Source: an uncultured Candidatus Saccharibacteria bacterium (lineage in GTDB: Bacteria > Patescibacteriota > Minisyncoccia > Minisyncoccales > CAZUZH01). Taken from it: DNA of 64,000 nucleotides. Positions 1-64,000 of the stretch are shown here, piece by piece. The stretch lies in assembly GCA_964624815.1 (NCBI GenBank), contig CAZUZH010000001.1:1090-65089 (forward strand), read 5' to 3'. The translations under genes and the position numbers were made by a program. Numbering within the stretch: position 1 is the stretch's first letter; each line of letters opens with the position of its first letter. Under the pieces are notes generated by a model that made no database searches, was not told the origin of the DNA, and saw only the letters and a list, made by a program, of their open reading frames with translations.

Positions 1-77
1 TATACAATAAGTTTTATAAAATACTAAATAGGAGATAATATAATACTATCTTGTTACTCCACATTAATAAAACATAT

Positions 78-113
78 GTAATAGATATATTGCTATAGCA
101 ATATATCTATTAC
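78..113. terminator. Perfect 16-bp-stem palindrome (gtaatagatatattgc-tata-gcaatatatctattac) just downstream of the minus-strand tRNA-Arg; candidate terminator or REP-like hairpin
   Basis: Perfect inverted repeat read directly. The flanks are only weakly U-rich, so terminator function is uncertain. Confidence 0.3.
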
Positions 114-125
114 ATTAGTTATGTG

Positions 126-199
126 TGCCCCCAGTAGGATTCGAGCCTACAACCTCCGCGTCCGAAGCGCGGCGCTCTATCCAGTTGAGCTACAGGGGC
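126..199 (-). tRNA. tRNA-Arg (anticodon UCG)
   Basis: The reverse complement folds as a cloverleaf. Acceptor is GCCCCUG/UGGGGGC with two G.U pairs, the D-arm has A20, anticodon stem is CCGCG/CGCGG with loop CUUCGGA (anticodon UCG), T-arm GUAGG-CUCGAAU-CCUAC, discriminator A. No CCA is encoded. Confidence 0.85.
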
Positions 200-201
200 T
201 T

Positions 202-476
202 AGGGATGCAGGATGCGAACTATCATCAATTTAGCAAAGCCAATTTGAGCCATATTCAAGGCGCGAGGAGCGATGCGATGCCGGAGTGCATCGTGAGCGA
301 CCGAGCAACGCAGAAGATGGCTCAAATTTGCCTGCCCGAAGGGAAGCGAAATTATGGGCCAATTTCTTTGTTACTCCTCCTCAATGGGCTATAAATAGCC
401 CAATTTCGTCGTAGTGCCTTGAACTTGACCCATTCTTTTGCTTCTAAAGCTGATGATAGTTCGCATCCTGCATCCC
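202..476 (-). ncRNA. tmRNA-like structured RNA, short paralog (ssrA-like), separated by 2 nt (UA) from tRNA-Arg on the same strand
   Basis: The minus-strand transcript starts GGGAUGCAGGAUGCGAACUAUCAUCA and ends UGAUGAUAGUUCGCAUCCUGCAUCCC, a 26-nt perfect terminal complementarity. Its 5' end resembles the tmRNA D-analog (GGAUNCGA) and its 3' end is T-arm-like. It is collinear with the 56572-57117 RNA through shared blocks, with compensatory changes. The T-loop analog has C at the A58 position and the acceptor has G3:C70. Confidence 0.5.
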
Positions 477-482
477 AACATT

Positions 483-510
483 ATTATACTAAAAATTTGA
501 AAAAAATCAA
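483..510 (-). promoter_or_regulatory. sigma70-like promoter (TTGATT-16 nt-TATAAT) placing the TSS at the 5' G of the 202-476 RNA
   Basis: On the minus strand TTGATT sits at 510-505 and TATAAT at 488-483, with 6 nt before the GGGAUG 5' end. Confidence 0.45.
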
Positions 511-532
511 ATTTTGAGATAGAATAAGTTTA

Positions 533-1981
533 ATGATTATACCAAAAGAAGTAAAATCTGTTTTGGAAAAATTGCGGAAAAAGAAGCACGAAGCTTACAT
601 TGTCGGAGGTTGTGTTCGGGATGCTTTAAGGGGCTTTGAACCTTTGGATTGGGATGTAGCAACAAATGCCAAGCCGGAAGAAATTACAAAGATTTTCCCA
701 AAAAGTTTTGCCGACAATAAATTCGGCACAGTAACAGTTTTAACTAAGAGCAAAGATAAACCACTAAAGGAAGTTGAAATAACGCCTTTTAGAACAGAGG
801 AAAAATACACTGATAAAAGGCATCCAGATAAAGTTGAATGGGCAAAGACCATTAAAGAGGATTTGAGTCGTCGGGACTTTACAATAAACGCAATTGCTAT
901 GGATCTTGATGGAAATATTATTGATCATTTCAATGGCAAAAAAGATTTGGAAAAGAAAATTATCCGGGCAGTTGGCAAAGCAGAGGATAGATTTTCTGAA
1001 GACGCTTTAAGAATGCTCAGGGCAGTCAGGTTTGCAACTACCTTGAACTTTAAAATTGAGGAAAAAACATCAAAGGCAATTGAGAAAAATGCTTTTTGGC
1101 TTCAAGCAATTTCCCACGAGAGAATAAGAGACGAGTTTTTAAAGATCGTTATGGCTGATAAGCCGTCAAGCGGAATTGAGCTTTTGCGCAAATTAGGACT
1201 TTTGAAATATATTATTCCGGAATTGGAAGAAAATTACGGAGTGGGACAGAACAAGCATCATATTTATGATTGTTATGAGCATGCTCTTCGTTCTTTGGAA
1301 TACGCTGCAAAGAAGAAATTTAACAGTGATGTTAGATTAGCTTCGCTTTTTCATGACATTGGAAAGCCTCGTTCCAAGCGGGGCGAGGGTAAGGATTCCA
1401 CTTTTTACGGCCATGAGGTTGTGGGAGCCAGGATGACGGCCCGTATTTTGAACCGGTTAAGATTTTCCAAAAAAGATATTGAAAAAATTGTAAAACTTGT
1501 AAGATATCATTTATTTTACTATAATGTTGACGAAGTTTCCGAGTCTTCGGTTAGAAGGTTGGTTCGCCAGGCAGGACCGGAAAATATGGATGAGTTGTTG
1601 CAGGTGCGTATGGCTGACCGGATTGGGTCTGGAGTGCCAAAAGCTGAACCATATAAACTGCGTCATCTTCGTTATATTATTGAAAAAGTTAGCCAGGATC
1701 CGATTTCTGCTAAAAAATTAAAAATAAGCGGCGATGACATAATGAAGATTTTAAAGATTAAGCCGGGACCGAAAATCGGAGATGTTTTAGATATTTTACT
1801 GGGATATGTTTTGTCTGACCCAAAAAAGAACAAAAAAGATTTTCTGGAAAGAAAAACCAAAGAATTAGGCAAATTAGAGGACGGAAAATTAAAAGCTCTT
1901 GCAGAAAATGCCAGAATAGAAAGAAATGATATTGAAACCAAAAAAGATGAAATGACCAAAAAGAAATATTGGGTAACGTGA
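533..1981 (+). CDS. cca: CCA-adding tRNA nucleotidyltransferase with HD phosphohydrolase domain
   Basis: GGCVRD nucleotidyltransferase motif, then an HD domain (FHDIGKP), then a lysine/glutamate-rich C-terminal tail. Consistent with the tRNA genes here lacking encoded CCA. Confidence 0.8.
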   Translation: MIIPKEVKSVLEKLRKKKHEAYIVGGCVRDALRGFEPLDWDVATNAKPEEITKIFPKSFADNKFGTVTVLTKSKDKPLKEVEITPFRTEEKYTDKRHPDKVEWAKTIKEDLSRRDFTINAIAMDLDGNIIDHFNGKKDLEKKIIRAVGKAEDRFSEDALRMLRAVRFATTLNFKIEEKTSKAIEKNAFWLQAISHERIRDEFLKIVMADKPSSGIELLRKLGLLKYIIPELEENYGVGQNKHHIYDCYEHALRSLEYAAKKKFNSDVRLASLFHDIGKPRSKRGEGKDSTFYGHEVVGARMTARILNRLRFSKKDIEKIVKLVRYHLFYYNVDEVSESSVRRLVRQAGPENMDELLQVRMADRIGSGVPKAEPYKLRHLRYIIEKVSQDPISAKKLKISGDDIMKILKIKPGPKIGDVLDILLGYVLSDPKKNKKDFLERKTKELGKLEDGKLKALAENARIERNDIETKKDEMTKKKYWVT

Positions 1982-2001
1982 TCATAAAACATAAAACAAA
2001 A

Positions 2002-2072
2002 CGGGCTATAGTGTAATGGTAGCACGAGTTCTTCGGGAGAATTTAGTTCCGGTTCAAATCCGGATAGCCCGA
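2002..2072 (+). tRNA. tRNA-Pro (anticodon CGG)
   Basis: Cloverleaf with C1:G72 and A73 (bacterial proline identity), anticodon stem AGUUC/GAAUU, loop UUCGGGA (anticodon CGG), T-arm UCCGG-UUCAAAU-CCGGA. Confidence 0.8.
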
Positions 2073-2156
2073 ATAGAAAAAGATGCCGTGAGCGGTCTCT
2101 TTTTCCTTTTTTATTGGGGGATTTTTAAATTATTTTATTTTTGCTATACTGATATT

Positions 2157-3287
2157 ATGAAAAAAATTATTTTTATTATTTTTGTTTTGGCTTTTGCGGC
2201 GGGTGTTTTTAATTTTGCTTTAGCTCAAGAAGAACCTCAAGTTGACATCAGCTTTTTTTATGGCGAAACTTGTCCTCACTGCTCAGCAGAGCAGAAGTTT
2301 TTAGACGCAATGGAAAAAAAATACCCCAACCTTGAAATAAAAAGATATTCGCTTAATGAACCAAAAGCCATTGAGCTTTTGAAAGATTTGTGTAAAAAAT
2401 GTGAATCTGAAAAGTATTTGGGATTAGTTCCTCTGACTTTTATTGGCGATAATTTTTTTCTTGGTTTTGACAATGAAAACGGGATGGGAAGACAAATTGA
2501 AGATTATATACAAAGACATATGGAAAGTGCGGAGAAACCAGAAGAAGATAAAGAGAAAATCCAACTGCCAATCATTGGAGAAATAGATGTTGGCGAATAT
2601 TCTCTGCCAATTTTAGCTGTTGTTTTAGGGACATTAGACGGGTTTAATGTTTGTTCTCTTGGCGCTTTGGTTTTAATTTTAGGTTTGGTTTTAACTATTC
2701 GCTCCCGTAAGAAAATTATTCTTTTCGGCGGACTTTTTATATTAACAACTGCTGTAGTTTATGGCATTTTAATTTTTCTTTGGCATCAGCTTTTTTCCCT
2801 TTTAGCTCCTTATATTAGGCTCATGGAGATTTTGATAGGATTTTTAGGACTTGGTGGAGGAATTTATTTCTTAAAGCAGTTTATTAAATACCAAAAACAC
2901 GGACCGGCTTGTGAAGCCGGTTTTGGGCAAAAAATAGCTTCTAAATTTTCCCAGAAACTTCAAAAATTTTTTGGAACTAGAGATATCTTTGCGATAATTA
3001 GTTTGGTTTTTCTATTTGCCGTTATTATCACTATTGTTGAGTTTCCTTGTTCCGCTGTAATTCCGGTTATTTTCGCCGGTATTGTTGCCAAAGCCGACTT
3101 AGCGTTTTTAAACTATCTTCTAATAATTTCCCTTTTTGTTCTTTTCTATATGCTGGATGAGCTAATTGTTTTTTTAATCGCCGCTTACAAAATGACTCTT
3201 TGGATTAGTTCTGGAAAATTTATTGTTTGGATTACTCTTATTGAAGCAATCGCTTTGTTTTTATTGGGATTTTACTATTTGTTGTAA
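2157..3287 (+). CDS. Membrane thiol:disulfide oxidoreductase. Signal peptide plus thioredoxin-fold domain (CPHC) fused to a DsbD/CcdA-like multi-pass membrane domain
   Basis: The start was moved to M48 of the track ORF because the upstream part overlaps tRNA-Pro. ETCPHC redox motif. Multiple TM helices with conserved Cys (NVCSLGAL, EFPCSAV). Confidence 0.5.
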   Translation: MKKIIFIIFVLAFAAGVFNFALAQEEPQVDISFFYGETCPHCSAEQKFLDAMEKKYPNLEIKRYSLNEPKAIELLKDLCKKCESEKYLGLVPLTFIGDNFFLGFDNENGMGRQIEDYIQRHMESAEKPEEDKEKIQLPIIGEIDVGEYSLPILAVVLGTLDGFNVCSLGALVLILGLVLTIRSRKKIILFGGLFILTTAVVYGILIFLWHQLFSLLAPYIRLMEILIGFLGLGGGIYFLKQFIKYQKHGPACEAGFGQKIASKFSQKLQKFFGTRDIFAIISLVFLFAVIITIVEFPCSAVIPVIFAGIVAKADLAFLNYLLIISLFVLFYMLDELIVFLIAAYKMTLWISSGKFIVWITLIEAIALFLLGFYYLL

Positions 3288-3337
3288 ATAGCAATGTTTG
3301 TTTTTACCTCAAAAAATGCTAAAATAAAATTGATTTC

Positions 3338-3408
3338 GGGCTTGTAGTATAATGGCATTACACCGCATTCGCATTGCGGAAATGCGAGTTCGATTCTCGC
3401 CGAGTCCA
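3338..3408 (+). tRNA. tRNA-Ala (anticodon CGC)
   Basis: G3:U70 wobble and A73 (alanine identity elements), anticodon stem CCGCA/UGCGG, loop UUCGCAU, T-arm GCGAG-UUCGAUU-CUCGC. Confidence 0.85.
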
Positions 3409-3410
3409 TT

Positions 3411-3827
3411 ATGAACACTCCAACTGCTTTAACCCGGAAAGAGGTTGGGAAATTGGGAGAGGATATTGCTGTTAAATATTTAAAGAAAAAAGGATGTAAG
3501 ATTTTACAAAGAAATTATCTGCCGAAATTCATAAAAAGCTTTGGAAGAGGAAAAGGAGAAATTGATATCATTATTAAGGAAAAAGATACAATTTGCTTTA
3601 TTGAGGTTAAAAGCGTGATTAAAGGAACTCAGAAATTTCTACCCGAAGATAAGGTGAATTTTTTTAAACAGAGGAAATTAATTAGACTTGCCAAAATGTA
3701 TTTTTTAGAAAACAAAATTTCCCAGAATAGAAAATGGCAAATTGATGTTATTTCAGTTATGATTGATTTAGACTCTAGGAAGGCAAGGCTTCGACATTTT
3801 GAAAATGCTGTTGCTGATATCTATTAG
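3411..3827 (+). CDS. YraN/UPF0102 family endonuclease-like protein
   Basis: 138 aa. EIDIIIKEKDTICFIEVKS is a PD-(D/E)xK-like core typical of UPF0102. Confidence 0.55.
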   Translation: MNTPTALTRKEVGKLGEDIAVKYLKKKGCKILQRNYLPKFIKSFGRGKGEIDIIIKEKDTICFIEVKSVIKGTQKFLPEDKVNFFKQRKLIRLAKMYFLENKISQNRKWQIDVISVMIDLDSRKARLRHFENAVADIY

Positions 3828-3920
3828 CCTTGCTATAATTAGTAGTGAAGAGAAATGAAAGCTTGCTTTTGTTTCAACTTAACGACTAATTACGTCTAAA
3901 GTTCACAATTAGAACAGATT

Positions 3921-4226
3921 ATGTATGTTGCGATTCTCATTGCTGGTTTTGGAGGAGGAGTTCTGCGAGGCTTAGTTGGGTATATCAAGCATCAGTTCTC
4001 ATACAAAAACGTGGGATTTAAACTCCCCTATTTTTTGGGGATGATGTTTTTGTCCGGGATAATTGGCAGCTTAACCGCAATGGCAATCCGTGAAGCTGGC
4101 ATTACTTTTTTTCAAACAGGATCTCTTGTTCCAGCTTTGGCTTTTATTATTGGTTATGCAGGCGGAGACTTTTTGGAAAATGTTTATAAAATAATTGTAA
4201 AAAAATCATCTTTATATGAAGAGTAA
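3921..4226 (+). CDS. hypothetical small membrane protein
   Basis: 101 aa with 3 predicted TM segments; no recognisable motif. Confidence 0.4.
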   Translation: MYVAILIAGFGGGVLRGLVGYIKHQFSYKNVGFKLPYFLGMMFLSGIIGSLTAMAIREAGITFFQTGSLVPALAFIIGYAGGDFLENVYKIIVKKSSLYEE

Positions 4227-4566
4227 CATTAAAAAATTAATTGGCTGGTTATTGTTGATAGCCGGATTAATAATAATTGCATGGGCTTTGTATTCCTCAT
4301 ACAATATTTTTTCCGCCAAGGACGAAGCGCCGGAGATTTTTTCCTCCTCGGCACGGCTAGAGGATGGCGACAAAGTAGAAGAAGAGATACCTGATATTGA
4401 AGAGCAGATGAAGCAAATGATGGAGGAGCATCTGGAAAGTTTGTTTCCTAAAAGTTTTGGTCCCAGATTTCTTAATTTAATTACTTGGTCAATTTTCGCC
4501 GGGATTTTAGTTTTCGGCGGCGGAAAAATTTCTATTATTGGCATTAAATTAATCGGAAATAAATAG
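4216..4566 (+). CDS. hypothetical membrane protein with acidic central region
   Basis: 116 aa with TM segments at both ends. Overlaps the upstream ORF by 11 nt. Confidence 0.4.
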   Translation: MKSNIKKLIGWLLLIAGLIIIAWALYSSYNIFSAKDEAPEIFSSSARLEDGDKVEEEIPDIEEQMKQMMEEHLESLFPKSFGPRFLNLITWSIFAGILVFGGGKISIIGIKLIGNK

Positions 4567-4568
4567 CC

Positions 4569-4592
4569 AAAAAGGAGCTTAGCTCCTTTTTA
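4569..4592 (+). terminator. rho-independent terminator (aaaaaggagcttagctccttttt)
   Basis: GC hairpin followed by a T-run. Confidence 0.6.
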
Positions 4593-4638
4593 ATTATAAT
4601 TAATTTTTCCAGCCCAGCAGTGCTCGCGCCGCTGGGAT

Positions 4639-5478
4639 GTGGAAACCATAACTATGGAAAATCCATTTGAACATTTTAATAATATCAGAGAGGCCCGAAA
4701 GAGATTTATGCCAATGGTTTTTGCTCTTTTATCCCTTTTTATTTTTGTTTTGATAATTTCTTTTATTGTTGACATTAACAACAAGATTAAACAAGGGAGA
4801 TACATTGGACAGGATATTGAATCGCAGAACACTATTAGTGTTTCAGCAACCGGAGAGGTTTATACTAAGCCGGATTTAGCTATAACCAGTTTTTCTGTTC
4901 TCACCGAAAAAGCAACAGTTGATGAGGCTTTGAAAGAAAATAGTGAAAAAATGAACAAAATAATTGAGTTTGTAAAATCCCAGGGGGTTTCTGATAAAGA
5001 TTTAAAAACCACTGGCTTGAATATTTATCCGCGCTATGAGTGGAAGAGAGAAACATTAATTTGGCCCCAGCCAGAGGGAAAAAGAGTTTTAATTGGATAT
5101 GAAGTTCGTCAGTCTTTACAGGTTAAAATCAGAGAAATGGAAAAAGTGGGGGCTATTATTCAGGGAGCAACTAGTGCCGGCGCCAACCAGATAGGTGATT
5201 TAAGGTTTACTATTGACAACGAGGATGAGTTTAAGAATCAGGCAAGAAAACAGGCAATTCATGAGGCAAAAGAAAAAGCCAAAGAATTAGCCAAGCAGTT
5301 GGGGGTGAAATTAGTAAAAATTAAAAACTTTTCCGAGAGCGGAATATATCCTCGTTATTACAGTTTGGATGTTGCCGAAGCCGTTGGCAAAGGCGGGGGC
5401 GAAACGCCAACGCCCCAAATAGAAACCGGCGAAAACAAGATAGAAGTAACGGTGAGTATAATTTATGAGATAAATTAA
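4639..5478 (+). CDS. SIMPL/DUF541 domain protein (BP26-like periplasmic protein)
   Basis: N-terminal TM anchor and the SIMPL-family length and architecture. Confidence 0.6.
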   Translation: METITMENPFEHFNNIREARKRFMPMVFALLSLFIFVLIISFIVDINNKIKQGRYIGQDIESQNTISVSATGEVYTKPDLAITSFSVLTEKATVDEALKENSEKMNKIIEFVKSQGVSDKDLKTTGLNIYPRYEWKRETLIWPQPEGKRVLIGYEVRQSLQVKIREMEKVGAIIQGATSAGANQIGDLRFTIDNEDEFKNQARKQAIHEAKEKAKELAKQLGVKLVKIKNFSESGIYPRYYSLDVAEAVGKGGGETPTPQIETGENKIEVTVSIIYEIN

Positions 5479-5484
5479 AAAATA

Positions 5485-5560
5485 GACACCGGGTCTCTGT
5501 AAACTATACAGACACCGCGTCTCTATAAACTATACAGACACGGTGTCTCTGCGGATTTTA
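5485..5560. repeat. Tandem array, 3 copies of a ~26-nt unit (tacagacaccgcgtctctataaacta)
   Basis: Read directly. Each unit holds the imperfect dyad agacacNNNgtctct. Confidence 0.6.
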
Positions 5561-5572
5561 AAAAATTAACAC

Positions 5573-5625
5573 CCTGTACAGCGGTTGGACATTTTTAGCA
5601 AACGATCGTTTACTAAAAATGTCCA
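5573..5625. repeat. REP-like palindromic element, copy A (cctgtacagcggttggacatttttagcaaacgatcgtttactaaaaatgtcca)
   Basis: 52 of 53 nt identical to 24042-24094. Core palindrome GCAAACGA-T-CGTTTGC, shared with 19137-19172. Confidence 0.6.
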
Positions 5626-5713
5626 GCATGGGTTTTTTCGAAAAAGGAGCTAATCTCCTTTTTTAATTTCTCAAGAGCAACCTTTGAGAAAAATTGAATT
5701 TTCTGAATTAATT

Positions 5714-5722
5714 TGATAAGAT
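5714..5722 (+). promoter_or_regulatory. Extended -10 (TGATAAGAT) 6 nt upstream of ATG; probable leaderless transcript
   Basis: The identical motif and spacing recur at 24175-24183 before ileS. No Shine-Dalgarno sequence is present. Confidence 0.4.
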
Positions 5723-5728
5723 AAAATT

Positions 5729-6997
5729 ATGAAATTCATTGCAGATTTTCATATTCATTCTAAATATTCCAGGGCAACGAGCAAGGATATGGATTTAGAG
5801 CATTTGGACAAGTGGGCGAAAATAAAGGGCGTCAATGTTTTGGGAACTGGGGACTTTACGCATCCGGAGTGGTTAGCTCATTTGAAAGAAAATTTGGAAC
5901 CGGCAGAATCCGGACTTTTTAAATTAAAGTCTCCTGTCCCGACTTCGGTCGGGGCACGGCAAGAAACTCGTTTTATTCTCACCAGCGAGATTAGCTGTAT
6001 TTATTCCAAGAACGGGAAAGTGAGAAAAGTTCATATTTTAGTTTTTGCTTCTGATTTTAAGACAGTTGAAAAAATAAATGCTCACTTGGGCTGTATAGGG
6101 AATTTAAAATCAGACGGACGGCCTATTTTAGGATTAGACTCTAAAGAATTAGCAAAAATTGTTTTAGAATGTTCGGCTGACTGCTTGGTGGTCCCGGCTC
6201 ACTTATACACACCCTGGTTTTCTTTATTTGGTTCTAAATCAGGGTTTGATTCAATAGAAGAATGTTTTGAAGAATATTCAAAATATATTTTTGCCGGGGA
6301 AACGGGACTAAGTTCGGATCCCCCGATGAGCTGGCGGAATTCATCTCTTGATAAAATTACTCTAATCAGTAATTCAGACGCGCACTCGCCCCAGAAAATA
6401 GGAAGAGAGGTAAATGTTTTTGACACAGAAATTAGTTATTCAGCTATTGCCAAGGCTATAAAAGAAAAAAATCCCAAAGAGTTTTTATATACCGTAGAGT
6501 TTTTCCCCCAGGAAGGCAAGTATCATTATGACGGCCATAGGGCTTGCGATATAAGTTTATCACCCCAAGAATCTAAAAAATATAATAATATATGCCCGGT
6601 TTGCGGAAAACCTTTAACCATCGGCGTTTTGAACCGAGTTGAAGAATTAGCAGACAGAGAAGAAGGTTTTAAGCCGGAAAATGCCATTCCTTTTAAAAGC
6701 CTTATTCCTTTGCCCGAAATTATCGGTTCAGCCGTTGGCGTGGGACCGGCCAGTAAGCAAGTTGCCAAGGAATATGATAATTTGATTGAGAAATTTGGCA
6801 ATGAGTTTAATATTTTATTGGAGGCAAGCCGAGGGAATTTGGAAGGAGTCACTAAGCAGGAAATTGCCGAAGGGATTATTCGGGTAAGGGAAGGAAAAGT
6901 TTATGTAGAACCCGGCTATGACGGAGTCTATGGAAAGATAAATATATTTTCACAAGAAGAAAAGAAAAAACCGACAAAACAAGATACTCTTTTTTAA
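5729..6997 (+). CDS. PHP-domain nuclease, endonuclease Q-like
   Basis: N-terminal DFHIHSKYS PHP motif, about 420 aa, C-terminal CPVCGK zinc-finger-like motif as in EndoQ. Confidence 0.5.
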   Translation: MKFIADFHIHSKYSRATSKDMDLEHLDKWAKIKGVNVLGTGDFTHPEWLAHLKENLEPAESGLFKLKSPVPTSVGARQETRFILTSEISCIYSKNGKVRKVHILVFASDFKTVEKINAHLGCIGNLKSDGRPILGLDSKELAKIVLECSADCLVVPAHLYTPWFSLFGSKSGFDSIEECFEEYSKYIFAGETGLSSDPPMSWRNSSLDKITLISNSDAHSPQKIGREVNVFDTEISYSAIAKAIKEKNPKEFLYTVEFFPQEGKYHYDGHRACDISLSPQESKKYNNICPVCGKPLTIGVLNRVEELADREEGFKPENAIPFKSLIPLPEIIGSAVGVGPASKQVAKEYDNLIEKFGNEFNILLEASRGNLEGVTKQEIAEGIIRVREGKVYVEPGYDGVYGKINIFSQEEKKKPTKQDTLF

Positions 6998-7006
6998 AAT
7001 TAAAAA

Positions 7007-8047
7007 ATGATAAAATCCAAAACCAAAAGTATAATTTTTTTTGCCTTTTTAGTTTTGATATTTTTAGCAGATTTAATTTTTATAAACTTTCTTTTAGAAA
7101 AACAAGAGGAATTTTACTCTGGTATCTTTAACCGGGCAGTAATTAATTTTTCAGAGATAAAAAAACTACGAGAAAATAGAACAGCAATTTTAATATTTGT
7201 AGGAGACATTATATTAGATAGAGGGGTGAAATATATGGTGAATAGAGAGGACAACGGGGACTGGAAATTTCCATTTTTGAAAATCGCTAATTTTTTGAGA
7301 AAAGCCGATATATTATTCGGCAATTTAGAAAGTATAATTTCTGACAAAGGAGAGAAAGTTGGTAGCATTTATTCTTTTCGGGCAGAGCCAGAAGCAATTA
7401 AGGGTTTGATTTTTGCCGGTTTTGATATTGTCTCTGTGGCTAATAACCATACTTTTGATTATGGCAGAGAGGCGATGGAAGACCATTTTAAGAGGTTAAA
7501 AGAGGCAAGGATTAATTATGTTGGCGGTGGATTTAATAAAGCAGAAGCCCAGTCACCAGTTATTAAAGAGGTCGCGGGCACTAAAATTGCCTTTTTGGGC
7601 TATACCAATCTCGGTTCAGAATATTGGAAAGCCGAAGAAAACAAATCCGGTATTGCTTGGCTAACAGAAAATATCGCCGAAGATATAAAAAAAACAAAAG
7701 AAATAGCGGATTTAGTTATGGTTTCTTTTCACTGGGGTGAAGAATATCAAAAAGTTACAGAAGAACAGGAATTTTTTGGCCATTTGGCAATTGATAGCGG
7801 AGCTGATTTAGTAGTCGGCCATCATCCTCATATTGTTCAGGAAATAGAGGAATACAAGGAGAAATATATTTTTTATTCTCTTGGTAATTTTGTTTTTGAC
7901 CAGAGTTTTTCAGAAGAGACTATGCAGGGATTGTTAGTGAAAGTTAAAGTGGACAAAGCCGGGATAAAAGAAATTATTTCTCAATCAATTAAAATTAACG
8001 AGTTTTTTCAACCAGAAGTTTTTTCAACAACAAGTTATTTAAAATAA
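7007..8047 (+). CDS. CapA-family metallophosphoesterase (poly-gamma-glutamate capsule biosynthesis-like)
   Basis: N-terminal TM segment, VVGHHPHIVQ and HWGEEY motifs typical of CapA/PGA_cap. Confidence 0.7.
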   Translation: MIKSKTKSIIFFAFLVLIFLADLIFINFLLEKQEEFYSGIFNRAVINFSEIKKLRENRTAILIFVGDIILDRGVKYMVNREDNGDWKFPFLKIANFLRKADILFGNLESIISDKGEKVGSIYSFRAEPEAIKGLIFAGFDIVSVANNHTFDYGREAMEDHFKRLKEARINYVGGGFNKAEAQSPVIKEVAGTKIAFLGYTNLGSEYWKAEENKSGIAWLTENIAEDIKKTKEIADLVMVSFHWGEEYQKVTEEQEFFGHLAIDSGADLVVGHHPHIVQEIEEYKEKYIFYSLGNFVFDQSFSEETMQGLLVKVKVDKAGIKEIISQSIKINEFFQPEVFSTTSYLK

Positions 8048-9019
8048 TTTCATAGCTTCATTCCAAATTTCTGGGTCGCCCTGCTTCTCTTTTAGCCAGT
8101 ACCACCATTCAGCTCCCCAGAAGTAAAACCGGCTTAATCCGGTTTTTTTAGCGAATTCAATATTCTTTTTAAATTTTTCCAGATCCATTGTCTTTTTCTG
8201 TTCTTGAAGAGGCATATCTTTGACAAAAGTCGGACCCCAGGGTTCAGCCTGAAGCTCCAGGCAAATAACTTCTTTATCAAAAATCTTTTTAATTAACTTG
8301 GCTCGTTTATAATAAAAAGCTGGAGGAAAGGGGTACTTGACATAATTCTTGAACGGCTCAAACCATAATTTTCTGTAAATTGTAATTCCCACCATGTCTC
8401 CGTATTTTCCTGCCCTTGTCCAAAATGACCACTCGCCAGTATCAGAAACAATAATCGGTCTATTGTCTAAAGACTTTACCAAAACAATTTCTTTTTCTAA
8501 AAGAGCTTTGTTTGATTTGGGACATTCACCAAACTTAAAGAAGGGTTCGTTTTCTACCTGCCAGGCTGAAATAGCCGAAGAGTTTTTATATCTATTTACA
8601 ATTTTTTTAATATACGCCAATAATTTTTCTTTGGCAGCAGGTCTCCATTCCAACCAGACAGGAATGTGGCATTCAGGCCAGCGCGGAGTTTTCATGCCAA
8701 TTGTCAAAACGAGTTTAGCTCCTTTTTCTTCTGCTTTGGCAATCTGCCAATCCAAATCAGTAAAATCATATTTATCTTCTTTCGGTTCAATTAAGTCCCA
8801 ATAAGCAATTATTCTTATTTTTTTAACTTTTAAATCATCTAATAAAGCCAAGTAAACTTCTTTCCAGTCTAAATCAAGACTTTTAGTCTGTTTTTGGGAA
8901 AAAGTAACAGCCCAAGTAATTTTCTCAATTTGAGGAGCTTTGCCGACAAAAAAATAACCAGCAATAATTAAAAGTAATAATATTATAGGGAGTAAAAAGA
9001 ATTTTAAAATTTTTTTCAT
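8039..9019 (-). CDS. putative secreted glycoside hydrolase (TIM-barrel, clan GH-A-like)
   Basis: Signal anchor. WQVENEP motif resembling the GH-A catalytic acid. Confidence 0.4.
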   Translation of the reverse strand: MKKILKFFLLPIILLLLIIAGYFFVGKAPQIEKITWAVTFSQKQTKSLDLDWKEVYLALLDDLKVKKIRIIAYWDLIEPKEDKYDFTDLDWQIAKAEEKGAKLVLTIGMKTPRWPECHIPVWLEWRPAAKEKLLAYIKKIVNRYKNSSAISAWQVENEPFFKFGECPKSNKALLEKEIVLVKSLDNRPIIVSDTGEWSFWTRAGKYGDMVGITIYRKLWFEPFKNYVKYPFPPAFYYKRAKLIKKIFDKEVICLELQAEPWGPTFVKDMPLQEQKKTMDLEKFKKNIEFAKKTGLSRFYFWGAEWWYWLKEKQGDPEIWNEAMKLF

Positions 9020-9068
9020 AGACTTATTATTTTATCTGGTGCGTATTTTTAACTAAATACTTAAAATA

Positions 9069-10154
9069 TTATTTTAAAGTTTCAGCGATTGTTCTGGCAA
9101 TTTTATAAACAGGCGCATCTTTTTTTTGGACAGGGTTTAGTTTGGGCAGATTTTTTTTCATTTCTTTTTTTATTATTTCAGCCACTTTTTTGGGGTTTTT
9201 TTGAAAATAAGCGCGAGTTCTTTCTTGGGCATATTTAATATTTGCTTTTTCCTGGCCATGGACATAATCGGTTATAATAATTGGAAGGCCATTGGAGATA
9301 GCTTCTTCTATTGTTCCCGGTCCAGCCTTACCAATTACAATATTGGCTATGGACATAATTTCGGGCATTTTATTCGTATATCCCAAAACAGCTACTGGCA
9401 AAGAAGAAAGTTTTTCTTGAAGTTTTTTATTTCTTCCGCATACAACTAAAATTTGAGTGGCTATTTTTTGAGAGAGAACTTCGCACACTATTTTATAAAT
9501 AGTTCCTCCGCCCTCTCCACCGCCCGTAAATAAAGTTAAATAGCCGGGCTTAATGGCAAACTTTTTACGAATGTTTTCTAAATTTTTTGGTTTTTCGTAA
9601 AAACCCGGCTTTATTGGCAATCCTAATACCTTAATCTTTGATTCCGGTATTCTATAAGCTGAACATTGTTTTTTTGCTTGTTCGGTGGCAACAATAATTA
9701 GGTCTGCCTTTGGCTCAATCCAGCTTGCATGGACGCTTACAGGATCAGCGACAACTATTATTAATGGAATTTGGAGTTGATTGTTTTGGATTATTTTTTG
9801 GCCTAAATATCCTGCCAAACCATGAAGGCTAATAATAGCATCTGGTTTTTTATCTAAAATCAATTTATTTACTCTACGGCATACGAGCCAATAGAGGGGT
9901 TTGATTATTTCTCTCCCCATTTTGTTATTAGTCAGATGATAAACTAAACCGTATCCAACCGAACTTCTGGTGTTGTGTATGGATTTTGAGTAAATTTTTT
10001 TGATAAACTTATTAAACCAGTAGTTGCCCTCATTTAAGAAATCAATTATTTCGGTCTTAAAACAACCCATTTGTTTAAGGGTCAATATTATTGCCTGAGC
10101 TGAGGTTCGGGGTCCCCCTCCTGTGCCTGAAACTAAAAAAATAATTTTTTTCAC
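9069..10154 (-). CDS. GT28-family glycosyltransferase (MGDG synthase/MurG-like)
   Basis: N-terminal LVSGTGGG glycine-rich loop and the two-domain GT-B layout. Confidence 0.55.
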   Translation of the reverse strand: MKKIIFLVSGTGGGPRTSAQAIILTLKQMGCFKTEIIDFLNEGNYWFNKFIKKIYSKSIHNTRSSVGYGLVYHLTNNKMGREIIKPLYWLVCRRVNKLILDKKPDAIISLHGLAGYLGQKIIQNNQLQIPLIIVVADPVSVHASWIEPKADLIIVATEQAKKQCSAYRIPESKIKVLGLPIKPGFYEKPKNLENIRKKFAIKPGYLTLFTGGGEGGGTIYKIVCEVLSQKIATQILVVCGRNKKLQEKLSSLPVAVLGYTNKMPEIMSIANIVIGKAGPGTIEEAISNGLPIIITDYVHGQEKANIKYAQERTRAYFQKNPKKVAEIIKKEMKKNLPKLNPVQKKDAPVYKIARTIAETLK

Positions 10155-10251
10155 GGTTTTATAATTCCTTATAGAAGACCACGGCTTTATTCGTAGGTCT
10201 CTATTCTTTTTGACAACCCCATACTTTTATTTTATACACTTTTAACTAAAC

Positions 10252-10279
10252 TTGACAAGTTTTTTTAGATGACTAAAAT
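10252..10279 (+). promoter_or_regulatory. sigma70-like promoter TTGACA-16 nt-TAAAAT upstream of greA
   Basis: Hexamers and spacing read directly. Confidence 0.4.
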
Positions 10280-10307
10280 TAATAATGTTGGAGGGTAAAA
10301 GATTAAT

Positions 10308-10781
10308 ATGGAAGAAAGAACTTATTATTTAACTAAACAAGGCTTGAAGAAATTAAAGAAAGACTTGGAAGGTCTCAGAAAAATAAGGTATTCTAAGATT
10401 AAAGGAGAGGTACCGAGCATTTTACATTCCGAAGACATAAATTCTGAATATCTTTCTTTTTGGGAAGATGCCGATTTTTTAGAGAATAGAATAGTAGAGT
10501 TAGAGTATGTTATGAAGAACTTTGAAATTATTAAAAAGCCTCTGAAAGAAAGACAGAGCTTTATAGACTTAGGGGCAACAGTTTTAACCGAAGCCAACGG
10601 AGAGAAAGTTAAATTTAAAATTGTTGGAAGTTTGGAAGCTAACCCTTCATTAGGAAAGATCAGCGAAAGGTCTTTGGTTGGAAAAAGTCTTTTGGGCTGC
10701 AAAAAGGGAGATATTGTAAGAGTAAAGTCTTCTTTCCCTATTACTTATAAAATTATAGGAATAAAATATGAAGACATTTAA
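10308..10781 (+). CDS. greA: transcription elongation factor GreA
   Basis: N-terminal coiled coil and C-terminal FKBP-like domain (ISERSLVGKSLLGCKKGDIV). Confidence 0.8.
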   Translation: MEERTYYLTKQGLKKLKKDLEGLRKIRYSKIKGEVPSILHSEDINSEYLSFWEDADFLENRIVELEYVMKNFEIIKKPLKERQSFIDLGATVLTEANGEKVKFKIVGSLEANPSLGKISERSLVGKSLLGCKKGDIVRVKSSFPITYKIIGIKYEDI

Positions 10782-10790
10782 GAAAATTAT

Positions 10791-10817
10791 CCGCCGTGAA
10801 AACGGCGGGTTTGTTTT
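10791..10817 (+). terminator. rho-independent terminator (ccgccgtgaaaacggcgggtttgtttt)
   Basis: GC stem followed by a T-run. Confidence 0.6.
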
Positions 10818-10846
10818 AAGATCTTTTATAGCAAGAGATCTTCTTT

Positions 10847-11536
10847 ATGAAAAATCTAATTAATTTTTTACTTAAAACAGGAAAATTGAAGAAAATAAGG
10901 AGAAGCGGCTGGGTATTAAGGAAAGTAAAAGACCCTGAAACAATTGCTGGACATAGTTTTCGTTTAGCAATACTTGGTTGGATTTTGGGTAAGAAAAAAG
11001 AAATAAATCCGGAAAAAATTATTAAGCTCGCTTTAATTCATGATTTGTGCGAAGTTTATAGCGGTGATATTACTCCCTATGATGATATTCTTCCAAAAGA
11101 TGAAAAAAAACAGAAAGAACTATTAAATAAGTGGCCAAGATTTTCAGACAAAAAGAAAAAGGAATACATTTTTAAAAAACACAAAAAAGAATGGGAATCT
11201 TTAAAAAAAATTGTTTCTGATTTATCAATTCCTGACCAGAAAGAAATTATTAATCTTTGGTGCGAGTATGAATTAGGATTAAGTGAAGAAAGCCGATTTA
11301 TGAAACAGTTGGATAAGGTAGAAAATCTTATTCAGGCCCTTGAGTATTGGCAAGAAGATAAAGATTTTCCAATAGTTCCATGGTGGATTCAGATTAAAGA
11401 AGAAATTGACGACCCGATTTTGCTGGATTTTGTTTATGAATTAGATAAAAAATTTCACCCTCCTAATTTTGCCCGGCAGAGTAAAAAAGCGCCCGACAGA
11501 AAACATGGAATGCAAAAAAGAGGAAAACTTAAATAA
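10847..11536 (+). CDS. HD-domain phosphohydrolase (YfbR-like)
   Basis: GHSFR and HDLCEVYSGD motifs (H...HD...D metal ligands). Confidence 0.6.
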   Translation: MKNLINFLLKTGKLKKIRRSGWVLRKVKDPETIAGHSFRLAILGWILGKKKEINPEKIIKLALIHDLCEVYSGDITPYDDILPKDEKKQKELLNKWPRFSDKKKKEYIFKKHKKEWESLKKIVSDLSIPDQKEIINLWCEYELGLSEESRFMKQLDKVENLIQALEYWQEDKDFPIVPWWIQIKEEIDDPILLDFVYELDKKFHPPNFARQSKKAPDRKHGMQKRGKLK

Positions 11537-11677
11537 TTGTCTCTGCCCCGTTAGATATTTTGGTTTTATTATCGACAATAAAGGTTAAAACCTCTTTTTT
11601 CTTTTGTAAGATTTATTTTGTAATATTGCTCTGTATCTAACGGGACCTGTACTTATCCTAGTTGTGATAAAAAAGGT

Positions 11678-11806
11678 ATGTGCCGTGAGTGTTTAAGGTA
11701 TCATTTAGACAGAGATGAGCTTCCTGCTTTCTATTTTGATATGGCAAGTGAAAAAACTTATGATAGGTCAATAGAAAATTTTATTAGAATAAAATCCCAA
11801 AAATGA
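11678..11806 (+). CDS. candidate small ORF (42 aa, CxxC-containing) in a 350-nt intergenic region
   Basis: ATG..TGA ORF MCRECLRYHLDRDELPAFYFDMASEKTYDRSIENFIRIKSQK. Weak RBS. Not in the supplied track (below its length cutoff). Confidence 0.25.
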   Translation: MCRECLRYHLDRDELPAFYFDMASEKTYDRSIENFIRIKSQK

Positions 11807-11893
11807 TTAGAAAAAATATAAATAGTTTAAAATACTACGAGAACGGTTCTCGTAGTGTTTTGTTATTTATACTTGTGAATAAATAAGTTTTGT

Positions 11894-12934
11894 TTGTTTT
11901 CAAAAACAGGTATAATTATTTATATGAAAAAAGTTTTATTCTTTTTATTAACTCTTTTAATTGGATTATGGATTTTTTACTTTATTATAAGAACTGTTGG
12001 TCTGGAAAGCATGAAGTATGCTTTCTCTATTTTTTTAGGAGCTAAAGGAATTGCTGTTTTTGGTTTAACTTTTCTAATGCTGGTTATTGGGGTTTGGAAA
12101 TGGAAACTTGTGTTGAAAACACAAGGACACAAAGTTTCTTTAAAAGAGTTGCTGGGTTTCCGTTTTTCCAGTTTCTCTATGTTGTTTTTTGCGCCTATGC
12201 TGGTTTTAGGCGGGGATATTTTTCGGAGTTATGCTTTGAAAGAAAAAAAAGACGTGCCATGGGAAAAAGCAATGGGGTCAGTCATAATAGACAGAATATT
12301 GGAGTGGACATGTAATTTAATGATAGTTTTAAGCGGTGTTGTTTTTTTTATCTTAAAAGTCGGAATTATTCCACATAAATTTAAAGTAATTTTATTTGGT
12401 TCTCTCATAATTCTAATCATGGGGGCTGTATTTTTTTATATCAGGTCTTTTAGAAAAAAGAGCATACTAAGGATTTTTATGAGGCGGACCAAACAGAATC
12501 ATTTTCTGGACATAGAACAAGAGGTTTTCAAATTTTTCAAACCTAAAAAAATAGCAATGTGGAAATGCCTTGCCATTTCTTTTTTTAGAAGTTTAATTGC
12601 CGTTTTAAGGTGCTGGCTGGTAATAATGTTTTTAGGAAAAGGATTAGCTGTTTTCCCTGCCATTTCTATTCTCGGTTTTTATTTTTTAGCTCTTTTAATT
12701 CCCATTCCAGCTGCACTGGGAAGCCATGATGCCTTACAGGCTTTTGCTTTTAGCGCCTTAGGCTTGGGGGCCGGCTCCGGAGCAGCTTTTGCCACGATTA
12801 TCAGGGGAGCAGAGTTAGCTGCTGCTTTAATCGGATTAGTTCTTTTATTTAGGCTTGGGGTTGGTTTAATCAGGGATATTTTCTTTAAAAAAATAGATAT
12901 CTTTTTAGGCTCAATTACAAATTCCAAGGAATAA
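11894..12934 (+). CDS. multi-pass membrane protein, flippase-like/LPG-synthase-TM (UPF0104)-like
   Basis: 8 or more TM helices. The start may instead be the MKKV at 11924. Confidence 0.4.
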   Translation: MFSKTGIIIYMKKVLFFLLTLLIGLWIFYFIIRTVGLESMKYAFSIFLGAKGIAVFGLTFLMLVIGVWKWKLVLKTQGHKVSLKELLGFRFSSFSMLFFAPMLVLGGDIFRSYALKEKKDVPWEKAMGSVIIDRILEWTCNLMIVLSGVVFFILKVGIIPHKFKVILFGSLIILIMGAVFFYIRSFRKKSILRIFMRRTKQNHFLDIEQEVFKFFKPKKIAMWKCLAISFFRSLIAVLRCWLVIMFLGKGLAVFPAISILGFYFLALLIPIPAALGSHDALQAFAFSALGLGAGSGAAFATIIRGAELAAALIGLVLLFRLGVGLIRDIFFKKIDIFLGSITNSKE

Positions 12935-13033
12935 TAAAGTTTACCTTATCTACCAAAGGATTTAATGATATAATTGATAAAAGCGGTCTAAGTAAAGGAA
13001 AATATATGTTAAAATAATTAAAGGTTAAATAAT

Positions 13034-13675
13034 ATGTTTAAATCAATCAACAAAGTTATAAAAGTTTTAATCTATAGTGATTTTGTTTTAAATAGCGCTT
13101 GGGGTTTTGTTGCTCCGATTTTTGCTCTTTTTGTTGTTAAAAATATTACCGGAGGCGATGTGGCAAAGGGCGCTGAAGTGGCTGGTTTCGCTGCTCTTTT
13201 TTATTGGGTTGCGAAATCTCTTTTACAGATTCCTCTTAGTAAAGGTTTTGACAAAAGGACTGGAGAAAGAGATGATTATTGGTTTATGTTTTTTGGACTA
13301 TTTATAACCGGACTTGCTCCTTTTGGCTTTTTAATATGCAGTCTGCCTTGGCATATTTATTTATTTCAATTATTACACGCTGCCGGCATGGCAATGTTTG
13401 TTCCTTCGTGGAACGCTGTTTTTACCAGACATATGGATACAAAAAAAGCGGCTTATGAATGGGGAATGGACAGCACGCTTCTTGGCCTTGGAATAGGAAT
13501 TACAGGCGCTATAGGAGGATTAATAGCCGCCTTGATAGGATTTGAAGTGATTTTTATTTTAGCCGGGACATTAACAATAGTTTCTGCGTTTATTCTTCTT
13601 TTTATCCATAAAAAAATTCTTCCCCGTGACCGCTTATTGCCAAAGCTTCCGTTTATTAGGGGCCGCCAATTTTAA
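13034..13675 (+). CDS. hypothetical 6-TM membrane protein (MFS-half-like)
   Basis: Hydrophobic profile only. Confidence 0.35.
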   Translation: MFKSINKVIKVLIYSDFVLNSAWGFVAPIFALFVVKNITGGDVAKGAEVAGFAALFYWVAKSLLQIPLSKGFDKRTGERDDYWFMFFGLFITGLAPFGFLICSLPWHIYLFQLLHAAGMAMFVPSWNAVFTRHMDTKKAAYEWGMDSTLLGLGIGITGAIGGLIAALIGFEVIFILAGTLTIVSAFILLFIHKKILPRDRLLPKLPFIRGRQF

Positions 13676-13768
13676 AGACAGAAGCCATAAAACGCCTTTA
13701 CAACGCCATTAAACTTCTTTATATTTTGTCATATAAAGGCGTAGTAATGGTGACTAAAGGCTTCTATA

Positions 13769-15544
13769 ATGAATAACAGAGAATTAGCTAAAATCTTTTA
13801 TGAGATGGCTCAGTATATGAAAATGGAAGAAATAGATTTTAAACCTTTTGCTTATGAAAGAGCAGGCGCAAGCATAGAAGCCTTGGAGCAGGATGTTGAG
13901 GAGATTTATAAAGAAGGAGGTGTAGCAGGACTGGAAAAGATTTCAGGAGTTGGAAAAAATATTGCCAGAAAGATTGAGGAGTATATAAGCACGGGGAATA
14001 TTAAGACATATCAGAGATTGAAAAAGAAAACACCTGTTAACCTTGAAGAGCTGGTTAATATTGAGGGAGTGGGTGTGAAAAAAGTTAAAATTTTATACAG
14101 AAAGTTAAAAATTAAAAACCTAAAAGATTTAGAAAAAGCTGCCAAAGCTCATAAAATCGCTCCCTTATTCGGTTTTGGTGAAAAAACTGAGAAAAATATT
14201 TTACAAGGAATTAAGTTTTTAAAAAGAAGCAAGGGGAGATTTTTATTAGGAGAGATTTTGCCTCATGTTCGTGAAATTATAGAAAGATTAAAGAGCTTGG
14301 AAGAGGTTGAACAAATCAGCACCGCCGGTTCTTTGAGGCGGATGAAAGAAACAATTGGAGACGCCGATATTTTAGTTGTTTCAGGGAAGCCGTCCAGTGT
14401 GATGGATTTTTTTTGTTCTTTACCAGAGGTCGTAAAAATTTGGAGCAAAGGAAATACGAAAAGTTCAGTAAGGATGGAAAATAGTTTTGGGCACGTTAGA
14501 AATAAGATTTCTAACGGAGTTGATATAGACATTAGGGTCGTAGCTAAAGAAAGCTATGGTTCAGCGCTTCAATATTTTACCGGCTCAAAAGAACATAATA
14601 TAATAACTAGAAAGATTGCTATTGCCAAAAAACTAAAATTAAATGAATACGGAATTTTTCAAGGCAAGAAAATGATAGCCGGCAAAACAGAAAAAGAGAT
14701 TTACAAAATTTTAGGAATGGATTGGATTCCTCCGGAAATGCGTGAGAATCAAGGAGAAATTGAACTTGCCTTAAAGAAAAAACTGCCAAGAATTATTGAT
14801 TATAAGGATATTAAAGGAGATTTACATTGCCATTCTAACTGGGACGGCGGAGTAAATTCAATTTTAGAAATAGCAGAAACAGCCATGGAAATGAGTTATG
14901 AGTATTTAGGAATTTCTGACCACACTAAGTTTTTACGCATAGAAAATGGCTTAGATGAAAGGCAGTTATCCCAGCAGAGAAAAGAAATAGAAAAAATAAA
15001 TGCCAAAATCCAAAACTCAAATGTCAAATCAAGCTCAAAATCCAAATTTCAAATTTTACAGGGATGTGAAACTAATATTTTAAATAACGGCTCGGTTGAT
15101 ATAAAAGACGAAGCCTTGAAGAAATTAGACTATGTTATTGCCGGTGTTCATTCAAGCTTCAAGATGTCTAAAGAAAAAATGACTGAAAGAATTATTAGAG
15201 CAATGAAAAATCCCCATATTAAAATAATTTCCCACCCCACCGGAAGAATTTTGAAAAAGCGGGAGGAATACCAGATAGATTTTGACAGAATTCTACGCGC
15301 AGCCAAACAAACAGAAACAATTTTAGAAATTAATGCCTATCCCGTAAGATTGGATTTAAACGACAAGAATATCAGGCGAGCAAAAAGAGCCGGAGTAAAG
15401 ATGATTATTAACACTGATTCCCACCAAAAAAATCAGCTGCGCTTTATAGAATTCGGCATTGCCCAAGCTCGCAGGGGATGGGCAGAAAAGAAAGACATTA
15501 TCAACACTCAGCCATTGCAAAAACTATTGAAGTTTTTGGAATAA
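13769..15544 (+). CDS. polX: DNA polymerase X family protein with C-terminal PHP domain
   Basis: HhH motifs, a polymerase-beta-like core and C-terminal PHP (GDLHCHSNWDGG). Carries the in-frame insertion at 15005-15058. Confidence 0.8.
   Translation: MNNRELAKIFYEMAQYMKMEEIDFKPFAYERAGASIEALEQDVEEIYKEGGVAGLEKISGVGKNIARKIEEYISTGNIKTYQRLKKKTPVNLEELVNIEGVGVKKVKILYRKLKIKNLKDLEKAAKAHKIAPLFGFGEKTEKNILQGIKFLKRSKGRFLLGEILPHVREIIERLKSLEEVEQISTAGSLRRMKETIGDADILVVSGKPSSVMDFFCSLPEVVKIWSKGNTKSSVRMENSFGHVRNKISNGVDIDIRVVAKESYGSALQYFTGSKEHNIITRKIAIAKKLKLNEYGIFQGKKMIAGKTEKEIYKILGMDWIPPEMRENQGEIELALKKKLPRIIDYKDIKGDLHCHSNWDGGVNSILEIAETAMEMSYEYLGISDHTKFLRIENGLDERQLSQQRKEIEKINAKIQNSNVKSSSKSKFQILQGCETNILNNGSVDIKDEALKKLDYVIAGVHSSFKMSKEKMTERIIRAMKNPHIKIISHPTGRILKKREEYQIDFDRILRAAKQTETILEINAYPVRLDLNDKNIRRAKRAGVKMIINTDSHQKNQLRFIEFGIAQARRGWAEKKDIINTQPLQKLLKFLE
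15005..15058 (+). repeat. 54-nt A-rich 7-nt-periodic element inserted in-frame in polX (encodes KIQNSNVKSSSKSKFQIL)
   Basis: About 47 of 54 nt identical to 31676-31729 inside glyQS, in the same reading frame. Confidence 0.6.
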
Positions 15545-15546
15545 AA

Positions 15547-15588
15547 AACCGGATTAAATTTCTCGTTCAAAGAAATTTAATCCGGATT
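15547..15588. terminator. hairpin terminator (aaccggattaaattt...aaatttaatccggatt)
   Basis: 13-bp stem. Lies between polX and a candidate minus-strand small ORF. Confidence 0.55.
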
Positions 15589-15757
15589 AGAGCCGTCTAT
15601 TTATTTCTGGTCCGGTGCTTCCCACAAGCAAGATTATACCCACAAAAAAGAGAGGATACCATTTTTCAATAAAAACATCTGGATCGTTCAGAAAAATGAC
15701 CACGCTTATAGCGGAACATACCAAACCAAAAACGGCTAATATTTTTTTAATTTTCAC
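15587..15757 (-). CDS. candidate small membrane protein (56 aa, GTG start, AGGAG RBS)
   Basis: Translates to VKIKKILAVFGLVCSAISVVIFLNDPDVFIEKWYPLFFVGIILLVGSTGPEINRRL. Not in the supplied track. Confidence 0.3.
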   Translation of the reverse strand: MKIKKILAVFGLVCSAISVVIFLNDPDVFIEKWYPLFFVGIILLVGSTGPEINRRL

Positions 15758-15831
15758 TTTTATTCTCCTTTCCTTTTTAATAGTTGTGAAAAGATCTATA
15801 AATAGTATATCATAGTTTAAGATTTATTTCA

Positions 15832-17553
15832 ATGAAAAAAATTCTTAAATCACCTGTCTTTCAAATTAGTCTAATTCTTATTTTAGTCACAATCGTTTAT
15901 TTTAATGTTTTTAAGGTTCCTTTTATTTGGGACGATGAAGTTCAAATCGTAGGGAATCAGTTTGTCACGAATTCCGGATTTTTCAAAGAAATTTTTACCA
16001 GTACGGTGATGCAAGGAGGCAGCGGTCCGGGCGGAGCTTCTTTTTATCGCCCCTTAGTGGTTTTATTTTATCGTTTTGAATATATTTTATTTGGATTAAA
16101 TCCAGCAGGCTTTCATTTAATAAGCCTGCTTTTTCATTTCTTAAATATAGTTTTAATTTATTCATTAGTCAGAAAAATCACCCAAAAATACCTTTTAAAA
16201 TTAACTTCATTGGCCCCGTTTTTAGCTTGCTTTTTATTTGCTTTTCATCCGATTAATGTTGAGGCAGTTTCATGGATTGCCGTTCAGGGAGATTTAGTTG
16301 CGGCCTCTGCTCTCTTGACGTCTTTCTTTCTTTTAATTTTTTGGGCGGAAAGCGGATTTCAAAAAAGGAAATATTTAATTGGAGCCCAATGTTTATTTTG
16401 CTCAGCTTTATTTATTAAAGAGCCGACTATAATTTTTCCATTAATATTTTTTATTTACTTGCTTATTTTTTACCCAATTAGAAAAAATTTTTCTAATTGG
16501 GTAGCATATTTAAAATTTATTCTCACTTCTGTTGCAACGGTTTCAATTTATGCTGTTTTTCGTTTTTTAATAGCTAAAATTTATTTTGGTTCATCTCTCT
16601 CCTTAATTGGCAAAGCTTCCAAAATGGAGCATTTTCTTACTGATATAACTTCATTGGGAAATTACTTTAAGCTTATATTTTTCCCTTCTCCTCTTTGCAG
16701 CGATCGCCAGTTTATCATCTCTCATGTATCTGATTGCCGTTTTATTATTTCTGCCCTGTTTTTAATTTTTCTGATATTTTTATTTATTAAATTTCGCAAA
16801 AAAATCAGTCCAATTATTCATTTCTTTACGGCTTGGTTTTTTATTGGGATTTTGATTACTATTAATTTTCTTTTCCCGGGCGGGCCGGTTATGGCTGAGC
16901 GATACCTTTATTTTCCCGCTATTGGATTGATTATTTTAATCGCTTTTGGTCTAAGTTATATTTTCCAGAAGCCATCTAAACGCTGGCGATTTTTTTTAAT
17001 TTTCCTGTTTATAATTAATTTCGCTTTTTGGGGCTATAAAATTTGGACAAGAAATCAACAATGGCAATCTCCCCTGAGTTTTTATCAGCACGATGCACAA
17101 CTATCACAGAATAGCTTTCTTTTAGAGACTAATCTCGGAGTAGAATACTTCCGGCATAAGAATTTTGACGGGGCTGAAAAAGCTTTTCTTAGGGCAATTG
17201 AAATTGAGCCGAGTTACGGCGTTGCCCATAATAATTTGGGAGTGATTTTAAAACAAAAAGGCAAAACGGAAGAAGCGGTTTCAGAATATAAAAAAGCAAT
17301 AACCCTTTCCAATTATTATCTGGCTTATATTAATTTGGGTGATATTTATTTTACGAACCAAAATTATAAGGAGGCGATTCTTCTGCTGAAAAGAGCTTCT
17401 AATTTCTTTCCCTATAATTCAGCCGTGCTTTCCCGTTTAGCCCTGGCTTATTGGCAGACAGAAGATTTTGAGAAAGCCAGAGCTATAGCTGTTAGGCTTT
17501 TAGCCATTAATCCAAATGACCAATTAGCCAAAAGCATTTTACAAGGCAAATGA
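15832..17553 (+). CDS. membrane glycosyltransferase-like protein (GT39/PMT_2-like) with C-terminal TPR repeats
   Basis: About 12 TM helices with a FYRPLV motif; the C-terminus has TPR repeats (AIEIEPSYGVAHNNLGVIL). Confidence 0.5.
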   Translation: MKKILKSPVFQISLILILVTIVYFNVFKVPFIWDDEVQIVGNQFVTNSGFFKEIFTSTVMQGGSGPGGASFYRPLVVLFYRFEYILFGLNPAGFHLISLLFHFLNIVLIYSLVRKITQKYLLKLTSLAPFLACFLFAFHPINVEAVSWIAVQGDLVAASALLTSFFLLIFWAESGFQKRKYLIGAQCLFCSALFIKEPTIIFPLIFFIYLLIFYPIRKNFSNWVAYLKFILTSVATVSIYAVFRFLIAKIYFGSSLSLIGKASKMEHFLTDITSLGNYFKLIFFPSPLCSDRQFIISHVSDCRFIISALFLIFLIFLFIKFRKKISPIIHFFTAWFFIGILITINFLFPGGPVMAERYLYFPAIGLIILIAFGLSYIFQKPSKRWRFFLIFLFIINFAFWGYKIWTRNQQWQSPLSFYQHDAQLSQNSFLLETNLGVEYFRHKNFDGAEKAFLRAIEIEPSYGVAHNNLGVILKQKGKTEEAVSEYKKAITLSNYYLAYINLGDIYFTNQNYKEAILLLKRASNFFPYNSAVLSRLALAYWQTEDFEKARAIAVRLLAINPNDQLAKSILQGK

Positions 17554-17554
17554 A

Positions 17555-17588
17555 GGTCTAAAAAATGCCTAGGCAAGAAAATTAGACC
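17555..17588. repeat. partial copy of the palindromic element gcctaggcaagaaaattagac (full copy at 43625-43666)
   Basis: A 21-nt identical segment. Confidence 0.4.
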
Positions 17589-17633
17589 TCTACTCCCCGA
17601 TTAGCATATAGCGTAGCGGGGACTGGCACATTT

Positions 17634-17915
17634 ATGCAAAATTTTCAAAAAGGAGTTTTTAGAGTTGTAAAGAAAATTTCGCGAGGGAGAGTTTTAAACT
17701 ACAAAGAAGTTGCCAAAAGGGCCGGCAGTTCTCGGGCTTGGCGGGCGGTTGGAAATATTTTGAATAAAAATAAAAACCCCAGAATTCCCTGCCACCGAGT
17801 AATTCGTTCTAACGGCAAAATCGGCGGCTACAATCAAGGAACAAAGAAAAAAGCCTTGCTTTTACAAAAAGAGGGTGTTAGAATTAAAAAGTTCAAAGCG
17901 GAGAAAAAGTTTTAG
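17634..17915 (+). CDS. ogt: methylated-DNA-[protein]-cysteine S-methyltransferase, DNA-binding domain (Ogt/MGMT-like)
   Basis: Active-site PCHRV motif and the surrounding helix-turn-helix. Confidence 0.8.
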   Translation: MQNFQKGVFRVVKKISRGRVLNYKEVAKRAGSSRAWRAVGNILNKNKNPRIPCHRVIRSNGKIGGYNQGTKKKALLLQKEGVRIKKFKAEKKF

Positions 17916-17948
17916 TACCTTAATAGCAGCAAAAAAGGAGGAAAGAAA

Positions 17949-19058
17949 ATGGCTGGAATGAAATATTCAGATTATGTTGACTACGGCAGGCTTGATCCTT
18001 TTAAGAGAGCTATGCTCAATGCTGTGAAAGCAGGCGTTGGCATTATTAAAAAGCTGAACATCAAGATTATCCGAGAAAGTATTGGTGGGCCGGCAGTGGT
18101 TTTTGATTTTTTAGACGCCGATCATATGTTAGCTTTCACCAATGATGGTGTTGGCACTAAAACCATCGTGGATAATATGATGAGCTTTTCAAGGGTTTGT
18201 CAGGGCAAATCTTTTTGTTATAACATTGGGTATGACTTGATTGCTGCTAATGTTAATGACTTAATTTGCGTTGGCGCCGCTCCTTTTGCCCTGCTTAATG
18301 AGTTGATGGTGGATAAAAACAGTTGGTTTGATGGTCCAGTCGGAGATGTCCGAATATTTAATTTAATTTCTGGACTCAGAAGAGCTTGTGAAGAGGCAAA
18401 CATTATTATCCCTGGCGGAGAAACAGCAGTAATGTCGGATGTTTTAAACATCGGTAATTATACGCTTAGCGGTTCTGCCTTGGGAATAATTCAGCCAAAG
18501 AAAAGGGCAATTCTTGGCGGGCAAAAAATCAGGGAAGGGGATGTTATTTTAGGGTTAGCCAGCAACGGTATTCATGCCAATGGCTTAACCTTAGCCAGAA
18601 GAATTGTTGAAAAAAGACTAAAACAGAGATTTTTGACTTCTTTTGGAGAAAAGACTGTTGGCGAAGAATTATTGCGCCCGAGCAAGATTTATGTCAACCC
18701 AGTTTTAGCTCTTTGGGAGGCCGGGATTGCGATTCACTACATGAGCCATATCACTGGCTCGGGCTGGAAGAAAATAATGCGAGCCAGGCAGCCATTTACT
18801 TATCAAATAAACTATGTGCCTCCGCCTCATCCGATTTTTACTTTCTTGCAAAATAGAGGCCAAGTTACTGATAAGCAAGCTTATCAGACTTGGAATATGG
18901 GAGTTGGGTTTGTGGTTATTTTGAAGCCAGATGATGCTAAAAAAGCAAGGAGCTTACGTTGGAAGTCCGGGGCAAGAACGTATGTTTTAGGAATAGTAAA
19001 GAAAGGTCCAAAAGAGGTAAGAATCAGACCGCTCAATATTATTTATAAAGGAGAATAG
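17949..19058 (+). CDS. AIR synthase-related (PurM-like) protein
   Basis: PurM N and C domain pattern (IAANVNDLICVGA, GGETAVM). Confidence 0.5.
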   Translation: MAGMKYSDYVDYGRLDPFKRAMLNAVKAGVGIIKKLNIKIIRESIGGPAVVFDFLDADHMLAFTNDGVGTKTIVDNMMSFSRVCQGKSFCYNIGYDLIAANVNDLICVGAAPFALLNELMVDKNSWFDGPVGDVRIFNLISGLRRACEEANIIIPGGETAVMSDVLNIGNYTLSGSALGIIQPKKRAILGGQKIREGDVILGLASNGIHANGLTLARRIVEKRLKQRFLTSFGEKTVGEELLRPSKIYVNPVLALWEAGIAIHYMSHITGSGWKKIMRARQPFTYQINYVPPPHPIFTFLQNRGQVTDKQAYQTWNMGVGFVVILKPDDAKKARSLRWKSGARTYVLGIVKKGPKEVRIRPLNIIYKGE

Positions 19059-19074
19059 TCTTAAGACTTAGAAC

Positions 19075-19107
19075 AAAAAGCCGTCTCGTATCAGAGCCGG
19101 CTTTTTT
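19075..19107 (+). terminator. rho-independent terminator (aaaaagccg...cggcttttttaac)
   Basis: Stem followed by a T-run. Confidence 0.55.
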
Positions 19108-19136
19108 AACACAATCGGATATCTCGAGAATTTTTA

Positions 19137-19172
19137 GACATAATTGGCAAACGACCGTTTGCCAATTATGTC
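19137..19172. repeat. REP-like palindrome gacataattggcaaacgaccgtttgccaattatgtc (17-bp arms) between convergent genes
   Basis: Shares the core GCAAACGA-N-CGTTTGC with the elements at 5573 and 24042. Confidence 0.5.
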
Positions 19173-19216
19173 TACTTTATTGTAATGATGTAACATTACC
19201 TTTGTGCGTTATATTA

Positions 19217-19564
19217 TTATTTTTTAACTGTTTCAACGATTTTTTTGAAAATTTCTGGATTGTTTTCAGCCAAATCAGCCAATATTTTGCGATCAAGCTC
19301 AATTTTTTTATCTTTTAAAGCTTTTATAAATTTGCTGTAAACAATACCATTAGCCCTAGCGCCAGCATTAATCTTTATATTCCAGAGAGCGCGGAAATCG
19401 CGCTTTTTTCTTCTTCTATCTCTGTAAGCATAAGACCAAGCATGAAACAGAGCCTCTTTTGCCGCTTTATATTTTGATTTTCTTCCCCACCTAAAACCCT
19501 TTGTGTATTTTAACACATTTTTTCTTCTTTTATGCGCAGTTTTTCCTCGTTTAACCCTGACCAC
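19217..19564 (-). CDS. rplT: 50S ribosomal protein L20
   Basis: VRVKRGKTAHKRRK N-terminus. A probable GTG start at 19564; the track ORF extends to 19585. Confidence 0.85.
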   Translation of the reverse strand: MVRVKRGKTAHKRRKNVLKYTKGFRWGRKSKYKAAKEALFHAWSYAYRDRRRKKRDFRALWNIKINAGARANGIVYSKFIKALKDKKIELDRKILADLAENNPEIFKKIVETVKK

Positions 19565-19567
19565 AAT

Positions 19568-19690
19568 ATCGATGCTAATATACAATGGATACTAATGATA
19601 CGAATATATTGTTCCGAGTCAAAACAAGGTAAACCGATTCCATTAGTATAATTAGTATGAATTAGTATGAATTAGTATGAATTAGTATAT
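19568..19690 (-). repeat. ~104-nt repeat module R1, a direct repeat of 19893-19994. Contains TTGACT-16 nt-TATCAT plus 10-mer tandem (attagtatga)x3. Ends 3 nt before the rplT start
   Basis: About 95% identity to R2. Confidence 0.5.
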
Positions 19691-19700
19691 TAGTATGGCA

Positions 19701-19889
19701 TTAACTATGCGATAGCAGTCGTTTAATCTGTTTTGCTTGGGCTTTGGGCATTTCAACCCATTTGCGATTTTTTCTTCTGAATTCGCCGGATTTTTTTGCC
19801 CTATAATGATCCTGACCGCTTGGTCTGCGTAAAACTTTGCCTGCTTTAGTTATTTTAAACCTTTTTTTAATCGCTTTTCTGGTTTTCAT
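19701..19889 (-). CDS. rpmI: 50S ribosomal protein L35
   Basis: MKTRKAIKKRFKITKAGKVLRR. Confidence 0.85.
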   Translation of the reverse strand: MKTRKAIKKRFKITKAGKVLRRPSGQDHYRAKKSGEFRRKNRKWVEMPKAQAKQIKRLLSHS

Positions 19890-19892
19890 CTA

Positions 19893-19994
19893 ATCGATGC
19901 TAATATACGAATGGATACTAATGATACGAATATATTGTTCCGAGTCAAAACAAGGTAAACTGATTCCATTAGTATAATTAGTATGAATTAGTAT
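19893..19994 (-). repeat. Repeat module R2, with the same promoter-like content as R1. Ends 3 nt before the rpmI ATG
   Basis: Direct repeat of R1. Confidence 0.5.
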
Positions 19995-19999
19995 CGCAT

Positions 20000-20515
20000 T
20001 TATTTTTTGGTTACAATGACCGTTAATCTTTTTCCCATTTGTTTTAGTTCTCTTTCAACCTTGAAAGGAATGCGTTTTTCTAAACTTTCCAAAAACTTAT
20101 TTATTTTTTCTTTGGCAAAACCCTTCAGAGCGTTTTCCCTGCCTTTCAACCTCATCTCAATTTTTAACTTATCGCCCTTTTTCAGGAATTTCTCTGCCTG
20201 AATTGCCCTAGTTTCCATATCGTGCTCAGAAATATTAAAGCTTAATCTTATTCCTTTTATTTCTCCGGATTTGCCTATTTTTGCCTTAGATTCTTTTTCT
20301 TTCTTTTCTTGCTTGTAGAGATACTTGCCTCCGTCCATTATTTTACAAACCGGCGGGGCAACTTTTTCTGTTACTTGGACTAAATCTAAATTGCGCTCTT
20401 TTGCTATTTGGAGAGCCTCTCTTAAATCAATAACACCGAGCTGTTTTCCAGTTTCATCAATTACTCTTACTTTGAAAGCCCTTATTCTATTGTTGATTAA
20501 TGGTCGTCTGATGAT
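20000..20515 (-). CDS. infC: translation initiation factor IF-3, probable non-AUG (AUC) start
   Basis: The C-domain matches the track ORF. The N-domain (RRPLINNRIRAFKVRVIDETGKQLGV...) is in frame upstream. The only candidate starts are ATC/ATA. The 5' boundary is uncertain (20515, 20512, or a downstream ATA). Confidence 0.7.
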   Translation of the reverse strand: MIRRPLINNRIRAFKVRVIDETGKQLGVIDLREALQIAKERNLDLVQVTEKVAPPVCKIMDGGKYLYKQEKKEKESKAKIGKSGEIKGIRLSFNISEHDMETRAIQAEKFLKKGDKLKIEMRLKGRENALKGFAKEKINKFLESLEKRIPFKVERELKQMGKRLTVIVTKK

Positions 20516-20956
20516 AGTTTTTTAATTTTACTATGTGGAGGTGAAGGGCTTTGAACCCTTATCCAAAAGGTTTACCAAAATACTTCTACAGAGTTAGTTT
20601 GTTTTATTTTTTTTCAGAATGCTATATAGAAAACAAACAAAAATTATAGTTTCCAAAGCCTTTTTGTTTCTAACAATTTCTCAAGGCATTGAAATTGTCT
20701 ATCCTAACGACATGACATCAGTACTACCCATTAGGAATCAGCAGTATTGACGCCTACTTAGGCGTAAGCGTAAGCAGGAGCTAAATTTTTAGCATTTGCA
20801 ATTATGTTTTCCTTAAAGTTTTACGAGATTTAAGGATACTCGCTCTGCATATTTTAGCTCAACCTTCTGTCGAGTCTATGCACCCCCATATTTATCTGTC
20901 TTCGGAAGGAGTTTTTAATTTTTAATAAATTTTCAATTTTATAATCTTCAAATAAT

Positions 20957-21409
20957 TTATGATCCCTCTCTTAGCGCTCTGTTGATTTGCCTTTCTACCT
21001 CTCTTTTTTTAATTATTTCTCGTTTGTCAGCCTTTTTCTTTCCTTTGGCTAAACCAAACCCCAACTTTATTTTACCTTTCTTAGCATACACCCGGAGGGG
21101 CACCAAAGTCAAGCCCTTTTGTCTTGTTTTGCCCATCAAAGAATTGATTTCTTTTTTGTGAAGAAGGAGTTTTCTGCTCTGGGTTGGATTATAATCAGGC
21201 GGCGTATTTTTCGGCTGATAGGGCGGAATATTAGCATTAGTCAAAAAAGCCTCTTCGTTTTTTATGGTCACAAAAGCTCCTTGCAGAGAAACCCTACCTG
21301 TTTTAATTGATTTAACCTCGTATCCTTTCAATACTAAACCGGCCTCAAAGGTTTCAAGGATTTCATAGTCGTATTTTGCCTTTCTGTTAAAAGCTAAGAC
21401 TGCCATCAC
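20957..21409 (-). CDS. smpB: SsrA-binding protein SmpB
   Basis: GYEVKSIKTGRVSLQGAFV, and a C-terminal basic tail. Confidence 0.85.
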   Translation of the reverse strand: MMAVLAFNRKAKYDYEILETFEAGLVLKGYEVKSIKTGRVSLQGAFVTIKNEEAFLTNANIPPYQPKNTPPDYNPTQSRKLLLHKKEINSLMGKTRQKGLTLVPLRVYAKKGKIKLGFGLAKGKKKADKREIIKKREVERQINRALREGS

Positions 21410-21622
21410 TTTTAATTTAACACTTAAATTTCATTTGAGCAATAAAAAACTCTGTCGTACGTTTTGTATATGATGAGGGAAAAGAAATTGTAATTTTCTT
21501 GCCGATGCATCGTCTGGCCTCGCCTTTGGCGAAGTCAAAGGCTTGCGGGCAATTTTTGTCAGATTGTAGTATAAAAATTGTAAAAAGTTGAATTCAGAAA
21601 AAAATTAAACTATACTAAAAGA

Positions 21623-23203
21623 ATGATAAAAAATCAGATTAAAAAAATAATTAAAAAGGCAGTTATAGAGAAATTTGGAAAGATAAAAATTCCTGAAATT
21701 AAAATTGAGAAGCCGGAGAATAAGAAGTTTGGAGATTATTCTTCAAATATTGCTTTACAATTGTCAAAGGTTTTAAAAAAGAAACCGATTGAAATTGCGA
21801 AACGATTAAATCTTATGTTCCAGATTAAAGATTCCAGATTATTTGACGAAGTCAAAATAGCCAACCCTGGCTTTCTTAACTTTTATTTGAATAAAGAATA
21901 TTTACAAAATCAGATTCTAGAGATTTTGAAGAAATGCGAGAAATTTGGTGATTTGGATATTGGAAAAAATAAGAAACTACAAGTTGAATTTATCTCTGCT
22001 AATCCAACAGGTCCCTTAACAGTAGGTAATGCAAGGGGGGGTCCTTTTGGCGATGTTTTAGCCAATGTTTTGAAAAAAGCTGGGTATAAAGTTGAAAAAG
22101 CTTATTACATCAATGATTATGGAAATCAGATTTTGGCTTTGGGTCATTCAGTTTTGAAAGACAAATCCGCAAAGTATAAGGGAAAATATATTGATGATTT
22201 GAGAAAGAAAATAAAAGACAAAAATCCTCAAAAAGTTGGACAAAAAGCAGCCAAAATTATTATCAAAGAAATAATAAAGAAGACGACTAAAAAGATGGGA
22301 ATTAGACTTGATGAATGGTTTTTGGAAAGCAGGCTTTATAATTCAGGTGAGGTTGATAGGGTTTTGAAACTTTTGAAAAAGAAAAAGTTGATTTATAAGA
22401 AAGACGGAGCAGAATTTTTCAAATCGTTAAAGTTCGGGGATCAACGAGACAGGGTGCTTGTAAAAAAAGACGGAACCAAAACTTATTTAGCCGGTGATAT
22501 TGCTTATCATAAATATAAATTTGAAAACAAAAAATTTGATAAAGTGATAAATGTCTGGGGAGCTGACCATAGCGGTGATGTTCCGGGGTTGCAAGCCGGA
22601 GTTAGTGCTTTAGGACACAAAGGAAAATTAGATATTATTCTTTTGCAGTTTGTTACTCTTTTGCATGGAAAGAAAATGTCAAAAAGAAAAGGGATTTATG
22701 TTACTATGGACGAACTGCTTGATGAAGTTGGAAAGGATGTAACCAGATTCTTTTTCTTACAAAAATCAGCTGATAACCATTTAACTTTTGATATGGCATT
22801 AGCCAAGGAACAATCAAAGAAAAACCCGGTTTATTACATACAATACGCCTACACAAGAATACATAGTATCCTGAACAAAGCCCCAAATCCCAATGCCCAA
22901 TACCTAATTAAATCCAAAATCCCAATGACCAAATTGGAGGCTCCCTCGGAATTAGCACTTATTAAGCAACTTATTCGCCTGCCGGAGGTTGTTGAAGATA
23001 CTGCTAAAGATTATCAAATTCAGCGCTTGCCGAATTATGCCATGGAATTAGTAGCAGCTTTTCATAAGTTTTATGAAGAGTGCAGGGTAATTAGTAATGA
23101 CAAAGAAAAAACTCAAGCCCGACTTAATTTAGTAATGGCAACAAAAATCGTTTTAAAAAACATTTTATATTTAATGGGTATCTCGGCCCCGGAAAAAATG
23201 TAA
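21623..23203 (+). CDS. argS: arginine--tRNA ligase
   Basis: The N-terminal add-1 domain has FGDYSSNIALQLSK; a class I catalytic core and DALR anticodon-binding domain follow. Carries the insertion at 22880-22933. Confidence 0.9.
   Translation: MIKNQIKKIIKKAVIEKFGKIKIPEIKIEKPENKKFGDYSSNIALQLSKVLKKKPIEIAKRLNLMFQIKDSRLFDEVKIANPGFLNFYLNKEYLQNQILEILKKCEKFGDLDIGKNKKLQVEFISANPTGPLTVGNARGGPFGDVLANVLKKAGYKVEKAYYINDYGNQILALGHSVLKDKSAKYKGKYIDDLRKKIKDKNPQKVGQKAAKIIIKEIIKKTTKKMGIRLDEWFLESRLYNSGEVDRVLKLLKKKKLIYKKDGAEFFKSLKFGDQRDRVLVKKDGTKTYLAGDIAYHKYKFENKKFDKVINVWGADHSGDVPGLQAGVSALGHKGKLDIILLQFVTLLHGKKMSKRKGIYVTMDELLDEVGKDVTRFFFLQKSADNHLTFDMALAKEQSKKNPVYYIQYAYTRIHSILNKAPNPNAQYLIKSKIPMTKLEAPSELALIKQLIRLPEVVEDTAKDYQIQRLPNYAMELVAAFHKFYEECRVISNDKEKTQARLNLVMATKIVLKNILYLMGISAPEKM
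22880..22933 (+). repeat. In-frame repeat element in argS, 7-nt periodic (cccaaat/cccaatg...) with the AAAATCCCAATGACCAAA core (encodes APNPNAQYLIKSKIPMTK)
   Basis: The core recurs in ileS (26815-26848) and in intergenic 38279-38384 and 59070-59194. Confidence 0.55.
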
Positions 23204-23204
23204 C

Positions 23205-23828
23205 ATGAATAATAATTATTTTCTTTTGCGGCACGGGGAAGCTTTATCCAATCAAAAAATGATAAGTTCTTGCTGGCCGGAAAAATTTATTAATCCTTTA
23301 ACTAAAAAAGGGAAACAAGAAGCAAGAGAAGCGGGTTTGAAATTAAAAGATAAGAAAGTTGACCCTGTTAGAGATTACGGGAACAAAAATAAAACGCGTA
23401 GAGGGCAAATCTCTAACGGGGTTGATTTAATTTTCACCTCCGATCTTTTAAGGACAAAACAGACGGCCGAGATTGTCGGAAAAGAAATAGGCATTAAGCC
23501 AAAACCGGACAAAAGATTAAGAGAATATAATACTGGAATTTTTAACGGAGGGTCATTACATAAGTTTAGAGAAGTTTTTAAGAAAGAACAAGAAAGATGG
23601 AAAAAGAAACCTGTTAAGGGAGAAACTTATACTGATATAACTAAAAGAATGTATGATTTTTTTCAGGATATTGATAAAAAATATTCCAACAAAAACATCC
23701 TTATAATCAGCCATCAGCTTCCCCTTATACTGTTGGAAGGAAAGGTTAAAGGTTATTCCCAAAAGGGAATTTTAGAAAAATTTCCCAAAGGAAAAAGAAT
23801 CCAAACCGGCGAAGTTAAGCAATTATAA
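23205..23828 (+). CDS. histidine phosphatase family protein (phosphoglycerate mutase-like)
   Basis: LLRHGEALSNQ catalytic RHG motif. Confidence 0.65.
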   Translation: MNNNYFLLRHGEALSNQKMISSCWPEKFINPLTKKGKQEAREAGLKLKDKKVDPVRDYGNKNKTRRGQISNGVDLIFTSDLLRTKQTAEIVGKEIGIKPKPDKRLREYNTGIFNGGSLHKFREVFKKEQERWKKKPVKGETYTDITKRMYDFFQDIDKKYSNKNILIISHQLPLILLEGKVKGYSQKGILEKFPKGKRIQTGEVKQL

Positions 23829-23856
23829 ATATAAAGTGAGTTGTACTTGAAATCCA

Positions 23857-23906
23857 CCCACAAAAAAGCCCTGTGGCAATAAAGATTGCGCAGGGCTTTT
23901 TTGTGG
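23857..23906 (+). terminator. hairpin terminator (ccacaaaaaagccctg...cagggcttttttgtgg)
   Basis: 16-bp stem with a T-run. Confidence 0.6.
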
Positions 23907-23949
23907 CAAAATGAAACGCAGAAAGGTGACGTTTCATTATTTTTGATGT

Positions 23950-24035
23950 TTTAGTTAATTCTATGTTTTTTAGTTAATTCTATTTAGTTAATTCTATGTT
24001 TTTTAGTTAATTCTATTTAGTTAATTCTATGTTGA
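23950..24035. repeat. Tandem array of tagttaattctat(gtttt) units (about 5.5 copies, alternating 14 and 19 nt)
   Basis: Read directly. Confidence 0.55.
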
Positions 24036-24041
24036 TCACGT

Positions 24042-24094
24042 CCTGTACAGCGGTTGGACATTTTTAGCAAACGATCGTTTGCTAAAAATGTCCA
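24042..24094. repeat. REP-like palindromic element, copy B
   Basis: 52 of 53 nt identical to 5573-5625. Followed by the same TGATAAGAT-6 nt-ATG arrangement. Confidence 0.6.
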
Positions 24095-24189
24095 ATATTG
24101 GTTTCTTTAAAAAATGAGTTAAGCTCCTTTTTCTGTATCTGCGGGAAAATTAAATTGAATTATTAGGATTAATCTGATAAGATAAAAAT

Positions 24190-27100
24190 ATGATAGATTT
24201 TCCAAAAACTGAAGAAAAAATATTAAAATTCTGGAAAGAAAAGAAGATTTTTGAAAAAAGCCTTAAAAAGACAAAAAAAGGCAAACGGTTTGTTTTTTTT
24301 GAAGGACCGCCTTTTGCTAATGGGTTGCCCGGAATTCATCATCTTTTGTCCCGGGCCTTCAAAGATGTAATTCTCCGTTATAAGACAATGCAGGGCTTTT
24401 CTGTTGAAAGAAAGGCTGGTTGGGATACGCATGGTTTGCCAACGGAAATGGAGGCGGAAAAAAAACTGGGAATTAAATCTAAAAAAGACATAGAGAAAAT
24501 CGGGATTAAGAAATTTATTGAAACATGCCAAAATAGTGTTTTCACTTACAAAAAAGAATGGGAAGAATTTACAGAACGAATTGGTTTTTGGCTTGACTTA
24601 AAAAATGCTTATATCACCTGTAGTAATGGTTATATTGAGAGTTTATGGTGGATTTTAAAAAAGGTTTGGCAAAAAGGACTTTTATACCAAGATTATAAGG
24701 TTGTTCCTTATTGTCCGAGATGCGGAACCTCGCTTTCTTCCCATGAGGTCGCCCAGGGATATAAGAAAATAACTGAAGAATCAATCACGGTTAAATTTGA
24801 ATTAGCTGATGAACCGGGAATATATATTTTGGTTTGGACCACCACGCCTTGGACATTGCCCGGTAATGTTGCCTTAGCAGTCAATCCTGCTATAGTTTAT
24901 GTTAAATTTTCTTTAAAGAATTATCCTGGAATTTCTGATGGGATTTATATAACTTCAAAAAAGGACTTTGATAATTATAAAAAGGAGATAGAAAAAGCTA
25001 AATCTAAAAAGGGAGCCGGAGTAGAAATTTTAGAGCAGACTAAAGGAAAAGATTTAATCGGAAAGAAATACAAACCCCTTTATCCTAATAGAGCGCCTTA
25101 TAAAATAATTGGAGCTGATTTTGTTTCAAATAAAGAGGGCACTGGAGTTGTTCATATTGCTCCGGCTTTTGGCGAAGACGATATGAAAGCTGGTAAAGAA
25201 AATAATTTACCAGTTCTTACTACGGTAGATGAACAGGGCAGAATGTTAACAAAAGATTATCCCTGGAATGGAAAATTTATAAAAGAAGCTGATCCGCTTA
25301 TTACTCAAGATTTAAAAAATAGAGATTTAATTTTTCATACCGAGGACTATGAACACGACTATCCCTTTTGCTGGCGCTGCGACAGCCCATTGTTGTATTA
25401 CGCTAAAACCTCTTGGTTTATTAAAATGTCAAGTTTGAGAAAAAAACTGCTTGAGAACAATAAAAAAATTAATTGGATACCAAATTATCTAAAAGCGGGC
25501 CGTTTTGGCGAATGGTTAAGAGAAATTAAAGACTGGAATTTGTCCCGAGAAAGATTTTGGGGAACGCCTTTGCCGATTTGGAAATGCCAAATCGGCAAAA
25601 GTCAAAAGTCAAAAGTCAAAAGTCAAAAGTATTGCGACAATATTAAAGTTATTGAGTCAATCAAAGAATTAGAAAAATTAAGCGGGAAGAAAATTAAAGA
25701 TTTACATCGGCCATATATTGATGAAATAACTTTCAAGTGTGAAAAGTGTGGAGGGCAGATGAAGCGAATTCCCGAAGTGGCTGACTGCTGGTTTGATTCT
25801 GGTTCAATGCCTTATGCTCAATGGCATTATCCTTTTGACCCCGATATTATATCCTCGCAGAGCTCGGATAACTACGTGGCAAGAAACAAAGAATTATCAA
25901 TTCCGTTGCCAAAGAATTTTCCAGCTGATTTTATATGCGAGGGCATTGACCAGACCAGAGGCTGGTTTTATACTTTGTTGGCCGTTTCTACTCTTTTAGA
26001 ACTAGAACCAGCCTATAAAAATGTTATTTCTCACGGAATTGTTTTAGACGCAAAGGCGCAGAAAATGTCAAAATCAAAAGGTAATATTGTTTTGCCCAAA
26101 GATGTTATTGATAAATGGGGCGCTGACTGCGCGCGATTCTATTTTTACACAATAAATTCAGTAGGAGAACCTAAGAGGTTTGACATTAAAGATGTTCAAG
26201 AGATTTCGCGGCGATTTTTCGGAACCTTGTGGAACTGCTGGATATTTTTTTCTACTTATACCCCGTTAGAGATTAATGGATTTCAGCAAAAGCGCAGAGA
26301 AAACAAACCTCTAACGGGGTATAGTGATAAAAGTTTTAAACCTAAAAAAGGTTTTGAATCTAAGAGTTTGCTTGATTGCTGGATTATTTCTCGTTTCCAT
26401 AATCTTTGTAAGCAAGTGATAGAGGATTTAGATAGATATTATGTGGTAGAAGCAGCCAGGCTTTTTGAAGACTTTGTTGATGATTTGTCTAATTGGTATA
26501 TTCGGCGATCTCGCCGGAGATTTCAAAAATCTGAAAACAACAAAGAAAAAGAAGGAGCGTGTCAAACCCTTTATTATGTTTTGTTAAATCTAAGTAAACT
26601 AATAGCTCCATTTACTCCATTTATTAGCGAGGAAATTTATCAAGGATTAAAGACTAAAGATTCAGTTCACCTTTGCGATTACCCCAAGCCAAATAAAAAA
26701 TTAATTAATAAAGAACTGGAAGAACGAATGAAGCAGGTTCGGGAGATAGTAACCATAGGTTTAGCTCATCGGTCCGAAGCCGGAATAAAGGTAAGGCAAC
26801 CCCTTTCTATGCTCAAAATCCCAATGGCTAAATCCCAAATTCCAAATGAAATGTTGGAATTAATAAAAGAAGAAGTAAATGTTAAGAAAATAATTGGGGG
26901 CAAGAAAATAGAATTAAATACTAAAATCACACCTAAATTAAAGGAAGAAGGAATAATTAGAGAGGTTATCCGGAATATTCAAACAATGCGGAAAAGGGCT
27001 GGATATATTCCAAAAGACAGGATTTTAGTTCAGGTTTCTTGCAACCCTGATTTAGAGAAAATTATAAAGAAAAATAAAAATTTAATTCTGAAAGAAACCC

Positions 27101-27210
27101 GGGCGGATAAATTTGAATTTGGTAAAAAATCAAAACAAAAACCTGCTATTGAACAGGAATTTAAAATTGACCAGCAAAAACTTTGGATAGCGATTAAAAA
27201 GATTAAGTAA
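24190..27210 (+). CDS. ileS: isoleucine--tRNA ligase (type 2, eukaryote/archaea-like)
   Basis: HIGH-class motif (PGIHH), KMSKSKGN, editing domain. Carries two in-frame repeat insertions (25596-25630, 26815-26848). Confidence 0.9.
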   Translation: MIDFPKTEEKILKFWKEKKIFEKSLKKTKKGKRFVFFEGPPFANGLPGIHHLLSRAFKDVILRYKTMQGFSVERKAGWDTHGLPTEMEAEKKLGIKSKKDIEKIGIKKFIETCQNSVFTYKKEWEEFTERIGFWLDLKNAYITCSNGYIESLWWILKKVWQKGLLYQDYKVVPYCPRCGTSLSSHEVAQGYKKITEESITVKFELADEPGIYILVWTTTPWTLPGNVALAVNPAIVYVKFSLKNYPGISDGIYITSKKDFDNYKKEIEKAKSKKGAGVEILEQTKGKDLIGKKYKPLYPNRAPYKIIGADFVSNKEGTGVVHIAPAFGEDDMKAGKENNLPVLTTVDEQGRMLTKDYPWNGKFIKEADPLITQDLKNRDLIFHTEDYEHDYPFCWRCDSPLLYYAKTSWFIKMSSLRKKLLENNKKINWIPNYLKAGRFGEWLREIKDWNLSRERFWGTPLPIWKCQIGKSQKSKVKSQKYCDNIKVIESIKELEKLSGKKIKDLHRPYIDEITFKCEKCGGQMKRIPEVADCWFDSGSMPYAQWHYPFDPDIISSQSSDNYVARNKELSIPLPKNFPADFICEGIDQTRGWFYTLLAVSTLLELEPAYKNVISHGIVLDAKAQKMSKSKGNIVLPKDVIDKWGADCARFYFYTINSVGEPKRFDIKDVQEISRRFFGTLWNCWIFFSTYTPLEINGFQQKRRENKPLTGYSDKSFKPKKGFESKSLLDCWIISRFHNLCKQVIEDLDRYYVVEAARLFEDFVDDLSNWYIRRSRRRFQKSENNKEKEGACQTLYYVLLNLSKLIAPFTPFISEEIYQGLKTKDSVHLCDYPKPNKKLINKELEERMKQVREIVTIGLAHRSEAGIKVRQPLSMLKIPMAKSQIPNEMLELIKEEVNVKKIIGGKKIELNTKITPKLKEEGIIREVIRNIQTMRKRAGYIPKDRILVQVSCNPDLEKIIKKNKNLILKETRADKFEFGKKSKQKPAIEQEFKIDQQKLWIAIKKIK
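25596..25630 (+). repeat. Perfect tandem (caaaagt)x5 heptamer array in-frame in ileS (encodes KSQKSKVKSQK)
   Basis: Read directly. Related arrays occur in pth (56261-56291) and topA (53881-53905). Confidence 0.6.
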
Positions 27211-27215
27211 TAACT

Positions 27216-27563
27216 ATGGAAATTAAAATAATAAAAGAAAAAATAACAAAGGAGGAATTAAAAGAAATTGCCCAACAGGGTTTTGGAGATCTGATTAAAA
27301 TAGTGGTTGATATTGAAAAAGAAATCATGGCAGTAGGGGGAGAACTTCACTCTGACGAACAGGAATTGCTTATAGAAAAAGAGAATTGCCAGAGCGAGAA
27401 TCTTTGGGGAATAAATATGCGTTTTACAAAACCAAAAAAAGAATGGCTGGAGTTTAATTCTTTTATCAACATTAAGCCCTTAAACAATAATCGTTCAATG
27501 GAAATTCAAAATCCAGAGATTAAAAATAAAATAAGGCAAATTATTAATAAGCTTCTCCAATGA
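27216..27563 (+). CDS. hypothetical protein (115 aa)
   Basis: First gene of a three-gene overlapping operon downstream of ileS. Confidence 0.4.
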   Translation: MEIKIIKEKITKEELKEIAQQGFGDLIKIVVDIEKEIMAVGGELHSDEQELLIEKENCQSENLWGINMRFTKPKKEWLEFNSFINIKPLNNNRSMEIQNPEIKNKIRQIINKLLQ

Positions 27564-27886
27564 GTCCAATCCATAAAAATTTAGCAAATGGGAGATGGCA
27601 GAAAATGTCTTTCACTGAACAAATGGGTAATATCGGCAGTGAGGTCAATCGCGTTATTAATTGCTATAATGAAGGCGATAAAAAAGATATGAAAAAGGCA
27701 TGTTGGAGGGCTTTAGAGTTGATTGATTTAACAATTGATGATAAAAGATGGAGAGGTCGGCTTTTAGAGATATTACGTCTGCGCGAAGTTTTCTGCGATT
27801 TATTTTTGGGAGATAATTCTTACAATACTTTGCCAAAGTTTTTCAAAGATTACTTTTTACACCTTGCCTTACAAGCAAAGAAATAA
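27560..27886 (+). CDS. hypothetical all-alpha protein (108 aa)
   Basis: ATGA start/stop overlap with the upstream gene. Confidence 0.4.
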   Translation: MSPIHKNLANGRWQKMSFTEQMGNIGSEVNRVINCYNEGDKKDMKKACWRALELIDLTIDDKRWRGRLLEILRLREVFCDLFLGDNSYNTLPKFFKDYFLHLALQAKK

Positions 27887-28178
27887 TATGGGCATTTTTG
27901 ATGAAAAAAAACAAATATCTAGAATAAGTTTTAGGGAGAAACTAAAAGGAGTTTCGGGTCAAATTCCTGGTTCTCCGGGAAGAAGATATTCTATGAAAGA
28001 GAGAGTAAAGATAGAGAAAGAGCTTTTCGGGCCCAAATTCGGAGGACATATTTCTGAAAAAGAATTTAAGTATGGACTTAAAAAGCTGAGTCGAGAAAGA
28101 TTAAAGTGTAAGACTCTTGAAGAAAAGAGGAGCGTTGAAAGAAAGATTAGATATTTGAAGAAAATCGGAGGAATATGA
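27864..28178 (+). CDS. hypothetical basic protein (104 aa)
   Basis: Overlaps the upstream gene by 23 nt and is Lys/Arg-rich. Confidence 0.35.
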   Translation: MPYKQRNNMGIFDEKKQISRISFREKLKGVSGQIPGSPGRRYSMKERVKIEKELFGPKFGGHISEKEFKYGLKKLSRERLKCKTLEEKRSVERKIRYLKKIGGI

Positions 28179-28374
28179 TTTTGCTTTGCAAAATAAATTC
28201 GAAATTCGAATGTAGAAATTCGAAACCCCGACACTACAAATCCTTCGGATTTGAGTACGGGGCAGGCAAATTCAAGACTTAGATATTGCTTGCCCCGTAG
28301 TTAACGAGCGATAGCGAATTATGCTACGGGGTTTAGCGCTTCGCGCTTCGGATTTCCGTTGCGGAGCAACGGCT

Positions 28375-29121
28375 GTGGCTATTCACTACCGTACCAAAGG
28401 AATTATCTTAAAGAAAGAGGAACGAGGGGAGGCCGATTTTTTATTTACCATTTATACCAAGGATTTCGGCAAGCTGGATATTTTGGGAAAGGCAATCAGA
28501 AAAATTAAATCAAAGCTGCGAGCTGGAGCACGGGATTTTTGTTTAAGCGAAATAGAGTTTATTCAAGGAAAAACTTATAAAACTTTAACCGATGCCATTT
28601 TAATAGAGGAATTTAAAAATTTAAAAACAGATTTAAGGAAATTAAAAATTACTTATGAAATCACTAAAATTTTAGATAATTTAGTCAGCGGTCAAGAAAA
28701 AGACGAAAATATTTGGAATTTACTAATTGAAACTTTCCAGAGATTAAACAGCAGTCAATTGTCAATCATTAATTGTCAATTGTTATATTATTATGTTTTT
28801 CTATACAACCTCTTTTCTTTTTTAGGATATCAGCCCCAGCTTTACAATTGCGTTTTGTGCGGCAAAAAATTAGAGATAGAGAAACTTTATTGGAGCCCAG
28901 AAGAGGGCGGGGTTGTTTGTAAAAAGTGTTTTAATAACATAGATGAAAAATCAAAACTTCAAAAAATAGATGTTGAGATAATTAAGATTTTACGGCTTTT
29001 ACTTCAAAAAGACTGGCAGACAATAAGTAAATTAAAATTATCACCCATTCATTTAGAAAAATTAAAAAGCATTTCTGATGATTATCTTTTACATATTTCT
29101 GGCAACATTCACCCAAATTAG
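28375..29121 (+). CDS. recO: DNA repair protein RecO
   Basis: An OB-fold N-terminus (TKGIILKKEERGEAD) and a zinc finger CVLCGK...VVCKKC. The start was moved to the in-frame GTG at 28375, because the 28321-28374 extension of the track ORF is GC-rich hairpin sequence. Confidence 0.7.
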   Translation: MAIHYRTKGIILKKEERGEADFLFTIYTKDFGKLDILGKAIRKIKSKLRAGARDFCLSEIEFIQGKTYKTLTDAILIEEFKNLKTDLRKLKITYEITKILDNLVSGQEKDENIWNLLIETFQRLNSSQLSIINCQLLYYYVFLYNLFSFLGYQPQLYNCVLCGKKLEIEKLYWSPEEGGVVCKKCFNNIDEKSKLQKIDVEIIKILRLLLQKDWQTISKLKLSPIHLEKLKSISDDYLLHISGNIHPN

Positions 29122-29188
29122 GCGTGAGGGTTGACATAACCTTATATAATTGATAGATTAAATAAAGAAACATTTCGTTCTTTATATA

Positions 29189-29272
29189 CTGCCTGATTGA
29201 GCTCCCCTTTCCAGTGACCCCTGTCACATTTTACCCCCCCCCGGCTCAATCAGGCAGCCTTTTTTATTTTTG
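29189..29272 (+). terminator. Long-stem hairpin (ctgcctgattgagc...gctcaatcaggcag, 14 bp) enclosing a C-rich 42-nt loop, followed by a T-run
   Basis: Read directly. Probably the recO terminator. Confidence 0.45.
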
Positions 29273-30964
29273 AGAAATGTGTATAATAAAATTAGTATGA
29301 GCTTTGGAAAATTCTTAACCATCTTTATAATATTTTCAACTGTTATTTTAGGGATAGCCGGTTTTTGGTATTACCAGAAAAACATTTATTCAAAGGAAAT
29401 TCTAAAGCTGGAAATTATTGGCCCGGAAAGAGCTGAGGCTGGAGATGAGGTTGAATATACAATAAAGTATAAAAATAATGGCAATGTTAGACTTGAAGAG
29501 GCCCGACTTATTTTTGAGTTTCCCAAAAATTCTATTCCTATCAGTGAAGAATCTACTTGGATAGAGAGAGATTTAGATGATATTTATCCAGGAGAGGAGA
29601 AAACTCTAAGGCTCAGGGCAAGAGTTTTAGGCAAGGAAAAAGAAATAAAAACAGCCCGGGCTCTTTTAACTTACAGGCCGAAAAATCTTAATGCTTTTTA
29701 TGATTCAGAAACTACTTTTACCACTGTAATTGAATTCGTTCCCTTGACTTTTGAGTGGGATTTCCCATCTAAAATTGAGCCGGACAAAGACTTTCGTTTT
29801 AGAATAAACTACTTTTCTAATATTGATTACCCTCTTTCAGATTTAAGATGTATAGTTGATTATCCTGATGATTTTGAGTTTATTAGCTCTATTCCGAGAG
29901 CTTTGAATCAAACAGAATGGGAAGTCGAGCTTTTAAATAAAGCTGACGGAGGGAGAATTGAAATCACTGGCAGTCTTTCGGCAATGGCTGGCGACCAGAA
30001 AATATTCCGTGCTCGTTTAGGCATTTGGCAGAAAGGAGAATTTGTCTTATTAAAGGAAATAGCCAAGGGAATGGAAATTGTCCAACCCTCTTTATATCTT
30101 TCTCAAATGATTAACGGCAAATCTCAACCTACCGCTAATCCAGGAGAACTGCTTCGTTATGAAGTTTTCTTTAAAAATATCGGAGAACAACCGCTTACAA
30201 ACTTGTTTTTAATAGCAAAATTAGAAGGAGATGTTTTGGATTTTGAAAGCTTAAGGTCTGAAACTGGAGAATTTAATTCGGGGGACAATTCAATCATCTG
30301 GGACTGGAAAAGGGTTCCACAGCTTCAGTTTTTAGACGCACAGCAGGAAGGTTTTGTCGAATTTTGGATTAAGGTGAAAGAAGATTGGCAGATTTCTGAA
30401 ACTAAAGGAAAAAATACAAGCATTACGAACAAGATTTTTTTAAGCAAGGTTCAGCAGGAATTTATAACGAAAATCAATTCAAAACTTGAAATTTCCCAGA
30501 AAGCATATTTTGAAAATGAAGTTTTTGAAAATTCTGGTCCGTTGCCGCCGCAAGCCGGACAAAGCACAAAGTACGTTGTTATTTGGGAAGTTAAGAATTA
30601 TTTCAATGATACGACTAATGTAAAAGTAAAAGCAGTTTTACCAAATCAAGTTCGATTAACTGGCGAAATTTTCCCAAAAGAAGCAAACCTTACTTTTGAT
30701 TCTCAAAGCAGGGAGATAGTTTGGGATGTTGGAGATGTTGAGGCTGGAGCAGGAGTTGATAAACCTCATCCAAATATTGCTTTTCAAATTTCCTTAACGC
30801 CGAATACATCTCAATCAGGCAAAATAGTTGATTTAATAAGCAATGCAGTAATTTTAGGACAAGATGTCTGGACAGAAAGTTCTTTGGAAAATGGTGATGG
30901 AAAAATTGATACTACCCTGCCGAACGATGACAGCATAAGTGACGCAATGGGAAGAGTGCAGTAG
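29270..30964 (+). CDS. DUF11-repeat cell-surface protein with N-terminal TM anchor
   Basis: Repeated ~100-aa beta-rich modules (GDEVEYTIKYKNNGN, GELLRYEVFFKNIGE). The start may be the ATG at 29297, behind TGTGTATAAT. Confidence 0.45.
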   Translation: MRNVYNKISMSFGKFLTIFIIFSTVILGIAGFWYYQKNIYSKEILKLEIIGPERAEAGDEVEYTIKYKNNGNVRLEEARLIFEFPKNSIPISEESTWIERDLDDIYPGEEKTLRLRARVLGKEKEIKTARALLTYRPKNLNAFYDSETTFTTVIEFVPLTFEWDFPSKIEPDKDFRFRINYFSNIDYPLSDLRCIVDYPDDFEFISSIPRALNQTEWEVELLNKADGGRIEITGSLSAMAGDQKIFRARLGIWQKGEFVLLKEIAKGMEIVQPSLYLSQMINGKSQPTANPGELLRYEVFFKNIGEQPLTNLFLIAKLEGDVLDFESLRSETGEFNSGDNSIIWDWKRVPQLQFLDAQQEGFVEFWIKVKEDWQISETKGKNTSITNKIFLSKVQQEFITKINSKLEISQKAYFENEVFENSGPLPPQAGQSTKYVVIWEVKNYFNDTTNVKVKAVLPNQVRLTGEIFPKEANLTFDSQSREIVWDVGDVEAGAGVDKPHPNIAFQISLTPNTSQSGKIVDLISNAVILGQDVWTESSLENGDGKIDTTLPNDDSISDAMGRVQ

Positions 30965-31014
30965 ACTTAAGAAACCAGAAACAAAATGTCCTTTGTGAAA
31001 GATAATGAACATTT

Positions 31015-31055
31015 AATGTGACGGCTGTTTAGCGGCGTCACATTTTAAATTTTAT
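31015..31055 (+). terminator. rho-independent terminator (aatgtgacggctgtttagcggcgtcacatttt)
   Basis: Stem followed by a T-run. Confidence 0.55.
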
Positions 31056-31119
31056 CTACTCTTATTTTATCTGCGGCAGCTTGTGAAATAAGCGTAGATA
31101 GTATTTATATATAAAAAAA

Positions 31120-31230
31120 GCGGCAGCAAAAGAAAGTAAAAGGTCCAATAGCCGTGTGGAAGCTATGTGACCCTTGGGGGGGTGATACGGTCCGGGGGAC
31201 GGATTTTGTATCAATCTTTCTTTTGCTGCC
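31120..31230 (+). promoter_or_regulatory. Structured, GC-rich element upstream of glyQS: a 17-bp closing stem around a ~75-nt core holding TTGGGGGGGTGATACGG
   Basis: The inverted repeat gcggcagcaaaagaaag/ctttcttttgctgcc. The G-run motif is shared with 35481-35500 upstream of metG. Confidence 0.35.
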
Positions 31231-31306
31231 ATTATATTCTAATTATATTTTATCATTCATCAAAATGGTTGTCAATACCTTTTTAAAGTATTATACTTAA
31301 TGTAAT

Positions 31307-32740
31307 ATGAGTAAAGAACAAAATAAAAATAAAGATTTAATGGAAAAAATTGTATCTCTTGCCAAAAGGCGGGGCTTTGTTTTCCTTTCGTCAGAAATTT
31401 ACGGCGGTTTTTCAAGCTCCTATGATTATGGACCATTAGGAGTTGAACTAAAAAATAATATCAAGCATGCATGGTGGAAAACAATGGTAAGAGAACAAAA
31501 GAACATTGTTGGATTAGATTCGGCAATTTTAATGTCGCCGAAAATATGGAAAGCTTCAGGTCATTTAACAGCTGGTTTTGCCGATGAGTTAGTTGAATGC
31601 AAAAAATGCCATAAACGATTTCGAAAAGACGAAATTGAAAAATTCCCGCTTTCGCTAAGGCTTCGGCGGGCAAGCAAAATCCAAAATCAAAATGTCAAAT
31701 CGAGTCCAAAATCCAAAATTCAAAACCTAAAGTGTCCGGAGTGCGGAGGCGAGCTTACAAAAGAAAAGAAATTCAACTTGATGATGAAAACTTTTGTAGG
31801 ACCAGTAGAAGATGAAGCGGCAGTAACATACTTAAGAGCAGAAACTTGTCAGGGAATTTATATGAATTATAAGAATGTTCTTAATTCAATGAGAATGAAA
31901 ATTCCTTTTGGTATTGCCCAGATTGGAAAAGCCTTTCGTAATGAGATTACTCCCGGAAACTTTACTTATAGAACTAGAGAATTTGAGCAGATGGAGATGC
32001 AATTTTTTATAAATTCAAAAGAGTCCCCAAAATGGTTTGATTATTGGAAAAAAGAAAGAATGAAATGGTATTTGGATTTGGGAATTAAAAAAGAAAATTT
32101 AAGATTTAGGGAGCATAAAAAAAATGAACTGGCTCATTATGCTAAAAGAGCAGTTGACATTGAATACAAATTTCCCTGGGGCTGGAAAGAGATCGAAGGA
32201 ATTCATGACCGTGGGGATTGGGATTTATCAAATCACTCAAAGCACAGCGGTAATGATCTAAGTTATTTCGACGAGAATACAAAGAAAAAATATACTCCTC
32301 ATGTTATTGAAACTTCTGCAGGAGCTGACCGCAGTACTTTGGTTCTCTTGGTTGATGCTTATTCTGAAATAAAAGGAGGTAGAACAGCTACTACTAAGTC
32401 GGCCAAAGAAATAGAAGTGGTTTTGAAATTTCATCCAAGCTTATGTCCTTTGAAAGTTGCAGTTCTGCCTTTGGTGAAAAACAAACCCGAATTAGTTAAA
32501 AAAGCTAAACAAGTTTATAAGCTCTTGCAGCCTCACTTTATGTGCCAATATGATGAAGTCGGATCTATTGGCAGGCGTTACCGCCGCCAAGACGAAGTAG
32601 GAACCTTATGGTGTATTACGATAGATTTCGAAAGTTTGGAAAAAGATGATGTAACTATCAGAGATCGCGACAGCATGAAACAAGAACGAGTAAAGATTAA
32701 TGAACTAATTGAGGTAATCAATCAAAAATTTAATGTTTAA
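31307..32740 (+). CDS. glyQS: glycine--tRNA ligase (alpha2 homodimeric type)
   Basis: N-terminal SSEIYGGFSSSYDYGPLGVELKNNIK signature of glyQS-type GlyRS; class II motifs; C-terminal anticodon-binding domain. Carries the in-frame insertion at 31676-31729. Confidence 0.85.
   Translation: MSKEQNKNKDLMEKIVSLAKRRGFVFLSSEIYGGFSSSYDYGPLGVELKNNIKHAWWKTMVREQKNIVGLDSAILMSPKIWKASGHLTAGFADELVECKKCHKRFRKDEIEKFPLSLRLRRASKIQNQNVKSSPKSKIQNLKCPECGGELTKEKKFNLMMKTFVGPVEDEAAVTYLRAETCQGIYMNYKNVLNSMRMKIPFGIAQIGKAFRNEITPGNFTYRTREFEQMEMQFFINSKESPKWFDYWKKERMKWYLDLGIKKENLRFREHKKNELAHYAKRAVDIEYKFPWGWKEIEGIHDRGDWDLSNHSKHSGNDLSYFDENTKKKYTPHVIETSAGADRSTLVLLVDAYSEIKGGRTATTKSAKEIEVVLKFHPSLCPLKVAVLPLVKNKPELVKKAKQVYKLLQPHFMCQYDEVGSIGRRYRRQDEVGTLWCITIDFESLEKDDVTIRDRDSMKQERVKINELIEVINQKFNV
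31676..31729 (+). repeat. 54-nt in-frame insertion element in glyQS (KIQNQNVKSSPKSKIQNL), homologous to 15005-15058
   Basis: Nucleotide-level identity to the polX insert. Confidence 0.6.
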
Positions 32741-33998
32741 AAAAACAACTTTAAAAAACGGGTTGCGGATTATTACTGTTCCACAGAGAAATACAAGGAC
32801 AGTAACAACTTTGATTTTGGTCGGGACCGGCTCTAAATACGAAACTAAGGAAATAAACGGTATTTCTCATTTTTTAGAACATATGTTTTTTAAAGGGACG
32901 AAGAAAAGGCCTAGTAAAATGGCTATCAGTGAGATTCTTGACGGAGTTGGAGGGGATTATAATGCTTTCACCGGAGAAGAATATACTGGCTACTACGCTA
33001 AAGTTGAAAAATCTCATTTTGATTTAGCATTGGACGTAATCTCTGATATTTTTTTAAACTCAAAATTAGAAGAAAAAGAAATAAAAAAAGAAAAAGGAGT
33101 GATTATTGAAGAGATTAATATGTATCGAGATCATCCTTCGCGCTATATTCAGACTTTGTGGACAAAGCTTTTATATGGAGATCAGCCGGCCGGATGGGAT
33201 ATTGCCGGCACCAAAAAGACAGTATCTGCCGTTAATCATCAAAAATTAGCTAATTATATGAAAAACCAGTATGTGGCGGAAAATACAGTTATTTGCGTTG
33301 CTGGTAATATAAATCAAAAATCAGCAATAGAGAAAGTTAAAAAACAATTTCAAGGAATAAATATCACTAAGCCAATTGAAAAACTGAATGTTATTGAAAA
33401 ACAAATAAAACCGGCCTGCCTTTTGGATTATAAAAAAACAGACCAGGTCCATCTTTATCTTGGAGTAAGGGGTTATAACATTTTTCATCCCCAAAAATAT
33501 ACACAAGATCTTTTGGGAGTAATTTTAGGAGGAATGATGAGTTCCAGGTTGTTTATTAAAGTGCGAGAAAGATTGGGAGCAGCCTATTATATCAAGACGG
33601 ATGTTAGTGCTGATACTGATACTGGATATTTTGCAACATGCGCTGGTGTAGCAAATAAATTAGTCGAGAAATCTATTAAGGGAATTTTAGAGGAGTACAA
33701 AAAAATCTCTATAGAAAAAGTTTCTCCCAAAGAATTAAAAAAAGCTAAAGACTTTATTAAGGGGAAAACAGCTTTATCTCTTGAGTCCTCTGATGCCCAG
33801 GCTTCATTTTACAGCTTACAAGAGCTTTTGAAAAATGAAATTTTAAGCCCGGAGGAAATTCTTAAAAAGATTGACAGGGTAAAAGCCAATGATATTTTAA
33901 AAATTGCCAAAAACCTTTTTCAGGAACGGAAGCTGAATTTAGCATTGATAGGACCGTTTAAAAATAAAGAAAAGTTTCAGCAGTTGCTGAAACTATAA
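32733..33998 (+). CDS. M16-family zinc peptidase (insulinase-like)
   Basis: HFLEHMFFKGT inverted zinc-binding motif (HxxEH). Confidence 0.8.
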   Translation: MFKKTTLKNGLRIITVPQRNTRTVTTLILVGTGSKYETKEINGISHFLEHMFFKGTKKRPSKMAISEILDGVGGDYNAFTGEEYTGYYAKVEKSHFDLALDVISDIFLNSKLEEKEIKKEKGVIIEEINMYRDHPSRYIQTLWTKLLYGDQPAGWDIAGTKKTVSAVNHQKLANYMKNQYVAENTVICVAGNINQKSAIEKVKKQFQGINITKPIEKLNVIEKQIKPACLLDYKKTDQVHLYLGVRGYNIFHPQKYTQDLLGVILGGMMSSRLFIKVRERLGAAYYIKTDVSADTDTGYFATCAGVANKLVEKSIKGILEEYKKISIEKVSPKELKKAKDFIKGKTALSLESSDAQASFYSLQELLKNEILSPEEILKKIDRVKANDILKIAKNLFQERKLNLALIGPFKNKEKFQQLLKL

Positions 33999-34002
33999 TT
34001 TT

Positions 34003-35079
34003 ATGAACAATGAAAAACTATTAGACATAACATGGAAAACGATTATTAAAATTGCTATTACTGTTGTTTGTCTTTATGTTCTTTTTTCAATCAAAGAGAT
34101 TATTATTTGGTTTGTTTTTGCATTGATAATTTCCATTTTATTTAATCCGATTATTGATTTTTTTCAGAAATTCAAAATTCCAAGAGCTTTAGCGGTAATT
34201 TTTGTTTATCTTGGGATTTTTGGAATAATAAGTATGTCTGTTTATTCTATTGTTCCTATGTTTTCTGAGGAAATTCAGCAATTTTCAGAAAACTTACCCG
34301 AATATTTTGAGAAAATAATTCCTTCTTTGAAAAATTTAAAAATTCAGGGCTTTGACAGTGCTGAACAATTTATGGTAGAGATAAACAGTGTTTTGGAGAA
34401 AATGGCTTCCAATGTTTTTAATACCCTCTTTGTTATTTTTGGAGGAATCTTTTCAACTCTTTTTGTAATTACATTAGCTATTTTTCTTTCTTTGGAGAAA
34501 AAATCAGTTCAGGAAGGTTTTGCCCTTTTTTTCCCAAAAGAACACGAATCTACTGCTTTGAGCATTTGGAAAAAAACCCAGAAAAGAGTCAACCTCTGGT
34601 TTTTAACCAGGGTAATAGCCTGTTTATTTGTTGGATTAGCCTCCTTGCTTACTTTTTTGATATTTCAAATAAAATACCCTTTTTTCTTAGCTTTTCTTGC
34701 TGCTATATTTAATTTTGTTCCTATAATAGGGCCAATTGTTATTGGCATTATTATTTTTATTATTGTCGCCTTAAGTTCTTTTACTAAAGCCCTGTTTATA
34801 GTCGGAGCATTTATTATTATTCAGCAGTTGGAAGGTAATTTTATTACACCAGCTGTATCTAAAAAAATAATTGGAATTTCACCAGCCCTGGTTTTGATTG
34901 CTTTGGTTGTAGGCGCCAAGATGTGGGGATTCTTAGGAGCAGTTTTGGCAGTTCCTTTATTTGCTATTGTATTCGGTTTTTTAAAGGATTTTTTGAAAAA
35001 GAGGAAAGAGAGTAGAGACGTGGCTGCCCCGCTCGTAAAAGAATCACTCCAAGAGGGTTATAAATTAATTGATGATTGA
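34003..35079 (+). CDS. AI-2E family transporter (PerM/UPF0118)
   Basis: 8 TM helices, AI-2E length and topology. Confidence 0.6.
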   Translation: MNNEKLLDITWKTIIKIAITVVCLYVLFSIKEIIIWFVFALIISILFNPIIDFFQKFKIPRALAVIFVYLGIFGIISMSVYSIVPMFSEEIQQFSENLPEYFEKIIPSLKNLKIQGFDSAEQFMVEINSVLEKMASNVFNTLFVIFGGIFSTLFVITLAIFLSLEKKSVQEGFALFFPKEHESTALSIWKKTQKRVNLWFLTRVIACLFVGLASLLTFLIFQIKYPFFLAFLAAIFNFVPIIGPIVIGIIIFIIVALSSFTKALFIVGAFIIIQQLEGNFITPAVSKKIIGISPALVLIALVVGAKMWGFLGAVLAVPLFAIVFGFLKDFLKKRKESRDVAAPLVKESLQEGYKLIDD

Positions 35080-35087
35080 AAAATTCC

Positions 35088-35396
35088 ATGTCTATTCTCT
35101 TTATTGTCGCCACCCTTGTTGGGAGCTTAAAAGATATTTCAGAAAGAGCATTGGAAACCCTTAAAAGGGTTGATTTAATTTTGTGTGAAGATACCTTGTT
35201 TTTTTACGAATCTCCTTATAGAATTATTGAGAGCTTAAAATAGTTAGAAGATATGGATAAAAAGCTGGAGATAGTTGTTTATCGGGGAATGACCAAGAAG
35301 TTTGAAACAGTTTATAGAGGAAACATTAAGCAGGTTATTGGGGAAATAGAAGAACATCTATCAAAATGGGAGTTTGTGGTGATTGTTAGGAAATAA
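35088..35396 (+). pseudogene. rsmI: decayed rsmI (16S rRNA C1402 2'-O-methyltransferase) remnant with internal deletions and an in-frame TAG
   Basis: It translates to MSILFIVATLVGSLKDISERALETLKRVDLILCEDT... then an in-frame TAG, then ...LSKWEFVVIVRK, about 100 aa of a ~280-aa family. Confidence 0.6.
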
Positions 35397-35403
35397 AAAA
35401 CAG

Positions 35404-35507
35404 CGGCAAGACCCTATAACCTCAAGCCACTGTCTAATCTTCCTTTTGGAAAAGGGCCTTGCCGCCTGTCTCTCCGTTAAGATCGTGGGGGGTGATCGCG
35501 GAGAGAC
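35404..35507 (+). promoter_or_regulatory. Structured GC-rich element upstream of metG: long hairpin gcggcaagaccc/gggccttgccgc, then a terminator-like hairpin gtctctccg-loop(GATCGTGGGGGGTGATCG)-cggagagac followed by a U-rich tract
   Basis: Read directly. Confidence 0.35.
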
Positions 35508-35582
35508 CTGATAATTTTATTTTATTCATTTCAAGAATATTGTCAAGTGAAGGATAAAATATTATACTAAAATCGTAAAATT

Positions 35583-37001
35583 ATGAAAAAGTTTTATATC
35601 ACAACGCCAATTTATTATGTTAATGATAAGGCCCATTGCGGCCATGCTTATACGACTATCGCAGCCGATGTTTTTGCTCGTTATCACCGTTTAATTGGAG
35701 ATAAAACATTTTTTTTAACTGGTCTGGACGAACATGGTCAAAAAGTTAGTCAGGCAGCTGAAAAATCCGGGAAATCTCCTCAAGGGTTTTGTGATAAGCA
35801 AGCAGAGAGTTTTAAAAAAGCTTGGCAGCAGTTAAATATCTCTAATAATGGTTTTTTGAGAACCACTGATAAGGAGCATGAGAAAGCTGTTCAAAAAGTT
35901 TTACAGATATTATGGGATAAAAAGTTTATTTACAAGGGTCAATATCAAGGCCTTTATTGCGTTGAGTGTGAGCAGTATAAGACAAAAAATCAGCTTATCA
36001 ATGGTAAATGTCCAGAGCATCAGAAGGAACCGGAAATAATGTCTGAAGAATGCTATTTTTTTAAATTGTCTCAATTTCAAAAGGAATTATTAGATAAAAT
36101 TATTAATAATATTTTTATTATTGAGCCCGAGAGCCGAAAAAATGAAATGATTAGCTTTTTTAAAAATGAAAAATTACAAGATGTGTCTATCTCTAGAAAA
36201 AATGTTCAATGGGGCATCTCTTTGCCATTTGACAAATCGCATACCTGTTATGTTTGGTTAGACGCTTTTTTGAACTACCTTACTGGTCTTTGTTGGGAGG
36301 GCGATAGTAAGAAATTACCTGATTTATGGCCGCCAGACGTTCAATTGATGGCTAAGGATATTTTAAGGGTACATTCAACGATTTGGCCGGGAATACTTCT
36401 GGCCTTAGGAATATCTTTGCCAAAAAAATTGTTTATTCACGGCTTTTTCACAATAAACGGGCAGAAAATGAGCAAGTCCTTAGGAAATGTTATTTGGCCC
36501 GAACAAATGGTTGATAAGTTTGGTGTTGACGGAACAAGGTATTTATTAATCTCTTCTTTATCTTATGGTAAAGACGGTGATATTTCCTGGCAAAAATTAA
36601 CTGAAAAATATAATGCTGATTTGGCTAATGGCTTGGGGAACTTGGTTGGTCGAGTGATTGGATTGAGCCAAAAAATTGGCCTTCAGCCAGTCACCGCGCC
36701 GAACGCCGCCGGCAAAATCCGGATTAAAGATCTGGATAAACTTTTTCAAGAATTTAAATTAAAAGAAATTTTAGACGAAGTTTGGAAACAGATTAATTGG
36801 GCGGATAAATTTATTGAAAAGAAAAAATTATGGGATTTAGTGAAAACAAACCCAGAACAAGCTAAAAAAGATTTATCAGAACTTTTAGGTTTGATTTCAG
36901 AAATTGGCAAAGCCATTACTCCTTTTTTGCCTGAAACTTCAGAAAAAATTTCTCAAATTTTAAAAACCGGAAAAATCCAAGCGCTTTTCCCAAGGGTTTA
37001 A
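35583..37001 (+). CDS. metG: methionine--tRNA ligase
   Basis: HIGH motif as HCGH, KMSKSLGN, zinc-knuckle CxxC pairs. Confidence 0.9.
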   Translation: MKKFYITTPIYYVNDKAHCGHAYTTIAADVFARYHRLIGDKTFFLTGLDEHGQKVSQAAEKSGKSPQGFCDKQAESFKKAWQQLNISNNGFLRTTDKEHEKAVQKVLQILWDKKFIYKGQYQGLYCVECEQYKTKNQLINGKCPEHQKEPEIMSEECYFFKLSQFQKELLDKIINNIFIIEPESRKNEMISFFKNEKLQDVSISRKNVQWGISLPFDKSHTCYVWLDAFLNYLTGLCWEGDSKKLPDLWPPDVQLMAKDILRVHSTIWPGILLALGISLPKKLFIHGFFTINGQKMSKSLGNVIWPEQMVDKFGVDGTRYLLISSLSYGKDGDISWQKLTEKYNADLANGLGNLVGRVIGLSQKIGLQPVTAPNAAGKIRIKDLDKLFQEFKLKEILDEVWKQINWADKFIEKKKLWDLVKTNPEQAKKDLSELLGLISEIGKAITPFLPETSEKISQILKTGKIQALFPRV

Positions 37002-37017
37002 TTTACATTAAGATTAG

Positions 37018-37046
37018 TTGACAAAGATATTAACATAACCTAATAT
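37018..37046 (+). promoter_or_regulatory. sigma70-like promoter TTGACA-17 nt-TAATAT
   Basis: Near-consensus hexamers 50 nt upstream of the 37098 ORF. Confidence 0.5.
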
Positions 37047-37097
37047 CCAAATTAGAAGAAATTAGTTCTTTTAATTTTGAAAAGGAGGATTGGGATT

Positions 37098-37319
37098 ATG
37101 ACATTAGACAACGAGGGAAAGAAAATAGAAGTTGATGACAGGGTCCGAATTAGAATGAAATCCGGATTTTCTAGATACGGATGGGTAAAAGAAGTTTTTG
37201 GCGATCGGGTGAGAGTTATGGCTGATGGCAATACCAATTTCTATTTAGCTATGCCTGAAAATGTCACGGTAATAAATCAACCTTGTTTAGAAAGACAAAA
37301 ACCCAATTCAAAAATCTGA
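37098..37319 (+). CDS. hypothetical small protein (73 aa)
   Basis: AAAGGAGG RBS 9 nt upstream of ATG. The track ORF's TTG extension is unlikely. Confidence 0.45.
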   Translation: MTLDNEGKKIEVDDRVRIRMKSGFSRYGWVKEVFGDRVRVMADGNTNFYLAMPENVTVINQPCLERQKPNSKI

Positions 37320-37338
37320 AAGGAAGGTTTTTGAACAC

Positions 37339-37376
37339 GGTCACCGAAAAAATTAGGTGGCCTTTTTTATTTTTAT
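37339..37376 (+). terminator. terminator ggtcacc-loop-ggtggcc followed by a T-run
   Basis: The same stem recurs at 38163-38200. Confidence 0.55.
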
Positions 37377-37510
37377 ACTTTTCTTGATTTTAACGAACAA
37401 AAAGAAAGGAATCAAATAAACAGTTGACATATTTTTTCTTTAGAGTAAGGTATAGGCAAAAGGAGAAACTGAACCTTGATAATTTAATTTCAAAAGACAG
37501 GAGGGAAAAA

Positions 37511-37837
37511 ATGACAGAAGAGGCAGCAGGATGCGAGGCCACGCAGGCTTTTACTGTTGGTATAGGGCCAATAAGTGCTGGAATGCAGGTTCAATATGAA
37601 CCATGTGAAGAGAAGAACTCCGGGTACAGATGTAAGGAGTGTGGCAAGCGTCTTTGCCATCTGCATGTAGTTATTATCGAAGGGGGTCCTGAGACCTTGC
37701 ACCCACACCCAATTCAAGGCGGAGGATGGTATTGGGAACGAGACACTTATGAGTATTGTAGAGATTGCTCGCCCGATGAAAGTCATCGAGATCCCCGCAA
37801 TTGGCCGATTCTCGTCAAAGACCCCATAAAAGAATAG
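37511..37837 (+). CDS. hypothetical Cys-rich zinc-ribbon-like protein (108 aa) with locally elevated GC
   Basis: AGGAGGG RBS. CKECGKRLC...CRDCSP motifs. Codon usage is more GC-rich than the neighbours. Confidence 0.45.
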   Translation: MTEEAAGCEATQAFTVGIGPISAGMQVQYEPCEEKNSGYRCKECGKRLCHLHVVIIEGGPETLHPHPIQGGGWYWERDTYEYCRDCSPDESHRDPRNWPILVKDPIKE

Positions 37838-37888
37838 CAGAATGTTGGTATAAGAACCCAATTCAAAAATCTGAAAGGAGGGATTGTG

Positions 37889-38110
37889 ATGGCTAAAAAA
37901 AGGAAATATCTTGTAGGGATAAGACATCAATCCGATAAGTCCTTTTCAGCTGTAGCGAGGAATGGCATGCCGTTATTTGGTAGCGATGAAGATAGGGTTT
38001 TGATGACCAAGGAAGAAGTTGAAAGACTCCAAAAAGAATATCATGAATCCGATGCAATTAGGAAAAGGAAGACTGAGCTTATAGTTTTTCAACCAGTTGA
38101 TTCCGAATAG
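37889..38110 (+). CDS. hypothetical small protein (73 aa)
   Basis: AGGAGGG RBS. Preceded by a 25-nt duplicate of the 3' end of the 37098 gene. Confidence 0.4.
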   Translation: MAKKRKYLVGIRHQSDKSFSAVARNGMPLFGSDEDRVLMTKEEVERLQKEYHESDAIRKRKTELIVFQPVDSE

Positions 38111-38162
38111 CAGGATAAAAATTGATATCGAAATAAAGAGATAACAACCTAAAACCCAAATG

Positions 38163-38200
38163 GGTCACCATGGACTATCTTCAGGGTGGCCTTTTTTATT
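38163..38200 (+). terminator. terminator ggtcacc-loop-ggtggcc followed by a T-run (second copy)
   Basis: Read directly. Confidence 0.55.
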
Positions 38201-38238
38201 TGCCTAAAATTAAAACTTCAGCTAAAATATAAACAGCA

Positions 38239-38384
38239 AATTAACCTAATTATTCTAATTAACCTAATTAACCTAATCAATGTCTAAATCCCAATACCCA
38301 ATGACTAAAATGATTGATACATTAGACATTTTGTCATTGGGATTTGATTAGAAATTAGAAATTAGAAATTAGAAATCGAAAATT
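38239..38384. repeat. Composite intergenic repeat X: aattaacctaattattctaatta, then inverted copies of the AATCCCAATACCCAATGAC unit, then (gaaatta)n heptamers. Abuts the tatD ATG
   Basis: A 25-nt identical block and related architecture are found at 59013-59194. Confidence 0.55.
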
Positions 38385-39263
38385 ATGCTAATTGATACTC
38401 ATGCCCATCTTAATTTTGCTGTTTTTAAAAATGATAGAGATAAAGTAATAAGACGGGCGCTAGACAATAATGTCTGGTTCATTAATGTTGGCTCAAATTA
38501 TGAAAGAAGCAAAAAAGCAGTAGAAATTGCTCAAAAATATGCTGAAGGGATATATGCGGCAATTGGTTTACATCCAATTCATCTCCAAGAAACAAAAGAC
38601 CCAGAGGAATTATCTGGAAGTTTAAGCCCAGCAGAGAAATTTGATAAAGAAAAATATTATCAATTAGCGCAGTCACCAAAAGTAGTAGCAATTGGCGAAA
38701 TAGGCTTGGATTATTATCATTTATCAGGGAATAAGAAATCAACGAAATGTGCGGAGGCCTTGCCTCCGCACATTTGCGGAGGTCTTGCCTCCGCACACTC
38801 TACACAGATAGAATTGCAAAAGCAAGTTTTTGTTCATCAATTAGAATTAGCTAACGAAATAGACAAACCAGTTATTGTTCATTGCCGGGAAGCGCACAAG
38901 GATGTTTTAGAAATTTTAAAGAAGCGAAAACAAAAATTAAAAAATCTGCGTGGAGTTATTCATAGTTTTTCCGGCCGTTGGTCCCAAGCTCAAGAATATT
39001 TTGATTTAGGATTTTTAATTGGTTTGAATGGCATTATTACTTTTGCCCGTGATTATGACAAGGTTATTATAAACAGTCCTTTGGAAAAAGTTCTAATTGA
39101 AACAGATTGTCCATATTTAACCCCAATTCCTTTCCGTGGCAAACGCAACGAACCTTTGTATGTAAAATATGTAGCAGAAAAAATCGCAGAGATAAAAAAC
39201 ATATCAGTTGAAGAAGTAGTAAGAACAACGACAGAGAACGCAAGAAAATTATTTAGTTTTTAA
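38385..39263 (+). CDS. tatD: TatD-family metal-dependent hydrolase (DNase)
   Basis: N-terminal MLIDTHAHLNF motif and TatD length. Carries the GC-rich insertion at 38748-38797. Confidence 0.8.
   Translation: MLIDTHAHLNFAVFKNDRDKVIRRALDNNVWFINVGSNYERSKKAVEIAQKYAEGIYAAIGLHPIHLQETKDPEELSGSLSPAEKFDKEKYYQLAQSPKVVAIGEIGLDYYHLSGNKKSTKCAEALPPHICGGLASAHSTQIELQKQVFVHQLELANEIDKPVIVHCREAHKDVLEILKKRKQKLKNLRGVIHSFSGRWSQAQEYFDLGFLIGLNGIITFARDYDKVIINSPLEKVLIETDCPYLTPIPFRGKRNEPLYVKYVAEKIAEIKNISVEEVVRTTTENARKLFSF
38748..38797 (+). repeat. Two tandem copies of a GC-rich palindrome (tgcggaggccttgcctccgca) inserted in-frame in tatD (encodes CAEALPPHICGGLASAH)
   Basis: Perfect hairpins, about 60% GC within an AT-rich gene. 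Confidence 0.6.
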
Positions 39264-39441
39264 AGATTAGAAAAAATAATTGACCCCGCAAAGCGACAAT
39301 CCCCGATGCTTGGCATCGGAGTATACATTACCAATTTTACTTGACAAACCTTTTTAAAACGAGCAAGATAAGATTAGTCCTTAAAGTTACATATTTTAGT
39401 TTATTATTATAAGTCGTCTATCAGATTATTAATGACCAAAA

Positions 39442-40863
39442 ATGTCTAAATATCAAATTAAAAAAATAGAAAACAAGAATAAGTCAACGATTTCAATAAT
39501 GGCTTTATTTTTGGTTTCTTTTGTCGCAATTTCGTTAATTATTATAACCAGCCAGAGTGTTTTAGCTATTCCCAATCCCGCTTCTGCATATTGCGTAGAA
39601 CAAGGCTATACTTTGGAAAATGGATTGTGTATTTTTCCAGACGGTAATAGTTGCGGACAATGGGATTTTTATCAAGATGAGTGCGGTGAAGAATATAAAA
39701 AAGAAATTCCTTGCAAAAAAGAAGGCGAGGAATTAACTCCTGGAAGTCAATGCTGCGAAGGATTGATTGGAATAGGCAGGTCTGTACCAGCTTCAGACAG
39801 TGAAACAATAGGTGATTTATCAAGCGCGAGCGACATCTGTATAAGTATTATAGGCGGTTGGTCAATTTGTGCCCCTTGTGGCGACGGTATATGTGATTCT
39901 GTTTTGGAAAATCGGTGTAATTGCCCGGAAGATTGTGAGGTTAAATGTAAAAAAGAAGGCGAGTCAATACCTGTTATTGCTAATCCTCCAGAATGTTGTG
40001 AGGGATTGACTTTAATTCCGCCTCCATATCCTAATCTGGTTGGCAGTATGGGTATCTGTACTGCTAAATGCGGTAATGGAGTTTGTGATTCAAAAACAGA
40101 GACACGATACAACTGCCCTGAGGATTGTCCATGTACAGGAGAAGGAGAAAGAATAAGCGGCATTGGCCAGGAATGTTGTTCTGGTTTAAAGCAGATAGAT
40201 GATTGTCGGGAAACAGACAGAGGTGAATGTCTTTGCGTCGAAGTTCTCGGTGGTGCCACTGGTTATTGCACCAACTGCGGAGACAATATTTGTAAATCAC
40301 CAGAGAATAGATGTAATTGTTCTGAAGATTGCAAAGTAGTTGTTGTGTCAACCGAGACCGAGGAGATTACTGAAGCTATTCCCGAAACTCCTTCCACCCA
40401 ACCACCTGTTACTAAAACCAAAGAAGAAGAACCATCTCCTCCAACTCCGGGAATCGAAACTAGTGTCGGGAATCTTAAAGCCCAGATTGCTGAACTTCAG
40501 CAAAAAATTGTTCAACTTACAAGCCAGTTAAACATTATGTTAAAAGTTCAAGGAAAACCAGAAGTATCAGTTCCCGGTTTTGAAAAGCCAACGGCTTTAG
40601 TAATTCCATCTGATCATTCTTTTGTTCGGCCCCTTTACATAGGACAAAAAAACAATGATGTTAAATACCTTCAGGAGTTTCTCAAAAAACAAGAATCTGA
40701 TATATATCCCGAAGGTTTAGTCACTGGTTATTATGGTCCATTAACCAAGGCAGCAGTAACAAGATTTCAGCTCAAACATGGAGTAGTTGATTCAGAATCA
40801 AGCTGGGGCGCAGGATATATGGGACCTCAGACAAGGACAAGGATAAATGAAGCGTTGAAGTAA
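39442..40863 (+). CDS. secreted or membrane-anchored Cys-rich repeat protein with Pro/Thr linker and C-terminal peptidoglycan-binding domain
   Basis: Four CG(D/N)GxCD...N(R)CNCPEDC repeats, a TQPPVTKTKEEEPSPPTPG linker, and a C-terminal PG_binding_1-like motif (GYYGPLTKAAVTRFQ). Confidence 0.45.
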   Translation: MSKYQIKKIENKNKSTISIMALFLVSFVAISLIIITSQSVLAIPNPASAYCVEQGYTLENGLCIFPDGNSCGQWDFYQDECGEEYKKEIPCKKEGEELTPGSQCCEGLIGIGRSVPASDSETIGDLSSASDICISIIGGWSICAPCGDGICDSVLENRCNCPEDCEVKCKKEGESIPVIANPPECCEGLTLIPPPYPNLVGSMGICTAKCGNGVCDSKTETRYNCPEDCPCTGEGERISGIGQECCSGLKQIDDCRETDRGECLCVEVLGGATGYCTNCGDNICKSPENRCNCSEDCKVVVVSTETEEITEAIPETPSTQPPVTKTKEEEPSPPTPGIETSVGNLKAQIAELQQKIVQLTSQLNIMLKVQGKPEVSVPGFEKPTALVIPSDHSFVRPLYIGQKNNDVKYLQEFLKKQESDIYPEGLVTGYYGPLTKAAVTRFQLKHGVVDSESSWGAGYMGPQTRTRINEALK

Positions 40864-40874
40864 GTACTATTTAT

Positions 40875-40962
40875 GGCAGGAAAGAGAAGAACCCGCGCTA
40901 AGATGCTTCTCCATTTTAGGGCGTGCGTTCCCACCAGTTCTACATCTTTCCTGCCTTTTTTA
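40875..40962 (+). terminator. Long-stem hairpin (ggcaggaaaga...tctttcctgcc) followed by a T-run
   Basis: Read directly. Confidence 0.5.
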
Positions 40963-41152
40963 TTCTTCTTTGATAGAACGACCCCCTTCTTTTCACGCTT
41001 GCCCCGCGAGATAGGCTTAGCCGCTATCTCATAGGGCCTGTGCAAAAGGAGGGGTTTTACAAATCAAAAAGAAAAAGTTAAACCCTTCACCTATTTTCAG
41101 AAGGTTTATTATCTAGTGTTGATTTTTAAATAGGTGAAGGGTAAAATAAGAA

Positions 41153-43618
41153 ATGTCTAATATGAAATATAATCCTCAAAAAATTGAACCCAAATGGCAG
41201 AAATATTGGGAGAAGAAGAAACTATTTCAAGCTAAAGATTTTGACAAAAAACCAAAATCCTATATTTTGGTTGAATTTCCTTATCCTTCTGGAGACGGCA
41301 TTCATGTAGGCCACTGCCGTTCTTATTCTGTTTTGGATGCAGTTGTTAGAAAAAGAAGGATGCAAGGTAATAATGTTCTTTTTCCAATGGGCTGGGACGC
41401 TTTTGGCCTGCCAACCGAAAACTATGCCATCAAAGCAGGAATCCATCCCAGAAAAGTCACTGAAAAGAATACAGCTATTTTCAGACGTCAGTTGAAAAGC
41501 TTGGGTTTTTCTTTTAACTGGAACAGGGAGATAAATACCAGCAGTCCGGAATATTACAAATGGACCCAATGGATATTTGTCCAGCTTTTCAAAAAAGGAC
41601 TGGCTTATAAAGATAAGATAGCGATTAACTGGTGTCCGAGCTGTAAAATTGGTCTGGCTAACGAGGAAGTTGTTGATGGAAAGTGCGAGCGGTGCGGCAC
41701 TCCAGCAGAAAAAAGAGAAAAAGAGCAATGGATGCTAAAAATTACTAAATACGCCGATAGATTAATTAAAGACTTGGAAAAAGTTGATTATCCAGACCAA
41801 GTGAAAATAATGCAGAAAGAATGGATTGGTAGATCAGAAGGAACTTATTTTGAAATGCCTATATTTATCGGTAGTTCTAAAAAAGAATCAAAAGAGAAGT
41901 TGGATGTTTTTACTACTCGTATTGATACTGTTTTTGGCATGACTTATGTTGTTTTATCAGCCGAGCATCCTTTAATTGAAAAAATAACTACATCCAACAA
42001 GAAAAAAGAAGTTCAAAAATATATTCAAGAAGCAAAAAATAAGATGGACTTAGAAAGGATTACCTCGGAAAAGGAAAAAACCGGAGTTTTCACTGGCAGT
42101 TATGCTTTGAATATTTTTAATAATCAGAAAATCCCAATTTATATCTCAGATTATGTTTTAATGAGTTATGGAACCGGTGCTATAATGGCAGTGCCTGCCC
42201 ACGATGAAAGAGATTATGATTTTGCTAAAAAATATGTATTGCCGATTGTTGAAGTTATAAAGCCGGAAAAAGGCAAGTCTGATATTAGCAGAGAGGTTTT
42301 TGTTGATTATGGAGTTTTAGTAAACTCCGGGCAGTTTAGTAATATGACTTCAGTTGAGGCGCAGAAGAAAATGACTCAGTGGCTGGAAAAGGAGAAAAAG
42401 GGGAAGAAAGCAGTTTATTACAAAATTAGGGACTGGGTTTTTTCCCGTCAGCATTATTGGGGAGAGCCAATTCCAATGATAAATTGTAAAAAATGCGGCT
42501 GGCAGCCAGTTACTGAAAAAGATTTACCAGTAGAGCTGCCTGATGTTAAAAAATACAAACCAACTGATACTGGCGAATCCCCTTTGTCGGCAATTAAAAA
42601 CTGGGTTAAAACTAAATGCCCAAAATGCAAAGGACTGGCGCAAAGAGAAACAGATACAATGCCTAACTGGGCTGGCTCTAATTGGTATTTTCTTCGTTAT
42701 TGTGACCCAAGAAATAGGAAACAATTGGCTGACCAGAAAAAATTAAAATACTGGGTACCAGTAGATTGGTATAACGGCGGCATGGAGCATACCACCCTGC
42801 ATTTACTCTACTCTCGGTTTATCTATAAATTTTTATGGGACATTGGAGCAGTGCCAAAATCCTGCGGTCCAGAGCCATATAAAAAAAGAACTTCTCACGG
42901 AATGGTTTTGGGAAAGGGTGGTGTAAAAATGTCAAAATCAAGAGGGAATGTTATTAATCCCGATAATGTAGTTAAGCAATACGGGGCTGATACTTTAAGG
43001 ATTTATGAAATGTTTATGGGCCCCTTTGGCCAGATGATTTCCTGGGACAGCAAAGGAATTGTTGGTATACGGAGGTTTTTAGACAGAGTCTATAAACTGG
43101 CTAATCAATTTATTAGAAAATCAGTCTCAAATCAGCGTAGAAATCAGAGCTCTGTTAGCGGACTAAGAAAACAACTCCATAAGACAATTAAAAAAGTTTC
43201 CGAGGATATTGAGGCAATGAAGTTTAATACGGCAGTAAGCGCTATGATGGAATTTTCCAATGATTGGCAGAAGTATGGTAAAATAAAGAAAGAAGACTTT
43301 GAAAATTTCCTGAAAATCTTGGCGCCCCTTGCTCCGCATCTTTGCGAAGAGATTTGGGAGAGGTTGGGTAATAAAAAAAGCATCTTTTTAGAGAAATGGC
43401 CAGAATATAATAAAAAACTTATTCGGGAAGAAAGAATAAATTTAATCGTTCAGATTAACGGAAAAGTCCGCGATAAGATAGAAGTTAAGGCCGGAATAAA
43501 CAAAGGGCAAGCCAGAAAAACAGCTTTGGACAGTAAGAATATTAAAAAATGGCTCGGCAGTAAAAAGATTAAAAAAGTAATCTTTGCTCAGGGAAAACTT
43601 ATAAACCTTGTGATATAA
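41153..43618 (+). CDS. leuS: leucine--tRNA ligase
   Basis: HVGH (HIGH class), VKMSKSRGN, CP1 editing domain. Confidence 0.9.
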   Translation: MSNMKYNPQKIEPKWQKYWEKKKLFQAKDFDKKPKSYILVEFPYPSGDGIHVGHCRSYSVLDAVVRKRRMQGNNVLFPMGWDAFGLPTENYAIKAGIHPRKVTEKNTAIFRRQLKSLGFSFNWNREINTSSPEYYKWTQWIFVQLFKKGLAYKDKIAINWCPSCKIGLANEEVVDGKCERCGTPAEKREKEQWMLKITKYADRLIKDLEKVDYPDQVKIMQKEWIGRSEGTYFEMPIFIGSSKKESKEKLDVFTTRIDTVFGMTYVVLSAEHPLIEKITTSNKKKEVQKYIQEAKNKMDLERITSEKEKTGVFTGSYALNIFNNQKIPIYISDYVLMSYGTGAIMAVPAHDERDYDFAKKYVLPIVEVIKPEKGKSDISREVFVDYGVLVNSGQFSNMTSVEAQKKMTQWLEKEKKGKKAVYYKIRDWVFSRQHYWGEPIPMINCKKCGWQPVTEKDLPVELPDVKKYKPTDTGESPLSAIKNWVKTKCPKCKGLAQRETDTMPNWAGSNWYFLRYCDPRNRKQLADQKKLKYWVPVDWYNGGMEHTTLHLLYSRFIYKFLWDIGAVPKSCGPEPYKKRTSHGMVLGKGGVKMSKSRGNVINPDNVVKQYGADTLRIYEMFMGPFGQMISWDSKGIVGIRRFLDRVYKLANQFIRKSVSNQRRNQSSVSGLRKQLHKTIKKVSEDIEAMKFNTAVSAMMEFSNDWQKYGKIKKEDFENFLKILAPLAPHLCEEIWERLGNKKSIFLEKWPEYNKKLIREERINLIVQINGKVRDKIEVKAGINKGQARKTALDSKNIKKWLGSKKIKKVIFAQGKLINLVI

Positions 43619-43624
43619 ATTTGT

Positions 43625-43666
43625 AGAAGTCTAATTTTCTTGCCTAGGCAAGAAAATTAGACTTCT
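43625..43666. repeat. Palindromic element agaagtctaattttcttgcc-taggcaagaaaattagacttct (terminator-like REP)
   Basis: Perfect 20-bp arms. A partial copy lies at 17555-17588. Confidence 0.5.
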
Positions 43667-43685
43667 AACTCAATGTTCGTCCCTT

Positions 43686-45311
43686 ATGGAAGACATATTA
43701 GAAAATAAACCAGGTAAAAAAATGATTTTATTGGGCAACGAGGGAATTGTCCGCGGTGCTTTGGAATCCGGGGTTCAGTTTGTTTCCACTTACCCCGGCA
43801 CTCCAGCTTCGGAAATCGGCAATACTTTTTATAAGATTGCCAAAAAAGCAGGTTTATATTTTGAATTCTCCGCTAATGAAAAAGTTGCATTGGAGGCTAG
43901 TATTGGAGCCAGCTTTTCTAATTTAAAAACTCTTGTAGCGATGAAAAATTTTGGTTTAAATGTTTGCTCAGACGCGTTACTGCCCTTTGTTTATACTGGT
44001 GTTAAGGGGCCCACAATAATTGTGGTAGCAGATGATCCTTCTTGCCACAGTTCAGCTCAATCAGAAGAAAACTCAAGACCTTTTTCTTATCTAGCTCATA
44101 TTCCGACATTAGAACCTTCTGACCCTCAAGAATGTAAAGATTTTGTTAGGTTGGGTTTTGAAATTTCTAAAAAATTTAAAATTCCAACAATGCTCAGAAT
44201 AACAACTCGAGTTGCTCATCAGAAAATGCCGGTTAAATTAGGAAAAATAATAAAAAATAGTTCTACTGGCAAGTTTATTAAAAACAAAAAGCAATTCGTG
44301 ACAATGCCTCCCCGCGTTTTGGAAATGAAAAAAGAGCTTTTGGAAAAAATAGAAAAAATAAGAGAATTCGCTGAAAAAAATAAAATTAACAAAATTATCC
44401 AGATTCCAAATTTCAGATTCCAGATTCCCAAAATCGGGATAATTACTTCTGGGGTTTCCTATTTATATGTAATGGAGGCTTTAAAAGAATTGAAATTAAA
44501 TCTGCCTCTTTTGAAGCTTGGATTTTTTTATCCTTTGCCGGAAAAGAAAATTAAAAATTTTATCAAAGACTTAAAAAAAGTTTTAGTTATTGAAGAATTA
44601 GAACCTTGGTTGGAAAAAGAAGTTAAAATTTTAGCCAGAGAAATAAATCCTAAACTGCGAGTTTTTGGCAAAGATGTTCTTCCGGAGATAGGAGAGTTAA
44701 ATACAGATGATGCTCTATCTGCCATAGCTAAAATTGCGGGGAGGAAATTAAAATTAACCAAAAGGAGCTTGCCTCCTTTTCCAAAAAGATTTCCCCAGCT
44801 TTGTCCTGGTTGTCCATACTGGTTTGTTTTCGGAGCAATTAAAAAAGCTGTTGATCCTAAACAAGTAATTTTCGGCGGAGACATCGGCTGTTATATGCTG
44901 GCTGGTCTGCCGCCCCACAACATCCAGGATTATTTATCTTGTATGGGGTCTTCAGTTGGCATAGCTCACGGAATAAAAAAAGCAACTGGTCAAAAAGTAA
45001 TTACTTTAATCGGCGACTCTACTTTTTTTCATGCCGGCATTCCTGCTTTAATAAATACAGTTTACAACAAATCAAACCCTTTAATTATAGTAATGAATAA
45101 TGAAATTACTGCTATGACCGGCCATCAACCCCATCCTGGCGTAGATGGAATAAAGATTGAAAATATTGTTAAAGCTTGCGGAGTGAAAAATCTTAAAGTG
45201 ATTGACCCAATAAATCAAAAAGAGATGATCAATACTATTAAGGACTTTTTGAACAAGAAAGAAGTATCGGTAATTATTGCTCGGAGACCTTGTGTTTTTG
45301 TTAAAACATGA
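43686..45311 (+). CDS. iorA: indolepyruvate/2-oxoacid:ferredoxin oxidoreductase alpha subunit-like (TPP enzyme), lacking the C-terminal ferredoxin domain
   Basis: LLGNEGIVRGALESGVQFVSTYPGTPASEI and the GDIGCY TPP motif. Confidence 0.7.
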   Translation: MEDILENKPGKKMILLGNEGIVRGALESGVQFVSTYPGTPASEIGNTFYKIAKKAGLYFEFSANEKVALEASIGASFSNLKTLVAMKNFGLNVCSDALLPFVYTGVKGPTIIVVADDPSCHSSAQSEENSRPFSYLAHIPTLEPSDPQECKDFVRLGFEISKKFKIPTMLRITTRVAHQKMPVKLGKIIKNSSTGKFIKNKKQFVTMPPRVLEMKKELLEKIEKIREFAEKNKINKIIQIPNFRFQIPKIGIITSGVSYLYVMEALKELKLNLPLLKLGFFYPLPEKKIKNFIKDLKKVLVIEELEPWLEKEVKILAREINPKLRVFGKDVLPEIGELNTDDALSAIAKIAGRKLKLTKRSLPPFPKRFPQLCPGCPYWFVFGAIKKAVDPKQVIFGGDIGCYMLAGLPPHNIQDYLSCMGSSVGIAHGIKKATGQKVITLIGDSTFFHAGIPALINTVYNKSNPLIIVMNNEITAMTGHQPHPGVDGIKIENIVKACGVKNLKVIDPINQKEMINTIKDFLNKKEVSVIIARRPCVFVKT

Positions 45312-45416
45312 TGTAAATCTACGAATGAAATGAGAATGCCGCGAATATATGAATAATAATAGTATCATATATTAGCAATTTGTAGATTGGAATTAAATTA
45401 GCATATTGGCATAACT

Positions 45417-46034
45417 ATGAATGATTTTAATATAATAATAAATGGAGTCGGGGGGCAAGGATTGATTACTCTGCTCCAGATTTTAGCTGAAGCGGCAATG
45501 CTTGAGCATTTTGAAGTTAGAACATCAGAACTTCACGGTCTTTCCCAGAGAGGCGGAAGCGTTGAGGTGCATATCCGTTGGGGCAAAGAAATTTTTTCTC
45601 CCTTAGTTCAATTGGGTAAGGCCGATTTGATAATTGCATTAGAAGCGCAGGAATCTCTAAGGGCTTTGAAATATTCGTCAAAAGGCACAATTTTCCTTGT
45701 TAATGAATTTTTGAAAATTATTCCCGGCGAGAAACTTTTAGAGCTGGAAAAGATTAAAAAAGAACTTAAGAAATTTTCAAAAAAAATAATTTCAGTTCCA
45801 GGCTCTAAAATTTGCAAAGAGAAATTAGGCAGCGATGTGGTGACTGGTATTTATCTAATTAGTTTGGCGTCTTTTAAGAAAATAATTCCTTTAAAACCCA
45901 ATTCAATTTTGAAAGCAATTAGAAAAGTTGTTCCAAGAAAATATTTGGAATTGAATGAGAAAACTTTTGAGATAGCGAAAGCTATGAAATATGAAACCCA
46001 TATTAAACAAATCCGCAGTCGCGGATTTTCTTAA
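45417..46034 (+). CDS. iorB: indolepyruvate oxidoreductase beta subunit-like
   Basis: NIIINGVGGQGLITL N-terminus of the POR gamma/IorB family. Confidence 0.65.
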   Translation: MNDFNIIINGVGGQGLITLLQILAEAAMLEHFEVRTSELHGLSQRGGSVEVHIRWGKEIFSPLVQLGKADLIIALEAQESLRALKYSSKGTIFLVNEFLKIIPGEKLLELEKIKKELKKFSKKIISVPGSKICKEKLGSDVVTGIYLISLASFKKIIPLKPNSILKAIRKVVPRKYLELNEKTFEIAKAMKYETHIKQIRSRGFS

Positions 46035-46133
46035 CAGACAAAAATTTACAAAATAATGAATAATAACATAAAACAAATAATCTCGCGATCGCGAGATTAC
46101 TGAATAGGACTAAGCAATCTAAAAAAAGAAATA

Positions 46134-46162
46134 AGCTCTGATGTCTCGCACCAGAGCTTTTG
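46134..46162 (+). terminator. rho-independent terminator (agctctg...cagagctttt)
   Basis: Stem followed by a T-run. Confidence 0.5.
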
Positions 46163-46250
46163 ATTCGGATGAGTTACAATAGAACTACTTTGTTTCGGGA
46201 ATCATAGCATAAAGTTTTTTAAATTACCAATTTCTTCCATTTCTTTTTTC

Positions 46251-46526
46251 TCAGTTTCTGTTGATTTCATTTTCATAGCCTTGTTCGCTAATTGCAACCT
46301 TTTTTATTTTAAGGAGACGACTACAGGCTGGACAGTAGAGCTTACGAGAAGTGTTTTTGAATATTAGGACTAAATCATTACTGATGGTCTTTGACCATTG
46401 GTGACCTCTACTCGGACAAAAAGCAATCTTTTTATAGCCCGCCCTCAGCTTTGCTTGGTTGCCGTTTCTTTCAAAACCGCCGTCATAGAAAATACTAAGC
46501 TCAATGACTGTTTGGACTCTTTCCAT
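46251..46526 (-). CDS. hypothetical protein with C4 zinc-ribbon-like Cys pairs (91 aa), an isolated minus-strand gene
   Basis: CPSRGH...CPAC. No family recognised. Confidence 0.35.
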   Translation of the reverse strand: MERVQTVIELSIFYDGGFERNGNQAKLRAGYKKIAFCPSRGHQWSKTISNDLVLIFKNTSRKLYCPACSRLLKIKKVAISEQGYENEINRN

Positions 46527-46731
46527 TTTTCTTCCCTCCGCTTGAATTTATCTTAAAGCCGTAAAGAGCTATTTTGGATATTAGCATATATTATTATTTA
46601 TGTCAAATTTTTCTACCTTTCTATTTTTCAATAGGCTTTATTTTGTTGGGGGCAGATGATATAATAAAACAAAGAAAATGAATATTATAAAAATTAACTC
46701 CGAAACTTTTAAGAATTATAAAAAATAGAAC

Positions 46732-47271
46732 ATGAACATAGATATTTTATTATTTCAGCAAATTAATCAATTGGCTGGTAAATGGATTTACTTGGATTCT
46801 TTGGAGATTTTTTTTGCCAAATATTTTGAATATTTTTTAATAAGTGTTTTGTTTCTGTTTTTAATTTTGAATTTCAAAAAATACTGGAAAATGATTGTAT
46901 ACATTTTTGCATCAGTGATTTTGTCGCGATTAATTATTGTTGAAGCTATCAGGTGGTTATTGCCAAGAGCAAGACCGTTTCTTGAAAATAATGTAAATCT
47001 ACTTTTACAGCATAATTCCACTTCATCTTTTCCTTCTGGCCACGCTGCTTTTTATTTTGCTGTAAGCATTATTGTTTTTCTTTATCTGAAAAAAGTTCAG
47101 CAAAAATATTGGAAAGCAATAAGTATTGGGTTTTTTGTTTCAAGTTTTTTAATTTCTTTTGCTAGAGTTTTTACGGGTCTTCACTGGCCTTCTGATATTT
47201 TGGCTGGCGCTCTGGTCGGAATTTTTTCCGGCTGGACGATTTTTAAAATTTTGCCGAAATTTTTCAAATAA
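46732..47271 (+). CDS. PAP2-family phosphatase (undecaprenyl-diphosphatase-like)
   Basis: PSGH (SFPSGHAAF) and SR...H (ARVFTGLHWPSD) motifs. Confidence 0.75.
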   Translation: MNIDILLFQQINQLAGKWIYLDSLEIFFAKYFEYFLISVLFLFLILNFKKYWKMIVYIFASVILSRLIIVEAIRWLLPRARPFLENNVNLLLQHNSTSSFPSGHAAFYFAVSIIVFLYLKKVQQKYWKAISIGFFVSSFLISFARVFTGLHWPSDILAGALVGIFSGWTIFKILPKFFK

Positions 47272-47313
47272 AAATCTCTGTTGTGGTAAAATCTACAATA
47301 GAGAATAAAGTTG

Positions 47314-47397
47314 TGCCGGAGGAGGGAGTCCAACCCTCACGAGCTTGCGCTCACAGCATTTTGAGTGCTGCGTGTATAGCAGTTTCACCACTCCGGC
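47314..47397 (-). tRNA. tRNA-Leu (anticodon CAA), class II with a long variable arm
   Basis: Acceptor GCCGGAG/CUCCGGC with A73, anticodon stem CAGCA/UGCUG, loop CUCAAAA, and a variable arm with GNRA loop. Atypical features: the D-loop lacks GG and the T-loop reads UUGGACU (G where C56 is expected). Confidence 0.7.
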
Positions 47398-47749
47398 GTT
47401 AGTTTATTCTAACAAAAAATTTGGATTTTGTAAATACTTACTTACTCAATTTTTGTTCTAATAGCATTTTTTAATAAAATATAGATAGGAAAAAAACTAA
47501 AAATCCGGAGAAAGTAGTTGAATTTTTACAAAATTATAAATAGTTAAATTCTTCTGACTATATTTGAAGTAAGGATTTAAACCAAGAACAGTCCTCGATT
47601 TCTTCTTGTTTATCCACAAGAGGGTATTGACTCATGGTTTTAATGGGGAGAAAATGATATAATATTGTCATTTTGTTTTCAATATATACATTTTGCACTT
47701 AGAATAGTTTAAGAAATTGTATAGTTTGCAAAATTAGTGAATTTTTAAT

Positions 47750-48736
47750 ATGGACAAAAAGAAAAGAAAAAAAATATTAATTGGAGGATTGGCTATGTTG
47801 ACTTTTTTAGTTGTTTTGTTTTTTAGTTTTGGAAAACAACTTTCAAGTTTTCTTGCCTCTGTTTTTTTAACGGCCGCAAATAAAACAGTTGCTTTAGAAA
47901 TTTTATACCCTGGAGCCTATGAATATTCTGCCAATCCCGGCGACACAATTACCTTCCCTGTTTTTATTGAAAACATTTCTCCAGAAAGAGTAAAGATAAC
48001 ACAGATAGTCTTGGGAAGCCAGGATTATAATAATTTCTTAGAATTTATTGAGGAAAACTCTTGTACTATTGATTATATAGATTCTAAGGGCATTCATGAG
48101 TATTATTTAGTTGATTCCGGTCAAAATTCTTCTAATGGCTGCAGAATTTTTAATATATCTCCTAATATTGGTTTAGCAATAGGACGCATCTATAGGTATC
48201 AAGTCTCAGCCACATTAAAGGACAATATTTCCATAAACGAGATAAGGATTGAATTAACCGATATTTATGGTTCCAATATCAACAGCGGCACTCCGATAAA
48301 AAGTCAGGGTTCTTTATCGGCAAATATAAAGATTTTGCAACCCGCACCAATATGTCAAAATCCTTTTTATCAGTGTTCCGCTGATTTAAAAAAGGTTTTA
48401 AAAGTCTGTGAAGATGGAACAAGCTCTACTTATCAAGATTGTTCTCAAGAGAACAAGGTTTGTTCTAATGGACAATGTATTGAAAAAATTATTCCTATTC
48501 CTCAAGCCTGTTCTGACGGCACCGTTTACGGCGAATGCTCCCAAACTAAACCAAAATACTGCCAAAACGGAATTTTGATTAATCATTGTAAGTACTGCGG
48601 TTGTATTTCTGGTCAAATTTGTGAAAGCGATAGCACTTGTCAATGGCCGGAGTCGGAGCCGGAAGCAGATGGCTATATTCAGATTGAGGGAGTAAAAACT
48701 CAATACAACATTGGAGAACAAGTGATATTAAAATAA
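47750..48736 (+). CDS. hypothetical secreted protein with Cys-rich (EGF-like) C-terminal region
   Basis: N-terminal TM/signal, and a C-terminal cluster of 16 Cys. Confidence 0.4.
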   Translation: MDKKKRKKILIGGLAMLTFLVVLFFSFGKQLSSFLASVFLTAANKTVALEILYPGAYEYSANPGDTITFPVFIENISPERVKITQIVLGSQDYNNFLEFIEENSCTIDYIDSKGIHEYYLVDSGQNSSNGCRIFNISPNIGLAIGRIYRYQVSATLKDNISINEIRIELTDIYGSNINSGTPIKSQGSLSANIKILQPAPICQNPFYQCSADLKKVLKVCEDGTSSTYQDCSQENKVCSNGQCIEKIIPIPQACSDGTVYGECSQTKPKYCQNGILINHCKYCGCISGQICESDSTCQWPESEPEADGYIQIEGVKTQYNIGEQVILK

Positions 48737-48761
48737 GTCGGATTTTACCGACTTTTATTTT

Positions 48762-50453
48762 ATGGAGAAAAAATTACTATCAAACAAAATTAGATTTCCT
48801 TTTCTGATAAGTTTTCTTTTAGCGCTTATTTTGTTGTTTTCATCTTTGATAGCTTTAGGCCAGGTAACCATTCCTGAGAGCATTATTGATCTTCTCAAAA
48901 TTCCTCCCGAAATTAAAAAACCACTTCGTGGAATTTTAATTCAGAATGGAAATAAGGAACCAATTATAGGGGTAGCAGTTGAGAAACAGCCGGATATTCC
49001 AGCTGAATTTTTTGAGAAAGGAAGGACAAAATATTGGATGGAGGTAGAATATGACCCGGAAAAAACTGAAATAGTTCGCGACTACTTGGAAGTTGCTTAT
49101 ATAACCCTGAGAGTTTGGCAGGCCCACATAGACGAGAGCGGGGCTCGGAGGATTACTAAGGGCGGATATGCCGGCTTGGTATACTTTCAAGAGTTAAGCA
49201 ATCCGGCAATTTATGATGGATTAAGCGGAGCAACACGACTAGGAGATCCGGAAGTTGCAAAATCAAACGATTGGCTCTGGGTTCAGGGCAAAGATAATAA
49301 ATATAATCAGGAATTAAGCTTCGGCTTAACTTCAATCCATTATAGATATGCGAGCCAGAAATTAGCTAAAATAAAAGTTTATTCAAAAGATGACGCAACT
49401 AATCTTTGTCAAAAACCTGAAATTAAAGAAATAAAACAATGGGTTGATTACCGGAAAATAATCGGACAAAAAGATCCTGCCGGCAATTATCGCTATCACT
49501 TAGTCAGGAGAAAACCGTTGCCCGGGGAGACGTTGGGTGAAATTGTTGGCGCTGAAGATATATGTGACGGTGGCGCTGATTGGTTTAAGGCGGCTATCGT
49601 TGACGCACTAAATAAAAACAATGATATTTTTGGCAAGGTCCAAGCCGTTAATATTTCATATGAGATAAAAGAGTCTGGAGAAAAATACGGCACGGCAGTG
49701 ACAGCTGAAACCGATGGCAGAACGATTACATTTTATATTGCCAAACCAGAACAAAGCGCAAAGATTTTAAGGTTGAATTTACCCTACAAAAGTGTGTATA
49801 ATTATTATCATCAATTAACTCGGACAGATATTATTAAACACGAGGCAACCCATACTTATCATAATTGGGCTTTGGCTAATAAAAGTGCGAGCGGAATAAA
49901 AGACATTGATACCGATAAACTTCCTGCTTACGACAGAGACATGGGAATAGCCTGGGGCTGGCAGATTGATTCTTCGCAGAAAAACGGATTCAGAGGCGAC
50001 TTGAAGTCGGACGATTCAGTTTATATTAGGCCAAAAACTAATATTACTAAAAGCTTTACAATTACTCCAGCTACAAAAAATAATTGGCAGTATTTCAAAG
50101 ATTTGATTTTTAGTAATATCCCAGATGAAAAACCAATAGTTGGCCTCGGAGAGGTGCCAAATGGTTATATTTATCCCAATATGGCTACTGTTACTTTTTA
50201 CTGGATAGAAGATTTTTCACTTTCTTATCAGGCTAAGAATGTTTTAAAAGCTTATTCTGAATGTGTAGACCTTGAACAAAACTCGCTTACCTTTGAGGTA
50301 AGCCGTGGAAATGATTTTGTAAATATGCTGATTTTTAAAGATTTTTTACCAAAAGTAAATCAGTTGGAGATTACTTATGCTATAGCAACGCCGCATCATC
50401 CTGAAGAGTATGATTGTGAACAAACGGCTGGCGGAGAATATGTTGGCAAATAA
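48762..50453 (+). CDS. hypothetical secreted protein with an HExxH motif (candidate zinc metallopeptidase)
   Basis: Signal peptide. IIKHEATHTYHNW contains HEATH. Confidence 0.35.
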   Translation: MEKKLLSNKIRFPFLISFLLALILLFSSLIALGQVTIPESIIDLLKIPPEIKKPLRGILIQNGNKEPIIGVAVEKQPDIPAEFFEKGRTKYWMEVEYDPEKTEIVRDYLEVAYITLRVWQAHIDESGARRITKGGYAGLVYFQELSNPAIYDGLSGATRLGDPEVAKSNDWLWVQGKDNKYNQELSFGLTSIHYRYASQKLAKIKVYSKDDATNLCQKPEIKEIKQWVDYRKIIGQKDPAGNYRYHLVRRKPLPGETLGEIVGAEDICDGGADWFKAAIVDALNKNNDIFGKVQAVNISYEIKESGEKYGTAVTAETDGRTITFYIAKPEQSAKILRLNLPYKSVYNYYHQLTRTDIIKHEATHTYHNWALANKSASGIKDIDTDKLPAYDRDMGIAWGWQIDSSQKNGFRGDLKSDDSVYIRPKTNITKSFTITPATKNNWQYFKDLIFSNIPDEKPIVGLGEVPNGYIYPNMATVTFYWIEDFSLSYQAKNVLKAYSECVDLEQNSLTFEVSRGNDFVNMLIFKDFLPKVNQLEITYAIATPHHPEEYDCEQTAGGEYVGK

Positions 50454-50468
50454 TAATAAAAATAAAAA

Positions 50469-52034
50469 ATGATGAAAAACAATACAATTTTTAAACTTTT
50501 TATTATTGTTATCATTTCTACTTTCTTCTTTGTCAACAGAGCTGATGCTTTGAGTGTTTTGAAGTTTATTGGAAACGAAACAGAAATAGAAAAAATATCA
50601 GTTATTGAAAATATTTCTGATGAATTCGCTATGAAAACTCGAATAGAATCATTAATAAACGATTCTTCAGTGAATATTCGCTGGAATGCGGCAAAAATGT
50701 TATCTGACATTGGCGATGACCAGAGTTTAAAACTTCTGCAAATTCAAATAACAAGAGAGACAGATAGATTAGCGAAAGACCAAGAAATACAAGCTATTTA
50801 TGCTATAAAATTCAGATTAGCTGTTCTATCTGGAGGCAATCCCGAAAATGAACTCTTGGAATTTTTCTCTTCTGGATATTATCCCCTAAGAAGCGGTATG
50901 ACCTCTAGAGAATCTTATGGAAGCGCCGTTTATGCAATAAACCAATTAGCCTTGATTGGTTCTTCCACTGTGCGTTCTTATATTGGTCAAATTTTGGATT
51001 TAAGCAATACTCAAGATCTCGGCCTTCTACCAGAAACCTGCAACAGGTCTATTTATATATTAGATAATTATCGCATCCCGCAAAAATATGTAGTGGCTTT
51101 AAAGACAGGAGATTTGGGATTAAAATACTGGGCAGCTAAAGAGTTAAGAAAAAGAGCAAAAACTGAAGTTTTGACTGCTGATAACAAAACAGTAATTGAT
51201 TTATTGAAAGCTCAGTTATTTTTTGCCCAAAATAATGGATATGAGGATTATTATAATTACATCAACGATATTCTTAAAAATACCTTTAGAGAAACAGTGA
51301 GTTATGTTGAGCCTCAAAGTGTTTATGAAAATAAACCTCCAGTCATTACTCAAATACCCGACAAATCTATTTATGAAGGCAAGAGCTTGACCATTAAAAT
51401 TACAGCTGATGACCCAGATGGGGGGTTGCCAAAATTAGTACCATATATCACGATAAAGCCATTGCCAGAAGGAGCAACGCTTCAGAGTAATGTTTTTCAT
51501 TGGACTCCGGAAATTAATCAAGAAGGCTCTTATAGAACAACTATTTTTGCCCAAGACGAATCAGGAAGCGTCTCTTCTGTATCCTTTAACATCAATGTTT
51601 TAGGATTAGCGCCAGAATCAGTCCTTAAAAACACTGGCAATACGGCTCTTTCAGGCTATTTGTTAATGAAGGTTCAAAAATTAATAGACAGCAACAGCTG
51701 GCAGGATTATAGGCTTGTAGCAATAGACGGGGCATCAAGAACGATTCAACCTGGCGAAACCGTAAATCTTAAACATATCTTGAATATCCGGAACTACATC
51801 GCCGAAGAAGCCGGAAGCTTCAGAATTTACGCCAGTTTTCTTAATGAGCAAGGAGATGTTTTATTTTCCGACACTGATGAATTTGAAGTTTTGGCATCGC
51901 AGGAAGAAGTATTGATTCCAATATCATCATTAAGCCAAGAGAAAACAACTATTGAAAAAATTAAACAAAAAATCGCTATCACTCAGCAAAGAATTATACA
52001 GCTTTTAAGTCAGCTTATTCAAATTTTAAGGTAA
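50469..52034 (+). CDS. hypothetical secreted protein with HEAT-like repeats and a cadherin-like/Ig-like domain
   Basis: Signal peptide. PVITQIPDKSIYEGKSLTIKITADDPDGG is typical of dystroglycan-type cadherin-like domains. Confidence 0.4.
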   Translation: MMKNNTIFKLFIIVIISTFFFVNRADALSVLKFIGNETEIEKISVIENISDEFAMKTRIESLINDSSVNIRWNAAKMLSDIGDDQSLKLLQIQITRETDRLAKDQEIQAIYAIKFRLAVLSGGNPENELLEFFSSGYYPLRSGMTSRESYGSAVYAINQLALIGSSTVRSYIGQILDLSNTQDLGLLPETCNRSIYILDNYRIPQKYVVALKTGDLGLKYWAAKELRKRAKTEVLTADNKTVIDLLKAQLFFAQNNGYEDYYNYINDILKNTFRETVSYVEPQSVYENKPPVITQIPDKSIYEGKSLTIKITADDPDGGLPKLVPYITIKPLPEGATLQSNVFHWTPEINQEGSYRTTIFAQDESGSVSSVSFNINVLGLAPESVLKNTGNTALSGYLLMKVQKLIDSNSWQDYRLVAIDGASRTIQPGETVNLKHILNIRNYIAEEAGSFRIYASFLNEQGDVLFSDTDEFEVLASQEEVLIPISSLSQEKTTIEKIKQKIAITQQRIIQLLSQLIQILR

Positions 52035-52046
52035 AAAGTCATATAA

Positions 52047-52077
52047 CAAAAACCCCGCGCAGATCGCGGGGTTTTTG
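52047..52077. terminator. Bidirectional terminator (aaaaaccccgcgcagatcgcggggttttt) between convergent genes
   Basis: Perfect GC stem flanked by A and T runs. Confidence 0.65.
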
Positions 52078-52092
52078 TTATATGTAATCATA

Positions 52093-54228
52093 TTACTTCA
52101 CAAAATCGCATTCTTTATTGCTGCATTTGATTTTTTTACCGGATTCCACAAGCAAAGAGCCGCATTTTGGGCAATTTTCTCCAGTTCCTGCCTGCCGGCC
52201 AGGCAGGGGTTTGTCCCACAAAGCAAAATCGCATTTTGGATATTGGTTGCAGGCATAAAATATTTTTCCTTTTTTAGTTTTCTTTTCAGTAATTTCGCCT
52301 TGACCGCACTTAGGGCATTTTATTCCAAGAGTTTGTTTCTCTAATGGTTCAGTGTATTTGCATTCAGGAAACTTTGGACAGGCGTAGAATTTGCCAAATC
52401 TGCCAAGCCGAATGACAAGTTTTGCTCCGCACTTGGGGCATTTTTTTTCAGTTTCTTTAATAATGCCTTTTTTAGAAACCTCTTCATATTTCTTTTCAAG
52501 ATTTTTAGCAAAAGGCTCATAAAACTTTCGGACAATCGGCTGCCATTTTTCTTTGCCTTGAGAAATTTTGTCTAAATCTTTTTCCATATTAGCTGTAAAT
52601 TTAATATTAACAATTTTTGGGAAATGTTTAACTAAAAGGTCATTAACAATTTCACCAATTTCTGTTGGCTGGAATTTTTTATTCTCATTTTTTTCAACAT
52701 AATTTCTTGTTTGAATGGTGGAAAGAGTCGGAGCATAAGTTGATGGACGACCAATATCATTTTGCTCCAAAGCCTTAATCAGGGTCGCCTCACTGTATCT
52801 CGGAGCAGGCTGGGTAAAGTGCTGGGAAGGAATAAGTTTGAGCAGTTCTAATATTTCATTTTCTTTCAGTAAAGGCAATTCTGCTTCCTGAAACTTTATG
52901 GGAAAGATTTTCAGAAATCCGTCAAATTTTAAAATTTGGCCCGTGGCCCGAAAAGTATAGTTATCGGCTTCAATATTTATTGCAGTGGAGTCAAAAACAG
53001 CTTGAGCCATTTGAGATGCTGTAAATCTTCTCCATATTAAATCATAAAGCTTAAATTGCCTGCTGTCTAGTTTTTCCTGCCCAGTAGCATCCCGAAGGGA
53101 TTGCTTCGGGGCCTTAATTTTCAATTGGTCTGGAATACGGTCAGGATAAGTTGGTCTAATTGCTTCGTGGGCTTCCTGGGCCCTGCCTTTAGCCTTGTAT
53201 TTTCTCAGAAATCCAGCCCAGTATTCTTTTCCATAGTTTTCAAAGATAAATTTTTTAGCCCCGAAAAGAGCTAAATCAGAAAGATTCAAAGAATCTGTCC
53301 TGTGATAAGTGATATGTCCTCTTTCATAAAGCTGCTGTGCTAAGCTCATTGTCATTTTAGCTGGAAATCGGAGTTTTTTCCATGATTCCTGTTGAAGGGT
53401 ACTAGTAGTAAAAGGAGGCAATGGATTTCTTTTTACTTCTTTTTTTTCAACATTTGAAATCTTATATTCTGTTTTGTCCAAATCTTTAACAATTTCCTCA
53501 GCCTCTTTTTTGTTTTTAATTCCAAGCTTGGGAATTGTTTTTCCATCTTTTTTTATCAGTAAAGCTTTAAATTCTTGCTTTGCGTCAGTTTCGCGCGATT
53601 GAAGCAAGGCTTCAATTGACCAGTATTCCTGCGCTTTGAAGTTCTTAATTTCTTTTTCTCTTTCAACTACTAAACGGACAGTCACTGACTGGACCCTGCC
53701 GGCAGAAAGTCCTTTGACAACCTTTTTCCATAAGAAAGGTGAAAGCTTGTATCCAACAATTCTATCCAAGACTCTCCGAGCTTGCTGTGCATCAACCAAA
53801 TTCATATCAATTTCCCTTGGCTTTTTCACAGCTTCCTTAATCGCCTGTTTAGTAATTTCGTGAAACACTATCCTTTGATAGGGTTTGGTGTTTGGTGTTT
53901 GGTGCTTCCCAAGTCCTAAGGCTTTGGTAAGATGCCAGGCTATTGCTTCACCCTCTCTATCCTCGTCAGTAGCCAAGATAACTGTTTCTGTTTTTTCTAA
54001 TGCTTTTTTCAAAATATTTACATTTTTTCTGGCTTTAAGCGGAACAACATATTTAGGTTTGAAGTTATTTCCAAAATCTATTCCCAATTCACCTTTTGGT
54101 AAATCACGAATATGACCCATAGTTGCGGCAATTTGGTAATTTTTTCCAAGAAACCCTCTCAGGGTCTTGGATTTTGTTGGTGATTCGACTATTACGAGAT
54201 TCATAAAAGAAAAATTTAAAATTGTCAA
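52093..54228 (-). CDS. topA: DNA topoisomerase I
   Basis: Toprim (NLVIVESPTKSKTL), a catalytic Tyr region and C-terminal CxxC zinc ribbons. Carries the (caccaaa)x3 insertion at 53881-53905. Confidence 0.9.
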   Translation of the reverse strand: MTILNFSFMNLVIVESPTKSKTLRGFLGKNYQIAATMGHIRDLPKGELGIDFGNNFKPKYVVPLKARKNVNILKKALEKTETVILATDEDREGEAIAWHLTKALGLGKHQTPNTKPYQRIVFHEITKQAIKEAVKKPREIDMNLVDAQQARRVLDRIVGYKLSPFLWKKVVKGLSAGRVQSVTVRLVVEREKEIKNFKAQEYWSIEALLQSRETDAKQEFKALLIKKDGKTIPKLGIKNKKEAEEIVKDLDKTEYKISNVEKKEVKRNPLPPFTTSTLQQESWKKLRFPAKMTMSLAQQLYERGHITYHRTDSLNLSDLALFGAKKFIFENYGKEYWAGFLRKYKAKGRAQEAHEAIRPTYPDRIPDQLKIKAPKQSLRDATGQEKLDSRQFKLYDLIWRRFTASQMAQAVFDSTAINIEADNYTFRATGQILKFDGFLKIFPIKFQEAELPLLKENEILELLKLIPSQHFTQPAPRYSEATLIKALEQNDIGRPSTYAPTLSTIQTRNYVEKNENKKFQPTEIGEIVNDLLVKHFPKIVNIKFTANMEKDLDKISQGKEKWQPIVRKFYEPFAKNLEKKYEEVSKKGIIKETEKKCPKCGAKLVIRLGRFGKFYACPKFPECKYTEPLEKQTLGIKCPKCGQGEITEKKTKKGKIFYACNQYPKCDFALWDKPLPGRQAGTGENCPKCGSLLVESGKKIKCSNKECDFVK

Positions 54229-54333
54229 ATTTATTTTTAAAGCAACCCTACGGGTCCCGTTAGAGGCAACGCCTCTAACGGGACGGAGAGTCTGACGATT
54301 AGAGTCATCCAGGTAAAATTGTAAAATTAGAAA

Positions 54334-55230
54334 TTAGCGCTTTAGCGCGAAGGTATTTCCTCCCAAATTTCTGACCCTGCCCTTTATCTCTAATATAGTG
54401 AGACTACTTGAGACTTCTGGAGCAGGAAGTTTTGTTTTTTCAATGATTTTATCAATAGATAAAGCTTCTTGCCTTAGCACTTGTAAGATTAATCGATCAT
54501 TTTTATTGGCTGCGTTTTGAGGAGCGGCTTTAGGAATTGCGCAAGTTAAATTTAGTTCTTGTAAAATATCATTAGCGTTTTCAGCTAATTGGGCGCCAGT
54601 TTTGATTAAATAATTACATCCTTTGCTGTTGGGAAAATAGATAGAGCCTGGTATAGCAAAGATTTTTCTTTGGTGTAGACGGGCATAGTTAGCAGTAATC
54701 AGGCTTCCTCCTTTTTGCGGAGATTCAATTACTAAGACGCCAAGAGATAACCCTGAAACAATTCTGTTTCTCCGCGGAAAAGTGAATTGAGTGCCTCGGG
54801 TGCCGGGCGGATACTCCGACATTAGACAGCCGTTATTTTCTAAAATTTTTTGAGATAATCTTAAATTTGATTGAGGATAAATGCTTTTTTCATCAATGCC
54901 TGTTCCCAAAACGGCCATTGTTCGTTTTTTATTTTCTACTGCGGCTTGATGGCTAAAAGTATCAATTCCCGGCGCCAGACCGCTGACAATGGTTAAGCCG
55001 GCATCAGCTAATTGGCCAGCAATTTCCAGAGCAACTTGCTTGCCGTAGTTGGAATATCGGCGAGTTCCAACAATCGCAAAACAATTTTCATCAGTTTTTA
55101 TTTCTCCTCTGATATAGAGCTTTTCCGGCGAGTCAGGAATTTGCCTCAATAGTTTTGGATAATTTTTATCGTTTATAGTTATGGTATAAATTTGTTGACA
55201 ATCCATTTTAAATGAGTATAATTGAACCAT
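54334..55230 (-). CDS. dprA: DNA processing protein DprA (Smf)
   Basis: Rossmann-like core with a GSLITA motif and a C-terminal winged-helix domain. Confidence 0.8.
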   Translation of the reverse strand: MVQLYSFKMDCQQIYTITINDKNYPKLLRQIPDSPEKLYIRGEIKTDENCFAIVGTRRYSNYGKQVALEIAGQLADAGLTIVSGLAPGIDTFSHQAAVENKKRTMAVLGTGIDEKSIYPQSNLRLSQKILENNGCLMSEYPPGTRGTQFTFPRRNRIVSGLSLGVLVIESPQKGGSLITANYARLHQRKIFAIPGSIYFPNSKGCNYLIKTGAQLAENANDILQELNLTCAIPKAAPQNAANKNDRLILQVLRQEALSIDKIIEKTKLPAPEVSSSLTILEIKGRVRNLGGNTFALKR

Positions 55231-55266
55231 AGCACATTGTCAAAAGGTAATCATTGAACATGGAAA

Positions 55267-55845
55267 ATGGAACAGAGAAAGGAGAAAAGGATGTTTGAAA
55301 AAGAAAGTTTTAGCGAGAAAGAAATACGGAAGCATCGCAAAAATTTTATAAAAAGGAGAATCTTAATTCTTAGTGGAGAGATTGACGAAGACAAATCGAA
55401 AATCTTAAGAGGGTTTATTTATGCCTTAAATGAGCGTCCCAAAAAAGAAATTATTCTTTATATTGATAGCATTGGAGGAGACGTAGAACCAGGTTTGTGG
55501 CTCTACGACACAATAAGACTATCTTTGGCACCAATAAAGGGAATAGTTAATGGGAGAGCTAGCTCTATGGCAGCTTTAGTATTGCAGGCTTGTCAAAAAA
55601 GAGTGGCTATGGAACATAGCCAACTTCTACTTCACGCAATCAGAAGCCATGGCATTCCGATGGAGGACGAAGATAAGATTAATGAAGAAATAGAGAAGTC
55701 GCGAGAAATACAAGAGAGAGTTCATAAGATTTTAGTAACAAGAACCGGGAGATCTTTTGAGGAAATTAAGGCACTAGAAAAAAAAGATAAATATATTTCA
55801 GCAAAAGAAGCAAAAGAATTTGGATTAATTGATGAGATTATTTAA
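55267..55845 (+). CDS. clpP: ClpP-family serine peptidase (S14)
   Basis: LYIDSIGGDV, the GRASSMAALV active-site Ser, and downstream His/Asp. Confidence 0.65.
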   Translation: MEQRKEKRMFEKESFSEKEIRKHRKNFIKRRILILSGEIDEDKSKILRGFIYALNERPKKEIILYIDSIGGDVEPGLWLYDTIRLSLAPIKGIVNGRASSMAALVLQACQKRVAMEHSQLLLHAIRSHGIPMEDEDKINEEIEKSREIQERVHKILVTRTGRSFEEIKALEKKDKYISAKEAKEFGLIDEII

Positions 55846-55852
55846 GTAAGGA

Positions 55853-55882
55853 GCCGAGGGAACTTACCTCGGCTTTTTTTTG
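55853..55882 (+). terminator. rho-independent terminator (gccgagggaacttacctcggcttttttttg)
   Basis: Stem followed by a T-run. Confidence 0.6.
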
Positions 55883-55943
55883 TTTATCCCGTTTCAATGT
55901 CCCGTTTTTCGATATCCCGTTGCCAAGCAACGGGATATCGAAA

Positions 55944-56522
55944 TTAATTAAATTCACTCATTGCTTTTTCAATTCCCTGCCTTAAACTTGTTTCAATTGC
56001 TTTAACTATTTTCTGGAGAGTTTGCTTCAAGATTTTCTTTTCGTCTCTTGTGAATTTTTTGAGAACAAATTTTTTTTCAATCAGTTTGTAATGTTCGTAC
56101 GACGAGACGATAGGCCTAATTCCAATTCGGAAGCGGACAAAATCTTTTGTTCCCAAGTTTTCAATAATTGATTTAATTCCATTGTGGCCAGCTGGACCTC
56201 GGTTTTTAACAATTTTAATTTTGCCTATTTCTAAATCTAAATCATCGTGAACAACCCAAACATTTGACATTTGACATTTGACATTTGACATAATTTTCTT
56301 TACTGTCCTGCCCGATTCATTCATATAGGTCTGGGGTTTGGCTAAAATCACTTCATCGCTATCCCAAAACTTTTTAGAAATTTCAGCATTAAATTTTTTG
56401 GAAAACTTAAATTCAAGAAAATCATTTTCCTTAGCAAATTCATCAATTATTGTAAATCCAAGATTATGCCGCGTCTTGTCAAATTTTTTCCCCGGATTGC
56501 CTAATCCAATAATTAGTGTCAT
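55944..56522 (-). CDS. pth: peptidyl-tRNA hydrolase
   Basis: The start was moved to MTLIIGLGNPG. Conserved His/Asn region. Carries the in-frame (atgtcaa)n insertion at 56261-56291. Confidence 0.85.
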   Translation of the reverse strand: MTLIIGLGNPGKKFDKTRHNLGFTIIDEFAKENDFLEFKFSKKFNAEISKKFWDSDEVILAKPQTYMNESGRTVKKIMSNVKCQMSNVWVVHDDLDLEIGKIKIVKNRGPAGHNGIKSIIENLGTKDFVRFRIGIRPIVSSYEHYKLIEKKFVLKKFTRDEKKILKQTLQKIVKAIETSLRQGIEKAMSEFN

Positions 56523-56558
56523 GATTATATTATAGCACTCTTGCATAATTAAAAAAAA

Positions 56559-56564
56559 TATAAT
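56559..56564 (+). promoter_or_regulatory. TATAAT -10 hexamer 7 nt upstream of the tmRNA 5' end
   Basis: Read directly. The same geometry is found at the 202-476 paralog. Confidence 0.4.
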
Positions 56565-56571
56565 ACAATAA

Positions 56572-57117
56572 GGGGGACGGGATTCGAAATAGAGTCAGCT
56601 TTAGAAGCGAAAGAATGGGTTAAGTTTAGTGCTCTATCTGCGAATATAACATTGGACTGGAAGCTCAAAATTAAGCGAGGTCAAGGAGCGACGACGAAAG
56701 TGTGCTTGAAAAGCACATTGAGGAGGAGCAACACAGAGATCTCTTAATTTTGAGCTTCCCCAAAGGGGCCAGGATATTTTTCCTTCTGGCGTTGTTGCTC
56801 GTCGCTTATGTGCCTAAGGGCACACTGCGCTCTTCGCGCCTAGCCAGAAGAAAAAATCTCTCTGGCCAGTACAGTGTTATGTTCGCAGAGAGAACACCAG
56901 GCACGACGACGAAGGAGTATTAGAACCTAATACTTCAAGGAGGAGTGACGAAGAAATTAGCCCATTCTTTCGCTTCCCTTCGGGCGGGCGAATTCGGGCA
57001 ATCTTCTGCGTTGCTCGTCGCTTATGTATCGCAGAGGATACACTGCTCTCGCTTGCGCCTTGAATATTGCCCGAATTCGCTCCGCTAAATTGATTCTGGT
57101 TCGAATCCCGTCCCCCA
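56572..57117 (+). ncRNA. ssrA: tmRNA (ssrA)-like RNA, 546 nt, with an internally duplicated ~230-nt module
   Basis: The 5' end GGGGGACGGGAUUCGAA resembles the tmRNA acceptor plus D-analog. The 3' end UCUGGUUCGAAUCCCGUCCCCCA is T-arm, acceptor, A73. The 5' and 3' ends are complementary. smpB is present in the window. Atypical: G3:C70 rather than G3:U70, and no clear ALAA-type tag. Confidence 0.6.
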
Positions 57118-57125
57118 AGAACAAT

Positions 57126-57677
57126 ATGAACAAAATAATACACTTTATCTGGGAATTAGTCAAAATTATTGTAATTACCCTTGTGATTGTTTTGCCAATC
57201 CGCTATTTTTTATTTCAGCCATTTATTGTACGGGGTCAGTCAATGGAGCCCACCTTTCAAAACAGTGATTATTTAATCATTGACGAAATATCTTATCGGT
57301 TCCAAGATCCCCAAAGAGGAGAGGTGGTGGTTTTCAAGTCTTTAAACAATTCTTATTATTTAATTAAAAGAGTTGTTGCTCTTCCAGGTGAAACAATAGA
57401 AATAAAAGATGGTCAGGTAATAGTCTATAATCATGATAACTTCCATGGTAAAATTTTAGATGAAAAAGATTATCTTTCTTCTGATTTTATTGAAACGCCT
57501 GGAAATATAAAAATAGCCTTGTCTCAAGACGAATATTTTGTTTTAGGGGATAATCGTTCAGCATCATATGATTCCAGGCGCTGGGGTCCGCTTCAGAAAG
57601 AAAATATAATCGGTAAAGTTTTTATAAGAGCCTGGCCTCTAAACACATTAGCCAAATTTCAATTGCCGATTTATTAA
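57126..57677 (+). CDS. lepB: signal peptidase I
   Basis: SMEPTF (catalytic Ser) and GDNRSASYDSRRWG motifs. The start was moved out of the tmRNA overlap. Confidence 0.8.
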   Translation: MNKIIHFIWELVKIIVITLVIVLPIRYFLFQPFIVRGQSMEPTFQNSDYLIIDEISYRFQDPQRGEVVVFKSLNNSYYLIKRVVALPGETIEIKDGQVIVYNHDNFHGKILDEKDYLSSDFIETPGNIKIALSQDEYFVLGDNRSASYDSRRWGPLQKENIIGKVFIRAWPLNTLAKFQLPIY

Positions 57678-57695
57678 GAAATAAAGCAACAAAAT

Positions 57696-59012
57696 ATGAG
57701 AAAACCAAAATTTCAAGCACCAACAGGTATGCATGATATTTTGCCGAAAGACCAGAAATACTTTAAAAAGATTTATAATGTCGTTGACAAGATAGTTGCT
57801 TTTTATGGTTTTGAGAAAATTGACACGCCGACTTTGGAGCAGGCGGAACTTTTTTCAAAAGGAATTGGACTGACAACAGAGATAATTGAAAAGCAGATGT
57901 ATGTTCTTCGCACAAAGGGCAAAGATCTTTTGGCTTTGCGTCCGGAAGGAACTGCTTCTGTTATCCGCGCCTATATTGAGCAAGGCATGGCAAGCCTTCC
58001 GTCGCCCATAAAGCTTTGGTATTTCGGACCATTTTTTAGATACGAGAGGCCGCAGGCCGGACGGTATCGTCAGTTTCATCAATTCGGTTTAGAAATTTTG
58101 GGAGAGAAAAGTTCAGCAGCTGATGCTCAGCTTATTCAGATTTTCTTCAATATTTTAAAAGAGCTAAAGATTAAAAATTTATTAGTTGAGATAAACAGCA
58201 TTGGAGATTCTCAATGCAGGCCATATTATAAAAAACTTTTAGTGAGCTATTTCCGCTCTCGTCAACAATCTTTATGTGCTGACTGCCGAAGAAGAATTCG
58301 GGAAAATCCCTTCAGAATCTTGGATTGCAAGGAAGAAAAGTGCCGGAGAATCAAAGCTCAAGCGCCTCAGATTATTGACCATCTTTGTCAGGAGTGTAAT
58401 ACACATTTTAGAGAGGTTTTGGAATTTTTGGATGAGCTGGAAATACCCTACAATCTTAATCCTTATTTGGTTCGCGGTCTTGATTATTATACTAAAACAG
58501 TTTTTGAAATAAGCAGTAGAGCTGAAGATACTTTTCTTTCTAATAATAAAGATTATAATGAGAAAAAAAATCTCGGAGCATTGGTAGGGGGAGGCAGATA
58601 TGATGCATTAATAAAGACTTTGGGCGGGAAGGAAGCTCCAGCTTGCGGCGGAGCTGCAGGCATAGAGAGAATTATAGAATTAATGAAAGAGAAAGACAGT
58701 AAAAAAGAAAAAGACGCAGCAATTGCTAAAATTTACTTAGCTCAGCTTGGTGGTTTGGCAAAAAGAAAAAGTTTAAAGCTTTTTGAAGAATTCCGCAAAA
58801 ATAAGATAAGAGTGGCTGAATCTTTTGGAAGGGATTCCTTAAAGGCCCAGTTAAAGACAGCTGATAAACTGGGAGTAAAATATACTTTGATTCTTGGACA
58901 GAAAGAGGCTATAGAAAGAACGATTATTGTCAGAAGAATGGATACAGGGAAACAGGAAATAGTGAAATTGGATAAAATTGTGGAGGTAATGAAGAGAAAG
59001 CTGAGAAAATGA
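57696..59012 (+). CDS. hisS: histidine--tRNA ligase
   Basis: Class II motifs 1 to 3, an HisRS-specific GGRYD motif and a C-terminal anticodon-binding domain. Confidence 0.9.
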   Translation: MRKPKFQAPTGMHDILPKDQKYFKKIYNVVDKIVAFYGFEKIDTPTLEQAELFSKGIGLTTEIIEKQMYVLRTKGKDLLALRPEGTASVIRAYIEQGMASLPSPIKLWYFGPFFRYERPQAGRYRQFHQFGLEILGEKSSAADAQLIQIFFNILKELKIKNLLVEINSIGDSQCRPYYKKLLVSYFRSRQQSLCADCRRRIRENPFRILDCKEEKCRRIKAQAPQIIDHLCQECNTHFREVLEFLDELEIPYNLNPYLVRGLDYYTKTVFEISSRAEDTFLSNNKDYNEKKNLGALVGGGRYDALIKTLGGKEAPACGGAAGIERIIELMKEKDSKKEKDAAIAKIYLAQLGGLAKRKSLKLFEEFRKNKIRVAESFGRDSLKAQLKTADKLGVKYTLILGQKEAIERTIIVRRMDTGKQEIVKLDKIVEVMKRKLRK

Positions 59013-59194
59013 CCAATTAACCTAATTATTCTAATTAGTATAATTTCACCCCGTTAGAAAATCAAAGATTTCTAACGGGGCAAGAATCCCAATGACGAAA
59101 TGTCTAATGTCTAAATAGTTTTGGTCATTGTGTATTGGGATTTTGGCATTGATTAGGTCAATTAGATTAATTAGAATAATTAGAAATTTTCATT
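59013..59194. repeat. Composite intergenic repeat Y, related to 38239-38384. Includes the hisS terminator hairpin ccccgttagaaa...tttctaacgggg and inverted AATCCCAATGAC units. Abuts the HIT ATG
   Basis: The 25-nt block ccaattaacctaattattctaatta is identical to X. Confidence 0.55.
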
Positions 59195-59530
59195 ATGCCT
59201 TGTCTGTTCTGTAAAATAATTAATAAACAAATACCGTCAGATATTGTTTATGAAGATGACAGTTTTATTGCTTTTAAAGATATTAAGCCTAAGGCTTCTT
59301 TGCACATTTTAATTGTTCCAAAAAAGCATATTACATCGGTGGCTCATTTAGATTCCAAAGACAGAGAATTAATCGGAGGATTGATTTTAACAGCTAAAAA
59401 TATTGCGCAAGATCAGGGAGTTTCAGAAAAAGGATATAGGCTTATTTTTAATGTTGGCAGAGGAGGAGGACAGATGGTTGATCATATTCATTTACATTTA
59501 CTTAGCGGTAAAGAAAGCGTGACTATCTAG
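59195..59530 (+). CDS. HIT-family (histidine triad) hydrolase
   Basis: HIHLHLL histidine-triad motif. Confidence 0.8.
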   Translation: MPCLFCKIINKQIPSDIVYEDDSFIAFKDIKPKASLHILIVPKKHITSVAHLDSKDRELIGGLILTAKNIAQDQGVSEKGYRLIFNVGRGGGQMVDHIHLHLLSGKESVTI

Positions 59531-59548
59531 TTTTTTAGACACTTAACC

Positions 59549-59607
59549 CCAATTTTCAATTTTCAATTTTCAATTTTCATTGAATGACTCAATTTTCAAT
59601 TTTCAAA
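59549..59607. repeat. (caatttt)n heptamer arrays arranged as inverted blocks
   Basis: Read directly. Confidence 0.5.
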
Positions 59608-59691
59608 CCCTTGTTTATAAATAAAAGTTTGAAAATTGTATCATTGAAAATTTATTGTAAATTGAGCCTTGAAAATTAAAAATTTATTAAC

Positions 59692-59910
59692 TTGCCTATT
59701 GAAGTAAAAAAACAAGAAAGAGAAAATTCTCAAAATGTTATTCGCCGCTTTTCTAGGGCAGTTCGCCAGAGCGGGGTTTTAAGACGAGCCAGAGATAATC
59801 GATTTAGAAAGAGACCTAAGTCTGCTTTAGCCAAAAAGAAAGCTGCCATAAGAAAAGACAAAAGAAAAAAAGAGTACCAAAAGAGACAAAAGATGGAAAA
59901 AAGTCAATAA
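59692..59910 (+). CDS. rpsU: 30S ribosomal protein S21 (TTG start)
   Basis: IRRFSRAVRQSGVLRRARDNRFRKRPK S21 core. Confidence 0.75.
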   Translation: MPIEVKKQERENSQNVIRRFSRAVRQSGVLRRARDNRFRKRPKSALAKKKAAIRKDKRKKEYQKRQKMEKSQ

Positions 59911-59935
59911 AAGCTAATTATTTCGCAACCAAAAC

Positions 59936-60430
59936 GTGTTAAAAACAAGAATACAAAAAGACCTTAATTTTGCCATAAAGGAGAAAAGAGAATTAGAGAG
60001 GACAACTTTGCGCATGCTTAATGCAGCGATTTTGAATAAAGAAAAGGAAAAAAGGGCAAAATTAAGTAAAGAGGAAGAGGATTTGAAAGAGCAAGAATTA
60101 ATTGAAAAAAGCCAGCTTGATGATGAAGAAACAATGGAAATTATTTCCTCAGAAGCTAAAAAAAGAAAAGAGGCGATTTTAGCTTTTGAAAAAGGTGAGA
60201 GAACAGAATTAGCAGAGAAAGAGAAAAAAGAATTAGAAATTCTTCAGAAATATCTACCTGAGCAGATGCCGGAACAGGAAATAAAAAAATTATCCCAGGA
60301 GGCTATCAACAAAGTAGGCGCTTCCGAGTCCAAAGACACAGGTAAAGTAATGGCAGAACTAATGCCCAAAGTTAAAGGCAAAGCCGATGGAAAAATAGTA
60401 AGCCAAATCGTTAGAGAATTATTATCATAA
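59936..60430 (+). CDS. GatB/YqeY domain protein
   Basis: The GatB_Yqey fold is indicated by LRMLNAAILNKEKE...ILQKYLPEQM. Confidence 0.7.
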   Translation: MLKTRIQKDLNFAIKEKRELERTTLRMLNAAILNKEKEKRAKLSKEEEDLKEQELIEKSQLDDEETMEIISSEAKKRKEAILAFEKGERTELAEKEKKELEILQKYLPEQMPEQEIKKLSQEAINKVGASESKDTGKVMAELMPKVKGKADGKIVSQIVRELLS

Positions 60431-60481
60431 AATCTTGGCAGAAAAAGAATCAACAATTAAAATTTTAGAAAAAATACTAAA

Positions 60482-60703
60482 ATGAAACTTAATAAAAAAT
60501 ATATTTGGGATTATAACCTGCCTAAAAATTGGAGGCCTAAAACCGAAGGGCAATGGCTTTGGTTTTTAGAAAGAAAAATAAATTATAATGATTGGAGAGG
60601 ATTAAAGAAAGAAATAATAAAGAAATATTTCAGAAAACTAAAAAGAAGATTAGACCCGGGTAAAAAAATAATGTTGGAGTTATATTTCAAAAAATATGGC
60701 TGA
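60482..60703 (+). CDS. hypothetical small basic protein (73 aa), translationally coupled to the downstream nucleotidyltransferase
   Basis: 8-nt overlap with the next gene. Confidence 0.35.
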   Translation: MKLNKKYIWDYNLPKNWRPKTEGQWLWFLERKINYNDWRGLKKEIIKKYFRKLKRRLDPGKKIMLELYFKKYG

Positions 60704-61370
60704 AATTACTCCTATTCAAAAAAAGGTTTTGGATTTATTTTCTAAATCCCGCCTTAAAAATAAATTTTATTGGACCGGAGGTACTTTGCTTTCTGCTTTG
60801 TATTTGCATCATCGCAAATCAAAAGACATTGATTTTTTCAGCGATAAGCCATTTAGTTACAATCAAATAATTGGTGTTGTTCGAAAATTCAAGAAACAAC
60901 TTAAATTAACTAAAATAGAAGAAGAAAAAGTTTTTGACCGTTGGGAGTTTTTCCTTCACAACAAAGAAAAATTGAGAATTGAGTTCGTTTTTTATGAACA
61001 TCCCAAAATTAAGCCCCGAAAAAAATGGCAGGGAATTTCTATAGATTCTTTAGAAGATATTGCTGTTAATAAAGTAATAGCTCTTTTTGATAGAAACGAT
61101 CCAAAAGATTTAGTTGATTTATATTTTTTATTATTTAAAAAGAGGTATAAAATTAAACAACTTTTGGGATTAGTTGAAAGAAAATTTGGAGTAAAATTGG
61201 AAGAGGGAACTTTTTGGAGCGAAAGCTGTAAGTCCCTTAAAGATTTAGACGAAGTTGCCCCTGTTTTGCTGGCAAAAAATTTGAGAGAAAAGAAAAAAAT
61301 CATCAATGAAATAAAGAATTACTTTTCTTCCCAATCAGTTAATTACTTAAACAAACGATTAAAAGAATAA
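60696..61370 (+). CDS. DUF1814/AbiEii-like nucleotidyltransferase
   Basis: N-terminal GGTLLSALYLHHRKSKDIDFFSD matches the GG[ST]...hDhD minimal nucleotidyltransferase signature of AbiEii/AbiGii toxins. Confidence 0.5.
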   Translation: MAEITPIQKKVLDLFSKSRLKNKFYWTGGTLLSALYLHHRKSKDIDFFSDKPFSYNQIIGVVRKFKKQLKLTKIEEEKVFDRWEFFLHNKEKLRIEFVFYEHPKIKPRKKWQGISIDSLEDIAVNKVIALFDRNDPKDLVDLYFLLFKKRYKIKQLLGLVERKFGVKLEEGTFWSESCKSLKDLDEVAPVLLAKNLREKKKIINEIKNYFSSQSVNYLNKRLKE

Positions 61371-61465
61371 TTATCTAAAACTTTGGAACACTAATAGTCG
61401 GTTAGATAGTAAACATCCAATGGATTAAAGGTTGAAGGGATATAAATTAATAAAAGTTAAAATTT

Positions 61466-61918
61466 ATGATTAATCAAGCTTTTTCTAAAATTGGTATTCT
61501 AATTATTGTTATTATTCTCATTGGCGGAGTATTTTTAGCTTGGCAGTATTCTTGGCAGTATTTAGGAGGACAGAAAGGGGGAATAAAACTTTCAGAAGGA
61601 GAAGAAATTTTTCCCTCAGAAGGTGATGAGGTTGTAAGTATAGGAATGTTTCCTAACATTGATAGTTTTGATTTAATAAATAAAACATTTGAGGGGCTCA
61701 CTCAAACCGAAGGGAAGAAGATAAAAGTAATAACTAGTGATTCTACAAAGTTTTATAGCACGGCAGAACCAGACTGGGAAAAAGAGCATTTCACCTTTTC
61801 TGAATTTCACTCATTACTTAAAAATTGGGATGGCCCACCTTGGCCCTTTACGGTAAAGGGAATTTTTGAAGAGGAAAGCGTGATAAAAGCCGAAAAGATA
61901 TTTTATATTATACAATAA
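61466..61918 (+). CDS. hypothetical membrane-anchored protein
   Basis: A single N-terminal TM segment. Confidence 0.35.
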   Translation: MINQAFSKIGILIIVIILIGGVFLAWQYSWQYLGGQKGGIKLSEGEEIFPSEGDEVVSIGMFPNIDSFDLINKTFEGLTQTEGKKIKVITSDSTKFYSTAEPDWEKEHFTFSEFHSLLKNWDGPPWPFTVKGIFEEESVIKAEKIFYIIQ

Positions 61919-62042
61919 AAATAATTTGTAGTTTCTATTTCTTCGCTGTTTGTCAAGAGTAGAGTTTAACTGCATAAATTGCAGTTTCTCCTCACGCCCG
62001 CCTGCAGCCGGGCGGGAGGAGGTAAACTCTTTTCTTATACTT

Positions 62043-62486
62043 ATGATTGAAATTAATAACCTAACAACTGTAGAAATTGATGAGAAAAAAATAAAAGTTA
62101 TTATTGAGAATATTTTAGAAAAAGAAAAAAAACGAGGTGATGTTTCTCTTGCTTTTGTTGGACAAGGACGAATAAGAGTGTTAAACAAAAAGTATAGGGG
62201 AAAAAATCGAGTCACTGATATTTTAGCTTTTTCTGAATCAAAAGTATCTTTTGAAAAATTTAGAGTTGGTCCAACAAAAAAATTTCCAGGTTTGGGGGAA
62301 TTAGTTATTTGTCTGCGGGAAGTTAAAAAGAATGCCAAGAAATATAATTCAAGTTTTGAAAAAGAATTAGCCCGGATTTTAATTCACGGAGTTCTCCATC
62401 TTTTGGGATACGAGCATGAGGGAGACAGGGAGGCGGAAAAGGAAATGGAGGAGAAACAAGAATATTATCTTTCGCAAGTAATATAA
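62043..62486 (+). CDS. ybeY: rRNA maturation endoribonuclease YbeY
   Basis: The zinc-binding motif HGVLHLLGYEHE. The start was moved to MIEINN; the upstream track extension covers a GC-rich hairpin (61990-62021). Confidence 0.8.
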   Translation: MIEINNLTTVEIDEKKIKVIIENILEKEKKRGDVSLAFVGQGRIRVLNKKYRGKNRVTDILAFSESKVSFEKFRVGPTKKFPGLGELVICLREVKKNAKKYNSSFEKELARILIHGVLHLLGYEHEGDREAEKEMEEKQEYYLSQVI

Positions 62487-62489
62487 TAA

Positions 62490-62610
62490 AGTTAAAAGTC
62501 TAAAGTCCAAAGTTAAAAGTCGCAGTATTAAATATAAAGTATTTTATTTCATATTTTACTTTTAACTTTATACTGGTATTTTTAATTTTTGACTTTTAAT
62601 TTTTAATTAA
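62490..62610. repeat. Heptamer arrays (gttaaaa/gtctaaa/gtccaaa) and inverted copies flanking an AT-rich core upstream of ftsA
   Basis: Read directly. Confidence 0.5.
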
Positions 62611-62621
62611 GCAAAGCGCTT

Positions 62622-63848
62622 ATGTCAAAACCATCAATCATTGCAGGTTTAGACGTAGGGACAGAGAGTATAAAACTGTTGGTTGTCAAAAATACAAAAG
62701 GAGAGCAAGTCTCCGAGGTTTTAATTCAACTTATTGAACCTTCTTTTGGGGTTAGAAAGGGGGTAGTTGTTGATGTTGATGCGGTTTCAAAAATCATTTA
62801 TTCAACACTTGCCAAGGCTCAAGCTTTCACCAATCAGAAAATTAATAATATTTTTGTTAATGTGGGCGGCGCCCATATTTTTATTACTGATTCTCATGGA
62901 GCTGTCGCTGTTTCCAGGGCTGACCAGAGAATTTCCCAAGAGGATATTGATAGAGTGATTCAAGCTGCCCAGACAATTTCTTTACCGTCCAACAAAGAAA
63001 TTCTAGATATTTTTCCACAGGAATTTATTATTGATGGAGAGAAAGGAATTAAAGAGCCATTGGACATGACAGGCATTAGACTTGAGGCAAGGATTCTGGC
63101 AGTCTGCGGGTTCTCTCCTTATATGCGGAATTTGACCAGAGCTGTTTTAGATTCTGGTGTTACAATAGGGGAAATAATGCCATCAGTTTTAGCTTCTGCC
63201 ATGGCTGTTTTAACGCCTAGGCAAAAAGAGTTGGGAGTGGCGATTTTGGACATTGGCGCCGGCACGTCAGACTTAGCTGTTTTTGAAGAAGGAAATTTAG
63301 TTCATGCAGCCGTTTTCCCATTCGGCTCAGGACATATTACTAATGACATTGCAATTGGTCTTCGGACCGATGTTGATACGGCCGAGAATATAAAGAGGGA
63401 ATTCGGAACTTGTATTTTTAATAAAAATTCAAAGAAGAATATCAATTTTAACGTAAGTAGTATTTTGGAAAGCGAGGAGGAGCGTTCTATGGTTTTCTCA
63501 CATAAAAAACTTAATAATATTATTGAAGCCAGGGTTTCTGAAATTTTTGATGAGACCAATAAAGAATTAAAAAAGATTTCCAGAGCAGGTCTTCTTCCGG
63601 CTGGAGTGGTTTTGACGGGTGGAGGAGTAAAACTTTCAAAGATGGTTGAATTAGCCAAAGCCGAACTAAAGCTTCCGTGTAGAATAGGTGTACCTCAGAA
63701 TTTAGAGGGATTGAAAGAGGACCCGTGTTTTGCTGCTGTTTCCGGCCTTGTTTTTCAGGGCAGGGACTTGACAGAAGCGCATGGAGGGTTTTCTCAAAGA
63801 GGAATACTTAACTGGGCAAGGAGGATGTTCAGGATATTTATACCATGA
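62622..63848 (+). CDS. ftsA: cell division protein FtsA
   Basis: Actin-like ATPase motifs ([18 protein letters not shown]). Confidence 0.85.
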
Positions 63849-64000
63849 AAAACGCAACCAAGATTAAGGTAGTGGGGGTTGGGGGTTCAGGATCAAACGC
63901 TGTTTCCAGAATGATGAGCTGCAATATTAAAGGCGTGGAACTGGTGGCAGTAAATACTGATGTTCAGGATCTTCAGAAAACCAGAGCTCATCGCAAGATA
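63845..64000 (+). CDS. ftsZ: cell division protein FtsZ (5' partial, runs off the window)
   Basis: [24 protein letters not shown], the tubulin GGGTGSG-type loop. ATGA overlap with the ftsA stop. Confidence 0.8.

Follow-up and report, generated by a model that had tools for sequence, protein, structure and literature searches.

The Patescibacteria and the Omnitrophota, two huge lineages of bacteria with tiny genomes, are for the most part uncultured. Intervening sequences (IVSs) of bacterial 23S and 16S rRNA are removed by RNase III, and HEARO, a structured RNA, was first noticed as a multicopy mobile motif. Short unclassified insertions are reported to be common in CPR rRNA genes, and the rRNA genes of Patescibacteria and Omnitrophota are known to be riddled with insertions, many of them unclassified (PMC11270868). 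Among other structured RNAs, ROOL, GOLLD, and OLE form homo-oligomers (PMC12286853). Here we describe a structured element family met at positions 203–476 of a 64,000-nt stretch of DNA, hereafter the window, meaning the whole stretch that was analysed. The family is new, in that no Rfam 15 family matches it, and literature searches on CPR rRNA insertions and MITEs, on structured RNAs of Parcubacteria and Omnitrophota, and on Velamenicoccus found no description of it. The locus is probably one copy of a non-coding, self-folding mobile element of Patescibacteria and Omnitrophota, comparable to a structured MITE or an rRNA IVS.

The tRNA-Arg copy and the nested copies near lepB

An earlier note on this DNA had described the segment as a tmRNA-like RNA gene next to tRNA-Arg, paralogous to an ssrA-like gene 56 kb away; the original observation was confirmed, and the interpretation was partly supported. 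The perfect 26-nt inverted repeat (203–228/451–476) was borne out by a repeat finder and by the sequence, and its helix runs on to about 33 bp with one bulge; by our own estimate, made without a tool, a 26-nt repeat inside 300 nt is expected about 1e-8 times per 64 kb. The claim of strong structure held as well, since the folds beat shuffles at the small copy (Table 1) and at the 56-kb locus (z = -14.4). The family profile matches the small unit on the minus strand at 206–473 (model positions 4–265), and the unit forms the first row of alignment A1. The G+C content of the element is 48.5%, versus 35% for the window.

Table 1. Features of the two element loci in the window (coordinates are window positions).
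Feature	Position	Strand	Basis
Terminator-like perfect hairpin and T-run, closing the promoter-element-tRNA unit	76–115	-	sequence search
tRNA-Arg(TCG), 3 nt downstream of the element	125–199	-	ARAGORN, Rfam
Small unit of the element, 274 nt, complete in this assembly	203–476	-	profile 222 bits; MFE z = -13.4
P1 3' arm, terminal helix; holds GUUCGCAUCC, the T-loop look-alike	203–234	-	repeat finder, fold
Arm B: P4, 2-bp P4b, internal loop, cap hairpin P4a	235–334	-	consensus and refined fold
Arm B pyrimidine-rich internal loop: CUCGGUCGCU facing CGCUCCUCGCGCC	296–305 facing 260–272	-	
P3, junction hairpin CCC-loop-GGG	335–343	-	GCUUCCC...GGG invariant; 98% of cells paired
Arm A: P2, 2-bp P2b, non-canonical stretch, cap hairpin P2a	344–443	-	consensus and refined fold
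Arm A purine-rich non-canonical stretch: ACGACGAA facing GAGGAGGAG	405–412 facing 374–382	-	
P1 5' arm, terminal helix	444–476	-	repeat finder, fold, family compensation
Promoter-like TTGATT-16-TATAAT, 6 nt upstream of the element	483–510	-	10/12 positions match
Outer unit, 5' part: P1 5' arm and start of arm A	56572–56627	+	profile positions 4–55
Inner unit, 271 nt, own P1, inside outer arm A in the same orientation	56628–56898	+	profile, fold
Outer unit, 3' part: rest of arm A, P3, arm B, P1 3' arm	56899–57117	+	profile

The minus strand carries, in series, the promoter-like site, which was found as previously described, the element, tRNA-Arg, and the terminator-like hairpin. The spacer between element and tRNA, given earlier as U-A, is in fact UAA (200–202), with the tRNA ends as set by ARAGORN. 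Relatives without the element have homologous -10 boxes 7–8 nt (20 nt in L248) upstream of tRNA-Arg +1, and because promoters are present at these empty sites, the promoter at 483–510 predates the element. Comparison with these relatives shows that the small copy was inserted between tRNA-Arg +1 and the -10 box of its promoter. Given the promoter-like site at its 5' end and tRNA-Arg just past its 3' end, it is plausible that the small copy and tRNA-Arg are co-transcribed and that RNase P cleaves at tRNA +1; the small copy would then form a 274-nt 5' leader on pre-tRNA-Arg, set free by the RNase P cut. Bases 226–321 (96 nt, most of arm B) are missing in other samples of the same genome whose contigs are otherwise identical (L116 and L117 versus the window, alignment A2), and the deletion is bounded by the short repeats TCAATTT and TCAAATTT. 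Since an arm can be lost in wild samples, the small copy is dispensable.

The reported collinearity of 203–476 with 56572–57117 was recovered by the repeat finder (one stretch of 80 nt at 88%, two of 57 nt at 81%), and the paralogy of the two loci was upheld by the family profile, which also recognises both units of the 56-kb locus. The partner proved to be not an ssrA-like gene, as had been proposed, but two element units, one nested in the other: the inner unit matches the profile at 56654–56856 (125 bits), the 3' part of the outer unit matches profile positions 56–264 (180 bits), and the nesting is clean, with the insertion at model position 55/56 of the outer unit. The relatives L252–L254, which share the pth|lepB|hisS synteny, lack all 546 nt in their pth|lepB spacer, and the flank of L254 is nearly identical up to the insertion point. 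This comparison shows that the large locus, with its two nested copies, was inserted 7 nt past the lepB -10 box; a possible ACAATA duplication flanks it.

The window has a genuine ssrA/tmRNA at 20533–20887, found by ARAGORN and by the Rfam covariance model (141.7 bits). It is the sole tmRNA match of the window; ARAGORN and the tmRNA model are blank at both element loci, and the covariance-model check suggested earlier, run on 1–700 and 56400–57300, gave no match at E<=10. Rfam 15 at the gathering threshold yielded only tRNA, the tmRNA elsewhere, and chance matches over the whole window, and at E<=10 no family match beyond chance at the two element loci. The supposed T-loop analogue is one strand of the long helix P1: other family members carry GUUCGUAUCC, GUUUGAAUCC, and similar strings there, so that the invariant positions of a T-loop vary while the opposite strand compensates, and the look-alike is absent from Omnitrophota members. 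Likewise, the helix GCAAAG/CUUUGC, which had been cited as a second compensated helix, does not exist in the family consensus, its bases being split between P2 and the base of P4. The ARAGORN tag ANAKNLAPAYAYA* is encoded only at 20533–20887, with no tag reading frame at the element loci. It is therefore highly improbable that the element is an ssrA duplicate that has degenerated, or a tRNA/tmRNA-like decoy acting on SmpB or alanyl-tRNA synthetase, although the large copy, with GGGGGACGGGAUUCGAA at its 5' end and GGUUCGAAUCCCGUCCCCCA at its 3' end, superficially resembles tmRNA termini. The similarity to tmRNA is limited to a 5' end rich in G and a 3' string resembling UUCGAAUCC, in CPR-type copies; the element has neither tRNA-like domain nor tag ORF, pseudoknots, or model match.

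Fold and conservation of the family

A three-block pattern matched 115 stretches in species-representative genomes, of which 113 are real, corresponding to 113 loci in about 60 species genomes. A second pattern, anchored on arm B only, gave at least 120 matches in metagenomes, and at least 111 were confirmed by the family profile among the matches listed, placing the family on more than 110 metagenome contigs; the arm-A motifs are still conserved in these copies found via arm B alone. The family ranges over ultra-small bacteria of the Patescibacteria and Omnitrophota, and the profile also finds many truncated copies.

The unit (about 270 nt) adopts a four-helix fold consisting of the terminal helix P1, two 100-nt arms, and a small CCC/GGG hairpin. 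P1, of about 30 bp, pairs the two ends of the unit and closes the junction from which the arms and the hairpin extend; its sequence is free but its complementarity is always kept, with double compensatory changes at 29/29 pairs across the family, so that the terminal-helix compensation noticed between the two window loci is real and general. Compensatory changes were found at 76/88 pairs of the consensus fold, and double changes at 79 of the 105 pairs of the family structure. The refined structure has 90.6% of its cells paired, versus 72.6% in shuffles and 33–44% with partners slid, and its covariation score of 0.491 compares with 0.170, none of 500 shuffles scoring as high. A compensatory change, from A-U to G-C, was seen between orthologous copies as well.

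Across phyla, the tips of the arms hardly vary. In arm A, GACGACGAA faces UGAGGAGGA, which can be read as three G.A/A.G/C-G repeats, and the tip of arm B is the strand-by-strand complement of that of arm A. These near-invariant unpaired or non-canonical tips, together with the compensation between orthologues, exceed what ordinary MITEs display, and a host-useful RNA would also fit them. Within arm A, P2b rests on columns 74/118, which covary on their own, and the pair C81-G111 on the co-occurrence of the variants ACGAgGAA and GAcGAGGAG. Inter-arm pairing was considered in two forms and rejected in both. For the GC dinucleotides and their flanks, columns 74/118 and 224/276 covary independently, and the pairs are thus intra-arm; for CGACGA:UCGUCG, the C-to-G variants of arm A are compensated inside arm A and not in arm B. 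A pairing between the lower loops of the arms, through the putative contacts AAGGC:GCCUU and AACG:CGUU, is possible, though weakly supported.

The paired cells are 86% Watson-Crick, about 4% G.U, and about 2.4% A.C (191 G.U versus 112 A.C), so that both strands keep the fold, with pairing close to strand-symmetric. Several copies contain antisense open frames of 85–105 codons, yet many copies have stops, and the mean length of the longest stop-free stretch is 66 codons for the sense strand versus 67 for the antisense strand; as these lengths are equal and stops are many, protein coding on the antisense strand was rejected. Neither strand of the element carries a coding signal.

Insertion sites and competing explanations

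The element is multicopy and breaks assemblies: several MAGs have pattern matches at 6–8 loci per genome, often at contig ends, and the complete genomes L074 and L083 have one match each by the pattern search. In either orientation, copies sit exactly at the junctions of adjacent operon genes, namely L6|L18, Mur ligase|MraY (the ligase being murF by position), and UppS|CdsA. Twelve copies lie inside mature 16S or 23S genes, all 12 antisense, as extended stems in variable regions, and the flanks can be read as placing them at helix tips, e.g., the 16S helix-10 region and 23S helix 25. The loci whose rRNA genes carry copies include L074, L090, and L128. Such a strictly antisense placement in mature rRNA is not predicted by a harmless rod that can sit in either orientation. 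Two sites are empty in relatives, namely that in the tRNA-Arg|CCA enzyme|tRNA-Pro|tRNA-Ala synteny, where four related genomes (L248–L251) lack the small copy, and the pth|lepB|hisS site described above; the family profile found no match at either empty site at E<=10. The sign that the earlier note had named as pointing to a MITE, near-identical copies elsewhere with target duplications, was therefore largely borne out: the element is multicopy, nested, and absent from empty sites, but consistent target duplication is lacking. Flanking direct repeats are no commoner than in shuffled pairings, so that no fixed-length target-site duplication emerged, and isolated flanking repeats stand out only in L103 (6 bp) and L023 (8 bp), besides the possible ACAATA at the large window copy.

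Linkage to tRNA genes is not a rule of the family, as only 6/91 copies have a tRNA within 50 nt; the proposal of a new tRNA-linked RNA family was right about the novelty and wrong about the linkage. An apparent 2.8-fold preference for sites after a -10 box did not hold in a larger set, and family-wide any enrichment of -10 boxes directly upstream of the element is not significant and is equal on both sides; the placement at a transcription start in the window may reflect survivorship rather than targeting. All-against-all clustering of the flanking ORFs of the 113 loci recovered only element-overlapping frames and unrelated housekeeping genes, no conserved neighbour protein among them, and no transposase, reverse transcriptase, or nuclease is conserved near or within these loci. 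IMG/VR gave no pattern match, and phage and plasmid collections gave no BLAST match.

With helices that are 86% Watson-Crick, P1 would form on whichever strand is transcribed, and the insert would be an autonomous rod that a double-strand-specific RNase, e.g., RNase III, could trim from host transcripts. Such trimming would explain why copies are tolerated at operon junctions, 5' ends, and rRNA helix tips. A trans-acting factor for mobilisation or processing may recognise the conserved two-arm core; the copies offer no candidate for such a factor in the form of an internal ORF, a conserved neighbour, or a phage or plasmid match. A more far-reaching possibility, which we put forward tentatively and do not regard as likely, is a new class of mobile element in which the pseudo-symmetric two-arm core, as RNA or single-stranded DNA, would be the active part: a ribozyme, a guide-like module, or a self-assembling one, guiding how it is excised and inserted. 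Such an element would have crossed between Patescibacteria and Omnitrophota without an element-encoded protein.

The same fold could also belong to a family of trans-acting structured ncRNA genes (protein scaffold, sponge, or self-assembling RNA) spread by duplication and horizontal transfer, the window then holding three paralogues. The very strong covariation, arm tips that stay invariant across phyla even where the search pattern does not force them, the excess of G.U over A.C on the sense strand, and the compensatory change between orthologues all suit such genes, as do the G+C-rich island, of the kind that other RNA genes form in A+T-rich genomes, and the promoter-like sites 5' of both copies in the window and of several from Omnitrophota. 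Nevertheless, those promoters already stand at the empty sites and hence are older than the element, copies between operon genes take both orientations, and the antisense position in rRNA genes means that no sense RNA would come from the host promoter. Given, moreover, that one copy is nested in another, that a one-arm-less variant lives in wild populations, that truncated copies are numerous, and that the low and similar G.U and A.C fractions leave the pairing nearly strand-symmetric, we consider ncRNA genes unlikely. A self-processing RNA, ribozyme or intron-like, in which P1 joins the boundaries and excision, ligation, or reverse insertion takes place at an active site made of the conserved arm tips, appears quite unlikely. 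All 12 mature-rRNA copies are antisense, the opposite of what self-splicing needs, the helices are nearly strand-symmetric, no copy was seen breaking a protein-coding frame, and the window copies match no Rfam ribozyme or intron at E<=10; these points outweigh, in our judgement, that P1 brings the exact unit ends together in every copy, that insertion is tolerated in essential operons and rRNA, and that no protein partner was found near the 113 loci. The natural hairpin ribozyme has a four-way junction and two arms with conserved internal motifs, which the architecture of the element recalls.

A role in cis is improbable to a similar degree. As a domesticated, portable intergenic cassette, a source of stop codons and of a processing helix, at times with a Shine-Dalgarno sequence too, the element would regulate or insulate its neighbours in the manner of REP/BIME or ERIC. 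Its ends do lie against one gene's stop codon and the next gene's start codon, 5/6 copies in one Omnitrophota genome end 0–2 nt before an ATG, and on our reading the Omnitrophota-type ends UACUGAG...GGAGGCUCAGUA provide, on both strands, a TGA that faces inward and a GGAGG that faces outward. Such ends are specific to lineages, though, CPR-type ends having CUCCU rather than GGAGG at the 3' side; such roles do not need a 200-nt conserved core, and related genomes manage without the element at the same sites.

The family ties some rRNA insertions to a genome-wide repeat that also occupies operon junctions and transcription starts. Its precise, searchable fold can serve annotation and also binning; the repeat visibly breaks assemblies. 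The family raises the question of how 270 nt could spread across phyla without protein, fixed terminal sequence, or target duplication, and yet keep a near-invariant branched core. For one host, Ca. Velamenicoccus archaeovorus LiM, the genome is complete, with the element locus at about 1,026,131–1,026,499 of NZ_CP019384 (L083:2131–2499), and a metatranscriptome has been published (cited in PMC13153191), so that expression and processing of the element are directly testable.

Comparison with known systems

MITE-like repeats (Correia/NEMIS, ERIC, RUP, and Rickettsia palindromic elements) are the closest in habit. Like them, the element is small (265–290 nt), non-coding, and multicopy, has terminal inverted repeats (P1), inserts in intergenic regions and sometimes in RNA genes, can form a long hairpin from either strand, and varies in presence and absence between relatives at orthologous sites. 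In contrast to them, its terminal repeat is conserved as pairing and not as sequence, and phyla share its branched core of 200 nt, which covaries heavily and has near-invariant motifs; no fixed target duplication or parent insertion sequence was found, nor any transposase-encoding relative among the ORFs in or near the 113 loci. REP/REPIN systems (20–40-nt doublets with RAYT) were set aside, since unit size and architecture differ and the examined loci have no Y1-transposase-like neighbour.

Group I and II introns were rejected on the grounds that the window copies match no intron model at E<=10 and all rRNA copies are antisense; in eight rRNA loci scanned at the gathering threshold, the sole intron match, to a group I intron of L091, overlaps none of the copies. 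HEARO, the IscB omega RNA, is likewise an ornate multicopy motif of about 300 nt, mostly without an adjacent ORF, whereas the element matches no HEARO model at E<=10 and has no HNH/IscB or TnpB gene nearby, and its 5' and 3' ends pair with each other, leaving no room for a flanking guide. An identity as HEARO/omega RNA or as an IS110 bridge RNA was discarded, with no model match and no IscB, TnpB, or IS110 recombinase among conserved neighbours.

With ROOL, GOLLD, OLE, and raiA, the element shares strong covariation, the lack of a known function, and an occasional position near tRNA genes, and its complementary arm tips could in principle pair between molecules. It matches none of their models, and it differs in its smaller size, its pseudo-symmetry, a pairing that is nearly strand-symmetric, and its demonstrable insertion and loss. 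The rRNA IVSs are matched by the 12 copies that form extended stems within rRNA genes, a setting that the window copies do not share; unlike IVSs, the element also occurs at operon junctions and promoter-proximal sites genome-wide and carries a conserved two-arm core.

Window loci and their element-free counterparts

The small copy lies on the minus strand between a promoter-like site and tRNA-Arg, and the large locus, about 56 kb away, holds one complete unit split by another. The 26-nt inverted repeat and the promoter-like site proposed for the small copy were both borne out, as was its likeness to the large locus, which repeat finding recovered as long collinear blocks. Compared with shuffled sequence, folding was much stronger at both, with z = -13.4 for the small copy and -14.4 for the large locus. 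The earlier note had read the small copy as tmRNA-like and as a paralogue of an ssrA-like gene at the large locus. This reading is rejected, since ssrA itself sits elsewhere in the window and neither locus matched tmRNA, tRNA or any of 4227 Rfam families at E<=10 with permissive filters. The apparent tmRNA/tRNA termini, GGAUUCGAA... and ...UUCGAAUCC, pair with each other as opposite strands of a single long helix.

Positions of element copies and other features in the window and in further loci (L-numbers)
Feature	Position	Strand	Remark
Small copy	203-476	-	274 nt
26-nt inverted repeat	203-228 and 451-476		perfectly complementary
TTGATT-16-TATAAT promoter-like site	510-483	-	upstream of small copy
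tRNA-Arg(TCG)	125-199	-	three bases (UAA) from small copy
Perfect hairpin with T-run	115-76	-	ends promoter-element-tRNA unit
tRNA-Arg(TCG)/CCA-adding enzyme/tRNA-Pro(CGG)/tRNA-Ala(CGC)	125-3408		order kept in relatives L248-L251
Large locus	56572-57117	+	upstream of lepB
Outer unit	56572-56627 + 56899-57117		complete when joined
Inner unit	56628-56898		at model position 55/56 (profile search)
ssrA	20533-20887	-	141.7 bits, Rfam tmRNA model; tag ANAKNLAPAYAYA*; ARAGORN agrees on place
85-nt direct repeats	19584-19668 and 19910-19994		99% identical, 326 nt apart
91-nt repeat	5573-5663 and 24042-24132		89% identical
99-nt inverted repeats	38246-38344 and 59085-59183		89% complementary, 20.7 kb apart
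ACCCyGTTAGAG...CTCTAACGGGGT hairpins	23362-23422 and 26260-26320
Copy in Ca. Velamenicoccus archaeovorus LiM (NZ_CP019384)	L083:2131-2499		orthologous to L012 copy; flanks 96% identical
Orthologous copy	L012:5571-5894
Nested copies, related strain (JGI Ga0315538_1016513)	L122:560-760		upstream of lepB, arranged as in window
Group I intron, 23S gene, Harrisonbacteria MAG	L091:2793-3040		ordinary Rfam match
SAM riboswitch, Yanofskybacteria MAG	L088:2826-2931		ordinary Rfam match

Comparison with relatives shows that the element entered both window loci downstream of -10 boxes that were already there, ahead of tRNA-Arg and lepB. Four relatives with the tRNA-Arg(-)/CCA-adding enzyme/tRNA-Pro/tRNA-Ala order, whose CCA enzymes are 77-79% identical to that of the window, contain no element, and their tRNA-Arg +1 lies 7-8 nt (20 nt in one) past a TATAAT-like box; the window without 203-476 would read TATAAT-AATGTT-TAA-tRNA. 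The three relatives with the pth(-)/lepB/hisS order are likewise element-free, with spacers of 57, 139 and 179 nt versus 603 nt in the window. The closest of them, L254, matches the window flank nearly base for base until the insertion point, which follows a TATAAT box by 7 nt. Other-sample contigs with identical flanks have lost 226-321, most of arm B, between TCAATTT and TCAAATTT; therefore the small copy is not needed intact. It would form the 5' leader of the pre-tRNA-Arg transcript and be removed by RNase P cleavage at the tRNA +1, so that tRNA-Arg would stay functional.

The tRNA-Arg and CCA-enzyme genes have a compact divergent promoter region in common, and an encoded CCA end is absent from three of the four window tRNA genes (Arg, Pro, Leu). 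The window also contains other repeats. Because integrating elements often use ssrA, the 85-nt repeats, which lie a few hundred bases past its 3' end, could be what remains of the attachment sites of such an element. The 91-nt repeat, in which a 41-nt near-perfect palindrome (TTGGACATTTTTAGCAAACGATCGTTTrCTAAAAATGTCCA) precedes a terminator-like AAAAAGGAGCT..CTCCTTTTT hairpin, is a second repeat family, unrelated to the element, and the 99-nt inverted repeats contain short tandem units of AATTAACCTAATT type. The CTCTAACGGGGT hairpins also occur downstream of the element in locus L079, and their motif may be a terminator or repeat common to these bacteria, as it recurs in a Harrisonbacteria locus.

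Family membership and fold

A pattern of three blocks drawn from the window copies matched 115 stretches in species-representative genomes and none in viral contigs. Two were false (GC-rich coding DNA); the others were units of ~265-290 nt with a terminal helix. Many classes of Patescibacteria appear among the host records, as do Omnitrophota; the complete LiM genome is one of these records. Two more hosts are Fidelibacterota MAGs, and for a few other MAGs the label may be a placeholder. The LiM copy carries a 45-nt tandem duplication within its P3 loop insert, and one compensatory A-U to G-C change in hairpin P4a distinguishes it from its L012 orthologue. Phage and plasmid collections gave no element match. 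A second pattern, anchored on arm B alone, had at least 120 matches in metagenomes; among those listed, the family profile confirmed 111, and the first pattern matched no more than 41 of the 99 that were full-length. GACGACGAA and GAGGAGGAG were near-invariant in these listed members too, and a separate check agreed, so that their conservation is not an artefact of the search.

For 55 members with pairwise identity below 88%, RNAalifold predicted 88 pairs, 76 of them with compensatory changes. The refined structure had standard pairs in 90.6% of cells, versus 72.6% after column shuffling and 33-44% after sliding the partners, with double changes in 79 of 105 pairs and a covariation score of 0.491 versus 0.170, reached by none of 500 shuffles. 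P1, a terminal helix of ~30 bp, is free in sequence; CPR-type P1 helices retain, without evident reason, a GGAUUCGAACC/GGUUCGAAUCC core. Arm A begins with helix P2 and continues through a small internal loop, the 2-bp P2b and a purine-rich stretch to hairpin P2a; after P3 (CCC-loop-GGG), arm B mirrors this layout, running from helix P4 through a loop, the 2-bp P4b and a pyrimidine-rich loop to hairpin P4a, each arm being exactly 100 nt in the window copy. Columns 74/118 and 224/276 covary independently of each other, and thus P2b and P4b are intra-arm helices. The arm-A variant ACGAgGAA co-occurs with GAcGAGGAG, which favours a C-G pair within that arm and suggests that GACGACGAA/UGAGGAGGA may form three repeats of G.A, A.G and C-G. 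The arm-B tip (UCGUCG/CUCCUC) complements the arm-A tip strand by strand. The invariant tips must serve something, be it a mobilising or processing factor, intermolecular RNA-RNA pairing or catalysis.

Insertion sites across genomes

Several MAGs had pattern matches at 6-8 loci per genome, many at contig ends, and the window organism's contigs from other samples break within the large locus. In conserved operons, copies of either orientation lie exactly between neighbouring genes, as at L6/L18, Mur ligase (murF by position)/MraY and UppS/CdsA. One copy lies between rplB and rpsS, genes identified from the translated flank. Twelve lie within mature 16S or 23S genes, all antisense; those in rRNA spacers and operons occur in both orientations. 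One rRNA operon, in L090 (JAUYKI010000004.1), carries three antisense copies, two in 23S and one in the upstream spacer. The rRNA-gene copies have a distinct arm-B variant, CGCGUCGCGAAUCU, in common, which hints at a subfamily. In L122, the outer P1 arm differs from that of the window and the upstream sequence, with a TTGACA-17-TAGAAT promoter ~25 nt upstream, does not match it, which suggests either that copies recombined or that the assembly is a mosaic.

In one Omnitrophota genome, five of six copies end 0-2 nt ahead of an ATG, and removal of three restores leaderless-type -10-to-ATG spacing. Promoter-proximal placement is treated as survivorship rather than proven targeting, because -10 boxes just upstream of the element are no commoner than background family-wide. 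No consistent target duplication was found at element flanks.

Interpretation and known systems

The element behaves as a mobile, dispensable insert, and it probably represents a new family of structured mobile elements that lack a protein of their own; no coding signal was found in it and no conserved neighbouring protein around the family loci. The fallback option of a new RNA family was right in part, in that no Rfam family matched. A genuine noncoding RNA gene family, which would have such a fold, is unlikely: RNA genes usually favour one strand much more strongly than this element, in which G.U pairs exceed A.C pairs by a mere 1.7-fold (191 vs 112) on the strand chosen in the earlier note. 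Both strands keep the fold, with Watson-Crick pairs in 86% of paired cells and 20-70 bits for the reverse complement against the family profile. Self-processing RNA, to which a catalytic role of the tips would belong, is more doubtful still, and we give equally little weight to a domesticated cis module.

For the mobile element, P1 and the arms would form on whichever strand is transcribed, making it a self-contained rod. Placed at a helix tip or gene junction, the rod could be trimmed out by a double-strand-specific RNase, much as rRNA intervening sequences are. Its G+C content (48.5% vs 35% for the window) makes it an island. No description of the family was found in the literature searched; a survey left many short CPR rRNA insertions unclassified (PMC11270868).

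In the way it works, the element comes closest to MITE-type palindromic repeats and to rRNA intervening sequences. It also recalls HEARO, a structured RNA that first drew attention as a mobile motif present in many copies, yet has neither a match to that model nor an associated protein. The target duplication and parent element expected of a MITE were not found, and its deeply conserved, branched, covarying core exceeds both MITEs and rRNA intervening sequences.

Follow-up and report, generated by a model that had tools for sequence, protein, structure and literature searches.

Short tandemly repeated heptanucleotide sequences (STRR) were reportedly described from cyanobacteria by Mazel et al. 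in 1990, and Vioque is said to have found in 1997 that such repeats also reside inside the RNase P RNA gene. Repeats of a different kind are the Rickettsia palindromic elements (RPEs), which according to the summary of the work of Ogata et al. (2000, 2002) given in PMC10969869 are whole palindromes of about 100-150 bp that lie inside genes, provide one conserved peptide and frame per family and occur in Rickettsia only. The classical intervening sequences (IVS) of Coxiella and Leptospira are located in helix 25 or 45 of 23S rRNA, are excised by RNase III and are regarded as selfish and horizontally spread; the Coxiella IVS contains an S23p ORF, terminal inverted repeats and heptameric repeats (GACAGAT) ahead of the ATG (PMC4990558).

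In the 64-kb stretch of DNA analyzed here, in the following referred to as the window, two genes carry closely similar A-rich segments in frame. We term these segments A-rich arms.

13769..15544, plus strand: host gene 1, DNA polymerase X with PHP domain (polX), a 591-aa ORF assigned by homologs, Pfam and PDB 3AU2 (E = 2e-120)
14999..15054, plus strand: A-rich arm copy 1, in frame in polX as NAKIQNSNVKSSSKSKFQ, matching nhmmer family profile positions 2-55 (47 bits, E = 1e-13)
31307..32740, plus strand: host gene 2, alpha2-type glycine--tRNA ligase (class II; GlyRS, glyQS), a 477-aa ORF assigned by homologs and PDB 8sld (E = 2e-152)
31671..31725, plus strand: A-rich arm copy 2, in frame in the GlyRS gene as KIQNQNVKSSPKSKIQN, matching nhmmer family profile positions 6-54 (33 bits, E = 3e-9)
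56260..56292, minus strand: partial arm relative, (CAAATGT)x4.6, in frame as MSNVKCQMSNV in the peptidyl-tRNA hydrolase (Pth) gene

The sequences, peptides and coordinates that a preliminary description had quoted for the polX and glyQS segments were exact on re-reading of the window, and both segments are indeed read in one phase (SNVKSS). The identity of about 87% given there was high but slightly overstated: without gaps, positions 15004-15053 and 31675-31724 agree at 43/50 nucleotides (86%) and the quoted 54-mers at 44/54 (81.5%). The proposed 7-nt periodicity exists, but it is imperfect, with conserved C residues spaced 7,7,7,5,6,7,7, and both copies have the irregular core CAAATGTCAAATCRAG in common. 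A blastn self-search paired the segments at E = 4e-8, and a 29-nt degenerate pattern common to both had no third site in the window and none in 100 window shuffles. The identity does not drop to chance under composition control, since 43 matches were never reached when the segment was shuffled 20,000 times with its dinucleotides preserved (maximum 35). When the null was made more stringent, by drawing random arrays of in-register CAAA+WKY heptamers, this number was reached in 110 of 20,000 trials, and the periodic CAAA skeleton therefore provides part, not all, of the identity. The family profile recovered two full-length copies in the window, those in polX and glyQS. The array in the Pth gene (Pfam Pept_tRNA_hydro) matches model positions 3-31 (E = 8e-6) and is a perfect period-7 array according to TRF.

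The two segments belong to a discrete dispersed repeat family of about 56 nt that occurs in many bacterial phyla. Its consensus reads AAWKY-CAAAWKY-CAAADYY-CAAATGT-CAAAT-CAADBY-CAAAATC-CAAAWKH-CAAAA, with a unit spacing of 7,7,7,5,6,7,7. An exact-pattern scan with AAATGTCAAAT-N6-CAAAATCCAAA yielded no fewer than 118 matching loci, which belong to CPR bacteria, Dehalococcoidia, Proteobacteria, Planctomycetota, Nitrospirae and others. Since the pattern had been taken from the window copies, the uniformity that these loci display at 22 positions is a product of the search itself. Conservation extends into the flanks beyond the pattern and ends abruptly at -20 and +35, and the irregular core of 5+6 nt, which the pattern does not force, has C in 75% and A in 98% and 97% of cases. 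As the preliminary description had maintained, convergent low-complexity evolution of proteins does not explain why one unit, sharply delimited and irregular in its core, is found at so many loci. The GC content of the family loci ranges from 27 to 61% (21 loci at 48% or above), and one MAG holds at least nine exact-pattern copies. Identical 28-mers were found in CPR bacteria, Dehalococcoidia and Proteobacteria, and the 28-nt core of the polX copy is identical to copies in MAGs of these three groups. While some taxon labels of MAG contigs may be wrong, the matches include multi-Mb chromosomes of Deltaproteobacteria and contigs of 0.6-0.9 Mb from Dehalococcoidales and Calditrichia. The exact pattern was absent from the 2.9 million viral contigs of IMG/VR, and phage carriage of the arm family was rejected on this ground. 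No Rfam family covers the element, and a permissive scan of eight doublet loci (see below) gave sub-threshold matches to plant miRNA hairpins only. Literature searches for heptanucleotide repeats and palindromic elements in CPR bacteria, for literal sequence strings and for STRR retrieved no prior description.

The preliminary description had expected the segments to be insertions in surface loops, and the comparison with orthologs and structures bears this out in part: extra residues and predicted loops of low confidence are present, but an insertion is neither dated nor proven. The polX segment adds 10 aa relative to Thermus thermophilus PolX (3AU2) and, in the AF2 model, spans the end of a helix, a loop of low pLDDT (residues 418-424) and the start of a strand. 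The GlyRS segment sits between two CxxC pairs, where most orthologs have 2 residues only, and pLDDT is below 50 for residues 114-139 of the AF2 model. Most orthologs of both host proteins lack the segment; the polX copy, on the other hand, recurs at the same codons in one MAG (L002). Between the window polX and this 70%-identical ortholog, identity at third codon positions is 85% in the element, the maximum of the gene, the mean of which is 52%. Even the closest GlyRS homolog shares no more than about 72-78% identity with that of the window, and the single PolX relative above 75% identity is the same sequence on a JGI contig.

The same loops are occupied by other repeats in orthologs, and loop lengths vary widely. 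The 51 PolX orthologs with a 14-aa loop carry lineage-specific heptanucleotide arrays there, with a mean autocorrelation of 0.67 at period 7 versus 0.18-0.43 at other periods and with units that are often perfect, such as (AAATTCG)4, (AATTTCC)4 and (AAATTGG)4. GlyRS orthologs have arrays between the same two CxxC pairs, (AAATCCG)3-4 being contiguous with native GACGAAATC, and some of these arrays look as if they had grown from the native codons GAC-GAA-ATC. Because orthologs carry heptanucleotide arrays at these places, the loop of the PolX PHP domain and the Zn-knuckle loop of GlyRS are old repeat hot spots as far as ortholog sequences tell. These arrays and their resemblance to native codons also imply that slippage in situ contributes and that an "insertion" at polX or glyQS can be neither dated nor proven; judged from sequence comparison, neither window copy is demonstrably recent.

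It could hence be argued that the segments are nothing but heptanucleotide microsatellites, each loop having slipped its own array from A/T-rich codons and the likeness reflecting a shared mutational preference for CAAA+NNN. The period-7 signal and the often perfect, lineage-specific units of the PolX loops, the GlyRS arrays continuous with native sequence and the variable loop lengths agree with this explanation, as do the 0.55% of random CAAA+WKY arrays that match the observed identity and the over-representation of heptameric repeats in bacteria (PMC4692102). We nevertheless hold it to be unlikely: the irregular 5+6 core and the sharp ends recur at more than 100 loci in unrelated phyla, some in genomes above 50% GC, identical 28-mers are found in CPR bacteria, Dehalococcoidia and Proteobacteria, the arm also forms inverted doublets and flanks S23p genes, and slippage leaves the third-position conservation maximum in polX unexplained.

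A further small feature directly adjoins the glyQS copy on its 5' side.

31645..31670, plus strand: GC-rich 26-nt hairpin, CCCGCTTTCGCTAAGGCTTCGGCGGG, encoding PLSLRLRR

The fold of 31630-31745 has no stable stem besides this hairpin, which resembles a second small element nested there. GC-rich hairpins of a similar kind occur at other loci, likewise nested in these loops or in arms (polX of L002, GlyRS of L124, L006, L067 and L114); the set comprises the peptides APYRTxGSGAG and PLSLRLRR as well as a CCCCGTTAGAG palindrome.

That the polX and glyQS segments are copies of one another did not hold, as each has closer family members elsewhere. The polX copy is nearer to 79 of 116 family members of other organisms than to the glyQS copy, the best match of which is a copy embedded in the MetRS gene of a Saccharibacteria MAG (47 matches versus 43 for polX), and the variable triplets t3, t5 and t7 differ between the two. 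Direct copying from polX to glyQS was rejected because the copies are not nearest relatives. The same data weigh against ectopic gene conversion or template switching within the genome, by which one old array, for example that of polX, would have been copied into another, that of glyQS, via heptamer microhomology and independently of any mobile element. In its favor, the two loops have long been sites of arrays, units common to the arrays would offer the microhomology, and among five GlyRS loci read as DNA the hallmark core is present in that of the window only, while the 3' part CAAAATCCAAAATTCAAAA is common to all, a pattern that fits an overwritten middle. Given the foreign affinities of both copies and their differing triplets, we assign this route a small chance of being correct. 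Conversion from another family copy in an unsampled part of the genome is possible, and this variant merges with the explanation that we prefer, namely that the window segments are single arms of a widespread inverted-repeat family.

The usual form of this family is an A-rich arm followed by a short spacer and an inverted T-rich arm, which together make a long hairpin. All 47 adjacent pairs within 300 nt have the order A-arm then T-arm, none the reverse, and folds of such doublets have z-scores of -3.8 to -5.3. No consistent target-site duplication was seen by eye around the 47 doublets. At several loci, doublets with spacers of 348-363 nt enclose ORFs of Pfam family PF05635 (S23p, 23S-rRNA intervening-sequence protein). 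The start of the S23p ORF is the invariant ATG of the arm core (AAATGTCAAAT), and S23p-linked copies are always in phase 1. The fetched loci contain 13 PF05635-like ORFs, seven to eight of which have the arm family on their flanks; the others examined lie between other arrays of 7-8-nt repeats and their complements. The S23p proteins of arm-flanked cassettes are 60-74% identical across phyla. A linked transposase was not found, PF05635 being the only linked ORF seen, and we know of no transposase activity of the PF05635 four-helix bundle.

The window copies are of a simpler type. The family profile detected neither a T-arm adjoining either of them nor any doublet of the exact arm family within the 64 kb, and the RNA-fold test gave no fold (z = +1.0 for 14985-15075, z = +1.1 for 31630-31745). 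None of ten small ORFs in the window matched PF05635 in Pfam, and no rRNA gene is present, the Rfam scan at gathering threshold having returned tmRNA and three tRNAs only. ARAGORN adds a tRNA-Leu at 47313-47397 to these calls.

Location inside genes is not peculiar to the window. Sixteen of 200 copies (about 8%) reside within ORFs of at least 200 aa; 14 of these are A-sense, with phases 0, 1 and 2 used by five, two and seven, respectively. Seven coding hosts were confirmed by Pfam (GatA, MetRS, MnmA, a MiaB-like protein, GlmS, GatB and TsaD), and SecA, IleRS and UvrA were identified from reading translations. The three phases give rise to three unrelated peptides, QMSNQIQNPK, SNVKSxSKSK and KCQIKSKIQN, and the coding copies are insertions when compared with solved homologs. 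The three frames of the A-strand are stop-free in 42, 72 and 77% of copies and those of the T-strand in 38, 0 and 3%, compared with 24% for random sequence. The use of three phases in at least ten housekeeping genes, together with the third-position conservation maximum at the polX element, substantiates the earlier notion of a repeat at the level of DNA. Many intergenic copies lie directly 5' of ORFs with the A-rich strand as sense strand.

These observations also speak to a selected feature, that is a K/N/Q/S-rich peptide acting as a linker or an A-rich RNA acting as a signal for translation or stability, which many genes would have recruited independently. The position of the segments in loops, the maintenance of the frame, the intergenic A-sense copies ahead of ORFs, which would suit an unstructured leader, and a conservation of DNA beyond coding constraint could be accommodated. 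We consider this explanation very improbable, however, as all three phases are used and yield unrelated peptides none of which is conserved, the segment is absent from most orthologs of every host protein, and the T-rich complement of the same sequence occurs in hairpins.

We regard it as reasonably probable that each window segment is a solo A-arm from a widespread inverted-repeat family of IVS-like selfish cassettes, the arm being tolerated in a loop that is predicted to be disordered. The preliminary description had spoken of a small mobile or selfish element that tolerates translation like the RPEs of Rickettsia; a dispersed in-frame repeat was confirmed, but the copies in genes are half-elements with no fixed frame, and mobility is a property that we infer. 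The full element consists of an A-rich arm of about 56 nt, a loop and a reverse-complement T-rich arm. The loop of the long form holds the gene for the S23p/PF05635 four-helix-bundle protein, and we take ORF-less doublets to be the miniature form. Whole or partial copies may reach new sites by transposition-like insertion or by template switching or gene conversion between A-rich repeat tracts. The survivors inside genes would be in-frame single arms in A-rich sense, the A-rich strand being usually stop-free and its hydrophilic K/N/Q/S/I/P peptides presumably bearable for the host protein in a surface loop. By analogy with IVS, the long hairpin would be a substrate of RNase III, and one arm alone is unable to form it. 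Tracts may later change as their units of about 7 nt slip, as small GC-rich hairpins nest in them and, probably, as they undergo conversion with further copies of the family, which would explain why the PolX PHP-domain and GlyRS Zn-knuckle loops are long-lived hot spots.

A broader and rather doubtful possibility is that hairpins of A-arm and T-arm, with or without an S23p (PF05635, Avd-like) gene, constitute one unrecognized class of mobile elements for which the 23S-rRNA IVS is merely the best-known landing site. The cassette would colonize intergenic DNA and, as half-elements, loops of essential proteins as well, S23p would serve as a factor for propagation or maintenance, and the 7-nt periodicity, in which a constant tetranucleotide is followed by a variable triplet, would be the trace that this mechanism leaves. 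If true, this would account for the lineage-specific, homogenized heptamer arrays at the same codons of PolX and GlyRS.

S23p or 'four helix bundle' genes are very common; what they do and how rRNA intervening sequences arose are questions of long standing. If our interpretation is correct, an arm of 56 nt that is found across phyla and contains the S23p start codon offers a concrete substrate for assays of binding, cleavage and mobility. The RPE paradigm of in-frame selfish DNA would then apply to the Candidate Phyla Radiation and to further phyla as well, with the new twist that what survives in genes is the stop-poor strand of a half-palindrome alone, whatever its reading phase. For annotation this would mean that in MAGs the arms lengthen ORFs and give rise to false N-terminal extensions and to 'hypothetical proteins' of low complexity, and that variable loops are added to phylogenetic markers such as aminoacyl-tRNA synthetases, SecA and UvrA.

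Among the known systems, STRR share with the arm family units of 7 nt, a high copy number and a location inside functional genes that are not destroyed. Arrays of the STRR kind are those of the PolX and GlyRS orthologs; a head-to-tail arrangement of a single unit was found in the PolX ortholog and Pth arrays. The 56-nt arm, in contrast, is non-homogeneous, has differing variable triplets, an irregular core and defined length and edges, and TRF reported only 70% matches with 12% indels for the glyQS tract. REPINs and MITE-like doublets resemble the family in that two inverted copies form a hairpin, many copies exist per genome and versions with and without ORF occur side by side (PMC3116915, PMC10969869). 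Unlike the GC-rich REP, however, the arm is A/T-rich and heptamer-periodic, with no RAYT or other transposase found in linkage; inverted arms are present, and no consistent target-site duplication was apparent by eye at the 47 doublets. As in IVS, the long form has a PF05635 ORF in the loop of a stem of terminal inverted repeats, a variable number of heptameric repeats directly precedes the S23p ATG, and the cassettes are regarded as selfish and horizontally spread. IVS reside in 23S rRNA, whereas the arm copies are intergenic or located in protein-coding genes, most of them are devoid of an ORF, and those of the window are solo arms, that is half-stems in the coding sequence of mRNA.

The likeness to RPEs, as far as the summary in PMC10969869 describes them, lies in small dispersed repeats that occupy intergenic sites and, in frame, many unrelated housekeeping genes, add a tolerated peptide to conserved proteins and are read as selfish DNA. 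Where that summary has whole palindromes, a single frame per family and a confinement to Rickettsia, the arm family has coding copies that are single, non-folding arms of about 54-56 nt, phases 0, 1 and 2 all occur among its 14 A-sense interior copies, it is found in many phyla, the window host belonging to the CPR/Patescibacteria, and its long form carries a PF05635 gene. The arm family thus resembles the RPEs of Rickettsia in behavior and is not itself an RPE.

The two A-rich segments, a polX copy (14999..15054) and a glyQS copy (31671..31725), fall within two ORFs, one of 591 aa (13769..15544) with PolX/PHP proteins as homologs and one of 477 aa (31307..32740) homologous to alpha2-type glycine--tRNA ligases; for both genes the homologs stem from Patescibacteria MAGs (Paceibacteria/Nealsonbacteria-like). 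The stretches quoted in the preliminary description were recovered exactly in the window sequence and are read, as claimed there, in one common phase. Without gaps they agree at 43 of 50 positions (15004-15053 versus 31675-31724), or 44 of 54 over the quoted 54-mers. Window GC content is 35%, and composition does not explain the match: a blastn self-search of the window returned it with E = 4e-8, the 29-nt pattern common to both copies occurred only at these 2 sites and in 0 of 100 shuffles, and none of 20,000 dinucleotide shuffles gave 43 or more matches. When the null was made harsher by drawing random arrays of CAAA+WKY heptamers kept in register, 43 matches were reached in 0.55% of trials, and the periodic skeleton therefore supplies part of the identity.

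The exact pattern AAATGTCAAAT-N(4-8)-CAAAATCCAAA, searched in one genome per species, retrieved at least 118 loci. Matches listed come from all major CPR groups, Dehalococcoidales, Chloroflexia, Gamma- and Deltaproteobacteria (including two chromosomes of 4.7 and 5.1 Mb), Planctomycetota, Nitrospirae, Omnitrophota, Calditrichia and Latescibacterota, and their GC content spans 27 to 61%. When 116 matches were aligned, conservation extended well past the search pattern and ended at sharp edges, giving a unit of about 56 nt, AA-WKY-CAAA-WKY-CAAA-DYY-CAAATGT-CAAAT-CAA-DBY-CAAAATC-CAAA-WKH-CAAAA. The 7-nt periodicity described earlier holds for most of this arm but not for its core: the C residues are spaced 7,7,7,5,6,7,7, so that the arm differs from a plain heptamer array. 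The profile derived from the aligned matches picks out the polX and glyQS segments as the only full-length copies in the window; it also matches the Pth gene partially. Among the matches listed, 79 of 116 foreign copies resemble the polX copy more closely than the glyQS copy does; the glyQS copy in turn has its best match inside a gene for MetRS in a Saccharibacteria MAG. The likeness described earlier is thus family-wide and not private to this pair, and direct conversion from polX to glyQS is disfavoured because the two copies are not nearest relatives.

Run on loci fetched from other genomes, the profile detected 200 copies in 817 kb. Adjacent copies within 300 nt were without exception (47 of 47) arranged as A-rich arm (A-arm), spacer of 0-117 nt and reverse-complementary T-arm, and the reverse order was not encountered. 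These doublets fold as long hairpins (z = -3.8 to -5.3); the coding copies in the window do not fold (z = +1), save for a GC hairpin that is nested on the 5' side of the glyQS copy. In three doublets the spacer, here 348-363 nt, is an ORF matching PF05635, the 23S rRNA-intervening sequence protein (S23p). All S23p-linked copies are in phase 1, and the invariant ATG of the arm core is likely the S23p start codon. The S23p proteins of these cassettes are 60-74% identical across phyla. The fetched loci contain 13 PF05635-like ORFs, and arms of the family flank 7-8 of them. The others examined lie between 7-8-nt tandem arrays of other kinds, with the array on the upstream side and its inverted complement on the downstream side; the units are GTGATTA, AATTTCT, AACATTAG and AATTAACG; GTGATTA is a heptamer reported for Helicobacter pylori (PMC4692102).

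PF05635 genes without arms of the main family (fetched loci)
L117:1224-1601
L108:4964-5326 and 7332-7691
L005:3261-3653

Of the 200 copies, 16 are situated well within ORFs of 200 aa or more, 14 of them in the A-rich sense, with phases 0, 1 and 2 used 5, 2 and 7 times. Pfam identifies amidase/GatA, MetRS, MnmA, a MiaB-like radical-SAM protein, GlmS (two copies), GatB and TsaD as hosts; SecA, IleRS and UvrA were recognized by reading translations. Compared with solved homologs, MnmA and GatB carry 15 and 12 inserted aa. A function of the segment at the protein level is disfavoured, since the coding copies use three phases and the resulting peptides (QMSNQIQNPK, SNVKSxSKSK, KCQIKSKIQN) are unrelated; no peptide is under selection. 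The sense bias fits the scarcity of stops in the A-strand: 42/72/77% of family members are stop-free in its three frames, compared with 38/0/3% for the T-strand and 24% of random 56-mers. In one other MAG (fetched locus L002; ~70% protein identity) polX has almost the window's sequence at the same codons, split by a 36-nt GC-rich hairpin. Third-position identity between the two genes peaks in the element (85%; gene mean 52%, SD 12%), which points to constraint at the DNA level or to renewal by other copies of the family. Copies lying in frame are frequent and act at the level of the DNA.

Compared with the ancestral proteins both segments read as insertions, as had been proposed, though at old hot spots: extra residues are present in both loops, but many orthologs carry arrays there. 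The GlyRS segment sits between two CxxC pairs. At this place most of 120 orthologs have only two residues and about 20 have variable K/I/Q/N/S/P inserts; in four of these the DNA consists of (AAATCCG)3-4 or (AAATCTC)3 arrays with a common 3' part, CAAAATCCAAAATTCAAAA. Window PolX exceeds its Thermus thermophilus counterpart (3AU2) by 10 residues, located between a PHP-domain helix and strand, yet a 14-aa loop of the type NSKFKIQNSKFRIL is present in 87 of 120 database orthologs. The DNA of 55 loci shows this loop to be the translation of a heptanucleotide array whose units are specific to the lineage, among them (AAATTCG)4, (AATTTCC)4, (AAATTGG)4, (CAACTTA)4, AAGTTTC and AAATTGC; period-7 autocorrelation averages 0.67 as against 0.18-0.43 at other periods (51 loci). 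AlphaFold confidence is low for GlyRS residues 114-139 and PolX residues 418-424. In-situ slippage, attested by the arrays of GlyRS orthologs and the period-7 PolX loops, has clearly shaped both loops; it cannot account for the irregular core, the sharp edges, the identity across phyla or the doublets.

The PolX arrays are perfect or near-perfect and in frame, at the same codons but with a different unit in each lineage, and pose the puzzle of how a non-triplet repeat is homogenised inside a coding loop. A GC-rich hairpin of ~36 nt encoding (L)APYRTxGSGAG occupies the PolX loop in some genomes and the GlyRS loop in others; it is a second element targeting these loops and apparently nests in the A-rich arrays.

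Loop arrays and hairpins in fetched loci (L) and ortholog proteins (P)
L003:1501-3225, L004:140-1864, L005:1501-3222, L128-L207: PolX loop arrays, equivalent to window 14990-15060
L002:3001-4806, P0207, P0234: APYRTxGSGAG hairpin in PolX
P0036, P0078: APYRTxGSGAG hairpin in GlyRS

The window holds further repeats. The IleRS array at 25596-25630 apparently separates the two cysteines of a CxxC knuckle (WKCQ-IGKSQKSKVKSQKY-CDN versus KCQECDEE in the IleRS of fetched locus L069), and the 91-nt repeat with its second block could be a common operator or terminator-promoter module.

Other repeats in the window
25596-25630: perfect (CAAAAGT)x5 in IleRS (ORF 24190..27210), in frame as KSQKSKVKSQK, preceded by a 31-nt palindrome (25569-25599)
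22883-22932 (ArgRS ORF 21623..23203), 26813-26854 (IleRS), 44398-44428 (ORF 43686..45311): in-frame CCCAAT/CCAAAT/TCCAGAT heptamer-type tracts in housekeeping genes (PNPNAQYLIKSKIPMTK, KIPMAKSQIPNE, IQIPNFRFQIP)
23362-23422 (His_Phos_1 ORF 23205..23828), 26260-26320 (IleRS), 59049-59080 (intergenic), 11546 (half-site): second small-repeat family, a ~60-nt true palindrome, (A)CCCYGTTAGAG ... CTCTAACGGGG(T), in frame in two unrelated genes (DPVRDYGNKNKTRRGQISNGV, TPLEINGFQQKRRENKPLTGY)
38246-38344, 59085-59183: intergenic 99-nt composite repeat, 89% complementary, opposite orientation, units AATTAACCT, AATCCCAATGAC and ATTAGAA; one copy upstream of a TatD gene, the other of a HIT-family gene
62480-62612, 59545-59690: ORF-less intergenic hairpins, (AAAGTYN)5 ... 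(TTTTAAN)n and (CAATTTT)8 ... (GAAAATT)n, z = -6.5 and -7.3; heptamer arrays plus complements, built like the main-family doublets from different units
5573-5663, 24042-24132: 91-nt direct repeat, 89% identical, containing a 41-nt near-perfect palindrome (TTGGACATTTTTAGCAAACGATCGTTTRCTAAAAATGTCCA); followed by a second conserved block, 5691-5732 / 24152-24193, which directly precedes two ORFs including that of IleRS
19568-19668, 19893-19994: 102-nt direct repeat, 98% identical, 326 nt apart, rplT / rpmI / infC region; tandem units of ATTAGTATGA at the end of each copy
203-476 versus 56580-57108: several inverted repeats of 57-80 nt, 81-88% complementary, 56 kb apart; 203-476 adjoins tRNA-Arg (125-199) and has a perfect local 26-nt inverted pair (203-228 / 451-476)

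The window segments are best read as solo A-arms of an IVS (intervening sequence)-like, S23p-associated inverted-repeat element. Such arms would be tolerated in disordered loops and, after arrival, may be reshaped by slippage and nested GC-rich hairpins. Their mobility we infer. No target-site duplication was evident by eye around the 47 doublets, nor did we find a linked transposase, copies of the exact pattern in 2.9 million viral contigs or a close strain pair for the window genes.

Rfam holds no family for the hairpin and we found no description of the A-arm element in the literature searched. In its heptamer theme the element recalls the STRRs of cyanobacteria. Little work has otherwise been done on heptamer repeats (PMC4692102). 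The likeness to Rickettsia palindromic elements (RPEs), which are in-frame selfish repeats (PMC10969869), had been suggested in the preliminary description and is retained for behaviour; three defining features, the whole palindrome, the single frame and restriction to one genus, fail here, and the A-rich arm is further from the RPE pattern than the ~60-nt palindrome. In the Coxiella IVS, termed a selfish element and excised by RNase III, an S23p ORF occupies the loop between terminal inverted repeats, with tandem heptameric repeats before its ATG (PMC4990558). The S23p-bearing doublets of the family share this layout, an S23p ORF between inverted arms with a heptamer-periodic tract before the ATG; compared with S23p-bearing rRNA IVSs the family's architecture is alike and its location different.

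Follow-up and report, generated by a model that had tools for sequence, protein, structure and literature searches.

The short repeat AAATCCCAATGACNAAA consists of two adjoining heptamers, AAATCCC and AATGACN, and not of one 17-mer unit, and its DNA is phased every 7 nt. The 64-kb stretch of DNA analyzed here (the window) had been proposed to carry one short sequence both inside the open reading frames (ORFs) of argS and ileS and as inverted pairs in spacers. The sequences described were present at all four loci, i.e., argS, ileS, upstream of tatD, and upstream of HIT, and this part of the original prediction was confirmed (Table 1). In our judgement there is roughly an even chance that AAATCCCAATGACNAAA belongs to a family of heptanucleotide repeats at the DNA level, of the STRR/LSSR kind, with slippage and copying as its proposed mechanism. 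We infer that slippage and ectopic copying are the probable means of the family's spread, with selection as a filter in coding DNA.

Table 1. Coordinates of genes, heptamer arrays, palindromes, and related insertions in the window
Feature	Position	Strand	Remarks
Composite heptamer segment in PolX	15005..15052	+	translation KIQNSNVKSSSKSKFQ
argS	21623-23203		identified by homologs and Pfam
argS loop insert, degenerate heptamer array	22883..22933	+	CCAAATC CCAATGC CCAATAC CTAATTA AATCCAA AATCCCA ATGACCA; translation PNPNAQYLIKSKIPMTK
63-nt insertion in HisPhos	23358-23420		CCCCGTTAGAG family, clean palindrome, in frame
ileS	24190-27210		identified by homologs and Pfam
(AAAAGTC)x5 array in ileS	25585..25635	+	between the two Cys of a CxxC zinc knuckle (CQIGKSQKSKVKSQKYC)
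63-nt insertion in ileS	26263-26325		CCCCGTTAGAG family, clean palindrome, in frame
ileS C-terminal loop	26806..26850	+	AAATCCC AATGGCT AAATCCC AAATTCC AAATGAA; translation SMLKIPMAKSQIPNE
Insert in class II aaRS (GlyRS-like)	31643..31732	+	GC-rich mini-hairpin (31643-31671) and PolX-type composite segment
tatD-upstream spacer palindrome, whole	38236-38384
Copy A of the ~100-nt heptamer-phased dispersed element	38246..38344	+	upstream of tatD; hairpin core 38286-38345
(TTAGAAA)x4 tandem array	38344..38383		outer right arm of the tatD-upstream palindrome; unit has a stop triplet
tatD	38385-39263		downstream gene of copy A; Pfam TatD_DNase
(AAACACC)x3 array, topoisomerase I	53879..53908	-	translated within KHQTPNTKPY
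(AAATGTC)x4 array, peptidyl-tRNA hydrolase	56256..56291	-	translation MSNVKCQMSNVW
HIT-upstream spacer palindrome, whole	59013-59194		nested CCCCGTTAGA hairpin at 59049-59080
Copy B of the same ~100-nt element	59085..59183	-	upstream of HIT; inverted relative to copy A; hairpin core 59084-59143
HIT	59195-59530		downstream gene of copy B
Intergenic palindrome, (CAATTTT)n and complement	59545..59684		fold z = -6.74
Intergenic palindrome, AAAGTYN heptamers and complement	62487..62610		fold z = -5.52

Abundance and reading frames of the core motif

The 10-mer AAATCCCAAT has 10 exact occurrences in the window, compared with 0.68 ± 0.85 expected and a maximum of 4 in 100 dinucleotide shuffles. A codon-usage-preserving control, 1.33 Mb of loci from related Patescibacteria, gave 26 matches (~1.25 per 64 kb), so that the density in the window is ~8x that of the related genomes. 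Similarly, ATCCCAATGAC was found three times in the window and once in the 1.33 Mb. A further 4.6 kb of the contig beyond the window contained no new copy. Four of the ten AAATCCCAAT matches (3263, 16843, and 32217 on the minus strand and 42129 on the plus strand) are isolated, without neighbouring heptamer units, and are probably codon chance; of these, two fall within hydrophobic parts of likely membrane proteins, a third within a GlyRS segment that is conserved, and the fourth within LeuRS.

Across argS and ileS, three reading frames are used for this 10-mer, which is untranslated in the spacers and lies in the arms of the hairpins upstream of tatD and HIT. For example, AATCCCAATG within argS is read as N-P-N and also as I-P-M, and the family in ileS is read as K-S-Q-I-P-N. 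The use of several reading frames and the untranslated spacer copies bear out the view of a repeat dispersed in the DNA as opposed to a protein motif, as does the alignment of the ORF segments, that of argS among them, to single arms of the intergenic element (18-33 nt, p <= 0.003 relative to shuffles).

The intergenic element upstream of tatD and HIT

Copy A matches the reverse complement of 59085-59183 at 87% identity over ~83 nt, or at ~90% over ~100 nt by inspection, and the match takes in an asymmetric extra heptamer and the loop. Also by inspection, the element keeps its 7-nt register through unlike units. The inverted pairs had been put forward as candidate hairpins and they do fold, with z = -3.99 for the core upstream of tatD and -3.16 for that upstream of HIT; the whole spacers reached -6.97 and -7.59, respectively. 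The spacer sites of the original prediction stood, but their exact limits were slightly off and are replaced by the hairpin cores in Table 1. No fold was found for the copies in argS (z = -0.28) and ileS (z = -0.17).

The HisRS-HIT spacer, 182 nt long here, is 1 nt long in one related genome (L092) and 92 nt long with a different heptamer palindrome in another (L093). Presence/absence at orthologous sites, a feature of MITEs, is therefore found at this spacer, but neither terminal inverted repeats nor a target-site duplication, likewise MITE features, were visible on inspection of the element boundaries. An Rfam scan at gathering threshold returned tRNAs and the tmRNA only, with no match at the repeats, and promoter and terminator scans of both spacers gave match counts not above those of shuffles. 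A TTGATT-17-TAGAAT match inside the element points toward HIT in copy B, but in copy A it is directed away from tatD. G-quadruplex formation on the GGGATTT strand was considered and rejected, the window copies having too few G3 tracts, too widely spaced.

Heptamer arrays within genes

In the argS loop, the self-match at lag 7 (0.61) is the best among periods 3-12. The loop has 17 aa compared with 10-11 aa in array-free genomes, and the predicted structure places it between helices 402-419 and 441-450 and gives residues 423-427 and 429-431 a pLDDT < 50. Among 103 distinct ArgRS loops the autocorrelation at lag 7 was 0.226 vs 0.035-0.145 at other lags, and this 7-residue periodicity is the signature of heptamers read in three frames. 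A +7-aa (21-nt) step was sought in the ArgRS loop lengths, and no clean step was seen, the peaks being at 13-14, 17, and 21 residues.

The C-terminal loop of ileS also has its best self-match at period 7 (0.53). Its length is the same as in the three syntenic orthologs, where the units at this position are (CAATTTT)n for L006, (AAAGATT)n for L007, and (AAGAATY)n for L008. The zinc-knuckle site of the same gene is a plain CEKC in L008 and holds an (AAATCCC)n array in L007. As the ortholog comparison showed, the argS and ileS loops carry other heptamer units in other genomes; the repeat is thus present at the ORF sites as originally described, but these sites are to be seen as heptamer-array loops of many related genomes and not as random insertion points. 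The separate 63-nt insertions of ileS and HisPhos have possible 4-5 nt flanking duplications.

Similar segments occur in other genes of the window. The PolX segment matches 31672-31727 in the GlyRS-like aaRS at 43/50 nt (manual count) and in the same frame; it is absent from L007 and shorter in L008, and the GlyRS-like protein of the window exceeds that of L008 by 16 aa. The DNA of the 31643-31671 hairpin matches the ArgRS loop of another genome (L152) at 34/37 nt (manual count) in another frame. In peptidyl-tRNA hydrolase, the loop with the array is equal in length to that of the orthologs. The four loci of the original prediction are all mosaics of unlike units, and clean arrays of 3-5 units are found at 25590, 38344, 53879, 56257, and 59547.

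Distribution across Patescibacteria and other phyla

Among 84 Patescibacteria sequences (1.39 Mb), 85 tandem arrays of period 7 were found vs <= 10 for any other period from 4 to 15, and period 7 also dominates within the window and three syntenic genomes. When ORFs were taken as stop-free frames of >= 90 aa, 63 of 79 non-overlapping arrays (~80%) were inside ORFs, at conserved loop positions and in essential genes such as those for aaRS, TopA, Pth, and PolX. The effect of a selection filter can be seen in the ORF arrays, 51 of these 63 being A-rich on the sense strand, in the units with stop triplets (AAATTAG, AATTACT, AAAGTAG, and ACCGTAG), which were found only between genes, and in the low confidence of the ArgRS loop.

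Units were shared within genomes in 23.5% and between genomes in 9.7% (permutation p = 0.0012), a difference which may partly be an effect of base composition. From genome to genome, the same ArgRS and IleRS loops have differing units, and the loop length in IleRS and Pth is unchanged; this fits concerted turnover within an array. In five samples of the population, compared as consensus assemblies, the sequence was the same over 16 kb, with no indels or copy-number variation.

Outside this group, near-identical AATGACC/AAATCCC heptamer palindromes were found in high-GC contigs, one of them from Pirellulaceae, and the units AATGACC, AAATCCC, and CAATTTY recur in Planctomycetota-type contigs. 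Presumably the same three units also recur in cyanobacterial STRRs. The high-GC contigs contain many spurious stop-free frames, which makes the ORF classification unreliable for them. Nothing relevant came from literature searches, either on heptamer repeats in Patescibacteria/CPR or with the unit sequences as words.

Origin of the repeats

Most bacterial genomes have heptanucleotides as their commonest long simple repeats, and an origin by polymerase slippage has been proposed (PMC4679880; PMC4692102). Described examples include GGGGATT in Nostoc and GGGAATC in Xanthomonas (PMC4692102) and TAACTGA in Beggiatoaceae (PMC4679880). The family studied here resembles the STRR/LSSR repeats in its 7-nt unit with period 7 over-represented relative to other periods, in inverted array pairs able to form hairpins, in same-locus arrays that vary in length and sequence between relatives, and in its patchy occurrence across phyla. 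Moreover, GGGATTT, the complement of AAATCCC, resembles the Nostoc and Xanthomonas units. AATGACC is the complement of TTGGTCA, reportedly the STRR2 unit (Mazel et al. 1990). However, the described repeats are overwhelmingly intergenic, as for the heptamers of Xanthomonas, of which only 7-11% overlap ORFs (PMC4692102), and the BOGUAY heptamers, which are mostly intergenic (PMC4679880), whereas ~80% of the arrays here are in ORFs. The copies at the four original loci also differ in being mosaics and not homogeneous arrays.

Under slippage and copying, replication slippage in steps of 7 nt would both create arrays of A-rich 7-nt units and turn them over, and these arrays would be copied between loci by template switching or by ectopic recombination among similar arrays, a dedicated transposase being unnecessary. 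In spacers, an array and its complement would pair into long hairpins. In genes, the survivors would be frame-keeping, stop-free copies in permissive surface loops, translated in all three frames as disordered K/N/Q/S/P-rich loops, and the peptide itself would have no specific function. Judging from sequence similarity, composite non-tandem segments appear to have been copied between loci, i.e., the ~100-nt pair, the PolX/GlyRS segment, and the ORF copies on the element arms. On the other hand, a single 7-nt slippage in an essential gene shifts the frame, so that the birth of an array inside an ORF needs a 21-nt event or the import of a ready-made array. The lack of a +7-aa step in ArgRS loop lengths and of copy-number variation among the five samples also speaks against slippage.

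A lesser possibility, to be entertained only tentatively, is that a non-autonomous mobile element (REPIN, MITE, or RPE-like) was mobilized in trans by a transposase from elsewhere in the genome and that the ORF copies are decayed half-elements which landed in frame. The two ~100-nt copies, ~90% identical and opposite in orientation, lie in unrelated spacers, the whole 182-nt structure is missing where HisRS and HIT are 1 nt apart, and related composite elements occur in two other low-GC contigs (L103 and L143). The same genome has the 63-nt palindromic in-frame insertions with their possible flanking duplications, and a 37-nt GC-rich hairpin is found in different genes, frames, and genomes. 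However, the ~100-nt element is without terminal inverted repeats or target-site duplication, and Pfam scans of the main ORFs of the window found no transposase and no Y1/RAYT domain; on both counts the suggestion that the inverted pairs are transposase substrates is so far unsupported. Furthermore, the ORF copies are unfolded and have no inverted partner, same-site and same-length replacement by different units across genomes is unlike the outcome of insertion, and the 7-nt phasing throughout is left unexplained.

The known elements of this kind are similar only in part. REPINs are extragenic, number hundreds per genome, and come with a RAYT gene. The intergenic element is like REP/REPIN sequences (PMC3116915) in that a pair of short inverted repeats flanks a spacer and folds into a hairpin, with copies dispersed in intergenic DNA in either orientation, but it has ORF copies in argS and ileS, two full copies in 64 kb, 7-nt phasing, and no RAYT among the main ORFs of the window by Pfam. 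Rickettsia palindromic elements (RPEs) are reportedly short repeats which occur between genes and also in frame in housekeeping genes, where they are translated into surface segments. They are palindromic, ~100-150 nt long, and keep their hairpin inside the ORF. The repeats here are likewise intergenic and in frame inside housekeeping genes, but the AAATCCC/AATGACN copies in ORFs are single arms of 35-50 nt without a hairpin. The closer analogue of the RPEs is the separate CCCCGTTAGAG family, the only one here with a hairpin kept inside the ORF.

We consider it rather unlikely that the repeat is a functional cis-element, whether an RNA hairpin that stabilizes or terminates transcripts or gates translation, an array bound by a protein whose footprint is 7 nt (such as a Csp or S1-type OB fold), or an uptake-signal-like tag, with the ORF copies as tolerated by-products. 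Both intergenic copies end ~12-50 nt from a start codon and fold strongly, many spacers in this genome are strongly structured, and the persistence of units across phyla suggests sequence-specific recognition; DprA is encoded in the window. Greater transcript stability was proposed as an effect of cyanobacterial STRR hairpins (PMC2670836), and TAACTGA repeats lie directly upstream of start codons, with CspB binding heptamers (PMC4679880). However, relative to the genes downstream the two copies have opposite orientations, and any orientation-dependent role therefore fails. The promoter-like and terminator-like matches do not exceed those of shuffles, there is no Rfam match, and orthologous spacers lack the element or have other units. 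The motif is also sparse, at ~0.16 per kb, and the units are of many kinds. DNA uptake sequences (Neisseria DUS and Haemophilus USS) consist of a single species-wide motif at ~1 per kb. Like these, the repeats here are short over-represented words, present in ORFs and as inverted pairs after genes, but they differ in their many unit types, tandem arrays, lower density, and cross-phylum sharing, and no one motif dominates (10 in 64 kb).

The recurrence of the same units across phyla is not predicted by arbitrary slippage and hints at sequence-specific machinery. It is a speculative and distinctly improbable idea that a conserved, sequence-aware process writes or maintains AATGACC, AAATCCC, and CAATTTY arrays in Patescibacteria, Planctomycetota, and Cyanobacteria, and that in Patescibacteria it does so inside essential genes, rewriting defined surface loops of aaRS and core enzymes. 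If true, non-triplet repeat DNA would be driving the turnover of protein loops in a way not described before.

It is very improbable that selection in the enzymes acts on a protein-level motif or a low-complexity linker, with the DNA likeness as a side effect of codon bias. K/N/Q/S/P-rich loops do occur at the same positions in many orthologs, but the frame analysis contradicts this reading, as the same DNA gives unrelated peptides in three frames and has untranslated copies in spacers; orthologous loops have unrelated peptides yet a common 7-nt period, and confidence in the predicted loop is low. Recurrence of an A/C-rich word by chance, the genome being AT-rich, could account for the four isolated 10-mer matches; it is refuted by the shuffles, none of which reached 10, by the related-genome control, and by the alignment of the two element copies over ~100 nt, and its probability is negligible.

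Significance

For the heptanucleotide family, its place inside essential enzymes of this tiny-genome bacterium of the Patescibacteria, translated as floppy loops, is unusual, since such repeats are normally outside genes. In coding DNA, a single slipped unit of a non-triplet simple repeat changes the reading frame, and such repeats are therefore expected to be purged. Nevertheless, heptamer arrays are present in essential genes at near the density expected from the coding fraction, and in the same loops across the whole phylum; this in-gene density implies either a very high rate of generation or copying that delivers frame-compatible blocks. Heptamer repeats explain much of the length variation and the odd low-complexity loops in Patescibacteria proteins and are therefore relevant to the annotation, alignment, and structure prediction of these proteins. 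Moreover, the presence of the same units in Pirellulaceae-type contigs makes the 35-year-old question of the nature and origin of the cyanobacterial STRRs testable by cross-phylum comparison.

Results

The window has a GC content of 35% and a coding density of ~89%, and the gene names argS, ileS, tatD and HIT in the original prediction were correct. The proteins nearest to its ArgRS are named Parcubacteria, Paceibacterales, Minisyncoccales or Patescibacteria, and the identical ArgRS turns up in several samples, on metagenome contigs of JGI and Logan. All four quoted repeat sequences were found in the window. The 10-mer AAATCCCAAT had 10 exact matches versus 0.68 ± 0.85 (maximum 4) in dinucleotide shuffles; in a stricter control, a set of 83 related Patescibacteria loci (1.33 Mb) sharing codon usage with the window, there were 26 matches, i.e., 1.25 per 64 kb. 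Chance is excluded as an explanation. Four of the 10 matches are lone words within ORFs and probably fortuitous. The 11-mer ATCCCAATGAC occurred three times versus once in the 1.33 Mb of related loci. Within argS the 10-mer is translated in differing frames as N-P-N and I-P-M, and the family reads K-S-Q-I-P-N in ileS; a peptide motif is therefore excluded, and the claim of a dispersed DNA repeat was borne out.

Coordinates of genes and repeats (window positions)
Feature	Position	Location
argS	21623-23203	
HisPhos gene	23205-23828	
ileS	24190-27210	
tatD	38385-39263	
HisRS gene	57696-59012	
HIT	59195-59530	
Element copy, (+) strand	38246-38344	upstream of tatD
Element copy, reverse complement	59085-59183	upstream of HIT
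Composite	15005-15052	PolX
Composite	31672-31727	GlyRS-like gene
GC-rich mini-hairpin (CCCGCTTTCGCTAAGGCTTCGGCGGGCAAG)	31643-31671	inside GlyRS-like gene
63-nt (21-aa) palindromic insertion	26263-26325	ileS
63-nt (21-aa) palindromic insertion	23358-23420	HisPhos gene
Copy of 63-nt insertion stem	59049-59080	intergenic
Palindrome	24054-24095	~100 nt upstream of ileS
Palindrome	5586-5625	~100 nt upstream of ORF 5729
Palindrome	19135-19174	
L35-flanking direct repeat	19568-19668, 19893-19994	
Tandem array, units TTAGTTAATTCTAT	23945-24030	

Both intergenic inverted pairs fold well as hairpins (core z = -3.99 and -3.16), and the cores sit within palindromes covering nearly the entire spacer (z = -6.97 and -7.59). 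The site upstream of tatD aligned to the reverse complement of that upstream of HIT with 87% identity in an initial comparison of 83 nt and, by inspection, ~90% over ~100 nt; the loop and an additional heptamer, asymmetric because present in just one arm, were part of the match. Judged from this alignment, a single element is present at both sites in two copies. Aligned without inversion, they were only 72% identical, so the element is oppositely oriented relative to its two downstream genes. Read in 7-nt steps, it consists of dissimilar units strung together (AATGTCT AAATCCC AATACCC AATGACT AAAATGA etc.), and the AAATCCCAATGACNAAA of the original prediction is thus AAATCCC + AATGACN + AAA. 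The element showed neither terminal inverted repeats nor a duplicated target. The HisRS-HIT spacer is 182 nt in the window, 1 nt in a relative with a 72% identical HisRS (L092), and 92 nt in another (L093), where a heptamer palindrome of a different kind is found. HisRS itself carries an ~11-aa insertion (RAEDTFLSNNKDYN region) without heptamer periodicity, which is common to an 80%-identical relative (L091) and absent in L092 and L093. Among the window's spacers of at least 60 nt, 19 of 41 folded with z < -5 versus mononucleotide shuffles; among the structures are stems resembling terminators, perfect palindromes and hairpins built of heptamers.

The argS and ileS segments did not fold (z = -0.28 and -0.17); each aligned to a single arm of the element over 18-33 nt, beating at least 99.7% of shuffles. 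The argS segment encodes a 17-residue loop, PNPNAQYLIKSKIPMTK, flanked by two anticodon-binding-domain helices, and residues 423-427 and 429-431 had pLDDT < 50 in an AlphaFold2 model (mean pLDDT 79). The comparison of orthologs showed this loop to be hypervariable among 120 close homologs, with 7-residue periodic peptides such as KCKMQNAKCKM, i.e., (AAATGCA)n in three frames. Residue autocorrelation over 103 distinct loops was 0.226 at lag 7 and 0.035-0.145 at other lags; array-free genomes have 10-11 residues. The ileS segment has the same length as in three syntenic orthologs, whose units at the exact site are different (CAATTTT, AAAGATT, AAGAATY), and the (AAATGTC)4 array of peptidyl-tRNA hydrolase follows the same pattern. 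In the window and syntenic relatives L007 and L008, HisPhos has a gene of its own between argS and ileS. In the related genomes L006 (11724-15218) and GCA_023131895.1 (L152, 11599-15027) a histidine-phosphatase domain lies within IleRS (1164 and 1142 aa); its insertion site is the zinc-knuckle region, which in the window IleRS has an (AAAAGTC)5 array.

Besides the two element copies and the differing HisRS-HIT spacers, evidence of copying between loci came from PolX and the GlyRS-like gene, which have a composite in common (43/50 nt, manual count) in the same frame, with internal features not seen in the PolX copy of L006. The 37-nt GC-rich hairpin of the GlyRS-like gene, translated FPLSLRLRRAS, has a counterpart (34/37 nt, manual count) in another genome, GCA_023131895.1 (11282-11320). 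There it lies in the ArgRS loop and is read in another frame as PAFAKASAGKQN; it adjoins heptamer units at both sites.

Several other repeats were observed. The 63-nt insertions are clean, with stems CCCCGTTAGAG/CTCTAACGGGG; both are missing in the L007 and L008 orthologs and the ileS one also in L006. Two frames are used (TPLEING, DPVRD), the third containing TAG, with putative 4-5 nt flanking duplications (TATA, GTTGA), and the stem recurs in Patescibacteria loci L010, L041 and L056. Three palindromes have arms of 19-21 nt that are 95-100% complementary (e.g., TTGGACATTTTTAGCAAACGA|TCGTTTGCTAAAAATGTCCAA) and could be operator-like sites; those near ileS and ORF 5729 lie within a ~91-nt dispersed repeat (89% identical). 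The ~100-nt direct repeat flanking the L35 gene (98% identical) includes 10-nt tandem units (GTATGAATTA), and a separate tandem array lies between HisPhos and ileS.

The tandem period in the window and three syntenic genomes is almost exclusively 7. In 1.39 Mb, consisting of 80 diverse Patescibacteria loci (one genome-contig scan with ArgRS alignment), the window and three further loci, there were 85 arrays of period 7 and at most 10 of each other period from 4 to 15, distributed patchily over ~37 of 84 sequences. The prominence of argS and ileS is partly a sampling effect, since the loci were centred on these genes. Of 79 non-overlapping arrays, 63 were inside stop-free ORFs of at least 90 aa; because such ORFs make up 90% of the surveyed DNA, arrays are just mildly depleted in them (p = 0.007). 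Signs of selection were seen: the sense strand was A-rich in 51 of the 63 ORF arrays, and in 23 of 26 whose complement unit is also stop-free, and four units with stop triplets (AAATTAG, AATTACT, AAAGTAG, ACCGTAG) were intergenic only. A common unit (at most one mismatch) was found in 23.5% of array pairs within genomes versus 9.7% between (permutation p = 0.0012), which may partly come from base composition.

Discussion

In most bacterial genomes, heptanucleotides are reported to outnumber other long simple repeats, an abundance for which slippage of the polymerase has been proposed, and non-triplet units are reported to be rare in coding DNA (PMC4679880). GGGGATT repeats of Nostoc and GGGAATC repeats of Xanthomonas are chiefly intergenic, with 7-11% overlapping ORFs, and at times form inverted pairs (PMC4692102). 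The 7-bp cyanobacterial STRRs are hairpin-capable and their function is not known (PMC2670836). Literature searches turned up no publication about Patescibacteria heptamers.

We favour, with about even confidence, a heptamer repeat family existing at the DNA level. Its arrays would expand and turn over via slippage, copies would move between loci through template switching or ectopic recombination, and in ORFs a filter would spare those that suit the frame, lack stop codons and are structurally tolerated. Our data show the repeats themselves, how they are phased and distributed, that composites are copied and that selection has left signs; slippage and copying as the mechanism is inferred. The main rival, an element of the REPIN, MITE or RPE type driven by a transposase, seems to us unlikely; the 63-nt family of ileS and HisPhos is the closer analogue of the Rickettsia RPEs. 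Still less probable is a functional role, as a hairpin or as an array bound by a protein, because the copies are inverted relative to their own genes and the orthologous spacers are without the element.

A metagenome scan with a 22-base hairpin pattern, ATCCCAAT N0-7 GAC N20-35 GTCATTGGGAT, gave 58 loci. Clear palindromes of AATGACC, AATGTCC and AAATCCC units were present in 39, and 36 of these were on contigs with a GC content of 55% or more. The STRRs include a unit, TTGGTCA, that is complementary to AATGACC. On one 62%-GC contig, from Pirellulaceae, a palindrome lies directly 3' of tuf, the EF-Tu being 97% identical to a Pirellulaceae protein. Period 7 was dominant on 16 high-GC contigs of at least 5 kb (20 arrays versus at most one for other periods), and some units, e.g., CAATTTC, match Patescibacteria ones. 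L103 and L143, both low-GC contigs, also bear the window's composite element. At L125 (12353-12394) and other high-GC loci among L094-L151, there are perfect palindromes in which (AATGACC)n AAATCCC is paired with its complement. The contigs concerned have 56-70% GC, come from soil and lake samples, and also carry other heptamer palindromes, e.g., of AGGAGGC and GGTTGGA. Simple slippage fails to explain why the same units recur in different phyla, and this recurrence is the chief reason why the finding remains of interest.
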